This document shows, piece after piece, positions 1-64,000 of a stretch of 64,000 bases of DNA; the stretch's first letter is position 1, and every line of letters begins with the position of its first letter. The DNA comes from Squalus acanthias. Its lineage: Eukaryota. The notes under the pieces were generated by a model that did no database searches, was not told where the DNA came from, and saw nothing but the letters and a program-made list of their open reading frames with translations. The DNA lies in assembly GCA_030390025.1 (NCBI GenBank), contig CM059432.1, positions 61,692,001-61,756,000 on the forward strand. Reading direction: 5' to 3'. A program made the translations under genes and the position numbers.

Positions 1-500
1 GCATGTATGTAAAGAATAGGAGAGGGCCAAGAATGGAACTCCCAAGGCGAACGTGCAAGAGGGCAGGAGGAAGCTATTTCAGGTGTGCTAATTGGAAGGA
101 GGTCAAGAATGCAGGAGCTGTGTCTTGTGGAGGAGAATAGCCTGATAAAGGAGAATGGAACTCTGGGGCACTCCTGACCTGATCATACAAGGGGAGGGAG
201 GAGGAGCTATTGGAGGTTATGTTGGCACAGGTAGGAGTGAAACTGAGTGAGGGCAGTGCTACAGGAGTGACAAACATTGAACACCACAGAAAGGTTGAGG
301 AGTGCAAGAAAGGATAGTGCACCATAATTGCAGTCACAAGTTGAAGCCATTGGTGACTTTGACTAGTTCAATCATGGTGCTTTAGGCAGGGTGGAAACTG
401 GTCATAATGGAGGAGAAGCTACAGAGTGATATAAATTTGGGGGACAGGTAAGAGGAGGTTTACGGATAGTCAAGAATGGAGGATGAGGCAGCCAGGCTCA
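1..500 (-). mobile_element. Old degenerate LINE (L2-like) fragment
   Basis: Purine-rich + strand texture similar to the other minus-strand L2 remnants; no intact motif. Confidence 0.3.
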
Positions 501-553
501 ACTGCCTCTGTTTTTATGAAACTTACCCATCTTTTTCTTTTTTACTTGTTTAG

Positions 554-767
554 TGCACTTGGTAGATGTTTGGAATATTATAGAGGCATTCAGAGAAAAT
601 GGGCTAAATACAATGGATCCGAATGCTGAACTCAGTGTGGCTCGCTTGGAAGCTATCATCTCCACAATACTTTACCAGCTGAACAAACGAATGCCAACCA
701 CCCATCAAATAAATGTCGAACAGTCCATTAGTTTACTGCTGAACTTTCTGCTTGCTGCCTATGATGG
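554..767 (+). CDS. DTNA: Dystrobrevin alpha, internal coding exon A (214 nt, EF-hand region)
   Basis: Pyrimidine tract + AG at 552-553, donor GTACGT at 768. Encodes [70 protein letters not shown], recognisable as dystrobrevin; ends phase 2 and joins exon B in frame. Confidence 0.96.
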
Positions 768-1446
768 GTACGTTTTAGAGCAGTTACTCTTTGCACATTG
801 ATCTTAGTTTTTGAACTTTATTGGAGGTCTTAAACTTGACTGTAATTGTCCAGATCCAGTGGATCTTAACATTCACGTGAAAGCAAGGCCCTGAGCCTGA
901 ATTGTTGTATTTTTTCATCCTGTTCCATCCTTCTACTGTTTATTTGTGGCATTCTACCTGAAGAAAATTGAGCATAGTTAATTTTTTTATTATGTATTAG
1001 TGATTTTTATTCTCTGTTCTGGGGGAAGAATAACCTGAACACTGGCAGAACTCCCAGACTTTGTGCAGTTTCTGTTAGTGCCAAATGGCATGAAATAACA
1101 CAGTGCCAAAAGCAGTGAACAATCTCTTTGTGCGATCATTGAATGGTTGCTGTCAGCGAGTGAAAAATATTCACTCTGAAATTGTGACAGTGAGTTTGTG
1201 GGAGAAAAGTTTTTCACAAGACACACTTGTGGTATGATGGAGAACCAGTCTATTGAATTCTCATTGTAACTTCCAAAATATTTTCTGTGATATAATGGTG
1301 CAACATTTTTTAATGCCAGCTGTTTCAAAGTAGATCAGAAGAATGCATAAAACCGTAGAACATTCTGAATGAGATGAAATGTGATTTATTTTTAAGGCAG
1401 AAATACAACTCATTTCTATGAAAATTCACAAGTCCTAAAACACAGT

Positions 1447-2190
1447 GTGGCCGATTTTCATATATACTGCACATTGAGTGGACGATGGGCGAAGTGATCT
1501 CACCACCCACTCAATGGCACTAGCGACGGTCCCAAACCATTTTCATGGTCAAACCTCATTTTAATTATCGGAAGTGTGTGCTTGAAGAAGGAAGAAGGCA
1601 TCCGGGGGTGGGCACAAGGGGCCGGCAGCGGGCTGAAACATTTCTGTGGGGAATGGAGGAGCATTCTCCTGGCCCCAGAAAAATCAGTGCACCAATGCCA
1701 CAGATTTTTCCTGCATTTTTAGAGCAGCTTGCAGCAGTCCCTTTAAGGATAGCTGTATGGCCAGTCAACGCACAGTTCCATTGGGTGTCGCGCATGCTAC
1801 TACAAATGGCGTTGGACCTGATTTAAATATTTCAATAAGGCTACCTGTTCTGGGTGGAAGCGCTGGCTACCAATTTTAATATCCCGCGTGAAAATCAAGT
1901 CTGTTGAGTTGCAGGCGGCCAGTGGGTGATAGATTTTTAAACAAAATTTTTGTCTGCCTACCAATGTTCCCTGAAATTTTTTGGGGGCTACATGGTCCCT
2001 TTAAGGGGCTGCACAGCTCATTCAAAATACCACCATGCGCGTTTTTTCTATTTAAAAGCCGGCTTGCCCGGCTGCGCGGGACCCCTGGAGTGGGCGCAGC
2101 TTACAGGGAACATTGCTGCCTACCGTACCTTTTTTCAGGGAGAATGGGGCAGAATTTGCCCCCCGCCCCCGCTACAATGTGGAGTAGTTA
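1447..2190. mobile_element. Degenerate non-autonomous Harbinger-like element
   Basis: Starts GTGGCCGATTTT (family TIR-like) after AAAACAC-AGT; GC-rich interior; right end unclear. Confidence 0.4.
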
Positions 2191-2455
2191 AATGGAAACT
2201 CAACAGTTTTGTGGTACAATACTTTTTGCATCATTTCACTGTATAATTCTGCAAGAAAAGCATCTCTCTTCATTTTGTTGCACTTGTTTCCCAGTATAAA
2301 TGTGAGAGAACTATTTAGTAAGTTGCTGGTTGGAACAAAATTCTCACAAGTTGTCCAAGGGATTGTAATTTGTAAGAGAGAGTTTGTTTTAGAATGTTGC
2401 ATTATTTTGCAGTCAGCTATTTTTGTGATGTTTGTACAAGGACAGCTGAGCATAA

Positions 2456-2930
2456 GGGAGTTGATTTTAACCCTAGTCGCCTGGCAGATACCGGGCGGGT
2501 GGGCAGTTAAAATTGTCCAGCTTACTTGCCCGCCCTGGAACTGCTGGGAGCTGAATGGTTGCAATTCTTACCTGCTCAACTGAGCAGGCAGCAAGGATAC
2601 TTGCCCAAAGCCAGCAAGATCCTTCTTAACATACGTCATCATCGGGAGCCAACTGTAATTTTAACTCGGCGGCCTGAACGGAAAGCGGCAATTAAGATCA
2701 TTTTTTTTCTTACTTTCCTTGTGGGGCCAGGAGGAGCGGGAATGCTTCTCTGAGCCCCACAAGGAAAGCTTCAGTCTGGCCTGCCACAAACTCACATCTC
2801 CCCATTCTTATCGCAAGATCTCCGCGGGATGGCCCTGGCAGCTGAACTTACCATTTACCTGCTGTCAGCAGGCGTCCCCTGGGCTGCGCGTTTGTCCGCC
2901 AACTTCCCGCCTGGAACCGGAATTTTCATA
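2456..2930. mobile_element. Non-autonomous Harbinger-like MITE remnant
   Basis: Begins GGGAGTTGATTTTAACCC; shares sequence with 31302-31957 (terminus in inverted orientation; TTCCTTGTGGGGCCAGGAGGAGC core). Confidence 0.55.
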
Positions 2931-3179
2931 TATTACAAGCAGATCTCTCATGGTGTTGCTCACGATGAGTCAGAGCATTTACTGTTTTATAGCAGATGGG
3001 GTGTTTATGCCATGTAGGGTATATTGTCAGAGACATGGATTTACAGTGACTAGCTATCTAACTCTAACTGATACATTTTTTTATACCATCATGATGTGAA
3101 TTTTCAGCTTTAAAACTGATCAGGGATAAACATTAAAAGCGTAATATAGATAAATTAATATTTTATAAAATAGATCTAA

Positions 3180-6037
3180 GGTCTAAGATAGGTTTACAGT
3201 GCATGTGTGTAAACACACGAAGTGTGGTAAATAAGGTTGGTGAGCTGCAGGCGCAAATAGCCATATGGGAATATGATGTTGTGGTGATAATGGAGACCTG
3301 GCTCAAAAAAGGGCAGGATTGGGTACTAAATATTCCTGGATATAAGGTGTTCAGGAAAGATAGAGAAGGAAAGAAAGAGGTGGGGTGGCAGTATTGATTA
3401 AGGAGAATATTACAGTGCTGGAGAGAGAGGATGTCCTGGAGGGTCAAGGACAGAATCTATTTGGTTAGAGTTGAGAAACAATAGAGCTGCCATTACACTA
3501 CTAGGTGTATTCTATAGGCCGCCAACTAATGGGCTGGATATAGAGGAGCAAATATGCAGAGAAATTACAGAGAGATGCAAGAACTATAGAGTGGTGATAA
3601 TGGGGGACTTCAATTATCCTAATATAGACTGGGATAGTAAGAGTGTAAAGGGCAGAGAGGGGGAAGAATTTCTGAATGTGTGTTCAGGAGAACTTTCTTG
3701 ATCAGTATGTTTCTGTCCCAACAAGAAAGGAGGCATTGCTGGATCTGGTTCTGGGGAATGAGGTGGGTCAAGTGGAGCAAGTGTCAGTAGGAGAACATTT
3801 AGGGAGCAGTGATCATAGTATCATAAGGTTTATATTAGCTATGGAAAAGGACAGGGAGCAACCTAGAGTAAAAATACTTAATTGGAGGAAGGCCAATATC
3901 AGTGGGTTGAGAACGGATCTGGCCCGGGTAAATTGGAATCAAAGATTGACAGGCAAAACTGTAATCAAACAATGGGCTAGCTTTAAAGAGGAAATAGTTT
4001 GTGTACAGTCGAGGTACATTCCCACGAAGGGGAAAGGTAGGGCAACCAAAGCCAGAGCTCCCTGGATGACAAAAGAGATAGAGAGTAAGATGAAGCAGAA
4101 AAAGGGGCCATATGACAGATATCAGGTTGAGAATACAAGTGACAACCAGGCTGAATATAGAAAGTTCAGAGGGGAATTAAAAAAGGAAATAAGAGGGGGC
4201 AAAGGGAGAGTATGAGAATTGACTGGCAGCTAACATAAAAGGGAATCCAAAAGTCTTCTATAGGCATATAAATAATAAATGAGTAGTAAGAGGAGGGGTG
4301 GGGCCAATTAGGGACCAAAAAAGGAGACTTACGCATGGGGGCAGAGGGCATGGCTGAGGTACTAAATGAGTACTTTGCATCTGTCTTTACCAAGGAAGAA
4401 GATGCTGCCATAGACATAGTGAAAGAGGAGGTAGTTGAGATACTGGCTGGGATAGAAATTGATGAAGAGGAGATACTAGAAAGGCTGGCTGTACTTAAAG
4501 TAGATAAGTCACCAGGACCAGATGGGATGCATTCTCGGATGCTGAGGGAGCTAAGGGTGGAAATTGCGGAGGTACTGGCCATAATCTTCCAATCCTCCTT
4601 AGATGCAGGAGTGGTGGCAGAGGACTGGAGAATTGTAAATGTTACACTCTTGTTCAAAAAAGGGTATAAGGATAAATCCAGCAACTACAGGCCAGTCAGT
4701 TTAACCTCGGTTGTGGGGAAGCTTTTGGAAATGATAATCCGGGAAAAATTAACCGTCACTTGGACAAGTGTGGATTAATTAAGGAAAGCCAGCACGGATT
4801 TGTCAAAGGCAAATTGTGTTTAACTGACTTGATTGAGTTTTTTGATAAGGTAACAGAGAGGGTTGATGAGGGCAATGCGGTTGATGTGGTGTACATAACT
4901 TCCAAAAGGCGTTTGATAAAGTGCCATATAATAGGCTTGCCAGCAAAGTTGAAGCCCATGGAATAAAAGGGACAGTGGCAGCATGGATACAAAATTGACT
5001 AAGTGACAGGAAACAGAGAGTAGTGGTGAACGGTTGTTTTTCGGACTGGAGGAAGGTACACAGTGGTGTTCCCCAGGGGTCGGTACTAGGACCACTGCTT
5101 TTCTTGATATATATTAATGACTTGGACTTGGGTGTACAGGGCACAATTTCAAAATTTGCACAAAACTTGGACGTATAGTGAACAGTGAGGAGGATAGTGA
5201 TAGACTTCAAGACAGACAGGCTGGTGGAATGGGCGGACACGTGGCAGATGAAATTTAACGCAGAAAAGTGCAAAGTGATACATTTTGGGAGGAAGATTAA
5301 GGAGAGGCAATATAAACTAAAGGATACAATTCTAAAGGGGGTGCATGAACAGAGAGACCTGGGGGTATATGTGCACAAATCGTTGAAGGTGGCAGGGCAG
5401 GTTGAGAAAGCAATTAAAAAATCTTACAGGATCCTGAGCTTCATAAATAGAGGCATAGAGTACAAAAGCAAAGAAGTTATGATGAACCTTTATAAAACAC
5501 TGGTTCGACCTCAACTGGAGTATTGTGTCCAATTCTGTGCACCGCACTTTAGGAAGGATGTGAAGGCCTTAGAGAGGGTGCAGAAAAGATTTACAAGAAT
5601 GGTTCCAGGGATGAGGGATTCAGTTACATGGACAGACTGGAGAAGCTGGGGTTGTTCTCCTTAGAGCAGTCCAGCAGTCATGAGGGGTCTAGATAGAGTA
5701 GATAGAGAGAAACTGTTCCCATTGACGGAAGGGTCGAGAACCACAGGGCACAGATTTAAGGTGATTGGCAGAAGAACCAAAGGCGAGATGAGGAAAAACT
5801 TTTTTACGCAGCGAGTGGTTAGGATCTGGAATGCACTGCCTGAAAGGGTGGTGGAGGCAGATTCAATCATGGCTTTCAAAAGGGAATTGGATGAGTACCT
5901 GAAGGAAAAAAATTTGCAGGGCTACGGGGAAAGGGCGGGGGAGTGGGACGAGCTGAAGTGCACTTGCAGAGAGCCGGCCTGGGCTCGACGGGCCGAATGG
6001 CCTCCTTCTGTGCTGTAACCATTCTATGATTCTATAA
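3180..6037 (+). mobile_element. CR1 LINE, 5'-truncated, frameshifted ORF2 (APE endonuclease + RT)
   Basis: ORF pieces with VNTRSVVNK, IMGDFNYPNIDW, LLDLVL, SDHSII, KSPGPDG, NYRPVSLTS, QHGF, PQLEYCVQF, FFTQRVVRIWNALP; ends in an ATTCTATGATTCTAT-type CR1 tail. Confidence 0.93.
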
Positions 6038-6394
6038 AATAAAGGCCACTTGCTTACAATTTTCACAGAATAATCGATACAGTCGTGGAATTCAATCCCC
6101 AAATCACAAGCAAAGTCCCAGAATACCATTTAGTAGAATTTGAAGTCTAATTTGTCAACAAATATTATTGTTTCATTAGTGATTATGTCCAAAATTTAGG
6201 TATAATTGCTCACAGGCACTCCGCAGACAATAATTAAAAGGAATGTATAATGCCAGTATCTCCCAGTCTGCTGCAGTGTCTTGAAGATGTTGCAGGATGT
6301 GTACTGGCTCACTGCTATGCTTGCATATATTGTTAAAAGCAGTCGTAACCCATCGTTAAAAATGTATTTGTGCTCTTAGTTCTTGGCAGGTAAC

Positions 6395-9300
6395 GGAAAC
6401 ATAGTGGTTATGTTACTGGACGAGTAATCGAGAGGCCTGGACTAATGATCCAGAGACATGAGTTCAAATCCCACCACAGCAGCTGTGGAATTTAAATTCA
6501 GTTAATTAAATAAATCTGGAATAATAAGCAAGTATCCGTAAAGGTGAACGTGAAATGATTGGATTGTCGTAAAAACCCGTCCTTTAGCGAAGGAAATCTG
6601 CCATCCTTACCTGGTCTGGCCTATATGTGACTCCAGACCCACAGCAATGTGGTTGACTCTTAACTGCCCTCGGAACTGGCCTAGCAAGCCACTCAGTTGT
6701 AACAAACTGCAACAAAGAAAATAATAAGGAAACCGGACGGACCACCCGGCATCGACCTCGGTACCGGCTTCAGACATGACATCGGCACATCCAGCCCAGT
6801 CAACCCTGTAAAGTCCTCCGGACTAACATCTGGGGACTTGTGCCAAAATTGGGAGAGCTGTCCCACAGACTAGTCAAGCAACAGCCTGACATAGTCATAC
6901 TCACAGAATCATACCTTTCAGCCAACGTCCCAGATTCCTCCATCACCATCCCTGGGTATGTCCTGTCCCACCGGCAGGACAGACCCACCAGGGGTGGCGG
7001 CACAGTGGTATACAGTCGGGAAGGAGTGGCCCTGGGAGTCCTCAACATTGACTCCGGACCCCATGAAGTCTCATGGCCTCAGGTCAAGCATGAGCAAGGA
7101 AACCTCCTGCTGATTACCACCGACCACCCTCCCTCAGCTGATGAGTCAGTACTCCTCCATGTTGAACACCACTTGGAAGAAGTACTGAGAGTAGCAAGGG
7201 CACAGAATGTACACTGGGTAGAGGACTTCAATGTCCGTCACGAAGAGTGGCTCGGTAGCACCACTACTGACCGAGCTGGCCGAGTCCTGAAAGACATAGC
7301 TGCCAGACTAGGACTGCGGCAGGTGGTAAGAGAACCAAAATGAGGGAAAGGCCTACTTGACCTCATCCTCACCAATCTACCTGTCGCAGATGCATCTGTC
7401 CATGACAGCTGTGACCACTGCATAGTCCTTGTGGGGACGGAATCCCGTCATCACACTGAGGACACCCTCCATTGTGTTGTGTAGCACTACCACTGTGCTA
7501 AATGGGTTAGAATCAGAACAGATCTAGCAGCTCAAATCTGGGCATCCATGAGGCGCTGTGGGCCATCAGCAGCAGCAGAATTGTATTCCACCACAATCTG
7601 TAACCTCATGGCCCTGCATATCCCTCACTCTACCATTACCATCAAGCCAGGAGACCAACCCTGGTTCAATGAGGAGTGCAGAAGAGCATGCTGGGAGCAG
7701 CACCAGGCGTACCTAAAAATGAGGTGCCAAACTGGGAAAGCTGCAACACAGGACTATATGTATGCTAAACAGGGGAAGCAGCATGCTATAGACAGAGCTA
7801 AGCAATCCCACAATCAATGGATCAGGTCAAAGCTCGGCAGTCCTGTCACATCCAGTCGTGAATGGTGGTGGACAATTAAGCAACTAACGGGAGGAGGAGG
7901 CTCCATGAATATCCCATCCTCAATGATGGCGGAGCCCAGCACACGAGTGCAAAAGACAAGGCTGAAGCGTTTGCAACCATCTTCATCCAGAAGTACCAAG
8001 TGGATGATCCATATCGGCCTCCTCCAGAGGTCCCCACCATCACAGAAGCCAGTCTTCAGCCAATTCAATTCACTCCACGTGATATCAAGAAATGGCTGAG
8101 CGCACTGGATACAACAAAGGCTATGGGCCCTGACAACATCCCGGATGTCGTGCTGAAGACTTGTGCTCCAGAACTAGCCGCACCTCTAGCCAAGCTGTTC
8201 CAGATTGGTGAAGTCAAGCGTAGGTCCCTTGCAGTCAGAATCAGGGGAACTTATAATGGGGAACAAAGAAATGGCAGACCAATTAAATACATATTTTGGT
8301 TCTGTCTTCACAAAGGAGGACACAAATAACCTCCCAGAGATGTCGGGGAACATAGGGTCTGATGAAAGGGGGGAACTGAAAGAAATCAGTATTTGTAGGG
8401 AAATGGTGTTAGGGAAATTGGCTGGATTGAAGGCCAATAAATCCCCAGGGCTTGATAATCTACATCCTAGGGTACTTAAGGAAGTGGCCCTAGAAATAGT
8501 AGATGCATTGCTGATCATCTTCCAACATTCGATGGAATCTGAAACAATACCCATGGATTGGAGGGTAGCTAATGTTACCCCACTATTCAAAAAAGGTGGT
8601 AGAGAGAAAACGGGGAATTACAGACATCAGCCTGACATCGGTAGTGGGGAAAATGCTAGAGTCCATTATAAAAGATGTAATAGCAGAGCACTTGGAAAAC
8701 AGTGACAGGATTGGACAAAGTCAACATGGATTTACAAAAGGTAAATCGTGCTTGACTAATCTACTGGAATTTTTTGAGGATGTAAATAGATAAGGGAGAA
8801 CCAGTGGATGTGGTGTATTTGGACTTTCAAAAGGCTTTCGATAAGGTCCCACATAAGAGATTAGCGTGTAAAGTTAAGGCACATGGGATTGGGGGCAAGG
8901 TATTGACTTGGATAGAGAACTGTTTGGCAGACAGAAAGCAAAGAGTTGGAATAAACGGGTCTTTTTCCGAGTGGCAGGCATTGACTAGTGGGGTACCGCA
9001 GGGATCGTTCCTTGGACCCCAGCTATTCACAATATATATTAATGATCTAGACAAGGGAACTAGATGTAATATCTCCAAGTTTGCAGACGACACAAAGCTG
9101 GGTGGGCGTGTGTGCTGTGAGGAGGATACCGAGAAACTCCAGGATGATTTGGACAGGTTGGGTGATTGGGCAGAAGCATGGCAGATGCAATATAATGTGG
9201 ATAAATGCGAGGTTATCCACTTTGGTGGCAAAAACAGGAAGGCAGATTATTATCTGAATGGCAATAGATTGGGAGAAGGGGAAGTGCAACGAGACCTGGG

Positions 9301-11466
9301 TGTCCTTGTGCACCAGTCGCTGAAGGTAAGCATGCAGATGCAGCAGGTGGTTAAGAAGGCAAATGGTATGTTGGCCTTCGTAGCGAGTGGGTTTGAGTAC
9401 AGGAACAAGGATGTCTTGCTGCAGTTGTACAGGGCCTTGGTGAGACCACATCTTGAGTATTGTGTGCAGTTTTGGTCGCCTTATCTGAGGAAGGAGGTTC
9501 TTGCCATGGAAGGAGTTCAGCGAAGATTCACTTGGCTGATACCTGGGATGGCAGGAATGACGTATGAGGAGAGATTGGGTCGATTGGGCTTATACTCGCT
9601 GGAGTTTAGAAGAATGAGAGGGGATCTCATTGAAACTTATAAAATTCTGACAGGACTGGACAGACTAGATGCAGGAAGGATGTTCCCGATGGTCGGGGAG
9701 TCCAAAACCAAGGGTCACAGGATAAGGGGTAAGCCATTTAGGACAGAAATGAGGAGGAATTTCTTCACCCAGAGAGTGGTGAACCTGTGGAATTCTCTAC
9801 CACAGAAGGCAGTAGAGGCCAATTCATTAAATATATTCAAGAAGGAGTTGGATATATTTCTTAAGGCTAAAGGGATCAAGGGATTTGGGGAGAAAGCAGG
9901 GACAGGGTTCTGAATTTAGATGATCAGCCATGATCGCATTGAATGGCGGAGCAGGCTAGAAGGGCTGAATGGCCTACTCCTGCTCCTATCTTCTATGTTT
10001 CTAAGTACAGCTACAACACTGCCATCTATCCAACAATGTGGAAAACTGCCCAGGTATGTCCTGTCCACAAAAAGCAGGACAAATCCAATCCAGCCAATTA
10101 CCGCCCCATCAGTCTACTCTCAATCATCAGCAAAGTGATGGAATGTGTCTTCGACAGTGCTATCAAGCGGCACTTGCTAACCAATAACCTGCTCACTGAT
10201 GCTCAGTTTGGTTTCCGCCAAGACCACTCAGCTCCAGACCTCTGCACAGCCTTGGTCCAAACATGGACAAAAGAGCTGAATTCCAGAGGTGAGGTGAGAG
10301 TGACTGCCCTTGACATCAAGGCAGCATTTGATCGAGTGTGACATCAAGGAGCCCTAGTAAAATTGAAGTCAATGGGAATCAGGGGAAAACTCTCCACTGG
10401 CTGTAGTCATACTTAACACAAAGGAAGATGGTTGTGGTTGTTGGAGGTCAATCATCTCAGCCCCAGGACGTCGCTGCACTAGTTCCTCAGGGCAGTGTCC
10501 TAGGCCCAACCATCTTCAGCTGCTTCATCAATGACCTTCCCTCCATCATAAGGTCAGAAGTGGGGATGTTCGCTGATGACTACACAGTGTTCCGTTCCAT
10601 TCGCAACTCCTCAGATAGTGAAGCAGTCCATGCCCGAATGCAGCAAGACCTGGACGACATTCAGGCTTGGGCGGATAAGTGGCAGGTAACATTCGCACCA
10701 GACAAATGCCAGGCACTGACTATCTCCAACAAGCAAGAGTCTAACCTCTGCCCCTTGAAACTCAATGGCATTACCATCACTGAAACCCCTACCATCAACA
10801 TCCTGGGGGTCACCATTGACCAGAAACATAACTTGACCAGCCACATAAATACCGTGGCAACAAGAGCAGGTCAGAGACTGGGGATTCTGTGGCGAGTGTC
10901 TCACCTCCTAACTCCCCAAATCCTTTCCACCATCTACAAAGCACAAGTCAGGAGTGTGATGGAATACTCTCCACTTGCCTGGATGAGTACAGCTCCAACA
11001 AAACTCAAGAAGCTCCAGGACAAAGCAGCCCGCTTGATTGGCACCCCATCCACCACCTTAAACATTCACTCCCTCCACCACCGGCGCACCATGGCTGCAG
11101 TGTGTACTATCTACAAGATGCACTGCAGCAACTCACCAAGGCTTCTTCGGCAGCACCTCCCAAACCCACGACCTCTACCACCTAGAAGGACAAGGGCAGC
11201 AGGTGCATGCGAACACCATCACCTGCAAGTTCCCCTCCAAGTTACAGACCATCCTGACTTGGAAATATATCTCCATTCCTTCCTCATTGTTGGGTCAAAA
11301 TCCTGGAACTCCCCTCTTAATAGACTGTGGGAGTACCTTCACCATACGGACTGCAGCGGTTCAAGAAGGCAGCTTACCACCACCAACTTCTCATGGGCAA
11401 TTAGGGATGGGCAATAAATGCTGGCCTTGCCAGTGACGCCCACATCCCAGGAACGAATAAAAAAAT
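6395..11466 (+). mobile_element. LINE family B (CR1/L2-group APE+RT) with tRNA-like 5' head; interrupted by a CR1 at 8204-10005
   Basis: B-box GAGTTCAAATCC at 6460-6471; APE start KVLRTNIWGLVPKLGEL...PDIVILTESYL near 6810; RT motifs [39 protein letters not shown]; 3' end GGGCAATAAATGCTGGCC...GAATAAAAAAA. Confidence 0.9.
8204..10005 (+). mobile_element. CR1 LINE, 5'-truncated, nested in LINE family B
   Basis: 369-aa uninterrupted RT C-terminal ORF 8804-9913 (YLDFQKAFDKVPH, GVPQGS, KFADD); TTCTATGT-type tail; host sequence GTTCCAG|TACAGC rejoins exactly around it. Confidence 0.93.
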
Positions 11467-11747
11467 ACTCCATATTGTCTGCAACAGCCAAGAAACTTGC
11501 TTTGAACTGGAGCTTAAATAACATAAAGGGTTTTAAATGTTAACGCATATACTCAGTGCCAGCAACTTCCTAAACAGAATTGTGTGTGTGAAATGTGAAT
11601 CTGGCTTCCCAAAACCTAGCCCATTTATAATTCTTTCAACTCAACATGGACTATACGTGATTATCTTGTTAATTGTGTAGGATCTATAATCTCAGCAAGG
11701 TTGGTTACTGAAGAACAACAAAAAAAAATCTGATATTTAAACTCATG

Positions 11748-13504
11748 GGGCTGGATTTTCCTGGGGGTCAGCGGGCGCGATCGATGGCAGGTCGGGTGGG
11801 AAAGTATTTTTTTCCCCAAGTGAGCTGGGACCCCGCTGTGAACCCACCGCCACATGCCTTTCCCCGATGTCGGGTCTGTCAGCGCTAAGCAGACCCGACA
11901 CACAGCAGCGGGTTCACAGTGGGGGACCCAATTCAGGTAATTAGTGGCTTGTTTAGAGCCACTTAAGAATGAATTGCAGCTCACCTTCTGCATTTGACAG
12001 CTCGCCCACGGGATCCACGCTGGTCATGGGCCACATCTGTCAAGCTGAGGCGGGGGTCCAGTGGCCATTGAATCAGCTGATGAGTTGACATCTTCAAATG
12101 TATAGTAAAAGCTCCCACCTTAGAGATATCTTCCCTCAGCCACAAACTCTTCCTCACTGTATTTCCACAACAGATTCACCATGCTTCAAATCTTTACACA
12201 AGTCTATATCCAGTCTGACCTCATTACCTCTCTCACCATTGACAGATCGCTTCTGTCATCTCTACTTCACCTGCCATCTATTCCATCAGCATAGGTGCCC
12301 TTTATACTCTCTCACCTTGGTCCTCAGAATCCCACCACAATCAGCTCCAACACCAGCAGCACCAGGCACACCAGCAGCACCAACAACAACACCACCAACC
12401 TTCTCCGCAAATCACCTGATGCTGCCCAGGACAGAGGGCATCAGCACCCAACCACATTGCTGCCCGGGAGGCCAGGGATGGCCTCACCATGGCCACATTT
12501 ACTTCACTTGACGCTGTACACCCTGGCTGCCACAAGATGCGCCAGGTTGGCACCACCCCACACCAACAGCATAAAACATCTCTACAATGCCCAAACCATT
12601 CCTTTCACACTCATCACCATTGCGGGGGCTACTGTTATGTCTCACCATTCACTGCAACTCACTAAGCCACTTCCAAAGGTGCACACAAATCTGTCCAATA
12701 ACGCGACATGTTGAAAATAAAGGTTTCAATGTTTGACACCACATTAACAGAAACTTTACATGAACATTGCATGAAACACCCAAGTGGCTACCCTTGTGTG
12801 TTGTTAGTTGGTATGATTGCATTAGGATGAGTGTGAGGGGTGGCTGGTGAGATGGGGAAGTGATAATGTAGATAGAAACTTTGGGTGGAGGTGCAAGGTA
12901 AGTTGGTGTGAGTAAGGATGTGCAGGAGTAGGGTAGGGAAGACAGAGTGATGGGGATGTGATGAGAGGCACAGCAGGATGAGGTTGAGTGTAGCTTTGTA
13001 CTAACGTTTCATGATCTACTGAGATCATTGAAATGTTTGCGGCACAGCACCCAGGTCCTCCTGACCACATTCCTGCTTGTGCCCTCCTCTGCAATGTGCA
13101 ACCAGGCTGTGTTAGTCTCATGGGAAGGGAAGAGGACCTCCCTGCGTGCTGTGACTCCCTCCATAAGCATATGGAGAGAGTCATGGAAGAGCTTGGGTGC
13201 AGCCCTGTGCCTTTGTGTAGTGCTCGTCAGTGTTTGCAACACCTCAATGCTGTAGAACACTGACAGCACAACTGTCAAAATAAAGTTGGCCATGGTCCCT
13301 TTAAGGAAACTGGCTGATGACACGTCATCAAATGACGTCACCAGACCCGCTTCCTCTAATTGGCAGGCAAACGCACTGGGCGGGCTTAACAAGCCCAATC
13401 AGGGGAAATTCATTTCAGAGGCTGGGATGGAGACAACAGCGTGGTCGGGACCCGCCACCGATGTTGCCCGCCACGGACCCGCTGAGGTTAGTAAAATTGC
13501 AGCC
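11748..13504 (-). mobile_element. Non-autonomous PIF/Harbinger element with Myb/SANT-like gene remnant
   Basis: Ends GGGCTGGATTTT ... AAAATTGCAGCC (imperfect TIR); minus ORF 13009-13398 has APKLFHDSLHMLMEGVTARREVLFP...AWLHIAEE...RTWVLCRKHFNDL (trihelix Myb-like); inverted homolog at 28048-29796. Confidence 0.8.
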
Positions 13505-15734
13505 TAAGATTCAGCAGTATAGAGCCATTCTCTGAAAGTCATCAGCAGAGGTTCGGCTTATCAACTCTTTGGTAGAAAGGAATCACTAGAGTATTATGCA
13601 CAAAGTAGTAATAAGTGATTTGCTTTGCAATATAGCAATAAGGACTCTTGTTTTCACATCTTCATCAAAAAAACATCTCAGTCATTTAAGGTCCTGCTGA
13701 AGAAAGGGTCTGAAATGGGAAGACCAATTTCTTGTTAGGCATTATCTAGGTGTCACTGACCCTATGAATAGCAATGTTGTTTTGGATTCTTTATATGCCT
13801 AAAATCTTTGCTTCTGTATATACGTTTTAAGTGAAAATAGGTTTGACTAGTAATTTTAGCCTATTCGGTCAGGTTCTGAGTATGATGTTCCCCCATTCCA
13901 GTTGATAGAATGAAAGATTTGCATTTATATTGCACCTTATTATGGTTTACAGTACAGATTTTCTACTAGGCCGTTTACTCATGTAAACGATTCGATGACC
14001 GATTCCATAAGTAGATTGACTTTTCTCTGAACTAAAACTTGCATCTTTATTCTCTTCTGTGTTTAGGTTAGCATAACCCAGGTTTACCCAAATCGTGGTA
14101 AATCGCTCATAGGAAAGTACATAGGATATGCATGGTCTCCCGAGACCTCAGACAGCAGAAACATCAGACCATTAGATCACCGCATGTAGGCTAAAACTAC
14201 TGTCCAGATTTATTTACCAATACAGTAATACAGAAGGAAAAAATGTTAGCCAAGATATTATGCAGTACATTAATAAAATTTATGTTACATACAAATCAGG
14301 GTGTCTATTTTAAAAATGAGTCCATTGTCCTTGCAGCTTCTTTCAGCAAATTTTGAGAAAGACCTTCTTTGCTGATCAAATTTGCATAAAGTAGCCCTGC
14401 AGATAATCCCATAGAACAGACAATGAGCTGTGCTCTGAGTAGCCAGACATGGATATGAAACAACAACACAAATACACTTCAGATATCCATTCGCTTAGAA
14501 TAAATTTCTGAAAACTAATCACAGTTCAGCCAATCATCTGTATGGGTCATCCACAGGCTAATTTTTCTGCTGAATAAAGGAAATTTCATACAGAGATCCC
14601 CAAGACACAACTGGCTGATTCCATTTTTAATACAGATTTACCCTATTTGAAATCATCTAAAAATAAAAAAATCCATATTTCCATCAAGCGCATCTCTCAG
14701 AAACATCTCAAAGTTCTTCACGTACAATGAATTACTTTGAAGTTCAGTGGCAGGTGGATATTGATAGTTGGCGTGTTCCATGTGGTTGATGTTTAATGAC
14801 ATTTTAATGACTACGATGTAATCGCTGAAAATTAATTAAATGATAATTTGGAGTTAATTGTTAGAAAATGATTCATTGGCTCGCCTGCAACTTTTTATTC
14901 TTTGTTGAATCACTTTTACAGCTGTTACTAAATTTTGTATAGCCTTTCTGTGGTCATTGGCAAGGCTAAATCAGTTGGATTTCCAAATGTTACAGTGACT
15001 TCTATTTTTGGAATCCTAGAAGCTTTGAACTTCCTTTCAGAAGGAGATTAAGCATATGTAACGTAAACCTAGAAATAATTATTTGCGATATTAGTGGAAG
15101 AGCACTTCACAGGTATGACATTCCTTTGTCTGCTATTTTAACAGGCATTTACCCCCCCAAAAAAATGAGTTCATGTCTCCTTTGATCGTAAAACATTCTT
15201 GCTAGTAGAGAGATTTTGCATGTGTTCAAAAGTAAATCTACTTCAATAATGGGGCCGAATTTCGTCTATGAATGCCTGCTGAACCTTACATTGCCCCAGG
15301 AAACGTCAGGCCAGCCTGGAGGTGGGTGGGAGAATGGAACAAGTCGCTGCCCCTTTTTCAGTGGGGAATGTCAGGTGCATTGAAATGGAAACTCTAACTT
15401 TATATCTACATTCTGCAAGCTGCCTACTTAAAGAATATGAAAAACCTTTTCCATAACAGTACAACTACTTAGAAATGGGTACAGTATGAGTACATTATAA
15501 TAATGAGACAAAATTGCAACATCCTACTTCTCTTCCCACATTACTGAATAGAATGACACTCTAGTGCAATGAAATTACTATCCATTTAATTAATACCTGA
15601 GTCCTAATCTTTTGTTTAACACATGAGCAGTTAATTGCGTCAGAGTCTTTGAACTAAAGGAACCAAACAACCTCAGACATATTTAATTTCAGTCTCTTTG
15701 AGGCCTGAATGTTTAGTTACTTCTTGTACAGTGT

Positions 15735-16020
15735 TCATTCTAGGTTGTTTATGAGAAACAGTATGAGAGGGGTGAGAAGAAATTTCTTTACACAGAGTTG
15801 TTGGAGTATGGAAGGAATATTTGCACAGGGAGTAGTTGAAACAAAGAAACATTGCATCTTTTGTGGGAAAAGAGGATAAACATTTAAAAACGAGGAAGAT
15901 ACAGGGTTATGGGGGAAGTCCAGGATAGTAAAATTAATGTTGGATTGCTTCAGCAAGGTGCTGGGGCAGACACAAAGGGCCAAATGGCCACCGATGTTGT
16001 AAACTTTTATGGTTCTAATT
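15735..16020 (+). mobile_element. Old CR1 3' end fragment
   Basis: GAGAAGAAATTTCTTTACACAGAGTTGTT...GGGTTATGGGG...GGGCCAAATGGCC resembles the 3' ends of the other CR1 copies. Confidence 0.6.
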
Positions 16021-16505
16021 TCAGTTTTGCAATCCTTTTTTTCGCAAAGTCTGTAATGTAGTCGGATTCAGCTCAGGCTCACAACCTGAAGTCACAGAGG
16101 AACAGTCAGGTTGCAGCCCCAAAGATGGCTTCCTAAATTATCTTGGAATCACAGGTGTTTTGCGACAACATACGACACCAGAATCGGATTCAGAATCCAG
16201 ATCAGAAGTTGCTCCTTCATATTTTTTTTTAAACTGTCAATCAGTGATGTTCAATTAGTAAACATTTATCACGAGAAAGAAATTCACCAGAAAAAAAGGT
16301 TCTGCTGAATTAAAATAAGTTTCAGACTGGGGAAAAAAATCTTTCTATTTTTCATAACTGTTCCAAAGCAAGGTAAGTGACATTAAAATCTAAATCTGTT
16401 TGCAGAAACGGATTAGCTTATTTGCTAATTTACTGTCTATTTTTTAAATGACTGCTGACTGATAACAATTGCTGTTTAAATGTAATTATCTGATTGATTT
16501 TTCAG

Positions 16506-16591
16506 AGAAGGCCATGGCAAAATATCAGTTTTTGCTGTGAAAGTGGCATTAGCAACAATATGTGGAGGGAAGATACTGGATAAACTGAGAT
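16506..16591 (+). CDS. DTNA: Dystrobrevin alpha, internal coding exon B (86 nt)
   Basis: TTTTCAG acceptor (AG 16504-16505), GTAAGT donor at 16592. Encodes (G)[28 protein letters not shown](Y); phases 2/1 match neighbours. Not in the ORF track, read manually. Confidence 0.96.
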
Positions 16592-16691
16592 GTAAGTATT
16601 TCGTACATACTAACCATTGCAGTGTTCCAGTCATTGTTCCACACTTTAACTTTTTGCCCTTTCACAACCACTTATCTCCACTTTGAGACAT

Positions 16692-16980
16692 GTAAGAAAG
16701 AAAGACTTGCATTTATATAGCGCCTTTCATGACCTCAGGACGACCCAAAGCGCTTTACAGCCAATGAAGTACTTCTGAAGTGCATTATTGGAATCAATGT
16801 TCCCGCTAAGCTGCGCGGCCGCGTGGTGGTCTGGAGGTCCCACGCAGGCCGCTCACCGGCTTTTAAATGGAAAAAAAGTGCATGCGCGAAAATTTGAATG
16901 AGCCACGCAGCCAGTTAAAGGGACCATGCGCGAAAAAAAAATTAAAGGGAACATTGGTTGGAATGTAGGGAAACATACAA
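16692..16980 (-). mobile_element. SINE/L2-type 3' tail fragment interrupted by a hAT MITE
   Basis: AAGAAAGAAAGACTTGCATTTATATAGCGCCTTTCATGACCTCAGGAC is the reverse complement of an L2-derived tail also seen at 33200 and 43388. Confidence 0.6.
16795..16956. mobile_element. hAT-type MITE (162 bp)
   Basis: Perfect 10-bp TIR CAATGTTCCC / GGGAACATTG; 8-bp TSD ATTGGAAT (16787-16794) / GTTGGAAT (16957-16964). Confidence 0.85.
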
Positions 16981-17281
16981 AAGTAACACAGACAGACAGC
17001 CTCAGAAAAAGCCTATGACCATCTTACGTTGGCAACTCATTTGTATAAGTGTGCTGTCTGTATGCTATATAATATCGAAGGTGAATGTTCATCAGTATTT
17101 CACAGAATCACCGTGTGCTCCCATTCTTCCCTGTGTTTAACAGTGGCTGTAAGGCTGATATTTTTTTTAGTACAAGGACAGATTTGGAGAAAGATGCAGA
17201 ATTTTAAATCAACAGTTTAATGGATTAGGAGAAACTGGCTGTATATTGAACAGGGAGTAAGAGCTCATTGCATAAAAGAAT

Positions 17282-17464
17282 GGGAAAAAAATTTGTTTTC
17301 ACCGCATGGGCGGTAATCTGGTGGAGCGGATTGCCCACCCATTATAGAACCTGCCAATTTCCATTCCATTCATTGCAGTGGAATGAAAATCAGATGGGTT
17401 TGAAAATAGGCAGGTGATCTGCTCCACCAGTTCCGCCCATGCAGTGAAGGCGAAAATTAACTCC
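17282..17464. mobile_element. Palindromic (fold-back) MITE
   Basis: Left arm TTCACCGCATGGGCGGTAATCTGGTGGAGCGGATTGCCC pairs with right arm GGTGATCTGCTCCACCAGTTCCGCCCATGCAGTGAA. Confidence 0.7.
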
Positions 17465-17559
17465 AATGTTTTTAGGCAATTACAAACATAGGGAGGACTG
17501 AGACAGAATATGGAAATCTGAGACCAACATTTTAATTAACTCCATAATGTTTAGAACCA

Positions 17560-18260
17560 GAAATGACCATTGACAGATAGGTATTCACTGTAGACTATCT
17601 ATCCATTTTTCCTTCATCCACCTAGCCAATCTAATCTTGAATGCTGACCTAGTTCCTTGTTAGCCACTAACCCTGGAAGTGAATTCACAGCCTCACAACT
17701 CTCTGTGTGAAGTAATTTTTCCTGCCCTCAGTTCTAAATCTTTTACATTTAATCTCATACCTATGGCTGCTCATTCTTGACCCCTCAACCACTGGAAATA
17801 GTCTGCGTATATCTACCCTATCCTATTCCTTCATAATTTTATCATCATCTGTGTTGTTCTAACAAAAAAATGCCCAATGTTTCACGCCTATCATCATATT
17901 TCTATTTCCTCAAATCAGGCAGTGTCCCAATAAATCTACGTTGTGCTTTCTCTAAAGCCTCAATATCTGAACTATAGTGTGGTACCCAATACTGCATACT
18001 TCCAATTTTACTATCATCTTCAGGTTTGACACCACTCCCGAAAGCTGCCCTTAACTCTTACTCTGTGTTTTCACCCTTCGAACCATTCTTTAATCTAGTT
18101 TGCTATCTTCCCCCTATTTCCATACCCCTTAATCTCTCATGTGGTCCTTGTACACTGTATCTACTGCATTTCCCCCATCTACTATGTCTGTTACCTCCTC
18201 ATAGAATTCTATGAGGCTTGTCTACATGATCATCCCTTGTGAGATTCGTGCTTGCTAACT
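17560..18260 (-). mobile_element. Old degenerate CR1 fragments
   Basis: ATTCACAGCCTCACAACTCTCTGTGTGAAGTAATTTTTCCT is the reverse complement of the CR1 FFTQRVV region. Confidence 0.55.
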
Positions 18261-18675
18261 GTTTTATGGGGTACAATTTTGCTGTGAGCTGTGTATGGAG
18301 GAGATAGAGCACATCTATGAATTGGGAGGAGGGTTTGGATGTGGGAGAGTGGTTGTTGAGATAACCTTTAGGGAAGTGTTGATCTGTTGAAAATCTAAAT
18401 GTCAATTTTTGCTTTTCCTTTGTTTTTAGACTATCAATTGTGGAGTATGAAAGTGCTTAAAATTAACCAGAATGCATCATTTTATGCAAAAGTTCTAAAC
18501 TTTCAGTGGGACCATGGCTCCAGATCCCCACAGAAATTCACCACCAATTTTGTGCCTTCAACATTTGAGCGTGGATTTTAACTCCCAGGTGGAAAGCTGA
18601 ATGGAGCCACTGGGAAGCCATGCCAATTTTAATAGCTGGGCCTCATTAACATCCCGCTGGCCAGCTGTCCACCTG

Positions 18676-21600
18676 ACATAAGAACATAAGAAATAGGAGC
18701 AGGAATAGGCCACTTGGCCCCTCGAGCCTACTCCGCCATTTAATAAGTTCATGGCTGATCTTGGGCTCAAAGCCACTTCCCCGCCCGCTCCCCATAACCC
18801 TTCACTCCCTTATCTTGCAAAAAATTGTCTATCTCTACCTTAAATGTATTTAATGACCCAGCCTCCACAGCTCTCTGGGGCGGAGAATTCCACAGATTTA
18901 CGACCCTCTGAGAGAAGAAATTCCTCCTCATCTCAGTTCTAAAATGGCGATCCTTTATTCTAAAACTGTGCCCCCGCGTTCTAGATTTCCCCACAAGGGG
19001 AAACATCCTCTCTGCATCTACCTTGTCGTGCCCCCTCAGTATCTTAAATGTTTCAATAACATCACCTCTCATTCTTCTAAATTCCAATGAGTATAGGCCC
19101 AGCCTGCTCAACCTTTCCTCATAAGTCAACCCTCTCATCTCTGGAATTAACCTAGTGAATCGTCCCTGAACTGCCTCCAATGCAAGTATATCCTTCCTTA
19201 AATAAGGAGACCAAAACTGTACGCAGTACTCAAGGTGTGGTCTCACCAATACCCTGTACAGTTGTAGCAGGACTTCCCTGCTTTTATACTCCAACCCCTT
19301 TGAAATAAAGGCCAACATTCCATTTGCCTTTTTGATTACTTGCTGTACCTGCATGCTAACTTTTTGTGTTTCATGCACAAGGACCCCTAGGTCCCTCTGA
19401 ACTGTAGCATTTTGTAATCTCTCTCCATTTAAATAATTATTTTATTTTTTATTTTTCCTGCCAAAGTGTATAACCTCGCACTTTCCCACATTATACTCCA
19501 TCTGCCAAATGTTTGCCCACTCACTTAGCCTGTCTATATCCCTTTGCAGGTTCTTTGAGTCCTCTGCACATCTTGCTTTCCCACCCATCTTTGTATCATC
19601 CGCAAACTTGGTTACATTACACTCGGTCCCTTCATCCAAGTCATTCATGTAGATTGTAAATAGTTGAGGTCCCAGCACCGATCCCTGTGGCACCCCAGTA
19701 GTTACCGTTTGCCAACCGGAAAATTACCCATTTATCCCGACTCTCTGCTTTCTGTTAGTTACCTCCTCAAAGAACTCCAGCAAGTTTGTTAAACATGATT
19801 TCCCTTTCATAAAACCATGCTGACTCTGCTTGACTGCATTATGATTTTCCAAATGCCCTGCTATTGCTTCCTTAATGAAGGACTCCAGCATTTTCCCAAC
19901 GACAGATGTTAGGCTAACTGGTCTATAGCTTTCTGTCTCCCTCCTTTCTTAAATAGGGGTGTTACATTTGCGGTTTTCCAATCCACTGGGACCTCTCCAG
20001 AGTCCAGGGAATTTTGGTATATTGCAACCAATGCATCCACCATCTCTGCAGCCACTTCTTTTAAGACCATGGGATGCAGGCCATCTGATCCAGGAGACTT
20101 ATCATCATTTAGTCCCATTATTTTACCAAGTACTATTTCCTTAGTGATAGTGATTGTCTTTAGTTCCCCCCTCCCTGTGGCCCCTTAATTATCCATTATT
20201 GGGATGTTGTTAGTGTCTTCTACCTTGAAGACAGATATAAAATATTTGTTCAGAGTCTCTGCCATTTCCCCATTATTAATTCCCCAGTCTCATCCTCTAA
20301 AGGACCAACGTTTACTTTAGCTACCCTCTTCCTTTTTATATACCTGTAGAAGCTCTTACTATCTGTTTTAATGTTTCTTGCCAGTTTACTCTCATAATTC
20401 ATCTTCTCTCTCTATTATTTTTTTAGTCATCCTTTGCTGGTTTTTAAAAATTTCCTCTGGTCTCCCACCAATCTTGGCAACATTGTATGCCTTCGTTTTC
20501 AATTTGATACCATCCTTTACTTACTTAGTTAGCCACGGATGGTGCTCCCTTCTCTTAAAATCTTTCTTTCTCACTGGAATATATTTTTGTTGAGAGTTAT
20601 GAAATATCTCCTTAAATGTCCGCCACTGCATTTCAACTGTCTTACCCTTTAATTTATTTTTCCAGTCCACTTTAGCCAGTTCTGCCCTCATGCCACTGTA
20701 ATTGCCTTTGTTTAAGATCAGGACACTGGTTTGAGATACAACTTTCTCACCCTCCAACTGGATTTGAAATTCAACCATGCTATGATTACTCTTTCCTAGA
20801 GGATCCTTTACTGTGAGATCATTTATTAATTCGGCCTCATTACATAGTACCAGATCCAAGATAGCCTGCTCCCTGGTTGGTTCCATTACATACTCTTCCA
20901 GGAAACCATCCCGGATGCACTCTATGAACGCCTCTTCAAGGCTACCATGGCCAATTTGATTTGTCCAATCAATATGGAGATTAAAATCTCCCATGATTAT
21001 TACCGTACCTCTTTTACAGGCCTCCATTATTTGTTGATTTATACTCTGTCCAACGGTATTGCTACTGTTTGGGGGCCTGTAGACTACACCCACCAGAGAC
21101 TTTTTCCCTTTATTATTTTTTATCTCCACCCAAACCGATTCTACATCTTGATCTTCTGAGCCAATATCACTTCTCACCACTGCACTGATCCCATCCTTTA
21201 GCAACATAGCCACCCCACCTCCCTTTTCTTTCTGCCTATCCTTCCGAATTGTCAAATACCCTGGAATATTCAGTTCCCAGCCCTGATCACCTTGCAACCA
21301 CGCCTCTGTAATGGCGATCAGATCATACCCATTTGTATCTATTTGTGCCGTCAACTCATCTATCTTGTTACGAATGCTGCGTGCATTCAGATATAGAGCT
21401 TTTAACTTTGTCTTTTTACCATTCCTCCTTGTTTTGGCCCCATTTTCTGTTGCACTCTTATTTTTAAACATTCTGTCCCTTCCTGTCACACTCTGTTTAT
21501 TATTTCCCCCATCTCTATCCTGCTCTATTGCTTTCTCATTTCTCATTGACTTTTTAAATTTCCGCTCACCTGGATCCTCCCCCCCACTATTTAGTTTAAA

Positions 21601-24600
21601 GCCCTCTCTACAGCCCTAGTTATTCGATTCGCCAGGACTCTAGCCCCAGCATGGTTCAAGTGAAGCCCGTCCAAACGGAACAGCTCCCTCTTATCCCAGT
21701 ACTGGTGCCAGTGCCCCACAAATCGAAACCCATTTCTCCCACACCAGTCTTTGAGCCACTTGTTCATTTCTCTGATCTTATTTACCCTATACAAATTCGC
21801 TTGTGGCTCAGGTAGTAATCCAGAGATTATTACCTTTGTGGTTCTGCTTTTTAATTTAGCCCCTAGCTGCTCATACTCTCTCAGCAGAACCTCTTTCTTT
21901 GTCCTACCTATGTCACTGGTGCCTACGTGGACCATGACAACTGGATTCTCCCCCTCCCACTCCAAGTTTCTCTCCAGCCCAGAGGAGATGTCCTTAACCC
22001 TGGCACCGGGCAGGCAACACAGCCTTCGGGACTCACACTCTCGGCTGCAGAGAACAGTGTCTATCCCCCTAACTACTATCCCCTATCACTGCAACATTTC
22101 TTTTTACTCCCCCCCCCCCCCCCCCCCCCTTGAATGGCTCCCTGTACCACGGTGCTGTGGTCAGATTGATCATCCTCCCTGCAGTTCCTGCCCTCGTCCA
22201 CACAGGGAGCAAGAATCTCATACCTGTTAGACAAGGCCAAGGGCTGAGGCTCCTCCATCACTACCTCCTGGATCCCAGTACCTGCCTCGCTTGTAGTCAC
22301 ACCCTCCTGTCCCTGACCATGGGCCAAATTGGAAGTAATTACTCTAGTGGGTGTGACTGCCTCCTGGAACTTAGTGTCCAGGTAATGCTCCCCCTCCCTA
22401 ATGTGTCGCAGTGTCTGAATCTCGGACACCAGCTCATCAACTCTGAGCCGAAGTTCCTCGAGCAGCCAACATTTGCTGCAGATGTGGTCGCCTTGGACCT
22501 CAATGGTGTCCACCAGCTCCCACACCCAACAACAACAACACATGGCCTGGTCTCCCATCTTAATTAATTAGTTTTAAAATTTGGAACACGTATATCTTTT
22601 AATCTACACCAAGGCACTTAAACTTAGATGCCAAAGTTTGGAAAAAAAGCGAGAAATATAGAAATACTCACCAATCAATCACTTACCTGCTTTTTGGTGA
22701 TGTCACACTTCGATTACTTTTTACTTCTTTGCACTCATTGGTCCGTTGTAGCTGCTCTCCTGGGCTCCCGCTGTTTTAGTAGCTCCGAACTCTCGCTCTC
22801 TCCTGGGCTCCCGCTGTTTTAGTAGCTCCGAACTCTCGCTCTCTCCTGGGCTCCCGCTGTTTTAGTAGCTCCGAACTCTCACTCTCTCCTGGGCTCCCGC
22901 TGTTTTAGTAGCTCCGAACTCTCGCTCTCTCCTGGGCTCCCGCTGTTTTAGTAGCTCCGAACTCTCGCTCTCTCCTGGGCTCCCGCTGTTTTAGTAGCTC
23001 CGAACTCTCGCTCTCTCCTGGGCTCCCGCTGTTTTAGTAGCTCCGAACTCTCGCTCTCTCCTGGGCTCCCGCTGTTTTAGTAGCTCCGAACTCTCGCTCT
23101 CTCCTGGGCTCCCGCTGTTTTAGTAGCTCCGAACTCTCACTCTCTCCTGAGCTCCCGCTGTTTTAGTAGCTCCGAACTCTCACTCTCTCCTGGGCTCCCG
23201 CTGTTTTAGTAGCTCCGAACTCTCGCTCTCTCCTGGGCTCCCGCTGTTTTAGTAGCTCCGAACTCTCACTCTCTCCTGGGCTCCCGCTGTTTTAGTAGCT
23301 CCGAACTCTCGCTCTCTCCTGGGCTCCCGCTGTTTTAGTAGCTCCGAACTCTCGCTCTCTCCTGGGCTCCCGCTGTTTTAGTAGCTCCGAACTCTCACTC
23401 TCTCCTGAGCTCCCGCTGTTTTAGTAGCTCCGAACTCTCACTCTCTCCTGGGCTCCCGCTGTTTTAGTAGCTCCGAACTCTCGCTCTCTCCTGGGCTCCC
23501 GCTGTTTTAGTAGCTCCGAACTCTCGCTCTCTCCTGGGCTCCCGCTGTTTTAGTAGCTCCGAACTCTCGCTCTCTCCTGGGCTCCCGCTGTTTTAGTAGC
23601 TCCGAACTCTCGCTCTCTCCCTGGGCTCCCGCTGTTTTAGTAGCTCCGAACTCTCGCTCTCTCCCTGGGCTCCCGCTGTTCTAGTAGCTCCGAACTCTCG
23701 CTCTCTCCTGGGCTCCCGCTGTTTTTGTAGCTCCGAACTCTCGCTCTCTCCTGGGCTCCCGCTGTTTTAGTAGCTCCGAACTCTCGCTCTCTCCCTGGGC
23801 TCCCGCTGTTCTAGTAGCTCCGAACTCTCGCTCTCTCCTGGGCTCCCGCTGTTTTAGTAGCTCCGAACTCTCACTCTCTCCTGGGCTCCCGCTGTTTTAG
23901 TAGCTCCGAACTCTCGCTCTCTCCTGGGCTCCCGCTGTTTTAGTAGCTCCGAACTCTCGCTCTCTCCTGGGCTCCCGCTGTTTTAGTAGCTCCGAACTCT
24001 CGCTCTCTCCTGGGCTCCCGCTGTTTTAGTAGCTCCGAACTCTCGCTCTCTCCCTGGGCTCCCGCTGTTCTAGTAGCTCCGAACTCTCGCTCTCTCCTGG
24101 GCTCCCGCTGTTTTTGTAGCTCCGAACTCTCGCTCTCTCCTGGGCTCCCGCTGTTTTAGTAGCTCCGAACTCTCGCTCTCTCCCTGGGCTCCCGCTGTTC
24201 TAGTAGCTCCGAACTCTCGCTCTCTCCTGGGCTCCCGCTGTTTTAGTAGCTCCGAACTCTCACTCTCTCCTGGGCTCCCGCTGTTCTAGTAGCTCCGAAC
24301 TCTCGCTCTCTCCTGGGCTCCCGCTGTTCTAGTAGCTCCGAACTCTCGCTCTCTCCTGGGCTCCCGCTGTTTTAGTAGCTCCGAACTCTCGCTCTCTCCC
24401 TGGGCTCCCGCTGTTCTAGTAGCTCCGAACTCTCGCTCTCTCCTGAGCTCCCGCTGTTTTAGTAGCTCCGAACTCTCGCTCTCTCCTGGGCTCCCGCTGT
24501 TTTAGTAGCTCCGAACTCTCACTCTCTCCTGGGCTCCCGCTGTTTTAGTAGCTCCGAACTCTCGCTCTCTCCTGGGCTCCCGCTGTTTTAGTAGCTCCGA

Positions 24601-25058
24601 ACTCTCACTCTCTCCTGGGCTCCCGCTGTTTTAGTAGCTCCGAACTCTCGCTCTCTCCTGGGCTCTCACTGTTTTTGTAGCTCCGAACTCCCGCTCTCTC
24701 CTGGGCTCCCGCTGTTTTAGTAGCTCCGAACTCTCACTCTCTCCTGGGCTCCCGCTGTTTTAGTAGCTCCGAACTCTCGCTCTCTCCTGGGCTCCTGCTG
24801 TTTTAGTAGCTCCGAACTCTCGCTCTCTCCTGGGCTCCCGCTGTTTTAGTAGCTCCGAACTCTCGCTCTCTCCTGGGCTCCCGCTGTTCTAGTAGCTCCG
24901 AACTCTCACTCTCTCCTGGGCTCCCGCTGTTCTAGTAGCTCCGAACTCTCGCTCTCTCCTGGGCTCCCGCTGTTTTAGTAGCTCCGAACTCTCGCTCTCT
25001 CCTGGGCTCCCGCTGTTTTAGTAGCTCCGAACTCTCACTCTCTCCTGGACTCCCGCTG
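18676..25058 (-). mobile_element. Full-length-type CR1 LINE (ORF1 + ORF2, degraded) with 5' tandem array
   Basis: ORF1 pieces 22558-21591: CxxC finger + coiled coil (HICSKCWLLEELRLRVDEL) and SGNH esterase (VHVGTSD, DGLHLN). ORF2 21546-18767 ([28 protein letters not shown]). Tail ACATAAGAACATAAGAA; ACCTG on both flanks (18671-18675, 25059-25063). Confidence 0.93.
22752..25058 (-). repeat. 43-bp tandem array, ~53 copies (plus-strand unit GGGCTCCCGCTGTTTTAGTAGCTCCGAACTCTCGCTCTCTCCT)
   Basis: Direct reading; successive GGGCTCCC at 22762 and 22805; near-identical units with a few recurring variants. Confidence 0.98.
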
Positions 25059-26551
25059 ACCTGGCATATACAGGCAGCCGACCAGCTGCTGGCAGGCAAA
25101 AATCGTCCGGCCTGGGTTGTTGTGGGTGGGGGTTCGGAATTGGCAGGGCCAGCTGATGGGAAGGCAGGGAGCCCAGATTGGCAGAGGCCCAGACTTTACA
25201 TGTGGGGCTCAGAGGGGCACTCCTGCTCCTCCTTGTCTCATAGAGAAATTTTTGACTTACCTTTTGGGGCCTGTGCTGGGTGCCTGGCAGATTTCACTGG
25301 ACCATGGTGGTCGCTGCAGCCAGTAGGCCATTAAAATTGCCATGGGTCCTATCTGAGTGATGGGACCCTGATTAGCATATATTAATGATGCGTCTGCCTC
25401 TTGGGTGGACGCCTAAAATGCCCAGTGCTAAAATCTCTCCATGTATCTTCCTTGCAGTGATCATTGCAGTGGTGTATTTTTCAGGCACTCCTACCAGATT
25501 ATGGGAAGCAAGCCTTATTTGGTTTGCAGTCAGAGGTTATTATGGATGCTGAGCGCATTGAGCAATGATTAGGCCTCAGTGCCTGTAATACGGAGCCCTA
25601 TCACCCAAAGCTTCCGCAGTGGTGCTACAGAGGGCTGTTGAAGAAGATATCTGTGGGGAACAATGTCATTCTACTAAATTTTTCATTTCTGTGTGGCATT
25701 TGACTTGCTTTGTAAATAAGTGGTGGCTGAGCTTTTGTTATGGTTTCAGCTAACCAATGGCAGAGCTCTGTAGGTGCTCACTTACTAAATTAATTGTAGC
25801 TCCCAAAAGGGCAATTCAAATGAAAGCAACAAAGAACTCTATTGTTTTTCACAGACATGCTGCCTAATGAGACATGGTGATGGAGTCAGCAAAACACATC
25901 TGTCACTAAATGTCAGTCTACTGCCTTTGGGACATTTTAATAATACCAGTGTTATAATAATGGGTCTGTTTTCCACAATTGTAAGGTCCATCATGTGCCC
26001 CGGTGCCATCGTCTTCATTTAAAGTTTGTGGAGAAAAAAGAGGGGTGCGGTTAAACCCATTTTACCTTTTAATAAAAACACACTAACAGCGAACATGGAA
26101 ATAAATGAAAATACCATTCAGATCTTCAGAAATTAATCAGAATGATCCCTTCATGATCCCAACCCATTATTCACAATTCCCAAAACAAATCCGCCTAATC
26201 AATATTATCCTATCAAGCAGCTGATGAATAGTATTTCCTCGATTTCTTTCATAGTTTTTACATTTGTTTAATAAAAAAAAAATTGTATGAAAATAATGCC
26301 ACAAATCCCAGTATGATGCAACAACACAACTTCCATTTATCTAGTACTATGACGTTTTGGGTTTTTACATTTTTTTCTCACACCTCGCATCACCAGGTGG
26401 ACTTACAACCCTTACGATCCAGAGCATATCTTAACCGTCCGAATATCTCGGTAAACAATACACTGGCTACTGGAATGTATCACATGCGCCATTTGATTTT
26501 CTTTTCTTCAAAATGCAAACTGAATATATGCTTTGACCCAACTGAGACTCA

Positions 26552-27178
26552 GGGCTGGATTTTGATACTGGGGCGGGTTGGGGTCGTGTCATCCACTTTT
26601 CGTGTTATCCACCCGACTGCAATTGGATGTGGGAGATTGATGCAATTTTCACCTAATTGGGTAATTAAGTTCCAGCATGTGGGAACCCATGACCCAATTA
26701 GTGTTTTCAGTCTGAAAGTCGCCTCTGATGATGTCATCATTGCTGCTGCATTGAAGGTCTTCAGAGACTGCCTGGCCTTTGCTGTGAGAGGACCTGCAAA
26801 ATGAGCAGCAGCAGCCCTAAGTCTGCTCCCAGATATTTTCACACCACCACTCCTAGATATGTCTCCTCTCCATCCATATATCCATCCAGCCTGCCTGCCT
26901 CGTGGTTCAGAACAGGTGTGCTTCACGTAGAAAAAGGGTTAAAATCACAAAGGCCTTTCAAAATGGCATTATAGAGGCAATTTAGTGCTTGTTAAGGGCC
27001 TTAACAGCCTATCCCGCCTCTAAGAGGTGGGACGGAGTCGGGACCAGCAGACACGATTTAATGAAAATTGCATGGAGGCGGGATGGAGGCGGACTTGTGC
27101 CCGCCCGCCAGTTTTTGCAATTTTAACCCCCCACACGCCTCCAAACCCTGCCTCCACGGGTCAATGAAAATCCAGCCC
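26552..27178. mobile_element. PIF/Harbinger MITE (627 bp)
   Basis: Perfect TIR GGGCTGGATTTT / AAAATCCAGCCC, 3-bp TSD TCA; closely related copy at 56931-57646. Confidence 0.92.
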
Positions 27179-27429
27179 TCAGGCTCTGAACCAACCAGTG
27201 GTTTTATTTAAATAAGAGAGGTAAATGAACAGTACATGGTATAATTAACTTTCTTGATGCGTAAAATAATAATATGCCACTCACTTTCTCTTTATATAGA
27301 TATTTTACAACAGAAGCTCATTTTTTACACTATGAAACATGCTGTAGCTTCAGACTGATCTGGCTTTCTTGTTGGGCCAGCTTAAACACAGAGCTCACTG
27401 CTGCTAGTTGACAGACTGAAACTGACTCC

Positions 27430-27614
27430 TGAACTAAACACATTTGGCGATAGTGTAAAGCGGGTGATATCGGATCGGCCGCCTATTTTACATCTCTCTC
27501 GATTTTCCATTCCGTTGAATACAATGGAAATTAAAAGATGATGTAGAGATGTATAACAGGCGGCCAATCTAATGTCGTCCATTTTACACTATCGGCAAAA
27601 TTTAAAATTACTCC
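27430..27614. mobile_element. Palindromic (fold-back) MITE
   Basis: GGCGATAGTGTAAAG...GGCCGCCTATTTTACATCTCT pairs with AGAGATGTATAACAGGCGGCC...TTTTACACTATCGGC. Confidence 0.7.
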
Positions 27615-28047
27615 ATGAAGCCCAATATAATCCCATAATTAAGGAGCCAGTGTAGATCAGTGAGGGCAGGCGTGATGGGCATGCAGGTCTTGATGCAAGA
27701 CAAGATAGTTTATTTTTTTCCCAGGATAGAGGGTGAGGGTAGTGGGACTGCAGGAAAGCGGGGTAAGTGGATGGTAATATGAGGAAGTGGTCAGAGATAT
27801 TCTTCTTGGTGATTTTGATCTTGTTGAGGCTGCATGAAATGATGATGTTGAAGGTGTGGATGGGAGAGTTTATGTGAAGGGTGAGATTTAGTGAGGCCAG
27901 CAGGAGGGGCAAACAGTTGACAGATGCAGTTCAAAGTGGAAAAATGTGAAGTGATGGTTTTTGAAATTGAACTTTAAGCTGGTATACAGCTTATAAAAGA
28001 TGGCAGTGCAAGTCGATAAAGCTATAAAAATGGCAATTGGAATCCTT

Positions 28048-29796
28048 GGCCGTGATTTTACTAACCAAGGCGGGTGACGTCGGTGGCGGGTCTCGGCCCT
28101 ACTGCTGGTTCCAGCCCGGCCTCCAAAATGACTTTCTGATGATTGGGCTTGTTCATTTCACCCAGCGAGTTTCCCGGCAAATTGAAGGAAGTGGGTCTGA
28201 TGATGTCATTTATGATGCATCATCAGCCGGTTTCCTTAAAGGGACCATGACCAAATTAATTTTGACAGTTGTGCTGTCAGTGTTCTACAGCATTGAGGTG
28301 TTGCAAACACTGACAAGCACTGCACAGAGGTGCACGGCTGCACCCAGGCTCTTCCATGACTCCCTGAGGCAGTCACAGCACGCAGGGAGGTCCTCTTCCC
28401 TTCCCATGGGTGGAAGAGATCTCCCTAGGACAGCAACGCAGCCTGGTTTCACATTGCACAGGAGGACACAAGCAGGGATGTCGTCAGGAGGACCTGGCTG
28501 CAGTGGCGCAAACCTTTCAATGATCTCAGTAGATCACGAAACATTAGTACAAAGCCACACTCAACCTCATCCTGCTGTGCCTCTCATCACATCCCCATCA
28601 CTCTGCCTTCCGCACCCCTCACACTCACCCTCATCCTAGTGCAATCATACCAACTAACAACACACAAGGGCAGGCACTTGGGTGTTTTAGCCAATGTTCA
28701 TGTAAAGTTTCTGTTAATGTGCTGTCAAACATTGAAATCTTTATTTTCAACACTTTGCATTCTTGGACAGATTTGTGTGCACTTTTGGAAGTGGCTTAGT
28801 GAGTTGTAGTGAATGGTGAGACATAACGGTACCTCCCGCAATGGTGATGAGTGTGAAAGGAATTGCTTGGACATTGTAGGAATGCTTTATGTTGTTGGTG
28901 TGGGGTGGTACCAACCTGGCAGCCAGGGTGTACAGCGTCAAGTGAAGTAAATATGGCCATGGTGAGTCCCTGGCCTCCCGGGCAGCAATGTGGTTGGGTG
29001 CTGATGCCCTCTGTCCTGTGCAACATCAGGTGATTGCGGAGAAGGTTGGTGTTGTTGTTGGTGCTGCTGGGGTGCCTGGTGATGCTGGTGTTGGCGTTGA
29101 TCTTGGTGGGATTCTGAGGAGCAAGGTGAGAGAGTTTCAAGTGCACCCATGCTGATGGAATAGATGGCAGGTGAAGTAGAGATGACAGAAGCGATCTGTC
29201 AATGGCGAGAGAGGTAATGAGGTCAGACTGGATGGAGACTTGTGTAAAGACTTGCAGCATCCTGCATCTGGAGTGAAAATGCTGTTTAGAGAAGCTAGTG
29301 GTTAAGGAAACATTTCTCAATCAGCTCGGAGCTTTCACTTGACATTTGAAGCTGTCAACTCATCAGCTGATTCAATGGCCACTGACCTCCCACCTCAGCT
29401 TCACAGACAAGGTCTAGGCACAGCGGGAAACCGGTGGGCGACCTGTGAAATTCAAAAAGCTGGGAAAAAACGATTGATAAGTGGCTGTAAACAAACCACT
29501 AATGATTTTAATTACCTCCCTCGCCTCTGCGTGTCGGGTCTGCTCAGCGCTGGCAGACCCGATATCGGGAAAGTCCAGTGTGCGCGTTTTGACAGCGGGT
29601 TAACAGGCAGTTAATTGGCTCTAATCCCCTTCCCGCCTCGAGGAGACGGGTCCCTGCACGAGTCGGGGACCTGCCTCCCGGGAAGATGGCACGGAGGCGG
29701 GTTGGGAGCGGGTTCGGTACCCGCTCCCAGTTTCTGCCATTTTCCCGGCAGTCCCGCCTCCATACCCGCCTCCCCAGGGCTGGGAAAATTCCCCCC
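28048..29796 (+). mobile_element. Non-autonomous PIF/Harbinger element with Myb-like remnant (inverted relative of 11748-13504)
   Basis: Ends GGCCGTGATTTT ... AAAATTCCCCCC; shares long blocks with 11748-13504 in reverse complement (e.g. FLKGTM.(N/K).ILTVVLSVFYSIEVLQTLTST reading). Confidence 0.8.
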
Positions 29797-29799
29797 TTA

Positions 29800-30110
29800 G
29801 TCACTGTTGCAGTGTAGGAAAACATAGCAGCCAAATTACACATAGCTAGGTCACACAAACAGCAGTGAGCTAAATAATCAGATTAACTCTTTTAATGATA
29901 TTGGGTGAGGGATAAATATTGGTCAGGATACCAGGAGAACTTCCCTGTTCTTCTTCAAATAGTGCCATGGGATCTTTTATGACTACCTGAGAGAAGAGAC
30001 TAGGTTTGACGTCTCATCTGAAAGACGGCACCTCTGACAATGCAGGACTCCGTCAGTACTGCACTGAAGTGTCAGACTAGGTTATGTGCTGAAGTCTCTG
30101 GAGCGGGGAT
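29800..30110 (-). mobile_element. DeuSINE-type SINE fragment (SacSINE1/AmnSINE1-like central domain)
   Basis: GAGGGATAAATATTGGTCAGGATACCAGGAGAACTTCCCTGTTCTTCTTCAAATAGTGCCATGGGATCTTTTA...GAAAGACGGCACCTCTGACA recognised from memory as the Deu-domain reverse complement. Confidence 0.65.
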
Positions 30111-30129
30111 GACCAACAACTGCTCCCCT

Positions 30130-30780
30130 CTTCTCTGATTCCTGCCCCTCCCTAGCCACTGTCTCAGGCTGAATCAAACTATTTGCAACTGCAGCATCTT
30201 TTTCAAGCTGGAACTGAGTTTCCAACCCTACATCCAATCCATCACAGCATTTACTTTCACCTTTATAATATTTCCCATCTCTGCCTCACCCCATCTTCCA
30301 GTGAAACCCTCTTACACTGCTTTGTCACCTCCAGGCTCAATTACTCCAATACTCTCCTGGCCAGCCTTCCATTCTCCACCTTCCAATATATCTAAAACTC
30401 TGCTGCGCATATCCTATCTCACACCTAGTTCCCCACTCGTCACCCCAGTGCTCGGTGACATTCCTGGTCCTCCAAGCCTCATATTTAAAATGATCATCCT
30501 TGTCCAACTCCCTCCATGGCCTCACAGCCCCTTCTTCCATCTCTTTCCTCCTCCAGCCCGACAACATCCCCCTTCTGAACATTTTCTGCCTGTAGCCTCT
30601 TGTGAATCTTCCTCTGTAAACTCCTCTGCTTCTGCACCTCCCTCTCCTCCTTTAAGACGTTCCTTAAAAGCCATCTCCACTTCTCCTAATCTCTCCTTTG
30701 GCTTGGTGTATATGTTCTTCTTGTCTCTGTGAAGTATCTTTTTACATTAAATGTACTATATAACTGCAAGTTGTTGTCTG
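30130..30780 (+). mobile_element. Degenerate L2 LINE 3' fragment
   Basis: ETLLHCFVTSRLNYSNTLLASLP (L2 RT C-terminus); ends TATATAACTGCAAGTTGTTGT. Confidence 0.7.
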
Positions 30781-31301
30781 GGTTCAAATGAAAGAAGAAT
30801 TTCTTAAAAGATGTTTTTGTGTTATTCTGGGTTTATGTATCATCAACACATTTTGGTTTCTGTGTTACTTCCACTGTAAATCTTAGTTAAATATATGAGA
30901 AATGTTCACAAAAATGCACCACCAAAAATGTTGATAGAGATGGTTGTGGAAATCATTCAGAAAGTTGGCAAAAGAACCTTGGAAGAAAATACAGAAATGT
31001 CACTTTAAAGAGCCAGCGTTTTGAAAGATGTTGCATTATTGCCAATATTTTCTAGTGTTAAAGGAATCTGACCTTTTGAGTGTTTGCAAGTTATTTATAA
31101 ATGTGAATTGTGTGCTGGCAGTAAGCATTTGGTTATTTTGGCATGAAGCGCATTTGTTACCAACCTTAGGAGTCATGTCTGTAATTTCTCTTTCAAGCAC
31201 ACATATCTATACAACACACAGAATTTTCCCAGTGTTCACTACTGATATTAATCCAACTTCTGTTAATATGAACTCACGTGGTTAAAGTTTAATAACTCTT
31301 T

Positions 31302-31957
31302 AGCCCCTATTTTATAGAGGAGTAGTGTGGGCGAGGGCCGAGGCGGACGGAAAACTGTCCCTGACCTCTGCAGTGTGAGTACTGGGGAATTTTAACTCCT
31401 GGGCCTCATCTGCATAGTTTACCGCCCAAAACCAGAGGGGAGCGGCAGCTGGCCGATGGGCGGGAGCGAAATGTAATGTGGCAAGAGGTCACTGCTGGGC
31501 CTGAAGGAGCTGTTTCCTGCACTCTGGCAAGTGGTTGGGAGGGTCTTCAGGAGGACCTCGCCATCGGGGATGGCTGGGGGGTGGGGGGAGATGCCCAGGG
31601 CAGGGGAGGCCTTAATTTTTCTTGTGGGGCCAGGAAGAGCAGGTGATGAGTTTTTTTTTAAAAAAGGAAAGCCAGTTACCTTTTTGGGCCTCTTCTGGCC
31701 CTGTCTCCTCTTCCCACCACGTCGGCCTGGTGGGGAAGCCACAATGGCTTTCTCGCGCAGGCCTCCAGTTAAAATTGCAGTCAGGCCCCGATGATGTCAT
31801 CGGAGCTCGATCTGAATACTTTCAGAATGACCCCACTGGCTTCCTCTCGCTTGCTCAGAAGAGCTGGTTAAAATTGAAACCCGCAGGAACTCGCCGGGTA
31901 GGTCCCGTGGGTGATTTAAACTACCCGCTTGCCTGGCGGACAGGGTAAAATCATCCC
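31302..31957. mobile_element. Harbinger-like MITE
   Basis: Ends AGCCCCTATTTT ... AAAATCATCCC; related to 2456-2930. Confidence 0.6.
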
Positions 31958-32699
31958 TTTTATGTCAGTTTGATCATTGCAATAGATTTATCTACATGAA
32001 TTTCTATTGTCTGATCCATTCCCTTTTATCACTGGAATTGGTTAGTTGCCATTGTAATAAAGATAGAGAGGGCACTTTAATGGAAAACGGGATCGGTGCG
32101 GCAGGGGTCCGAGGCAGACTGGAAGCTAGCTGGCCCTCTACAGCGCAAGGGCAGGGAGAGATTAACTCCTGGGCATCATCTGCATGATTGCTGTCAGTCT
32201 CCTCCCAGAACCCAGTTGGAACCGCTACCTGCCCGGTGCGTGGGAGCAGGATTTTGGGTGGCAGGGGGCCACCCCCCAGGGACCCGAAGGAACTGTCTTC
32301 AATGGAAAGGAAAATCAGGCGGGGTGTGTAATGGACAGCCGATCTGATACCGTCAGATTTCTGCCTGCCGAAGTTGAAAGTTGCTCCTGTAAAAATATGG
32401 GATCAAAATGGGTAGTATGATGGCATTTGTAATAATCCAGTATGGAGTACAGTTGAAACACTGAAGTAAAATTGTCTTGTAATACCCAATGACAAGCCAT
32501 TGAATACAGAATTTGTCATACTGGTGGATAGAATCTACAAACTCATTTTTGTCTGTGGCATTATGAGTTATTTTAAGGTTTATGTATTCAGCAGAAATAG
32601 GAAGGTAAACAGTAGCTATTTTTAATATTCAGACCCCTAACATTATCATTTCCAATCTTCAGTTTCCTTTCTTTCTACCATTTTTCTCTTTCCCCCTCT

Positions 32700-33000
32700 A
32701 TTCTCCTAAAGATGCTGGCTTTTGATGGTGTGCTGTTCCAGGGGTGCCCACAGCCCCCTCATACCTTGCTCAAGTGGCCATTTTCATGTGTGACCCTAGA
32801 TATTGAGTGTTAGCAGACTTTTAACATAGTGGGCCGTCACAACCAAGGCCAAACCTGACCTCACCTGATGTCCACACATGCACACATTCCAGCAGGGGTC
32901 ACTGGCTGCTTGTTCCCCCTCGTAGGCCATGGATGTTGAAGCCAATTGCAGCACCCCAACTTCTGCCCCAGCTGAGGTCAGCTACCTCAGCACAGACGAC
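32700..33000 (-). mobile_element. Old SINE fragment (family of 63622-64000)
   Basis: Aligns by eye to the reverse complement of 63830-63990 (GGGTGCC.ACAGCCC, TCAAGTG..CATT, TTAGCAGACT, TCACAACC). Confidence 0.55.
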
Positions 33001-33199
33001 ATAACTGATCTACATAGCTTAGAACCTCAACACTGAGTAACTTTATAAATCTATGCTATATCAAGTCTTTTTTTGAAACTTCTCATTACATTTGTTATTT
33101 GCCTTTTTATATAGAGTGAATCAAGAAACAACTACCATGAATTCTGCTTTACAAGAGTTGATTTGATCCATGGTATTCTGATCTAACATTTCTGGTTTA

Positions 33200-33900
33200 C
33201 AACAACAACAATAACAATTTGCATTTATATAGCATTTTTAATGTAGTAAAACGTCCCAAGCTGCTTCACAGCAGCGTTATCAAACAAAATTTGGCACCGA
33301 GCCTCATAAGGAGATATTAGGACAGATGACCAAAAGCTTGGACAAAGAAGTAGGTTTTAAGGAGCGTCTTAAAGGAGGAGAGAGAGGTAGAGAGGCGGAG
33401 AGATTTAGGGAAGGAATTCCAGAGCTTATGGCCTCGGCAGCTGAAGGCACAGCTACCAATGGTGGAGTGATTAAAATAAGGGGCCAGAATTGGAGGAGTG
33501 CCGAGATCTCGGAGGCTTGTAGGGCTGGCGGAGGTTACAGAGATAGGGAGGGGCGAGACCATGGAGGGCTTTAAAAACGAGGATAAGAATTTTAAAATTG
33601 AGGCATTGCCCAACCTGGAGCCAGTGTAGGTCAGCAAGCACAGGGGTGATGGGTGAACGGGACTTGGTGCGTGTTAGGATATGGGCAGCAGAGCTTTGGA
33701 TGAGCTCAAGTTTACGGAAGATGCAAGGTGGAAGGCCAGCCAGGAGAGCATTGGAATAGTCAAGTCAAGAGTTAACAAAGGCATGGATGAGGGGTTCAGC
33801 AACAGATGAGATGAGGCAGGGGCAGAGACAAACAATATTACAGAGGTGGAAGTATACGGTCTTGGTAATGGAGAGGATATGGGGTCGGAAGCTCAGCTCA
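33200..33900 (-). mobile_element. L2 LINE 3' fragment
   Basis: (CAA)n tail + TTTGCATTTATATAGC; minus reading AFSCRGHKLWNSFPKSLRLSTSLSSFKTLLKTYFFVQAF. Confidence 0.8.
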
Positions 33901-34581
33901 GGATGGGTGGCTGAAGCTCTCACTGGAAACAGATGGGAGCCTCGTGATTATATGTTAAACAGGGTCAGGTAACATAGTTACAATCCCTGACACCATTTTC
34001 CTCTCTGTTTGCCAGATAATCGACAATTCCTGCCCTATTCACCAAATATGGGTGGTATAGGTTGGTCAGTGGCCATTTTGAGCGTCCATTAATGGGATCC
34101 TCAGCTGTGATCAGGGAAAGCTAAATAACGTTTGGCACACTTCTTTATGCCAATTGCTTGTGGGTGTTGAGGCTTATAGGCTTCCACATTCTTGCTGCTG
34201 TAGGTGCTGCCAATTTTTTGCCTGCCCCTCAAAATTGGTTTGTCCTTTCACTCCTGATGTTTCCACCTCTCCCCTTTATGGTGCTGCTGCAGGTCCTTTA
34301 AAATCGGCTGGCACACCTGATTTCCTGCTCTTACAATGACAGTACACCTATAAGGAATATGTTTCACACGAGCAGCTCGCTGAATTAATGTAAATGAAGC
34401 TCAGCCATGGAAATGACAGGAGCCCCATGCTGACTCACTCGGGAGGACGCAGTGTACCCGATCTGCGCTCACACTGCTGCTTCTTTTGAAACAGGTGGCA
34501 CAACCAATTCAGCAAAAGCTAGCCTTACGTGTTGTATTTGCAAGACTTGTAATGGTGTACTTTTTCTCCCCTATCCTTCAG

Positions 34582-34736
34582 ATATTTTCTCCCAAATATC
34601 AGACTCCAATGGAATAATGATATATGTGAAGTTTGACCAGTTTCTGCGGGAGGTGCTGAAGTTACCGACGGCAGTGTTTGAAGGTCCTTCCTTTGGGTAC
34701 ACAGAACAAGCATCAAGGTCGTGCTTTTCCCAACAG
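34582..34736 (+). CDS. DTNA: Dystrobrevin alpha, internal coding exon C (155 nt)
   Basis: CCTTCAG acceptor, GTGAAC donor at 34737. Encodes [52 protein letters not shown]. Confidence 0.96.
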
Positions 34737-34839
34737 GTGAACAACCATCCAAACCTTTTAATCTGTTACAGTCTGCGATTGATGGAAATGACATGTATAT
34801 ATTAGGGTTGAATTTCCAGGGACATTCTCCTCATCGTCC

Positions 34840-37623
34840 TTTTTTTATATTAGTTCCTGGGATGTGGGCGTCACTGGCAAGGCCAGCATTTATTGCCCAT
34901 CCCTAATTGCCCTTGAGAAGGTGGTGGTGAGCCGCCTTACTGAACCGCTGCAATCCACGTGGTGAATGTACTCCCACAGTGCTGTTAGGGAGGGAGTTCC
35001 AGGATTTTGACCCAGCAACTATGAAGGAATGCCAATATATTTGCAATTCAGGATAGTGCATGACTTGGAGGGGAACTTGGAGGTGGTGGTGTTCCCGTGC
35101 GCCTGCTGCCCTTGTCCTTCTAGTTGGTAGAGGTTGTGGGTTTGGGAGGTACTGCAGAAGAAGCCTTGGCGAGTTGCTGCAGTGCATCTTGTAGATGGTA
35201 CACACTGCAGCCACGGTGCACCGTTGATGGAGGGAGTGAATGTTTAAGGTGGTGGATGGGGTGCCAATCAAGCGGGCTGCTTTGTCCTGGATGGTGTCGA
35301 GCCTCTTGAGTGCTGTTGGAACTGCACTCATCCAGGCAAGTGGAAAGTATTCCATCACACTCCTGACTTGTAGATGCTGGAAAGGCTTTGGGGAGTCAGA
35401 AGGTGAGACACTCGCTGCAGAATACCCAGCTTCTGGCCTGCTCTTGTAGCCACAGTATTTATGTGGCTGGTCCAGTTAAGTTTCTGGTAAATGGTGAACC
35501 CCAGGATGTTGATGTTGGGAGATTTGGCAATGGTAATGCCGTTGAATGTCATGGGGCGGTGGTTAGACGCTCTCTTGATGGAGATGGTCATTGCCTGGCA
35601 CTTGTGTGGCACGAATGTTACTTGCCACTTATCAGCCCAAGCCTGAATGTCATCTAGGTCTTGCTGCATGTGGGCATAGACTGCTTCATTATCTGAGGAG
35701 TTGCGAATGGAACTGAACACTATGCAATTATTAGCGAACATTCCCACTTCTGACTTTATGATGGAGGGAAGGTCATTGATGAAGCAGCTGAAGATGGTTA
35801 GGCCTAGGACAGTGCCCTGAGAAACTCCTGCAGCAATATCCTTGGGCTGAGATGATTGGCCTCTAACAACCACAAAAATCTTCCTTTGTGCTAGGTATGA
35901 CTCCAGCCAGTGGAGAGCTTTGCCCCTGTTTCCCATTGACTTGAATTTTACTGGGGCTCCTTGATGCCACTCTCGGTCAAATGCTGCCTTGATGTCACTT
36001 TCACCTCACCTCTGGAATTCAGCTCTTTTGTCCATGTTTAGACCAAGGCTGTAATGAGGTCTGGAGCCGAGTACTGCTGGCGGAACCCAAACTGAGCATC
36101 CGCGAGCAGGTTATTGGTGAGTAAGTGCCACTTGATAGCACTGTCGATAACACCTTCCATCAATTTGCTGATGATTGAGAGTAGACTGATGGGGCGGTAT
36201 TTGGCCAGATTGGATTAGTCCTCCTTTTTGTGGACAGGACATACATCAGCAGTTTTCCACGTTGTTGGGTAGACGCCAGTGTTTTGGCTGTACTGGAACA
36301 GCTTGGCTAGAGGCGCAGCTACTTCTGGAGCACACGTTTTCAGCACAACAGCCGGGATGTTGTCAGGGGCCCATAGCCTTTGCTGTATTCAGTGCGCTCA
36401 GCCGTTTCTTGATATCACGTGGAGTAAATCGAATTGGCTGAAGACTGGCTTCTGTGATGGTGGGGACCTCAGGAGGAGGCCGATATGGATCATCCACTTA
36501 GCACTTCTGGCTGAAGATGGTTGCAAATGCTTCAGCCTTGTCTTTTGCACTCGTGTGCTGGGCTCCGCCATCATTGAGGATGGGGATGTTCATGGAGCCT
36601 CCTCCTCCCGTCAGTTGTTTAATGGTCCACCACCATTCACGACCGGATGTGGCAGGACTGCAGAGCTTTGTCTGATCCGTTGGTTGTGGGATAGCTTAGC
36701 TCTGTCTATAGCATGCTGCTTCCAATGTTTAGCATGCATGTAGTCCTGTGTTGCAGCTTCCTCAGGCTGGCACCTTATTTTTAGGTACACCTGGTGCTGC
36801 TCCTGGCATGCTCTTCTACACTGCTCATTAAACCAGGATTGATCGCCTGTCTTGAACCAGGTTTGGTCGCATGACTTGATGTTAATGGTAGAGGATATGC
36901 CGGGCCATGAGGTTACAGCTTGTGGTGGAATACAATTCTGCTGCTGCTGATGGCCCTGAGTGCCTCATGGATGTCCAGTTTTGAGCTGCTAGATCTGTTC
37001 TGAATCTATTCCAGTTAGCATGGTGGTAGTGCCACACAACACGATGGAGGGTGTCCTCAGTGTGAAGACGGGACTTCGTCTCCACAAGGACTGTGCGGTG
37101 GTCACTGCTACCAATACTGTCATGGACAGATGCATCTGCAACAGGTAGATTGGTGAGGACGAGATCAAGTAGGTTTTTCCCTCGTGTTGGTTCTCTCACC
37201 ACCTGCCGTAGGACCAGTCTGGCAGCTATGTCCTTCAAGACTTGCCCTAGCTCAGTCAGTAGTGGTGCTACCGAACCACTCTTGGTGATGGACATTGAAG
37301 TCCCACACCCAGAGTACATTCTGTGCTCTTGCTACCCTCAGTGCTTCTTCCAAGTGGTGTTCAACATGGAGGAGTACTGATTCATCAGCTGAGGGTGGGC
37401 GGTAGGTGGTAATCAGCAGGAGGTTTCCTTGCCCATGTTTGACCTGATGCCATGAGACTTCATGGGGTCCGGGGTCAATGTTGAGGTCTCCCAGGGCCGC
37501 TCCCTCCCGACTGTGTACCACTGTGCCGCCACCTCTGGTGAGGTGGTTGAGGACATACCCAGGGATGGTGATGGAGGAGCCTGGGACATTGGCTGAAAGG
37601 TATGATTCTGTGATTATGACTGT
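34840..37623 (-). mobile_element. LINE family B copy 2, 5'-truncated
   Basis: Reverse-complement homolog of 6893-11466 (without the CR1 insert); poly(T) at 34840; APE and RT ORF fragments. Confidence 0.92.
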
Positions 37624-38551
37624 CTAGTCCTTTACAGATGTGGCTGTATCTGCTGTGTATTTCCAGAACTTTGTGTTTTTATTTTATATATGCATATCAA
37701 TCTACTTTACTTCAGTAAATGTTCAGAATAAATTGTTAGTCCTCTATATTACCCTGATTGCATGGGTATCCAGTAAGATGAGACCTACTCGAGATGCAAG
37801 AAGAGCAAGTGTACCATGTTGCCCACACTATGCTGTGCTGAATTACTTAACCTAGAGTGTAAATATTCTTGAGTAAAATGTTTACAAAGCTATCACTGTT
37901 TTAAAGATGAGATTTGTTCAGTTCCTTTTCTTGGTGTTGTTGAGAGATTTAACTATGGTCCTAAATGTAAGTCTGACAGTGCTTTGCAGAACCATTTAAC
38001 ACAAAAAAAATGATTCAGTGTTGGAAATGCGTATCAGATACCTCATTTCAACATGGGGTGAAGTTTCCTTTGGGGGCATAATCGGGAAGTTACACTCAAA
38101 CTGATGCCCAATTGTGTGCCCACATCTAATTACACCCAAATTTATTGCCAATCTCATTAAAATATGCCAGAACGTAAAAATGGGTTAGAACATGCGGAAA
38201 TCAGCAAAACAATCTGGGCCCGAGGAAAGTGCCGAACTAACACCATAAACTCCTTTTTGCCAAATCTGAGTCTTCAAGAGGAATTGAGGGCTCCTGGTTC
38301 TTCTCCAGCTCCAAGCACCTGTTTTATTCCCAGCCCTTATCCTTTTCCTTTCCCTCTTGTTGTTTCCCACCCTGAACTTGCATTCTATCTCTCTTCTACT
38401 GTTTAACAAGCCAAGTGCCTGTGCCTTCTCAACCCTTTCCATTTTCCTCTTCATCCCACTGGCGCCCAACCCTAGCCGATTCCTCCCTGTCCAGCAGTTT
38501 GTGGCCTAGATCCCTATCCCTAACCGCAGACTCCAGTCAAATAAACTCCAT

Positions 38552-41215
38552 GGCCTCGATTTTAATAGGCCTGGAGAGGCAGGTTTGGAGGCGGGTCTGT
38601 TGTGAAAATCGGAAAAAATGGCTTCAGACACCCAACCCACATCCATGCCGCCCCCACCCGATTTTCGTGAGTGTCTGTTCAGCCGCTCCCAAACTGACCT
38701 GACTGGAACCGGTGGGACAAGTAGTTAAGGCAGTTAACAGCCTGTTATCTGCCTTGCTAATCCTATTTTCATAGTGGAATCCCATTTTCGTGCTTCTGGC
38801 TCCTGTTTCCCGACTTGTCAGAAACAGGTCTGGGTCAAGGAGACGAACTGCTGGAGGACATGATTTGTATGCATTGGTGGAGCACTTTAAAAGTGCCCCT
38901 GAAACATGGCTGACATTCAAATGCAACAACTTTGCTGTTGTAGGTATGGGATAAGACTTTGCACATCTACTGACCTTGTGACTGTTCAAGCTGACACCCA
39001 TCTGCAGTGTGACATGAATGGAATAATTTCAGGCCACTTCGACTGTGCGCTTGCAAGCTTGTTGCCTCAAATGAAATCTATAGCAAGGGGATGGGAAAAA
39101 TGTATGCCCTCTCATCCTGGTCCTCATAATCGGAGGAGTAGCAGACGCGTGGCTCAGCACAGATCTTCCTGGGAAGAGGAGTAGGAGGAGGACGAGGGAC
39201 ACCTTACATGCCCTGTTGTGACCAATGCAGCATCCCTCCAGTTCACTGCTGCCCATCAAGCAGGGTATGCACACTGCCATGCCACATTCGCATAAGCTTA
39301 CTCTTCAACCATAGGTGGCTACCATATGGCTCTGTAATTGCAGACGACACTTGTCCAACATCATACATCATCTCTGCTATACCCTGTTATTTCCTATCAC
39401 TTTTACCATCAGCATTACAAAAGCAAGTCGCCCTGAGTCCTCAATGCGCTTTTGCCATTTCCCAGAACACATAGACCACACAATCAACTGTTTGCCATAA
39501 TTTTTCTTTTACACATCACAAAAGGATAATAAATCAGCAACATCCATGATGGTGTGTTCATGCGCCATTGCCTCCACCACGGCAGTGCTGATGTTAGAGA
39601 TGGACTCCTCCATTCTCTCCACACTCGCACTAACCCTGGAGGCAAACCCTTCCAGAGACACCTGCACTTGTTCCTGTATTTACCGAGACACTCTTTTTCT
39701 GGATGGCCCCAGAGGCACAGCGTCTGCATGCAGCTCAGCAGAGCTAGGAGATTGCTGCGACTTCCGCTGAGGACTCTCCACTGCTGTCGCTGTCTCCACC
39801 ATCTGCTGATGCTCACTTGTGTGCTGTGATAGACCAGGTGGCAACACTATGCTAACTCGCGAGGGTCCCACCGAGTTGTGCGTTGCTGCGCTGGTGCTGG
39901 GTGTGCTGAGTCCTGGAGACGCTGCTCCCGCAGAGGCTTCAGGTTCCTCTGAGGAGTTGTCCGGCTCTTCATCCTGGGTCGTGGGGAGGGGGGCACTCAA
40001 TGGTCCTGTGGGAGAGTAAAGGCATGATTTAGACATCTGATATTGATGTAGCAGACACATCCTTTTGAGCAGATGATACAAAGCAATTCTCTATGAACAT
40101 CATATGCCATTGCATTCTGAGAGGAATGAAACTGTATTATGTCACCAGCTTCCTCTAGTGTGCCCGTCTCTCCATCACCCACTTCCAGGTCCTCGCCACC
40201 GCCAACAATCCCGTTTGCAGCCTCCTCAGCACTGGTCAATGTGGTTTGGGTAGGTGTTCCTCCTCCAGTCATTGCTCTCTCCCTCTTATTGTGGGCTATC
40301 TTTTCCTGCAAGGAGGGACACAAGCGGTGTTTCAGCCACAGTGATGGAGTGAGTGTGATTAATCCCTACCATAGAAGCTTTGAGGAAGACGAAGATGGGG
40401 TAAGGTGCCAAGAGGAAGCTTGCTCCCTGTGCGTTGTTAGTTGTTGTCACTGCATGACAGTGAGAGCGAGTCTAAGGGGTGCATAGGCAGGATGCTGAAG
40501 TGATTCAGTGCAGAGACAGAGATGGATAGGAAAGGGTGCAAGGGAAATAAGAGTAAGGTGGGATGTGAAGGAGGAGGCTTACAACGCAGAGTGCTGGTGA
40601 AGAGAAGGGAAGCAGATTGAAGGCAAGTGTGATGGGATACTCACTTTTGATGTTCACACAAGATCATTAAACCTTTTTCGCACTGGATCCATGAGCGTGA
40701 GCATATGGACCTTGCGCTGACCTCCTCAGCAATGCGCAGCCAGGCTGCCTTGGTCTGCTGAGGAGGCTTCCTCCGGCCATCAGGAGGGAAGAGAATCTCC
40801 CTGCGCCCTCTGACAGCATTGTGCGACCTCTCAATTTTGTCCACCCCAGTCCAACACCGGCATCTCCGCATCATGAACATCTACAAGAACATGGAGGGAG
40901 TCAGTATTAAATTGAGGAGCTGCCTTGCCTCTGGAAGAAGTCATTGCATCTAAATCAATATCAATGAGTCCAGTAAACCACAAGAGAAAGGCTTAGGCTG
41001 AATGGCAGCTTTAAAAGCAGCAGCTATGATGACATCATCAGAGGCGGCCAGCCGACCCGATCGCACTCATTGGACCAGCCAGCGCGCCCCAATGAACTTA
41101 ACAAGCTCATTGAATCAAAATCGGACATCAGCAGCTGATCCCGCCGGAAGTGGCTCCAGAACCTGCCCACCACGCAACCCGACTCCAACCCGCCTCAGGA
41201 ATTAAAATCGAGCCC
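38552..41215 (-). mobile_element. PIF/Harbinger element (2664 bp) carrying a spliced Myb/SANT-like gene, no intact transposase
   Basis: TIR GGCCTCGATTTTAAT / ATTAAAATCGAGCCC, 3-bp TSD CAT. Confidence 0.88.
39480..40945 (-). pseudogene. Harbinger Myb/SANT-like DNA-binding protein pseudogene, three exons (~40945-40645, 40305-40146, 40005-~39480)
   Basis: Exon 1 VRGRREILFPPDGRRKPPQQTKAAWLRIAEEVSARS..RSWIQC with donor GTGAGT; exon 2 acceptor CCTTGCAG, EKIAHNKRERAMTGGG; exon 3 acceptor CCCACAG, phase 1 consistent. Frameshifts and a small insertion present; outer ends approximate. Confidence 0.72.
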
Positions 41216-41539
41216 CATGTCTCAATTGCCTACACCTCTGGCTGGATTCCTTCTTCACCTGGCACCTCCTCACCCTCTTGCCCGCCTAAGCACTTTTCTG
41301 TCTCTTTCCTACCAGTCTGAATACCCATGTACCCAGAGATTCCCATCCCTTGTTTTCCTACACCAGCCAGGCCCATGGCCTGGATCTTTCCCTCCCCATT
41401 GTGCAACGTGCAGGCCAGTCGGTACTTGGAACATGCTGGCCTGCAACACTGACTGAATCTCTCCCCATACAATCACGCCCAAGAAATTGTTACCTTCCTG
41501 CCTCAGCACCCACTACCCGACCATCCACTAACCCCAACA

Positions 41540-42240
41540 TGAAAAACAGTAAAGAGAGAAAGAACCAGAACAGGCCAAAGCAACAAGTAGAGAAGAGAAC
41601 GAAGGAGAGAATGAAAAGAGGAGTGGAAACTAGAGAGAAGAGAAAAGGAGACAGAAGCTGATGAGAATAAAGAGGGAAAAGAAGAAAAAGAGAAAGACAG
41701 AGACAAGCAAGAGGATCTTACTGTGAGCAATTAACAACTAAATGCTCCCAAACCACGCTTTCTCCAAATTACTCCATCGGAATTGCTCCGAAACACTCAT
41801 CTTATTGAATTAATTAATTTGGAGAAAGCTTGGTTTGTGAGCATTTGGTTGTTAATTGCCAACTCACCAAAGTCTATTTTATTAAGTCCATTTTCTAAGA
41901 CCGGCTTCCTTGCCGATCTTACTCTGGCCCTCCTCCGTACCTTCTGTCTAGGGCGAGAGAGGAGGTGAGAGATGGGAGGAGATAGCAGAGGAGGGGTAAG
42001 GAAGTGAGAGAGGAAAGGGAGATATGAGATGGATTGGTACGAGAGGTGGGAAAGAAAGATGTGAGGAGAGGAGGAAATTGAGAGGAAGGGAGGAGGATTG
42101 AGGCGAGTGAGAGATGAAGGGGAAAGAGGGAGGGAGTGAGAAGAGGCAGAGGAGAGGCGGTAAAAGAAAATGAGGGGAGGTGGAGAGAGGAGGGCAGGGG
42201 AAGAGAATAAAGAGGAAAGAAGAGCGGGGAGAGGAAGGAT
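41540..42240. repeat. Purine-rich (GA) low-complexity tracts (41540-41720 and 41950-42240)
   Basis: Almost exclusively G/A on the + strand with no fixed unit. Confidence 0.8.
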
Positions 42241-43387
42241 AAACAGCATATCCTCTACCTCAACATGTGCAACACTACGGGAGATCTCTAGTAATGAAAA
42301 GAATTACACAAACAAAATAATTTATCCTAATAAGGTTATTGTAGCTGAAAACCAGATCAGTTGGTCAACTCAATCTTTTTTTCGACTCTGATGGAAATGG
42401 AGCAAATCCCAACAAGCACTCCCTTAAGCATAAGTTATGGGGAAATGAGTTGCTTAGCTGATTTGGCATTGTTTTTTTCAAAGAAATGTTATTCAACATC
42501 ATCTTTACAACTTGCTATGTTAAAGAATATCTTGTAGTTGACAGATAGTGTGGAAACAATGAGCCAGTGGATTTCTTTTGGCTCTTTTACCAGTTTCGTA
42601 ATTTAAGACATGTTTGGCTTGAGTATTAACCCCTTTGAGGACTCTGGCAGCATTTTTCCAGCTAGTACTAAAAAATCTACTGAGTTACAGTTGCTTACAA
42701 TTCAGTTTACATGACTGGGGAAATGTTTTAATATTCAGCATGACATTTGTAGAAAGTTTTTATCTATCTAGTTTATAAAATCTGCACACTCAGAAAACTG
42801 TAATGGATGTCCAGTATTAAAACTATCAAGAATTCTAGGCATTAAAACAGAAAATGCTGGAACTACTCAGCAGGTCAGACAGCATCTACATTATTTTGCT
42901 TTTGTAAAAATTCTAGGCAGTTTGTGGACTCATACCTCTGATCCAAAACATGGTGACTTTTCGGGGCAGGGGTGGGCTGCGCGGAAGAGTCAAAGTGGGA
43001 GTTATAGAAACACTTCTCCTGTTAAAAGGCAAGGAAGACAAGGACGTTGAGGGAAAATAATTCCAGTGGGCTGGTTACCCTTGGCTGTACTCTTAAAATT
43101 CTAGTAACAACATTCTGGGAACAGGAAGCTGCTGGCTTTTAAGCTGCGGAATGGTGCGTGGAACCTAAAGTGAAGTTACGGCAGCAAAAGGGAGCAGCTC
43201 CGAGGAAATTCCCATCACTAGTATGATGTAAAAATTCAAATGAAGGAAGAATTCTGTTGAAACAAAGCCACTATGCTTTGCGTAGAAGTGAAAACTTTCA
43301 AAACAGTTCCGATCTAGGACCTTGGAATAATAAAAAGAATCTCTTTAGTCACAAACCCATCATATTCCCTTCCCAGAGAGTGCATAG

Positions 43388-43820
43388 TTACAACAACAAC
43401 TTGCATTTATATAATGTCTTAAAAGTCAAAAACTCCCCAAAAGACTATACAGATGAGGGACGATAAAAGAAATGGACACTGATGCATGGGGGAGAGATTG
43501 GAAAGGGTGACTGAAAACATATTCAAAAATGTGGGTTTTGAGAAGGTTTCTAAAGATGGAGGGGTTTAAGGAGAGAGTCCCAGGGATGAGGCCGAGTTGA
43601 CTGAAGGCTCTGCCACTAAGAGTGTGATGAAGGAGGGTGGATGAACAGAAAGCCAGAGTCCGAGACCAAAGGATGTGAGAGGGGATATAAGGCTGCAAGG
43701 GGTTACAGATGTAAGGTGGAACAAGGCATAGAGGATGATTGAAGATGAGGATGAGGATTTTAAATCTATTATTTCGAGGGACAGGGAGCCAGGGTAGATC
43801 AGCAAGGACAAGATAATTGT
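43388..43820 (-). mobile_element. Old L2 LINE 3' fragment
   Basis: ACAACAACAACTTGCATTTATATAA tail; minus reading LADLPWLPV...FKILILIF and LLKTHIF. Confidence 0.72.
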
Positions 43821-45610
43821 TATTTTTTAATTGAATTTTATTTTTATTCATTCACAGGATGTGGGTGTCGCTGGCAATGCCAGCATTTATTGCCCATCCC
43901 TAATTTCCCTTGAGAAGGTGGTGGTGAGCTGCCTTCTTGAACCGCTGCAGTCAATGTGGTGAAGGTCCTCCCACAGTGCTGTTAGTAGGGAGTTCCAGGA
44001 TTTTTACCCAGCGATGATGACGGAACGGTGATATATTTCCAAGTCAGGAGGGTGTGTGACTTGGAGGGGAACTTGGAGGTGGTGGTGTTCCCATGTGCCT
44101 GCTGCCCTTGTCCTTCAAGGTGGTAGGGAGGTGCTGTCAAAGAAGCCTTAGCGAGTTGCTGCAGTGCATCTTGTAGATGGTACACCCTGCAGCCACATTG
44201 CACTGGTTCTGGAGGGAGTGGTGGATGGGGTACCGATCAAGCAGCATGCTTTGTCCTGGATGGTGTCAAGCTTCTTGAGTGTTGTTGGAGCTGCACTCAT
44301 CCAGACAAGTGGAGAGTATTCCATCACACTCCTGACTTGTGTCTTGTAGATGGTGGAAAGGCTTTGGGAAGTCAATCGCCACAGAATTCCCAGCCTCTGA
44401 CCTGCTCTTGTAGCCACAGTATTTATGTGGCTGGCCAAGTTAAGTTTCTGCTCAATGGTGACCCTCACGATGTAGATGGTAGGGGATTTGACGATGGTAA
44501 TGCCATTGAAGGTCAAGGGTAGGTGGTTAGACTGGGCTAAAAATTTGGAAGCTTACGCAAAAAATTGGCGAAAAGAAGGCGGCCGCTCTACACTGGCTCC
44601 CTGTCCCTCGAAATAATAGATTTAAAATCCTCATCCTTATCTTCAATCATCCTCTATGCCTTGCTCCACCTTACATCTGTAACCTCTTGCAGCCTTATAT
44701 CCCATCTCACATCCTTTGGTCTCTGACTGGCTTTCTGGCGGGTCCCGCGACGTCCTCCATTTTCCCAGGCCCGGCAGTGCTGCCTTTAAGATGTATTGCC
44801 CTGCAGATTTAAATGTGGTAGCGGTGACACGACTTAACGACACCACGGCAAACTTGGACCTTTGCACTGAGTTCAGCACTGGGTCCTAACCACGCCAAGT
44901 AAACCCAGCGTGCAAGCAGATTCACAGAGGCACTGTCAGCACCTCTTAAAGGGACACACACATCTTTCAGGTAAGTTTGCATTTAAGCTTTTGGACTGGG
45001 TTTTTTTGATTTTACTGAAGTAGTGGCTTGCTGCAATAGATATTAAATGTTTTTTAAGTGTGTAGGGAGTGCTGCTGGATGCTTGCAAGTCCTCGGATGG
45101 CAAAGGAAGACCTCCGAGAAGTCAGAACATTGAGCAGTGTGTGAGACTAGTGGTGCAGTTGGTAGGAGATGGCTTTTGAAGATGCATTCATTGACCTTGA
45201 CCAGTGGTTTGAGGTCTTGAAGCTTCTTTGGGCACTGGAGCCAGGTGGTGGGGGCGACACTGCTGGCAGTGACGGCCTCGGTGAAGTGGTCCCACATCAT
45301 TCTTTCTGGAGGGCCTCCTGGCCCTGTGGGTAGAGGACTTCTCTTGCAGTGTTGACCCCCTGCACAAAGCTGGAGTGCTGCGTGCAAGACCCTGGGTGCC
45401 ACTTTTCTGGCTTGCTGAGTCTGAAGCACTTTTTCCATTTTTTTAGATTCAGAAGGGAATTCAGCTTTAAGTGCTGAAGACTCCCATTTGAGACTTTTTA
45501 ATGTTAATGTTTTTCTTAAAAGACAGTAAGGGCTGAAAACTGCAGTTTTTCACTTCATTTTAATTTTTATTAGTTCTGAACGCATTGGCCTTTTAATTGG
45601 GAATTAATTA

Positions 45611-48600
45611 ATGGGAATGAAATATTCCAGGGTTCTTGATGTTTCAAAAAGGCAGGCAGAATGGAAAAGGGGCAGGGGGTAGCCCTGATAAAGGGCGACA
45701 TAAGAACAGTAGTGAGAAAGAATCTTGGCTCGGAAGACCAGGAAGTAGAATCAGTATGGGTGGCGATAAGAAATAACAAGGGGCAGAAAACACTGGTGGG
45801 AGTAGTTTATAGGCCCACAAACTGTAGCTATACGGTTGGACAGAGTATTAATCAACATATAATAGGAGCTTGTAACAAAGCTAATACAATAATCATGGGG
45901 GACTTTAATCTTCATTTATACTGGGCAAATCAAATTGGCAAAGGTAGTCTGGAGGATGAGTTCATGGAATGCAATTGAGACAGTTTCTAGAACAATACGT
46001 CATGGAACCAATCAGGGAACAGGGTATTTTAGATCTTGTGTTGTGTAATAAGACAGGTTTAATTAGTAATCTCATAGTAAAGGATCCTCTGGGGAAGAGT
46101 GATCAAAATATGATAAAATTTCAAGTTGAGTTTGAGAGTGAAATACTTCAGTCGAAAACGAGAGACTTAAACTTAAATAAAGCCAATTACATCTTGTAGG
46201 GGTGAGTTGACTAAGGTAGATTGGGAAATTAGATTAAAAGATATGGCGGTAGATAAGCAGTGGCAAACATTTAAAGAAATATTCCAAAATTCTCAACAAA
46301 TATACATTCCATTGAGAAATAAAAACTCCACGGGAAAAGTGATCCATCTAAAGAAGTTAAGGGTAGTATTAGATTAAAAGAAGAGGCTTATAATGTTGCA
46401 AAGAATAGTAGTAAGCCTGGTGTTTGTGAGAGCTTTAGAAATCAGCAAAGGATGAGAAAAAAATTGATAAAAAGGGAGAAAATAGAATATGAGAGTAAGC
46501 TAGCAAGAAATATAAAAACAGTTTGTAAGAGCTTCTACAAGTATGTAAAAAGGAAGAGAGTAGCAAAAGTAAGCGTTGGTCCCTTAGAGGCTGAGACAGG
46601 TGAAATTATAATGGGGAATAAGGAAATGGCAGAGACTTTAAACAAATATTTTGTAACTGTCTTCACAGTAGAAGACACAAAAAGCATACCAAAAATAGTG
46701 GGGAACCAAGGGGCTAATAAGAGTGAGGAACTTAAAGTAATTAATACCAGTGGAGAAAAAGTACTTGAGAAACTAATGGGACTAAAAGCCGACAAATCCC
46801 CTGGACCTGATGGTCTACATCCTAGGGTTCTAAAAGAGTTGGCTGCAAAAATAGTGGATGCACTGGTTGTGATCTTCCAAAATTTCCTAGATTCTAAAAT
46901 GGTCCCAGCGGATTGGAAGTTAGCAAATGTAACACCGCTATTCAAGAAAGGAGGGAGAGAGAAAACAGGGAACTGCAGGCCAGTTAGCCTGACATCAGTC
47001 ATCTGGGAAAATGCTGGAATCCATTATTAAGGCAGTGGTAACAGGGCACTTAGAAAATCATAATATGATTAGGAAGAGTCAACATGGTTTTATGAAAGGG
47101 AATCGTGTTTAACAAATTTATTAAGAGTTTTTTGAGGATGTAACTAGCAGGGTAGATAAAGGGGAACCAGTGGCTGTAGTATATTATGCAAGATAAGGGC
47201 TCATGGGGTCGGGGGGTAATATATCAGCATGGATAGAGGATTGATTAACGGACAGAAAACAGGGAGTAGGGATAAATGAGTTATTTTCCGGTTGGCAGGC
47301 TGTAACTAGTGGGGTACCGCAAGGATCATTGCTTGGGCCTCAGCTATTTACAATCTATGTTAATGACTTAGATGAAGGGACTGAGTGCAATGTATCCAAG
47401 TTTGCTGATGATACAAAGCTAGGTGGAAAAGTAAGCTGTGAGGAGGACGCAAAGAGCCTGCAGGTTAAGTGAGTGGGCAATAAGGTGGCAGATGGAGTAT
47501 AATGTGGGGAAATGTAAGGTTATTCACTTTGGTAGGAAGAATAGAAAAACAGAATTATTTTTAAATGGTGAGAAACTATTAAATGTTGCTGTTCAGAGAG
47601 ATTTAGGTGTCCTCGTACAGGAAACACACAGGGCTGGATTTTGAAGTTGGAGTCAGGTTGGGGTCGGGAATCACACATTCTGGCTTGTGAACCCGCCTCC
47701 ATCGAGATGTGGCCAACCCACTGTATTTTCCCTTGATTGACCTTGTTGAGCCCGCCCAGTGGGCTCAGCAGGCCAATTAAGGGCCACCCGGCAACAGGTG
47801 ACGTCACAGACTGACATTTCATCTGTCAAGAGCTTTTGACAGATGAAATATCAGCGTTTAACAGCTCTGTGAAGCTGTCAAACACTCACAATATGATTTC
47901 TAACTTCAGTCCTTCCTTTCAGGCTGAGTTAGAAATCATTCCAGCACAGAAAACAGAAGGCTGCATTTTTTGACAGAACCACGGCTTTCCTGCTTTCTGT
48001 GCCGGTGAGATTTCTAACACCCGAGAACTGAAGGGCTGACACCTGCAGGAGGAAGTTAAGGTAAATAAAACTTTTTCCAACACTTAACACTTACCTTACA
48101 CACTTACCTCTGCACACATGCACCCATCACTCACCTGCCCACCGGACATATCGACCCCTCCAACCCCTGCAGACCCACGGCCCTGACCCGATAACTTGGA
48201 GTGGTTGCCACCTGTCGGGAAGCGCACACTTTTCTTTTTAAAATAGGGATTATGCAAAAACTGCCTGTTAACTACCTGTTAACAGGCAGTTAATTGTCAC
48301 TAATCCCTTCCCGCCTCAGGGAGTCGGGTCTCAGACCAGGTCGGGTACCTGCCGCCAGAGAAACTGGCATGGAGTCGGGATGGGGTCGGGACCCCCGAAT
48401 CTGCAACTTTAACCCCCCCCCCCCCCACCTCCAAACCCGACTGCACGGATCATTGAAAATCCAGCCCACAGAGTTAGCATGCAGGTACAGCAAGCAATTA
48501 GGAAAGCAAATAGCATGCTAGCTTTTATTGCAAGGGGGTTGAAGTACAAGAGCAAGGAAGTCTTACTACAATTGTGCAGGGCTTTGGTGAGACCACACCT

Positions 48601-49158
48601 GGAGTACTGTGCACAGTTTTGGTCTCCTTATCTGAAAAAGGACATACATGCCTTCGAGGCGGTGCAATGAAGGTTCACTAGATTGATCCCTGGGATGAGA
48701 GGGTTGTCCTCTGAGGAGCGATTGAGTAGATTGGGCCTGTACTATCTGGAGTTTAGAAGAATAAGAGGTGATCTCATTGAAATATATAAGATTCTGAGGA
48801 GGATTGACAGGATAGATGCTGAGAGCTTGTTTCCCCTGGCTGGAGAGTCTAGAACTAGGGAGCATAGTCTCAGGATAAGGGGTCGACCATTTAAGACTGA
48901 GATGAGGAGGAATTTCTTCATTCAGAGGGTTGTGAATCTTTGGAATTCTCTACCTGAAAGGGCTGTGGATGCTGAGTCAATTAGTATATTCAAGGCTGAG
49001 ATAGATAAGATTTTTGGACTCTCGGGGAATCAAGGGATATGGGGATCGGGCGGGAAGATGGAGTTGAGGTCGAAGATCAGCCATGATCTTAGTGAATGGC
49101 GGAGCAGGCTCAAAAGACCATATGGCCTACTCCTGCTGTTAATTCCTATGTTCTTGTG
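45611..49158 (+). mobile_element. CR1 LINE, 5'-truncated, degraded, interrupted by a MITE
   Basis: GVVYRP, IMGDFNLH, ILDLVLCN, KSPGPDGLHPRVLKE, PHLEYCAQFWSP, FFIQRVVNLWNSLP; tail TTCCTATGTTCTTGTG. Confidence 0.92.
47631..48467. mobile_element. PIF/Harbinger MITE (837 bp)
   Basis: Perfect TIR GGGCTGGATTTT / AAAATCCAGCCC, TSD ACA; CR1 sequence rejoins around it. Confidence 0.92.
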
Positions 49159-51756
49159 CTAATTCATAGCCCTTTTAATTCCTCACAATTCCTTGCGAAC
49201 TCCATAGCCTTTCTCCCAGCGGCTGTTAGAGGCTGGACGCCACTTCAGGACGGGCACTTCAAGTTCCATGCCTGCACAACGCCACCAGGAGGGCATTGCA
49301 CAGTAAATTAGGGCTGGGCTAAAATCTTTAGCCCCCCAGACGAATTTTTCTCCGATAGCGCTTTGTCCATTTTCAGCGGCCGTTAACCCGAGTTGCCGGT
49401 GATACCGGCAACTCTCATGGTGGCCACAAATTTTTCCCCCACTCTCTCTTGTTGGAGATGGTCATTGCCTGGCACTTGTATGGTGCAAATGTTACTTTCC
49501 ACTTAGCAGTCCAAGCCTGGATGTTGCCCAGGTCTTGCTGCATGTGGGCACGGACTGCTTTGTTGTCTGAGGAATTGCGAATGGAACTGAACACTGCAAT
49601 CATCAGCAAACATCCCCACTACTGACCTTAAGATGGAGGGAAGGTCATTGATGAAGCAGCTGAAGATGGTTGAGCCTAGGACATTGCCCTGAGGAACTCC
49701 TGCAGCGATGTCATGGGGCTGAGATGATTGTCCTCCAACAACCACAACCATCTTCCTTTGTACTAGGTATGATTCCAGCCAGTGGAGAGTCTTTCCCCTG
49801 ATTCCCATTGACTTCAATTTTACTAGGGCTCCTTGATGGCACACTCAGTCAAATGCTGCCTTGATGCCAAGGGCAGTCACTCTCCCCTCACCTCTGGAAT
49901 TCAGCTCTTTTTTCCTGATTGGACAAAGACTATAATGAGATCTGGAGCCGAGTAGTCCTGCCGGAACCCAAACTGAGCATCGGTGAGCAGGTTATTGGTG
50001 AGTAAGTGCCGCTTGATAGCACTGTCAATGGCATCTTCCATCACTTTGCCGATGGGGCGGATTGGATTTGTCCTGCTTTTTGTGGACAGGACTACAGGGG
50101 CAATTTTCCACTTTGACGGGTAGATGCTAGTGTTGTAGCTGTACTGGAACAGCTTGGCTAGAGGCGCGGCTAGTTCTGGAGCACAAGTCTTCAGCACGAC
50201 AGCCCATAGCCTGTGCTGTATCCAGTGCGCTCAGCCGTTTCTTAAAACCGCATGGAGCAAATCAAATTAGCTGAAGGCTGGCATCTATGATGATTGGTGT
50301 CTTGGGAGGAGGCTGAAATGGATCATCCACTTGGCACTTCTGGCGGAAGATGGTTGTGAACGCTTCAGTCTTGACCTTTGCACTCACGTGCTGGGTTCTG
50401 CCATCGTTGAGGATGGGGATGTTCATGGACCCTCCTTCTCCCATTAGTTGTTTAATTGTCCACCACCATTCACGACTGGATGTGGCAGGACTGCAGAGCT
50501 TTGATCTGATCCATTGATTGTAGGATCGCTTAGCTCTGACTATAGCATCCTGCTTTAACTGTATGTAGTCCTGTGTTGTAGCTTCACCAAGTTGGGACCT
50601 CATTTTCAGGTATGACTGGTGCTGCTCCTGGCATGCTCTTCTGAACTCCTCATTGAACAAGGGTTGGTCCGCCTGGCTTGATGGTAATGGTAGAGTGAGG
50701 AATATGCCAGGTCATGAGTTTACCAATTGTGTTGGAATACAATTCTGCTGCTGATGATGACCCACAGCGCCTCATGGATGCCCAGTTTTGAGCTGCTAGA
50801 TCTGTTCTGAATCTGTCCTCTTTAGCACGGTGGTAGTGCCACACAACACGATGGAGGATGTCCTCAGTGTGGAGACGGGACTTCGTCTCCACAAGGACTG
50901 TGAGGTAGTCACTCTTACCAATATTGTCATGGACAGATGCATCTGCGACAGGTGGATTGGTGAGTACGAGGTCAGGTATGTTTTTCCCTCACGTCGGATC
51001 TCTCACCACCTGCTGCAGGCCCAATCTGTCAGCTATGTCCTTCAGGACTCGGCCAGCTCGGTCAGCAGTGGTGCTACTGAGCCACTCTTGGTGATGGACA
51101 TTGAAGTCCCCCATCCAGAGTACGTTCTGTGCCCCTGCTACCCTCAGTGCTTCCTCCAAATGCTGTTCAACATGGAGGAGTACTGATTCATCAATTGAGG
51201 GAGGGTGGTAGGTGGCAACTAACAGGAGGTTTCCTTGCCCATATTTGACCTGATGTCATGAGACTTCATGGGGCCCAGAGTCAGTGTTGAGGACTCCCAG
51301 GGCCACTCCCTCCCGACTGTGTACCACTGTGCTGCCACCTCTGATCGGTCCCTCCTGCTGGTGGGACAGAACAGGGATGGTGATGGAGGAGTCAGGGACG
51401 TTGGGTGATAGGTATGATTCTATGAGTATGATTATATCAGGCTGTAGAATTTGTAGAAATGGGTTTATGGTGCGGTGCAGTTTTTAAATTTGCATCTCTT
51501 TGCTGTCATTGAATTGTTTGTTTTTGAAAATGTCAACATGAGATGGAAGTTTGCATTGACATTTTGATATATTCTGAGAACCAGGAAAAGCATGTTGGAT
51601 GAAATGAGTTCATCATTTTATTTTTGATTTTTGAGGAGCTACCACAAATTGGATGGCATAAGTTTTCAATGCTATTCGTGTTTTCAAAGACAGTTGAATA
51701 TTAATGAGTCCTTTTCAGTTGCAAGAAGAATCCAATTTCTAGTTTGTGTTTTACAG

Positions 51757-51862
51757 AAAAAAGTGACACTAAACACTTTTCTGGACACCTTGATGTCCGA
51801 TCCTCCACCACAATGTCTTGTCTGGCTGCCACTCATGCATCGCCTTGCAAACGTTGAAAATG
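51757..51862 (+). CDS. DTNA: Dystrobrevin alpha, internal coding exon D (106 nt)
   Basis: TTTTACAG acceptor, GTAAGT donor at 51863. Encodes [35 protein letters not shown]. Confidence 0.96.
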
Positions 51863-51924
51863 GTAAGTTATGAACAATTTAGCACAATTCTTCCTTACAA
51901 TACTGGCTGCTTTTTTCTTTTATA

Positions 51925-52170
51925 TTTTTCTCTTCTGAAGGTAATGACTCACTCTGAGATTACAGCTTTCATGAGCACTGGTGGCCCTCTGGTACCTCAG
52001 CCAATCAGGGGCCTCGTAGCCCGTTCCTGCCCTCATCCCAAGTCCTCCCACAAGCACTTTCCAGCAGGAATCACCAAATAGTGATCAGGAGCACAGGGAA
52101 ACTTGGGTCAATTGTAATGCCTCAGATAACTCAGCAAAGAACAGGGCTAACAAGTGACCTTCCTGGCATG
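51925..52170 (-). mobile_element. Old SINE fragment (family of 63622-64000)
   Basis: TTCTC..CTGAAGGT start and CACTTTCCAGCAGG...TCAC motif shared with 32700-33000. Confidence 0.4.
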
Positions 52171-53085
52171 TGTAGTTCAAAAACAACTTGCATCTCTCCT
52201 TGCATACCAAAAAACTTCTCAAACTTCTTTATAGAGTGAAGGTTCGGCTCCATACTGGGAATTTACCAAGTGTGCCACTTCTACTTTTAAAAATGGTACT
52301 CTGCTCAGTAAAATCTGGCAGTGAAGAGGAAGATGCCCCAAAAAGAAGTGCTCCTCCAGGCTCCACCAGCTGGCGCACTGGAGCCCCCCATGCTATTTCC
52401 CCCCCCACCCCTCCATCCAAGGATCTACATCCCTGCTGACCGGTTCAGCCTCCGAGCTTCCCAATATTGTGGAGGCCTGGAGCTGACAAATTGCAGGGGA
52501 GTGCCTTTTTGGGGCGTGCAGCTTGCAGCGGCATGTTAATGGGCCTGGCCCTCGACCTAGTCCAGCTGGAGGGATCGTGCTGCTGGCTTGCCCACTTCAC
52601 TGGCCAGCTGCCCAATAATTAAAATCTACCACACAATATTTTTGTCAGGAGCAGTGAGATAGGAGTGTTGGAGGCCAGATAGCCCTATAGCTCAAAATCA
52701 TGGCATATATATTAATAGATGAACCCTAAAGTAAAAAAAAATGCACTCCATCCGTCTTGTAAATTTCTACGGTCAAGTATTTCCGAGTGCCAGTCTATAA
52801 GTTGAAGGATACAGTGGGAGGCTAGCACTAAGTTGTTCCTGTATCTAGAGCATCACTTTGTAAGTAGTGCAACAAGGGGTCTTGCGAGTGTCAAGATTTG
52901 CAGGAAATCACCCTCACAGGACAATTTGAAAACTATTGCTATCGAGAATGAATATATTCTTTCATCAAAGTACTTGTAATACTTCAAATATACAGTATAT
53001 ATGCAAAATAAAATATGACTGAAAGCAATAATAACAGTGCAAAGTAAAAATAACCTAGATGCTTTTGTGTGTTCCGAATACACAG

Positions 53086-53252
53086 TCTTCCACCCTGTTG
53101 AGTGTTCCTACTGCCACAGTGAGAGCATGATGGGTTTTCGATATCGTTGCCAGCAGTGTCACAATTACCAGCTCTGTCAGGACTGCTTTTGGAGAGGCCA
53201 TGCAAGTGGTTCTCATAGCAACCAGCACCAAATGAAAGAATACACATCTTGG
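53086..53252 (+). CDS. DTNA: Dystrobrevin alpha, internal coding exon E (167 nt, ZZ-type zinc finger)
   Basis: CACAG acceptor, GTAAGA donor at 53253. Encodes [56 protein letters not shown] (ZZ domain Cys/His pattern). Confidence 0.97.
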
Positions 53253-53449
53253 GTAAGAAGCACATAAATTTATTGGGTATGAGAGCAAAAGGTGCATCTA
53301 TATATATACAACATAACAATAATACAATTTGTTTAATTTATAAACAATATATTACAGCCCTGTATAGTATAAATTGTAATCATTTCATTCAATTTACTTT
53401 TTCTTTAGGTTGGTGAGTGGGGGTGGGGGGGGTGTTGGAGAGAAATAGT

Positions 53450-53727
53450 GGCCCGTATTTTGTGGTAAGAATAACGGTGAGGCTATCAGCGCTCAATGTT
53501 ATTATGGTGTAAAATGGACAGTCTCAACATTGATTTCTGGGCAGATTCTAATGGTGAAGACTGCAACAGCGCACCCTGTGGAGGAGCAGGGTATCACTGA
53601 TGGCAACTTCCAGATTTCTGCGTTTAACTGCTCATGTGCTGACGCCGGAAGTTGCTGTCAGTTTAACCCAGTAATAAGGACGAGCGCTGACAGCCCCGCC
53701 TTTATTAGTACAGCAAAATGTCAGGCC
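53450..53727. mobile_element. Palindromic Harbinger-like MITE
   Basis: GGCCCGTATTTTG...GGCTATCAGCGCTC pairs with GAGCGCTGACAGCC...CAAAATGTCAGGCC. Confidence 0.65.
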
Positions 53728-54036
53728 ATTTTCCTTAAACAAGCTTTGCTAAAAAATTACAGGATCAAAATACCAAATTTTCGGCTGAGCTTTTGTACCA
53801 AGTAAAATTAATTAATCTATAAGAATGCGGGGGGTGGGGGGGGGGAGCAAAGGTGAGAGTTAGTTGAACGGCTTAAGAGAAATTATATTCTGTAGATGAA
53901 CTCTCTATGTGCACTGTACTCAAATGATCCTTTATGAAATGATAATTTATAATTTCACTGTTCACCGCTACAGGCAGGAAAAGTTCTAATGTTACAATTG
54001 CTCCTTTTTATTACACAACTTTTTTGGTGAAGCATT

Positions 54037-55485
54037 GGCCCTTTTTTTGCGGTTGTAATGACGGCGAAGCTGTCAGCGTTCGCCATCATTTCCCTGTGAA
54101 ATTGACAGCAACTTCTAGTGTCTGCGCACTTAAACACAGAAATCAGGAAGTTGCTGTTTGATTTGTCCTGCTCCTCTACAAGCTTCAATACACCGGTACC
54201 TCGTCGAGAGACACACCATTAAAACACATGAAGGGCGTGAGGTTGCTGTACTTACCCACTAGTTACCCACTAAACATGCCAGAAAATGTTAGCGCTGGTG
54301 CATTCAGGTGTAAGTGATTTTTTTAATGGCATGATACGTCTTAATTACTGCCAGACAACCTCTCTGGCACTGAAAATTAACTTTTACAAGTGTGGAGTCT
54401 TATTCCTTCAGATTTAATTATTGTTGGAGATTTAAAAAAAATAATAAATGAAAATAAACTTTTTTTTCTTTTCCTTTCTCTTTTATTCCCATCTTTCTTT
54501 CCCTCTCTTTATTTCGCTTTCTGTACATTATTTTACATTGAATTAAATATTCTAACTTACAGTTTCTGGTTTAGAATCTGTGGGCAGGATTTTAACTTGA
54601 AGGCGGGTCGGGAGCGGGGAGGCTGTATTGCGGTCGGGGAGGACGGGTGTCCTTCAGACCCTGCTGAATTTAACGGCAAGGCTAGATTAGCATTTTTTTT
54701 CTCTGTTTCCCCCCCCCCCCCCCCCACAGCCAGCCATATTGGGAGGCTGGCTGGCTGTCGGGTGGGTAGGCCTGTGGCACCAGGCCGCAGCCGGGAAGGA
54801 GGGAGGGATCGGAGGCTGGGATTGGCAGGGAGGCTGGTGGGGGGTGGGGGATATGTCGGAAGGTCGGGCTCGGGGGTGGGGGGGTCGGAAGGCCGGGATC
54901 AGTGGGGGACGTGCGATGGAGATTGGTGGGGGGGGGGTTCAGTAGGCCGGGATCGGAGGGCAGGAGGGGGGGTCGGGGGCCGGGGATCGGAGTTCGGAAG
55001 AGGGAGGTCAGGGATCGGAGGCCAGAGGTGGGATCAGAGGCTGGGGGTTGGAGGCCGGAGAGGGGGGGTCGGGAATTGGAAGCCAGAAGGGGTTCATGGG
55101 CCGGGGTTCAGAGGTTGGAGGTGGTAAGTCGCAGACTTGGAATTGGAGGCCAGAGAGGGGCCGGGGATCAGAAGGTTGGAAGGTGGATTGGAGGTTCAGA
55201 TTTCTATCACTTTAATCTCCCACCTGACCCAAACTCGCCCATTTTATGTGGTTAAATTCCCCCTGTGTGTTTCAGTGAGGATTCTTCAATCTGATTGGTT
55301 GAAGATACACGCTGTTGCTTGCTCTATTCACACAGGTCCCAGATCTCCTGTAGTGGGCGCCGCACTGTATCAGACTCCTGATGACAGAAAGTTGCACGCA
55401 AAAGCCCATGAAAAGTCTGTGGGCAGCTGTATACGTAATGAACGGCGAGTGCCATTTGTTCGCCGCTGACCATAAAATCCGGGCC
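54037..55485. mobile_element. Harbinger-like element (related to 53450-53727) with nested MITE
   Basis: Ends GGCCCTTTTTTTG ... ATAAAATCCGGGCC; flanks ATT / ATA. Confidence 0.6.
54582..55263. mobile_element. Harbinger MITE with G-rich interior
   Basis: Ends GGGCAGGATTTTAAC ... GTTAAATTCCCCC, TSD TGT. Confidence 0.7.
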
Positions 55486-56329
55486 ATAAGTTTTCTCTTT
55501 GTAGTATAGCCTCTGGTTATTTGCCCCAAATAAATTTGAAATACTTCTTGAAGGTACAGGTTACATTTGATCTATTGGAATTATCTGTTCCAGTTTTGTA
55601 TGCAGCATTTCTCTCTTGTAATACTATTCTTTATCAGAATTTGATTCATAACAATTCAAGCTTTTAGCCTTGCAGATTGAATTCAAAGTCATTGCTCTGG
55701 ATTACAAATTTATGAATTTATTACTTGTAGTTAGAGTACAGGTAAAAGTGTCCAAAAATCAAGTATTGTAAGATCTGTCTTAAAAATACACAACCTCTAT
55801 ATCACCAGACATTAATAATTTAGATGTGTATTTCAGTAAAGTGAATATAATTCATACTGACAGTGTTATTTCCCAGTAATCAAACATTAAGTTATCACTC
55901 AGTAAAGCTGCAGTGATTATGTAATACGAAGCAATATGCACATCATCATGCATCAACACACTGGTCATTGACTTTACTCTCGCAATTTCTATCACCTGAA
56001 CCAATGATCAGTTTACTGGGAAGATTTTGATCTTGCTTTCTCAGTGGCAGCAGTGGCAGTGAGAATTGGTATCAAGAACCTTATTCTTCTAGGTGACATG
56101 ATGCTAACCATTTTAAAAATGTATTTATTTTTGTTTTACCATAATACATTCTTTCTAGTCACCCAAGTGAGAACCAGCAAAATTCACATATGCAGAAAAA
56201 CTCAATTTAAATGTCAGTTGAGGTTGACATTTTACCCTGATCCTCCAAGCGTGAATAGTGAGTTTTACTCTGCTCCAAGAAGTATCGTATCAGAAAAAAA
56301 CTTTTTTGTGCGTCCACCAAGCCAAATAT

Positions 56330-58330
56330 AGAGGGGAAGCAAAAAAAAGAAGGAAATTAGAAAGGCTAAGAGAAGGTATGAAGAAAGACTGGCAGGTAAC
56401 AAAGGGAAACAGTAAATAGTTTTACAAACAAATAAAAAGAAAAATTCAAGAAACGACAGGGCCAATTAGAGATCAATAAGGAAAGCTTGTGGAGCAATGG
56501 CAGAGATACTAAATGAGTACTTTGCGTCATATTTCACAGAAGAATATGATAGTGGATATGAAAAGGTACAAGTGGATGAGGTAGAGCAATTATGTAGGGT
56601 AACTAGACAAAGAAGTAGTACTGAAAAAATTGGTTGAATTCAAATTGGAAAAGAACCAGGCCTTGATGGCATTACTCCAAGAGTGTTGAAGGAAGTCAGA
56701 GAGGAAATAGAAGAGGCAGTGACTACAACCTTTCAGACATCCTTAGATTATGCCGATGTGGTAAGCTTCTAGAGAGCATAATACGGAATAAAATTAATAT
56801 TCATCTTGAAAGAATTAGGTTAATTAAGGACAGCCAGCATGGATTTGTAAAAGGAAATGCAGTGTATATAAGGTGTTCCCTAGGGGTCAGTGTTGGACCA
56901 CTATTCCACTCAAAATATATTAAAGACCTGGGGCTGGATTTTGATACTGGGGCGGGTTGGGGTCGTGTCATTCGCATTTCGTGTTATCCACCCAACTGCA
57001 ATTGGATGTGGGAGATTGATGCAATTTTCACCTAATTGGGCAATTGAGTTCCAACATGTGGGAACCCATGAACCAATTAGTGGTTTCAGTCTGAAAGTCG
57101 CCTCTGATGATGTCATCATTGCTGCTGCATTGAAGGTCTTCAGAGACTGCCTGGCATTTGGTGTGAGTGGACCTGGATGCAAAATGAGCAGCAGCTCAGA
57201 GAGAGAGAGAGAGAATGAGAATTTTTTTTGCATCCAGGCAGTCTCTGAAGACATTCGCAGCAGCATCAGAGGCGACTTTCAGACCTAATACTACTACTAC
57301 CTTCATCACATCTCCGTTGTAATAATGGACCTGCAGCTGATAGTCAGCTATCCACTTGTGCTCCCGCCAGGTTTCACTGGCGTGTTTCACATCAGGCGTG
57401 CTTCACGTCGGAAAAGGGTTAAACTAGCTAAAACGTTTCAAAATGGCATTACAGAGCCAATTTAGGGCTTGTTAAGGGCTTTAATGGCGCCTCCCACCTC
57501 TTGGAGGCGGGACGGAGTCGGGAACACCGCACACGAATTTATCAAAATTGCGTGGAGGCGGGATCAGGTCCGCCCGCCACTTTTCGCAATTTTAACCCCC
57601 CACACGCCTCCAAACCCGCCTCCACGGCCCTATGAAAATCCAGCCCCTGGACTTGGTTATAGGGGGTACAATATTAAAATGAGCAGATAATAGAAAGATA
57701 GTGTGGCTAACTGTAAGGATGACAGTAAGTAACTTTAGGAGGACATAGCACAAGATTAGGCAGGAGATGTCAGATGAAACTTAATGTGGAGAAATGTTAG
57801 GCAATACATTCTGAGAGGAAGAATAAGAGGAAATATATGCTAAATGGTAAAACTTTTAAAAGGAGTAGAGGAGCAGAGTGACCTGGGGATTCAGATACAC
57901 AAATCTTTAAAAGTGGGAAGACAAGTGATAATGCTCTAAAAAGGCATATGGGATCCTAAGCTTTATATATAGGGGCACAATTGAATTGAAACTCGAAAAA
58001 CTGGAGCTCTTTTCATTCGAATAGAGAAGATTAAGAGGAGATCTAATAGTGGTGTTCAAAATTGAGAGGTATTGACAAAGTAAATTGGGAATTTGATTAT
58101 GCAGAGGGTTGTTAGGATGTGGAATGCCCTACCAGAAACAGTGGTGGAAGCAGAATACATTGTAGTTTTTAAAGCGAAAGTGGATAAATATTTGAAAAAT
58201 AAAAAATTAAACGGGTATCAGAAGAAGGTAGGAGAAATGGAAATACGTGGATAACACTTTCAGAGATCCAGTACAGGCTCAATGAGTCAACTAGACTCTT
58301 TCTGTACTGTATAGTGCTATGATTCTATAA
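56330..58330 (+). mobile_element. Old, heavily deleted CR1 LINE interrupted by a MITE
   Basis: ATACTAAATGAGTACTTTGC, CAGCATGGATTTGT, GGTGTTCCCTAGGGGTCAGTGTTGGACCA, GTGGAATGCCCTACC; tail CTATGATTCTAT. Confidence 0.75.
56931..57646. mobile_element. PIF/Harbinger MITE (716 bp)
   Basis: Perfect TIR GGGCTGGATTTT / AAAATCCAGCCC, TSD CTG; host CR1 rejoins as GACCTG|GACTTGG; same family as 26552-27178. Confidence 0.92.
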
Positions 58331-58379
58331 CTCCCCGTTTAATCTAGTGAATTTTATTTTTTCCTCCCCTTGCTCTGTT

Positions 58380-58700
58380 CTCCTCTTCCATCCTGAATCC
58401 ACACTGAAGAGTGAAACCTCAGTCTGTATGTTGGCTATTCAACTATTGGGGGTATTTCACCTGAGATTAATCCTGTGCCCACCTGATGCATAGGTTCCGA
58501 AGTCATTGGATAGCAATTGGGAATGGACACCTTGGCTGACTATATTTCCTCCCTCCCAGGAACACCGAGACCAATTATAGCACCCGCAACTGCTATCCTG
58601 CTTGAGATCAGAGAACTAATGCACAGACTAGGATCAAACCTGTGCTCTTCTAGTTTAAATGGCTCAGTATCAATTGCTGTGATGCTTTAACCCATTAATC
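58380..58700 (-). mobile_element. Old SINE fragment (family of 63622-64000)
   Basis: Contains ACTAGGATCAAACCTG and GGCTCAGTATCA, the reverse complement of the head region at 63622-63700. Confidence 0.45.
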
Positions 58701-59179
58701 AATTTCGGAAGCCTGGTAATATTTTTCTGCCTATTGGAGTAACCATAAAAAACTCAAATTCAATTAATTTATTCACCTCGTTGTTTAATTTTCTCCACTA
58801 CGTCATGTGGATTAATCAAAATTCCTTGTTCTTTTATCTGCTAATATTAGCATTTCTGATAGTGTAAGAGAACAGTTTTTCTGTTCCTTATACAAATCAA
58901 ACTCACATCATTTAGCATTATGAAATAAAACCTTCAAATAGGCCCCCCTTCAGTCTAGTGGGTGCAGCTATGGTACAAATAATGGTGACAAAATGTGGTA
59001 TAGTATATCTTCAGACAGAAATTGGTTTTATACTGCTTCACTAGTGATTTGGAAGATCACTGGGTACCCACATGATATTTTAATAGAATTCTTCCAAAGA
59101 TTAAATTTTGTTAAAATCGAGATGCCAAGTAAAAGTAAATCCATTCAGTCACAGCATTCATTTTCCTTTTGTGAATTTA

Positions 59180-60300
59180 CAATAGGAACAGGTGTAGCCC
59201 ATTTAGCCCATCGAGCCTGTTCCGCCATTCAATTAGATCGTGGCTGATCTATATCTTAACTCCACCTACCCACCTTCGTTCCGTATCCCTTAATGCCCTT
59301 GCCTAACAAAAATCTATCAATTTCAGTTTTGAAATTTTCAATCAACCAGCCTCAACAGCTTTTTGGGGGAGAGAGTTACAGATTTCCACCGGTGTTTGTG
59401 TGAAAAAGTGCTTCCTGACATCACCCCTGAGCGGCCTAGCTCTAATTTTAAGGTTATGCCCCCTTGTGCTGGACTCCCCTACCAGCGGAAATAGTTTCTC
59501 TCTGTCTACCCTATCAACTCCTTTCGTCACCTTAAATACCTCAATTAGCTCATCTTCTATACTCAAGGGAATACAAGCCTAGTCTATGCAACCTGTTCTC
59601 ATCATTTAACCCTTTTAGCCCCGGTATAATTCTGGTGAATCTGCGCTGCACCCCCTCCAAGGCCAATATATCCTTCCTGAGGTGCGGTACCCAGAACTGA
59701 ATGCAATAGTCAAGAAGCAGTCTAACCAGAGCTTTATGCAACCGTAACATAACTTCCAATCCTTTGTATTCCAGACCCTTTGAGATAAAGGCCAACATTC
59801 CATTAGCCTCTTTAATAATTTTTTGTACCCGTCCACTGGCTTTTATTCTGTACTTGGATCCCTAAATCTCTCTGCTTCTCCACAGTTCCTCGCTTCTCAC
59901 CATTTAGAAAATACACTGATCTATCTTTTTTAGGTGAATTCTTTGTATTTATACAAAAATGCAGATGACACATATGAATGTGCTTCCATAAGCTGATAAT
60001 GCTATGGTATTGCTAGATGACCTCACACTTCCCCAAATTGAACTCCATCTGCCACAGTTTTGCCCACTCACTTACTCTATAAATATCCCTTTGCAACTTT
60101 CTGCTCCCACCTACACTATTTATTGTGCCACCTAACTTGGTGTCATCAGCAAACTAGAGCTCTCTATTCGTTCATCTAGGTCATTTATAAATATAGTGAA
60201 AAGCTGAGGCCCCAGACCCCGGGGACACCAATAGTCACATCCTGTCAATTTGAGAACATACCCATTATCCCTGCTCTCTGTCTCCTACCTCAAAAGCAAT
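59180..60300 (-). mobile_element. CR1 LINE 3' fragment
   Basis: Minus ORFs LAFISKGLEYK...LDYCIQFWVPHLRKDILALEGVQRRFTR and REKLFPLVGESSTRGH...HFFTQ. Confidence 0.85.
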
Positions 60301-60921
60301 TCCTTACCTGAGCAATAGAACGGGATTAGTCTAGGTACTCCGTGTGGAGAAAGAACATTGGCACAGACTTAATGGGCTGAAAGGCTTGCTTATGTGCTGT
60401 AGCAATTTATCATTCTGTAAAATTAACAATGAAACTTAATGGAAAGAGAAGCTAATAATGAAGTAGGGATGCGACAATTGTTTTTTCTTTCAAGAATTAG
60501 AGCCATTTAATGAAGTATCATGGCATCCATTGCTTACTTCTGACTTTTCGCATCATGGATTAATCTTGGACACCAAATGCTGGAACTCAGCAACTGTGTC
60601 CAGGTGGATGGATGCGTTGTGGTAACAATAGCAAAACCATATTGCTCATGCCAAGTAAATGCTGAGAATAATGCATCTTGTTTAATAGCAAATTTACTTC
60701 AATAGAGAGCAGCAGTGATGTTGTGTCGTAGAAAAGTTTATAACTTGTTGTCCTATCCTTTTAGATAAAGGAGACTATGTGCAGTCAAGATTTTCTGAAG
60801 GAGAGAGGAAATGATAAAAAAAAATTAAAAGGCACAATGTAAAATTTCTTATTTTAGAAACTGTAGTACTGTTTTAATATCTTGATACTTTACCTATCCT
60901 TATTCCCATCCTTATTCCCAG

Positions 60922-61046
60922 AAATCCCCTGCAAAGAAGCTAACTAATGCACTTAGCAAGTCCTTAAGCTGTGCTTCCAGTCGTGAGCCTTTGCACCCAA
61001 TGTTCCCTGACCAGCCTGAAAAACCGCTAAACCTGGCCCACATTGT
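60922..61046 (+). CDS. DTNA: Dystrobrevin alpha, internal coding exon F (125 nt)
   Basis: TTCCCAG acceptor, GTAAGT donor at 61047. Encodes [42 protein letters not shown], which matches DTNA rather than DTNB as I recall them; this is the basis for the alpha paralog call. Confidence 0.95.
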
Positions 61047-62369
61047 GTAAGTATATATTGACCTTTTAGGCTTTAAGAATGAATTTTCCATGCTCTTATT
61101 GTGTGTTTTTTAGGTTATTCTCTTAACAGCTTAAAGGATGATACACTGTAGAATGGATCTTTTTTCCAGATATATTCTTCACAGGTAAGCCTTGGACAGT
61201 TGCCAAATTTGGTAACAGCATAGCATCTCTGATTACTATCCGTGTTTCCTATTTGTGTTAGAAACTTGTGCTGTAAATACCTGGTCAAGCAATAGCTCAA
61301 TGATGAGTTGCTTTATATTTTGAATTTTATTGTATCTTCTCAATGTATTCTTCTTTATTAAATTATAAAATGTGAAAGATGTGAATGTTAAAAAATATGA
61401 AAATACTTACATAGCTATCTTTCACCTACATGCATCTTTTCACTATCTTTAGAATTCTGATGAAGGGTCTTTGTTCAAAAGAATAACCTGTCTCATCTCT
61501 TTTAAGACACTAACAGACTTGATGTGTATTTCCAGTATTATTACCTACTTTGCTCGATTTCATTTTTTTCATGTTTATCGGATGGGAGACTATTTTGTTA
61601 GTCAGGCCTTTGTAAAGATCTGTAGATATATAATGTTAATGGCTTGAAGTGAACTGCTGCAAAAGTAATTAAGAAAAATAAACACATTGGTCTGGGTTAA
61701 ATAGTAAATTTAGTTTGAATTGTTTACTGTCACTAGTTTTTTTGGAAACATTTATGTTTCCAGGTTGACAACAGAATTGATCCAACATTCCTCACTTTTT
61801 TCAACATATCTGAGGCTTGCAATTGGTGCAACTGTATCTTGTGGCCTGGAAATTGGAGCAGATGCCATTTCCATCAGGTTTCTGCCCCAAAATCGATGCA
61901 CGCAAGTTTGAAATCTTGGTTTGTCCCGTCCCGTGATCCGCCCACCAAGTCCCCACAGAGCTAATTTAAATAAATGTAAATAAGGGTCAGTGAGGTAGCG
62001 CGTGTTACACTCTTAATGGATTGGGGTACTTAGAACAGCATTTATAAGGTGTACCTGTTGCCAGGATCAGCTGAAACTGGCAGAAATGAGGACTTTTTAA
62101 GCCTGGAGAGTACAGAAACTTTGTCTATGGATTACTGGAGCTTAAAAGAATTTTTGGAGTGGTTCTTTTTTGATTTTCATCTAGCCAGTGCTGGACTTGG
62201 GATCTCCAGGCTAATTTTGCCCCCATCCATCGTGAGAGGTTCACTGGACTAAGTACGGAATTCCCAATGGACGTTCCTTTGTTAGCCATTATAATGGAGG
62301 TGGAGGTGCAGCAGAAGAGTGTGGAAGAAAGGAGAGTGAGGTATTGGAGGATGTGCCCTTCAAGATATG

Positions 62370-62376
<7 letters not shown>

Positions 62377-62418
<42 letters not shown>
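62377..62418. repeat. (CA)21 microsatellite
   Basis: Direct reading. Confidence 0.97.
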
Positions 62419-62420
<2 letters not shown>

Positions 62421-62646
62421 GAATTTACAGGCTACACCAATCCTTAGTAAGGTCCTCTGTGTTTGAGGAATTGTTTCATCATACGGGCTATAGGAGAACT
62501 GCACCAGCTACTACATAAAGACCTGTGGCAATGTCTAATCTACCTGCCCAGTTCTGTCTATGGCTGTGAATGTCACGAGCTCACTCAACTTTTATGCCAC
62601 CAGGCCATTTCAGGCAGCCATGGTGGATCCGCGCTATATCAGCCAG

Positions 62647-62946
62647 GATACCATTTGGGCACGCCTTCATCAGGTAACTGACACCATTTGGGCCGCCTTC
62701 ATCAGGTAACTGATACCATTTGAGCACACCTTCATCAGGTAACTGATACCATTTGGGCACACCTTCATCAGGTAACTGATACCATTTGGGCACACCTTCA
62801 TCAGGTAACTGATACCATTTGGGCACACCTTCATCAGGTAACTGATACCATTTGGGCCGCCTTCATCAGGTAACTGACACCATTTGGGCCGCCTTCATCA
62901 GGTAACTGACACCATTTGGGCACACCTTCATCAGGTAACTGACACC
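62647..62946 (+). repeat. 33/32-bp minisatellite, 9 units (GATACCATTTGGGCACACCTTCATCAGGTAACT)
   Basis: Six 33-bp and three 32-bp units followed by a terminal GACACC. Confidence 0.97.
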
Positions 62947-63621
62947 TTTGTCAGACTTGTGAATCTTACGAGCAGGTACAAAACAACTTCGGTGTTAATA
63001 GACCAAATTCGTAATTGTCATGGCAACCTAGGGAGCTTTAAACAGTAAGCATGATATTAAACAGGCTTCCTTTCAACATAGAGTAGAATATTGTTTATAA
63101 ATAAATGGTAAATACTGTAGTTTAGATTTTAAAATAATTAATGCAAAACATTATACTCTAGTTTTGCCATGACAGCAAACTTATTTAGATGCATGTGATG
63201 TAAGTTTTTCCAACAAATTAATAATGGTTTATTCTATTAGCTTTTATTCTTTATACTCCACTGTGTAGAAGATGAGAGGAACATTGAGTATCTTTTGATT
63301 GTAAGCATTGAACAATCTTTTTGTATTTATACAAAGATGCAGATGACACATATAAATGTGCTTCCATTAGGTGATAATAGGTGACCCACCTGAACTGTGC
63401 TAGGGTATTGATAGGCGGGTCTCTTTGATCATCCTATTCTATTCCCTGATACAGTACAGTTAGAGTCTTCTTTAGTATTTCTGTTGTTTTTTGAGTCCCT
63501 GACTTGTGTTTTGATATGCATCTTTTAGCATTCACTGACCAGCTCAAAATACTAACAGTCCATTGCCAGTGATATGTTGAAGGAAGTGAGTAGCTAACAG
63601 TCCTTCAAGGATTTTAACATT

Positions 63622-64000
63622 GGGCTCAGTTGGTAAATGCATTCTGTGGTGTGGTACTCAGTTGTATAAACCAAGAATGTTTCAGGTTTGATCCCTAGTT
63701 ATTGATGCATTAAACTGATCTTGGGCAGGATACCAGTGTGGTGGTAAAATGGCCCTGTGTTCCCCAAGTCTGAGGAGAAAAATCAGACACTGGTTCCCGC
63801 TCCTGGTTGCTATTCAGTTACCCATACTGTTGGGAGAGGTCAAGATCGCTCGGTTGTGATGCCCTCAACAGTCAAACAGTCTGCTAATATGCACTGTCTA
63901 ATTTTTCATATGAGGAATGATCACTTGAAAAAGTACTGAAGGGCTGTTGGCACCCATGGAAATGTATCCCAATGTGCGACACTACCTTCAGGAGACAGGA
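63622..64000 (+). mobile_element. Old tRNA-derived SINE
   Basis: A-box-like GGGCTCAGTTGGTAA and B-box-like GGTTTGATCCC; body homologous to minus-strand fragments at 32700 and 58380. Confidence 0.55.

Follow-up and report, generated by a model that had tools for sequence, protein, structure and literature searches.

Layout of a decayed Zenon element

The window analysed here is a stretch of 64,000 nucleotides from Squalus acanthias (contig CM059432.1). Positions 6389–8203 and 10004–11466 together form one dead, decayed copy, about 3.3 kb long, of an elasmobranch Zenon LINE. The copy and its relatives in the window are laid out as follows, with the basis of each assignment in brackets.

6389–6481, plus strand: tRNA-Thr(AGT)-like head, the element's 5' end (ARAGORN on the majority sequence, sub-threshold Rfam, shared alignment start)
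6397–6407, plus strand: A box, decayed in this copy (motif scan; majority alignment)
6460–6471, plus strand: B box (motif scan; majority alignment)
6482–6670, plus strand: conserved 5' body, common to local short SINE forms, with no clear Deu domain (published alignment, window SINE comparison)
6671–6696, plus strand: hairpin with a 7-nt anticodon-like loop at 6681–6687 (Ala AGC), a candidate anticodon mimic (fold, scan, pair counts, mapping)
6709–6712, plus strand: in-frame site of GCT(A), the complement of the loop; mutated in this copy (scan, indel and pair counts, mapping)
6709–6824, plus strand: N-terminal extension in the ORF2 frame, basic and Met-free (synonymous:non-synonymous counts between subfamilies)
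6813–8203, plus strand: 5' part of ORF2, interrupted by stops and frameshifts and covering the APE endonuclease and linker (Pfam PF03372/PF14529, translation)
8204–10003, plus strand: later, 5'-truncated insertion of a canonical CR1, foreign to the element (majority alignment, self-BLAST)
10004–11396, plus strand: 3' part of ORF2, reverse transcriptase and C-terminus, broken (Pfam PF00078)
11385–11466, plus strand: 3' tail, a stem-loop and short A tail common to short SINE forms (tail list, fold)
34840–37621, minus strand: second copy, 5'-truncated (91% to the family majority)
43837–51445, minus strand: third copy, 5'-truncated, in two pieces, 49441–51445 and 43837–44533 (self-BLAST, majority alignment)

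The family majority sequence (3304 nt) aligns as 1–1844 and then 1843–3304 on either side of the CR1 insertion. Its single ORF, stop-free over 973 codons and with 329 nt of sequence 5' of the frame, encodes APE and reverse transcriptase in the absence of ORF1 (frame and Pfam), and the listed tails of the copies are poly-A; both are characters of Zenon within the CR1 group. The initial annotation had seen no room for an ORF1 and had suspected that the family might already be in repeat libraries, rightly in both cases. The APE motif starts near 6810–6825, about 420 nt past the start of the head, and the family is catalogued as elasmobranch CR1-Zenon (SquAca_Zenon-1/-2/-3 and the Zenon-1 of CarCar, RhiTyp, ScyCan and HypSab; Stuart et al. 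2026, PMC13343379), likewise about 3.3 kb long, without ORF1 and with a poly-A tail. Two motif searches of the published consensuses matched SquAca_Zenon rows only, and SquAca_Zenon-1 is almost letter for letter the family majority over the first 400 nt, the span compared by eye. A quick reverse transcriptase tree, built without a labelled Zenon reference, gave a clade of 30 rows (SH-aLRT 100) separate from canonical CR1. Target-site duplications, scored in 19 copies, were short or missing and gave no information, and a viral contig collection gave no match in either a protein or a motif search.

The tRNA-like head and its link to the ORF

A degenerate A box and a clean B box had been reported ahead of the endonuclease, and they were found at the positions listed above. 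In the family majority the A box is complete (element positions 9–19), and ARAGORN at an 80% threshold calls tRNA-Thr(agt); sub-threshold Rfam tRNA matches fall at the head of two of three other copies, and neither program calls a tRNA in the window copy. The same first base is the start point in 40 of 66 head-bearing alignments. Read by eye, the published Zenon-1 consensuses of five species all open with A and B boxes, the B box being canonical in three. None of 60 B-box bases was changed in the five copies free of search bias; we kept the low B-box decay among copies out of the evidence, since it may reflect search seeding and only these five are unbiased.

Linkage of head and ORF across many independent copies, the check that the initial annotation had called for, was borne out. 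The head runs on into APE in 39 of 39 other scored matches, 22 of 29 loci selected by the head alone continue directly into the endonuclease, and colinear full-length copies bearing both are present among the loci. The element thus has the A/B-box tRNA-like head of a tRNA-derived SINE (SINE2) but is neither short nor non-coding (3304 nt, APE–RT ORF). In the available excerpts of Kojima (2018; PMC5786205), tRNA-headed bipartite SINEs (Bov-tA, CoeSINE4 and others) likewise combine a tRNA head with LINE 5' and 3' parts by internal deletion. There the head is joined to a non-coding remnant, whereas in shark Zenon the coding parent bears it, and therefore deletion alone makes a SINE.

Zenon elements of other animals (lepidopteran Zenon with its SIDE Persaeus, PMC6740152; hagfish; coelacanth) resemble the shark element in their single APE–RT ORF, A tail and internally deleted derivatives. 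Persaeus has no Pol III promoter. In the consensuses from hagfish and coelacanth, the first 400 nt contain several T4 runs and no head is seen (by eye; these may include flank). Because relatives are headless, the head was probably acquired by capture in the elasmobranch lineage. Neither 'tRNA' nor 'polymerase III' occurs in the main text of PMC13343379, and the available portions of that paper say nothing of the head, the avoidance of terminators or the lack of an AUG.

Two other assignments were not adopted. Only short blocks of the 5' body resemble a published Deu alignment (by eye), so it was not taken as the Deu domain of SacSINE1; a well-defined Deu SINE at another place in the window aligns to it weakly (shuffle P 0.012–0.02). 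Nor is a built-in 3' terminator evident, T runs occurring in a minority of tails and most tails being plain A.

T runs on the sense strand

TTTT and TVTTT are given as the shortest functional Pol III terminators in the accessible part of PMC8466645. The initial annotation had described a sense strand free of TTTT beside TTTT-rich CR1s, one run, judged post-insertion, in each antisense copy and an expectation of about four, and each observation held. No T4 run occurs in either 6390–8203 or 10004–11466, where A4 runs number 6 and 8 respectively; each of the five CR1 stretches counted has 3–10 T4 runs, the antisense copies have their single runs at ~35878 and ~50247, where the family majority has no T4, and the computed expectation is 3.9.

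A consensus containing T4 runs had been named as evidence against the proposal; the sense strand of the family majority has no TTTT. Counted together, TTTT and TVTTT occur 0 times on its sense strand and 29 times on the antisense (sense absence, P 0.0002 by mononucleotide and P 0.014 by synonymous-codon shuffle), and the older subfamily majority also has 0 over 1870 nt. T4 absence taken alone gives P 0.023 (mononucleotide), 0.18 (dinucleotide) and 0.09 (synonymous codon, the control proposed earlier), the last two values not significant. T4 absence is by itself a modest signal, stronger once TTT and TVTTT are counted.

Synonymous codon choice shows the same bias. T is used at 75 of 258 sites where it would stand isolated, at 28 of 121 where it creates TT and at 2 of 37 where it creates TTT or longer (last against first, Fisher P 0.001). 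Its use is flat across run contexts in 14 clade relatives (0.57–0.59) and lies near 0.5 in two CR1 ORFs from this genome; the choice between A and G shows no comparable fall with run length. C-rich runs are not depleted, and the cause is therefore not polypyrimidine avoidance.

All 62 related ORFs examined contain at least five T4 runs, and T3 observed/expected is 0.25–0.44 in the Zenon element against 0.73–1.33 in these ORFs, a comparison of a majority sequence with single contigs. The 16 clade relatives with DNA, which leave out the nearest proteins P0035–P0039, have 8–36 T4 runs each. The element is T-poor overall (T fraction 0.19; relatives at least 0.235), making the relatives a comparison set unmatched in composition. 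An A and B box pair was found upstream of none of the 62, although some of their upstream flanks are so short (1–330 nt) that a head could go unnoticed.

The frame start and a proposed Pol III route

The lack of an in-frame ATG before APE, noted earlier for this copy, extends to the family majority, where the first in-frame Met is residue 287 of 973. Ahead of the endonuclease, the sequence shows protein-type evolution in the ORF2 frame and not in that of a nearby ATG: differences between subfamilies are 8 synonymous to 4 non-synonymous in the ORF2 frame and 1 to 8 in the +1 frame, although several of the 8 may stem from CpG decay. Indels after the GCT preserve the frame in 55 of 63 copies, the −3 class sitting in an AAT repeat that is prone to slip by three anyway.

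The 973-codon frame opens just 3' of a hairpin whose loop resembles the anticodon loop of tRNA-Ala, the cognate GCT being in frame. By analogy, hairpin and GCT resemble pseudoknot I of the dicistrovirus IGR (type 6) IRESs (PMC3517527) and are an unproven candidate for such a structure. Both systems have an anticodon-like stem-loop, a bulged stem, a short variable linker and an in-frame cognate triplet, together with a non-AUG start that is probable in the element. The linker between loop and triplet is 11–12 nt in the element and 6–10 in the viral IRESs, which are further marked by pseudoknots II/III and SLIV/SLV, whereas pseudoknot I alone has a candidate counterpart here. Rfam IRES families gave no match in the window or other copies, and the loop–codon pair showed no compensatory change among the copies examined. 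The pattern, defined after it had been sighted, recurs in 20 of 2000 shuffles and near the ORF start in 0 of 16 relatives; the scan also picks the head's own anticodon loop, through a non-conserved match. Several hairpins are predicted in the fold.

Four features withstood tests: the linkage of head and ORF, the absence of ORF1, the lack of any in-frame AUG, and terminator avoidance confined to one strand. On these grounds we consider a Pol III reading the best. A tRNA-type promoter combined with no Pol III stop signals and no normal start codon makes it likely, though well short of certain, that the Zenon family is transcribed by Pol III from its head and translated without a cap or AUG. Thus those four elements of the initial annotation's SINE-headed, Pol III-read LINE stand, and Pol III transcription itself is what we infer from them. 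TFIIIC would bind the internal A and B boxes, and Pol III would read through 3.3 kb to stop at the first genomic T run downstream. Ribosomes would begin translation at most a few codons away from the hairpin at 6671–6696, where a loop–GCT pseudoknot might mimic a tRNA on its codon. ORF2p would then bind the 3' stem-loop and the RNA be inserted by target-primed reverse transcription, and internal deletions retaining both ends would give ready-made SINEs. The full version, an autonomous vertebrate retrotransposon that bypasses Pol II, cap and AUG through a Pol III coding RNA, a tRNA-Ala anticodon-mimic pseudoknot start and deletion products born as SINEs, is speculative, and we rate it improbable as a whole. 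In R2 elements, LINE RNA that lacks a cap is translated with no conventional AUG, as is proposed for Zenon; R2 RNA is a Pol I co-transcript freed by a ribozyme, and the R2 endonuclease is of a different kind.

That the head is an unrelated SINE lying upstream by accident, with TTTT absent by chance, might be suggested by the short SINE forms that share the head (111 exact junction matches), but it is refuted by the linkage, which recurs at dozens of independent loci and in five species, and by the colinear full-length copies. Pol II could instead make the element, from an internal promoter or by host-gene read-through, the head being a captured 5' UTR, perhaps cut by RNase P or merely recruiting TFIIIC, and T avoidance reflecting, for example, RNA stability or export. 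LINEs are generally regarded as Pol II transcripts (PMC5786205, available excerpts), a precise 5' end is equally expected from a tRNA-like fold, the T4 statistics are weak on their own, and an AATAAA-like sequence precedes the A run of the tail. Nothing in a Pol II origin, however, predicts an avoidance specific to run length, strand and T, absent from headless relatives and sparing C-rich runs; we regard it as unlikely, though not negligible.

A somewhat stronger but still minority alternative keeps the same transcription and dispenses with the pseudoknot, ORF2 being reached from the +1-frame AUG (a 48-codon upstream ORF) by −1 frameshifting, by re-initiation, or else by scanning as far as a near-cognate ACG. 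All five species have the +1 ATG in their published heads (the consensuses of four other species and two of the three from the fifth), and it is present in the majority of contigs in two of four runs, and the young subfamily has an in-frame ACG directly after the GCT. Against this, the ATG is present in 13 of 43 scorable copies and ATA in 30, the older subfamily majority also has ATA, the +1 frame shows the non-synonymous excess given above, and the older subfamily and other species have ACA or AAA in place of the ACG.

If Pol III transcription of Zenon is true, the customary division into coding LINEs made by Pol II and non-coding SINEs made by Pol III would no longer hold, the element would be a naturally occurring Pol III messenger of several kilobases, and a LINE could become a SINE in a single step. 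In the available part of a 2013 review (PMC3894237), IGR-type IRESs in non-LTR elements are raised merely as a possibility; the Zenon 5' region is a concrete candidate for one.

A known family with a tRNA-like head

As initially annotated, an A-box/B-box pair lies close upstream of the APE domain, whose first motif follows about 420 nt after the start of the head in the window copy:

6397–6407, + strand: A box, decayed (seen in the sequence)
6460–6471, + strand: B box (seen in the sequence)
8204–10003, + strand: canonical CR1 insertion splitting the element (the family majority aligns at 1–1844 before it and 1843–3304 after it)

The window copy is dead, with stops, frameshifts and 92–93% identity to the majority sequence, which was built from 20 copies (19 colinear loci and the window copy). 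The majority is 3,304 nt long and has a single stop-free frame of 973 codons with APE and RT. ARAGORN calls its head tRNA-Thr(agt) at a lowered threshold; Rfam tRNA matches are sub-threshold. The suspicion that the family was already catalogued proved right. In the accessible part of the PMC13343379 supplement it is published as SquAca_Zenon, the only rows matched by two of its motifs; over the 400 nt compared, the 5′ end of SquAca_Zenon-1 agrees by eye with the majority. By eye, A and B boxes also open Zenon-1 of four more elasmobranchs in that part, inter-box changes notwithstanding, and the B box is canonical in three, whereas the hagfish and coelacanth rows have no visible head and several TTTT (T4) runs. 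Zenon is defined in the accessible text as ORF1-less and poly-A-tailed, and the main text of that paper has 0 occurrences of 'tRNA' and 'polymerase III'. No paper found in the largely open-access literature searched describes a Zenon with a Pol III head or a coding LINE made by Pol III. Elasmobranch Zenon is a known family whose anatomy has gone unremarked in that literature. Zenon-derived stretches inside shark database gene models (P0001, P0012, P0017, P0020, P0028 and P0032) are likely annotation run-ins.

Head and ORF are linked in many copies. A 716-nt query spanning head to APE gave 6,660 candidates in the 3.7-Gb genome, of which 40 were scored; APE was reached from the head in all 39 scored matches besides the window. 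This query favours linked copies, so a query with the head alone is the fairer test. From its 39 scored matches 29 other loci were fetched, of which 22 run straight into APE, two reach the ORF across deletions, three join the tail and two stop. Of 39 copies chosen by their 3′ end, five retain the head (three with an internal deletion) and the others are 5′-truncated, as ordinary LINEs are. The same first base recurs in 40 of 66 head-bearing alignments, and contigs from two sequencing runs with other organism labels (X2 and X9) bridge the junction between APE and the body that precedes it. At loci L032, L048, L082 and L043, Zenon heads adjoin inverted pieces of other Zenon copies.

The window also holds a minisatellite (22755–25058; 43-bp unit, 53 copies, 97% matches), a 33-bp tandem repeat (62647–62950; 9 copies) and a 1.5-kb repeat without a family name in two inverted copies (11832–13472 and 28069–29599; 82–83%).

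Avoidance of Pol III terminators

The reported contrast with CR1 holds: each half of the window copy has 0 T4 runs (A4 runs, 6 and 8), against 3–10 in each of five CR1 stretches counted in the window. One T4 run occurs in each of the two long antisense copies, as noted at sites where copies differ; the majority has none at either. The majority has 0 T4 against 3.9 expected under a mononucleotide null (P 0.023), close to the initial rough figure of 4, 1.6 under a dinucleotide null (P 0.18) and 1.9 under a synonymous shuffle. Against the codon-shuffled control, T4 alone gives P 0.09. TTT runs in the ORF number 5 against 11.3 expected (P 0.007). The shortest working Pol III terminators are TTTT and TVTTT, according to the accessible part of PMC8466645; together they occur 0 times in sense and 29 times in antisense (P 0.0002 mononucleotide, 0.014 synonymous shuffle), and likewise 0 times over 1,870 nt of the older subfamily majority (46 pattern matches, 30 fetched).

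Synonymous T use, scored at C/T sites outside CpG by the length of T run made, is 75/258 for isolated T, 28/121 where TT is made and 2/37 for TTT or longer (P 0.001). No comparable fall with run length is seen in 14 clade relatives (0.57–0.59, with two near-duplicates excluded), in two CR1 ORFs from the same genome or in a comparison of A with G. These relatives come from 80 metagenome loci, of which 62 with an ORF of at least 600 aa were retained and 18 dropped; 16 of the 62 group with the shark RT (SH-aLRT 100, quick tree). All 62 ORFs have at least five T4 runs, and their observed/expected TTT is 0.73–1.33 against 0.25–0.44 in Zenon here, the relatives being T-richer (at least 0.235 against 0.19) and a majority being set against single contigs. 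An A- and B-box pair was found upstream of 0/62, some flanks being short. Transcription of headed Zenon by Pol III is the best reading, and we consider it fairly probable. Loci L053, L055, L063 and L068 have at least five T in place of the A-tail start, which could be a terminator for those copies, or slippage.

A frame without AUG and a candidate tRNA-mimic start

The first in-frame Met of the majority ORF is residue 287, whereas 14 of 16 clade relatives have a Met among the first 52 codons of the frame. A +1-frame ATG, 98 nt upstream of APE, is present in the published heads of all five species (accessible supplement) and in 13 of 43 scorable copies here (ATA in 30; 20 unscored). Between element 336 and APE, the differences between young and old subfamily majorities count as 8 synonymous and 4 non-synonymous when read in the ORF2 frame, against 1 and 8 in the +1 frame; some of them may be CpG decay. 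On this contrast, the stretch before APE is likely translated, in a frame lacking AUG. The young subfamily has a stop at element 327–329, which bounds the start.

Directly upstream of this coding-type stretch, a hairpin (element 298–323) presents a 7-nt loop resembling the tRNA-Ala(AGC) anticodon loop, and GCT(A), in frame and complementary to the loop, lies 12 nt downstream in 55/64 copies. The accessible rows of the other four species preserve loop, GCTA and frame by eye; one of them carries an indel ahead of GCT and has lost 3 nt behind it. Indels after GCT keep the frame in 55/63 young and 7/9 old copies. Stem pair 303–319 is A-C in young copies, G-C in 17/33 old copies and A-U in the ray consensus. 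The arrangement resembles pseudoknot I of dicistrovirus IRESs, for which three base pairs and a genuine anticodon loop are enough, with a 6–10-nt linker (PMC3517527, accessible part). Scanning the 3,304 nt for this pattern, defined post hoc, gave two matches, this hairpin and the head's own anticodon loop; 20 of 2,000 shuffles match. The pattern occurs near the ORF start in 0/16 clade relatives, Rfam IRES families gave no match, the loop–codon pair does not covary among the sequences compared, and loop position 309 varies in 17/73 copies and in one run. The head's anticodon arm (window 6421–6427, Thr AGT) and the downstream hairpin (6681–6687, Ala AGC) have similar loops, so the latter may be a duplicated tRNA arm. 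A tRNA-mimic start is a candidate only, and a bolder addition to the Pol III reading; the whole package, Pol III transcription with such a start, we hold to be rather unlikely.

SINE derivatives and origin of the head

A body-to-tail junction pattern gave 111 exact matches (control, 0). Among 30 junction loci fetched, 18 share one junction and six another, with heads almost identical to that of the LINE; among 30 old-type loci, about 14 are short forms and have different junctions. Internal deletions with short overlaps are common (78 junctions, SINE loci included). The pattern fits repeated SINE birth by deletion, which would stand beside Kojima's model, in which a head is added to a deleted LINE (PMC5786205, accessible part). 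The body was considered as a Deu domain and is not clearly one. A separate SINE at window 29800–30090 (− strand) has a clear Deu domain, agreeing by eye with the published AmnSINE1 Deu row, and a tail different from that of Zenon; it is probably of SacSINE1 type. Since lepidopteran Zenon derivatives (PMC6740152, accessible part) and the clade relatives are without a Pol III promoter, a single capture of the head in elasmobranch ancestry is probable.
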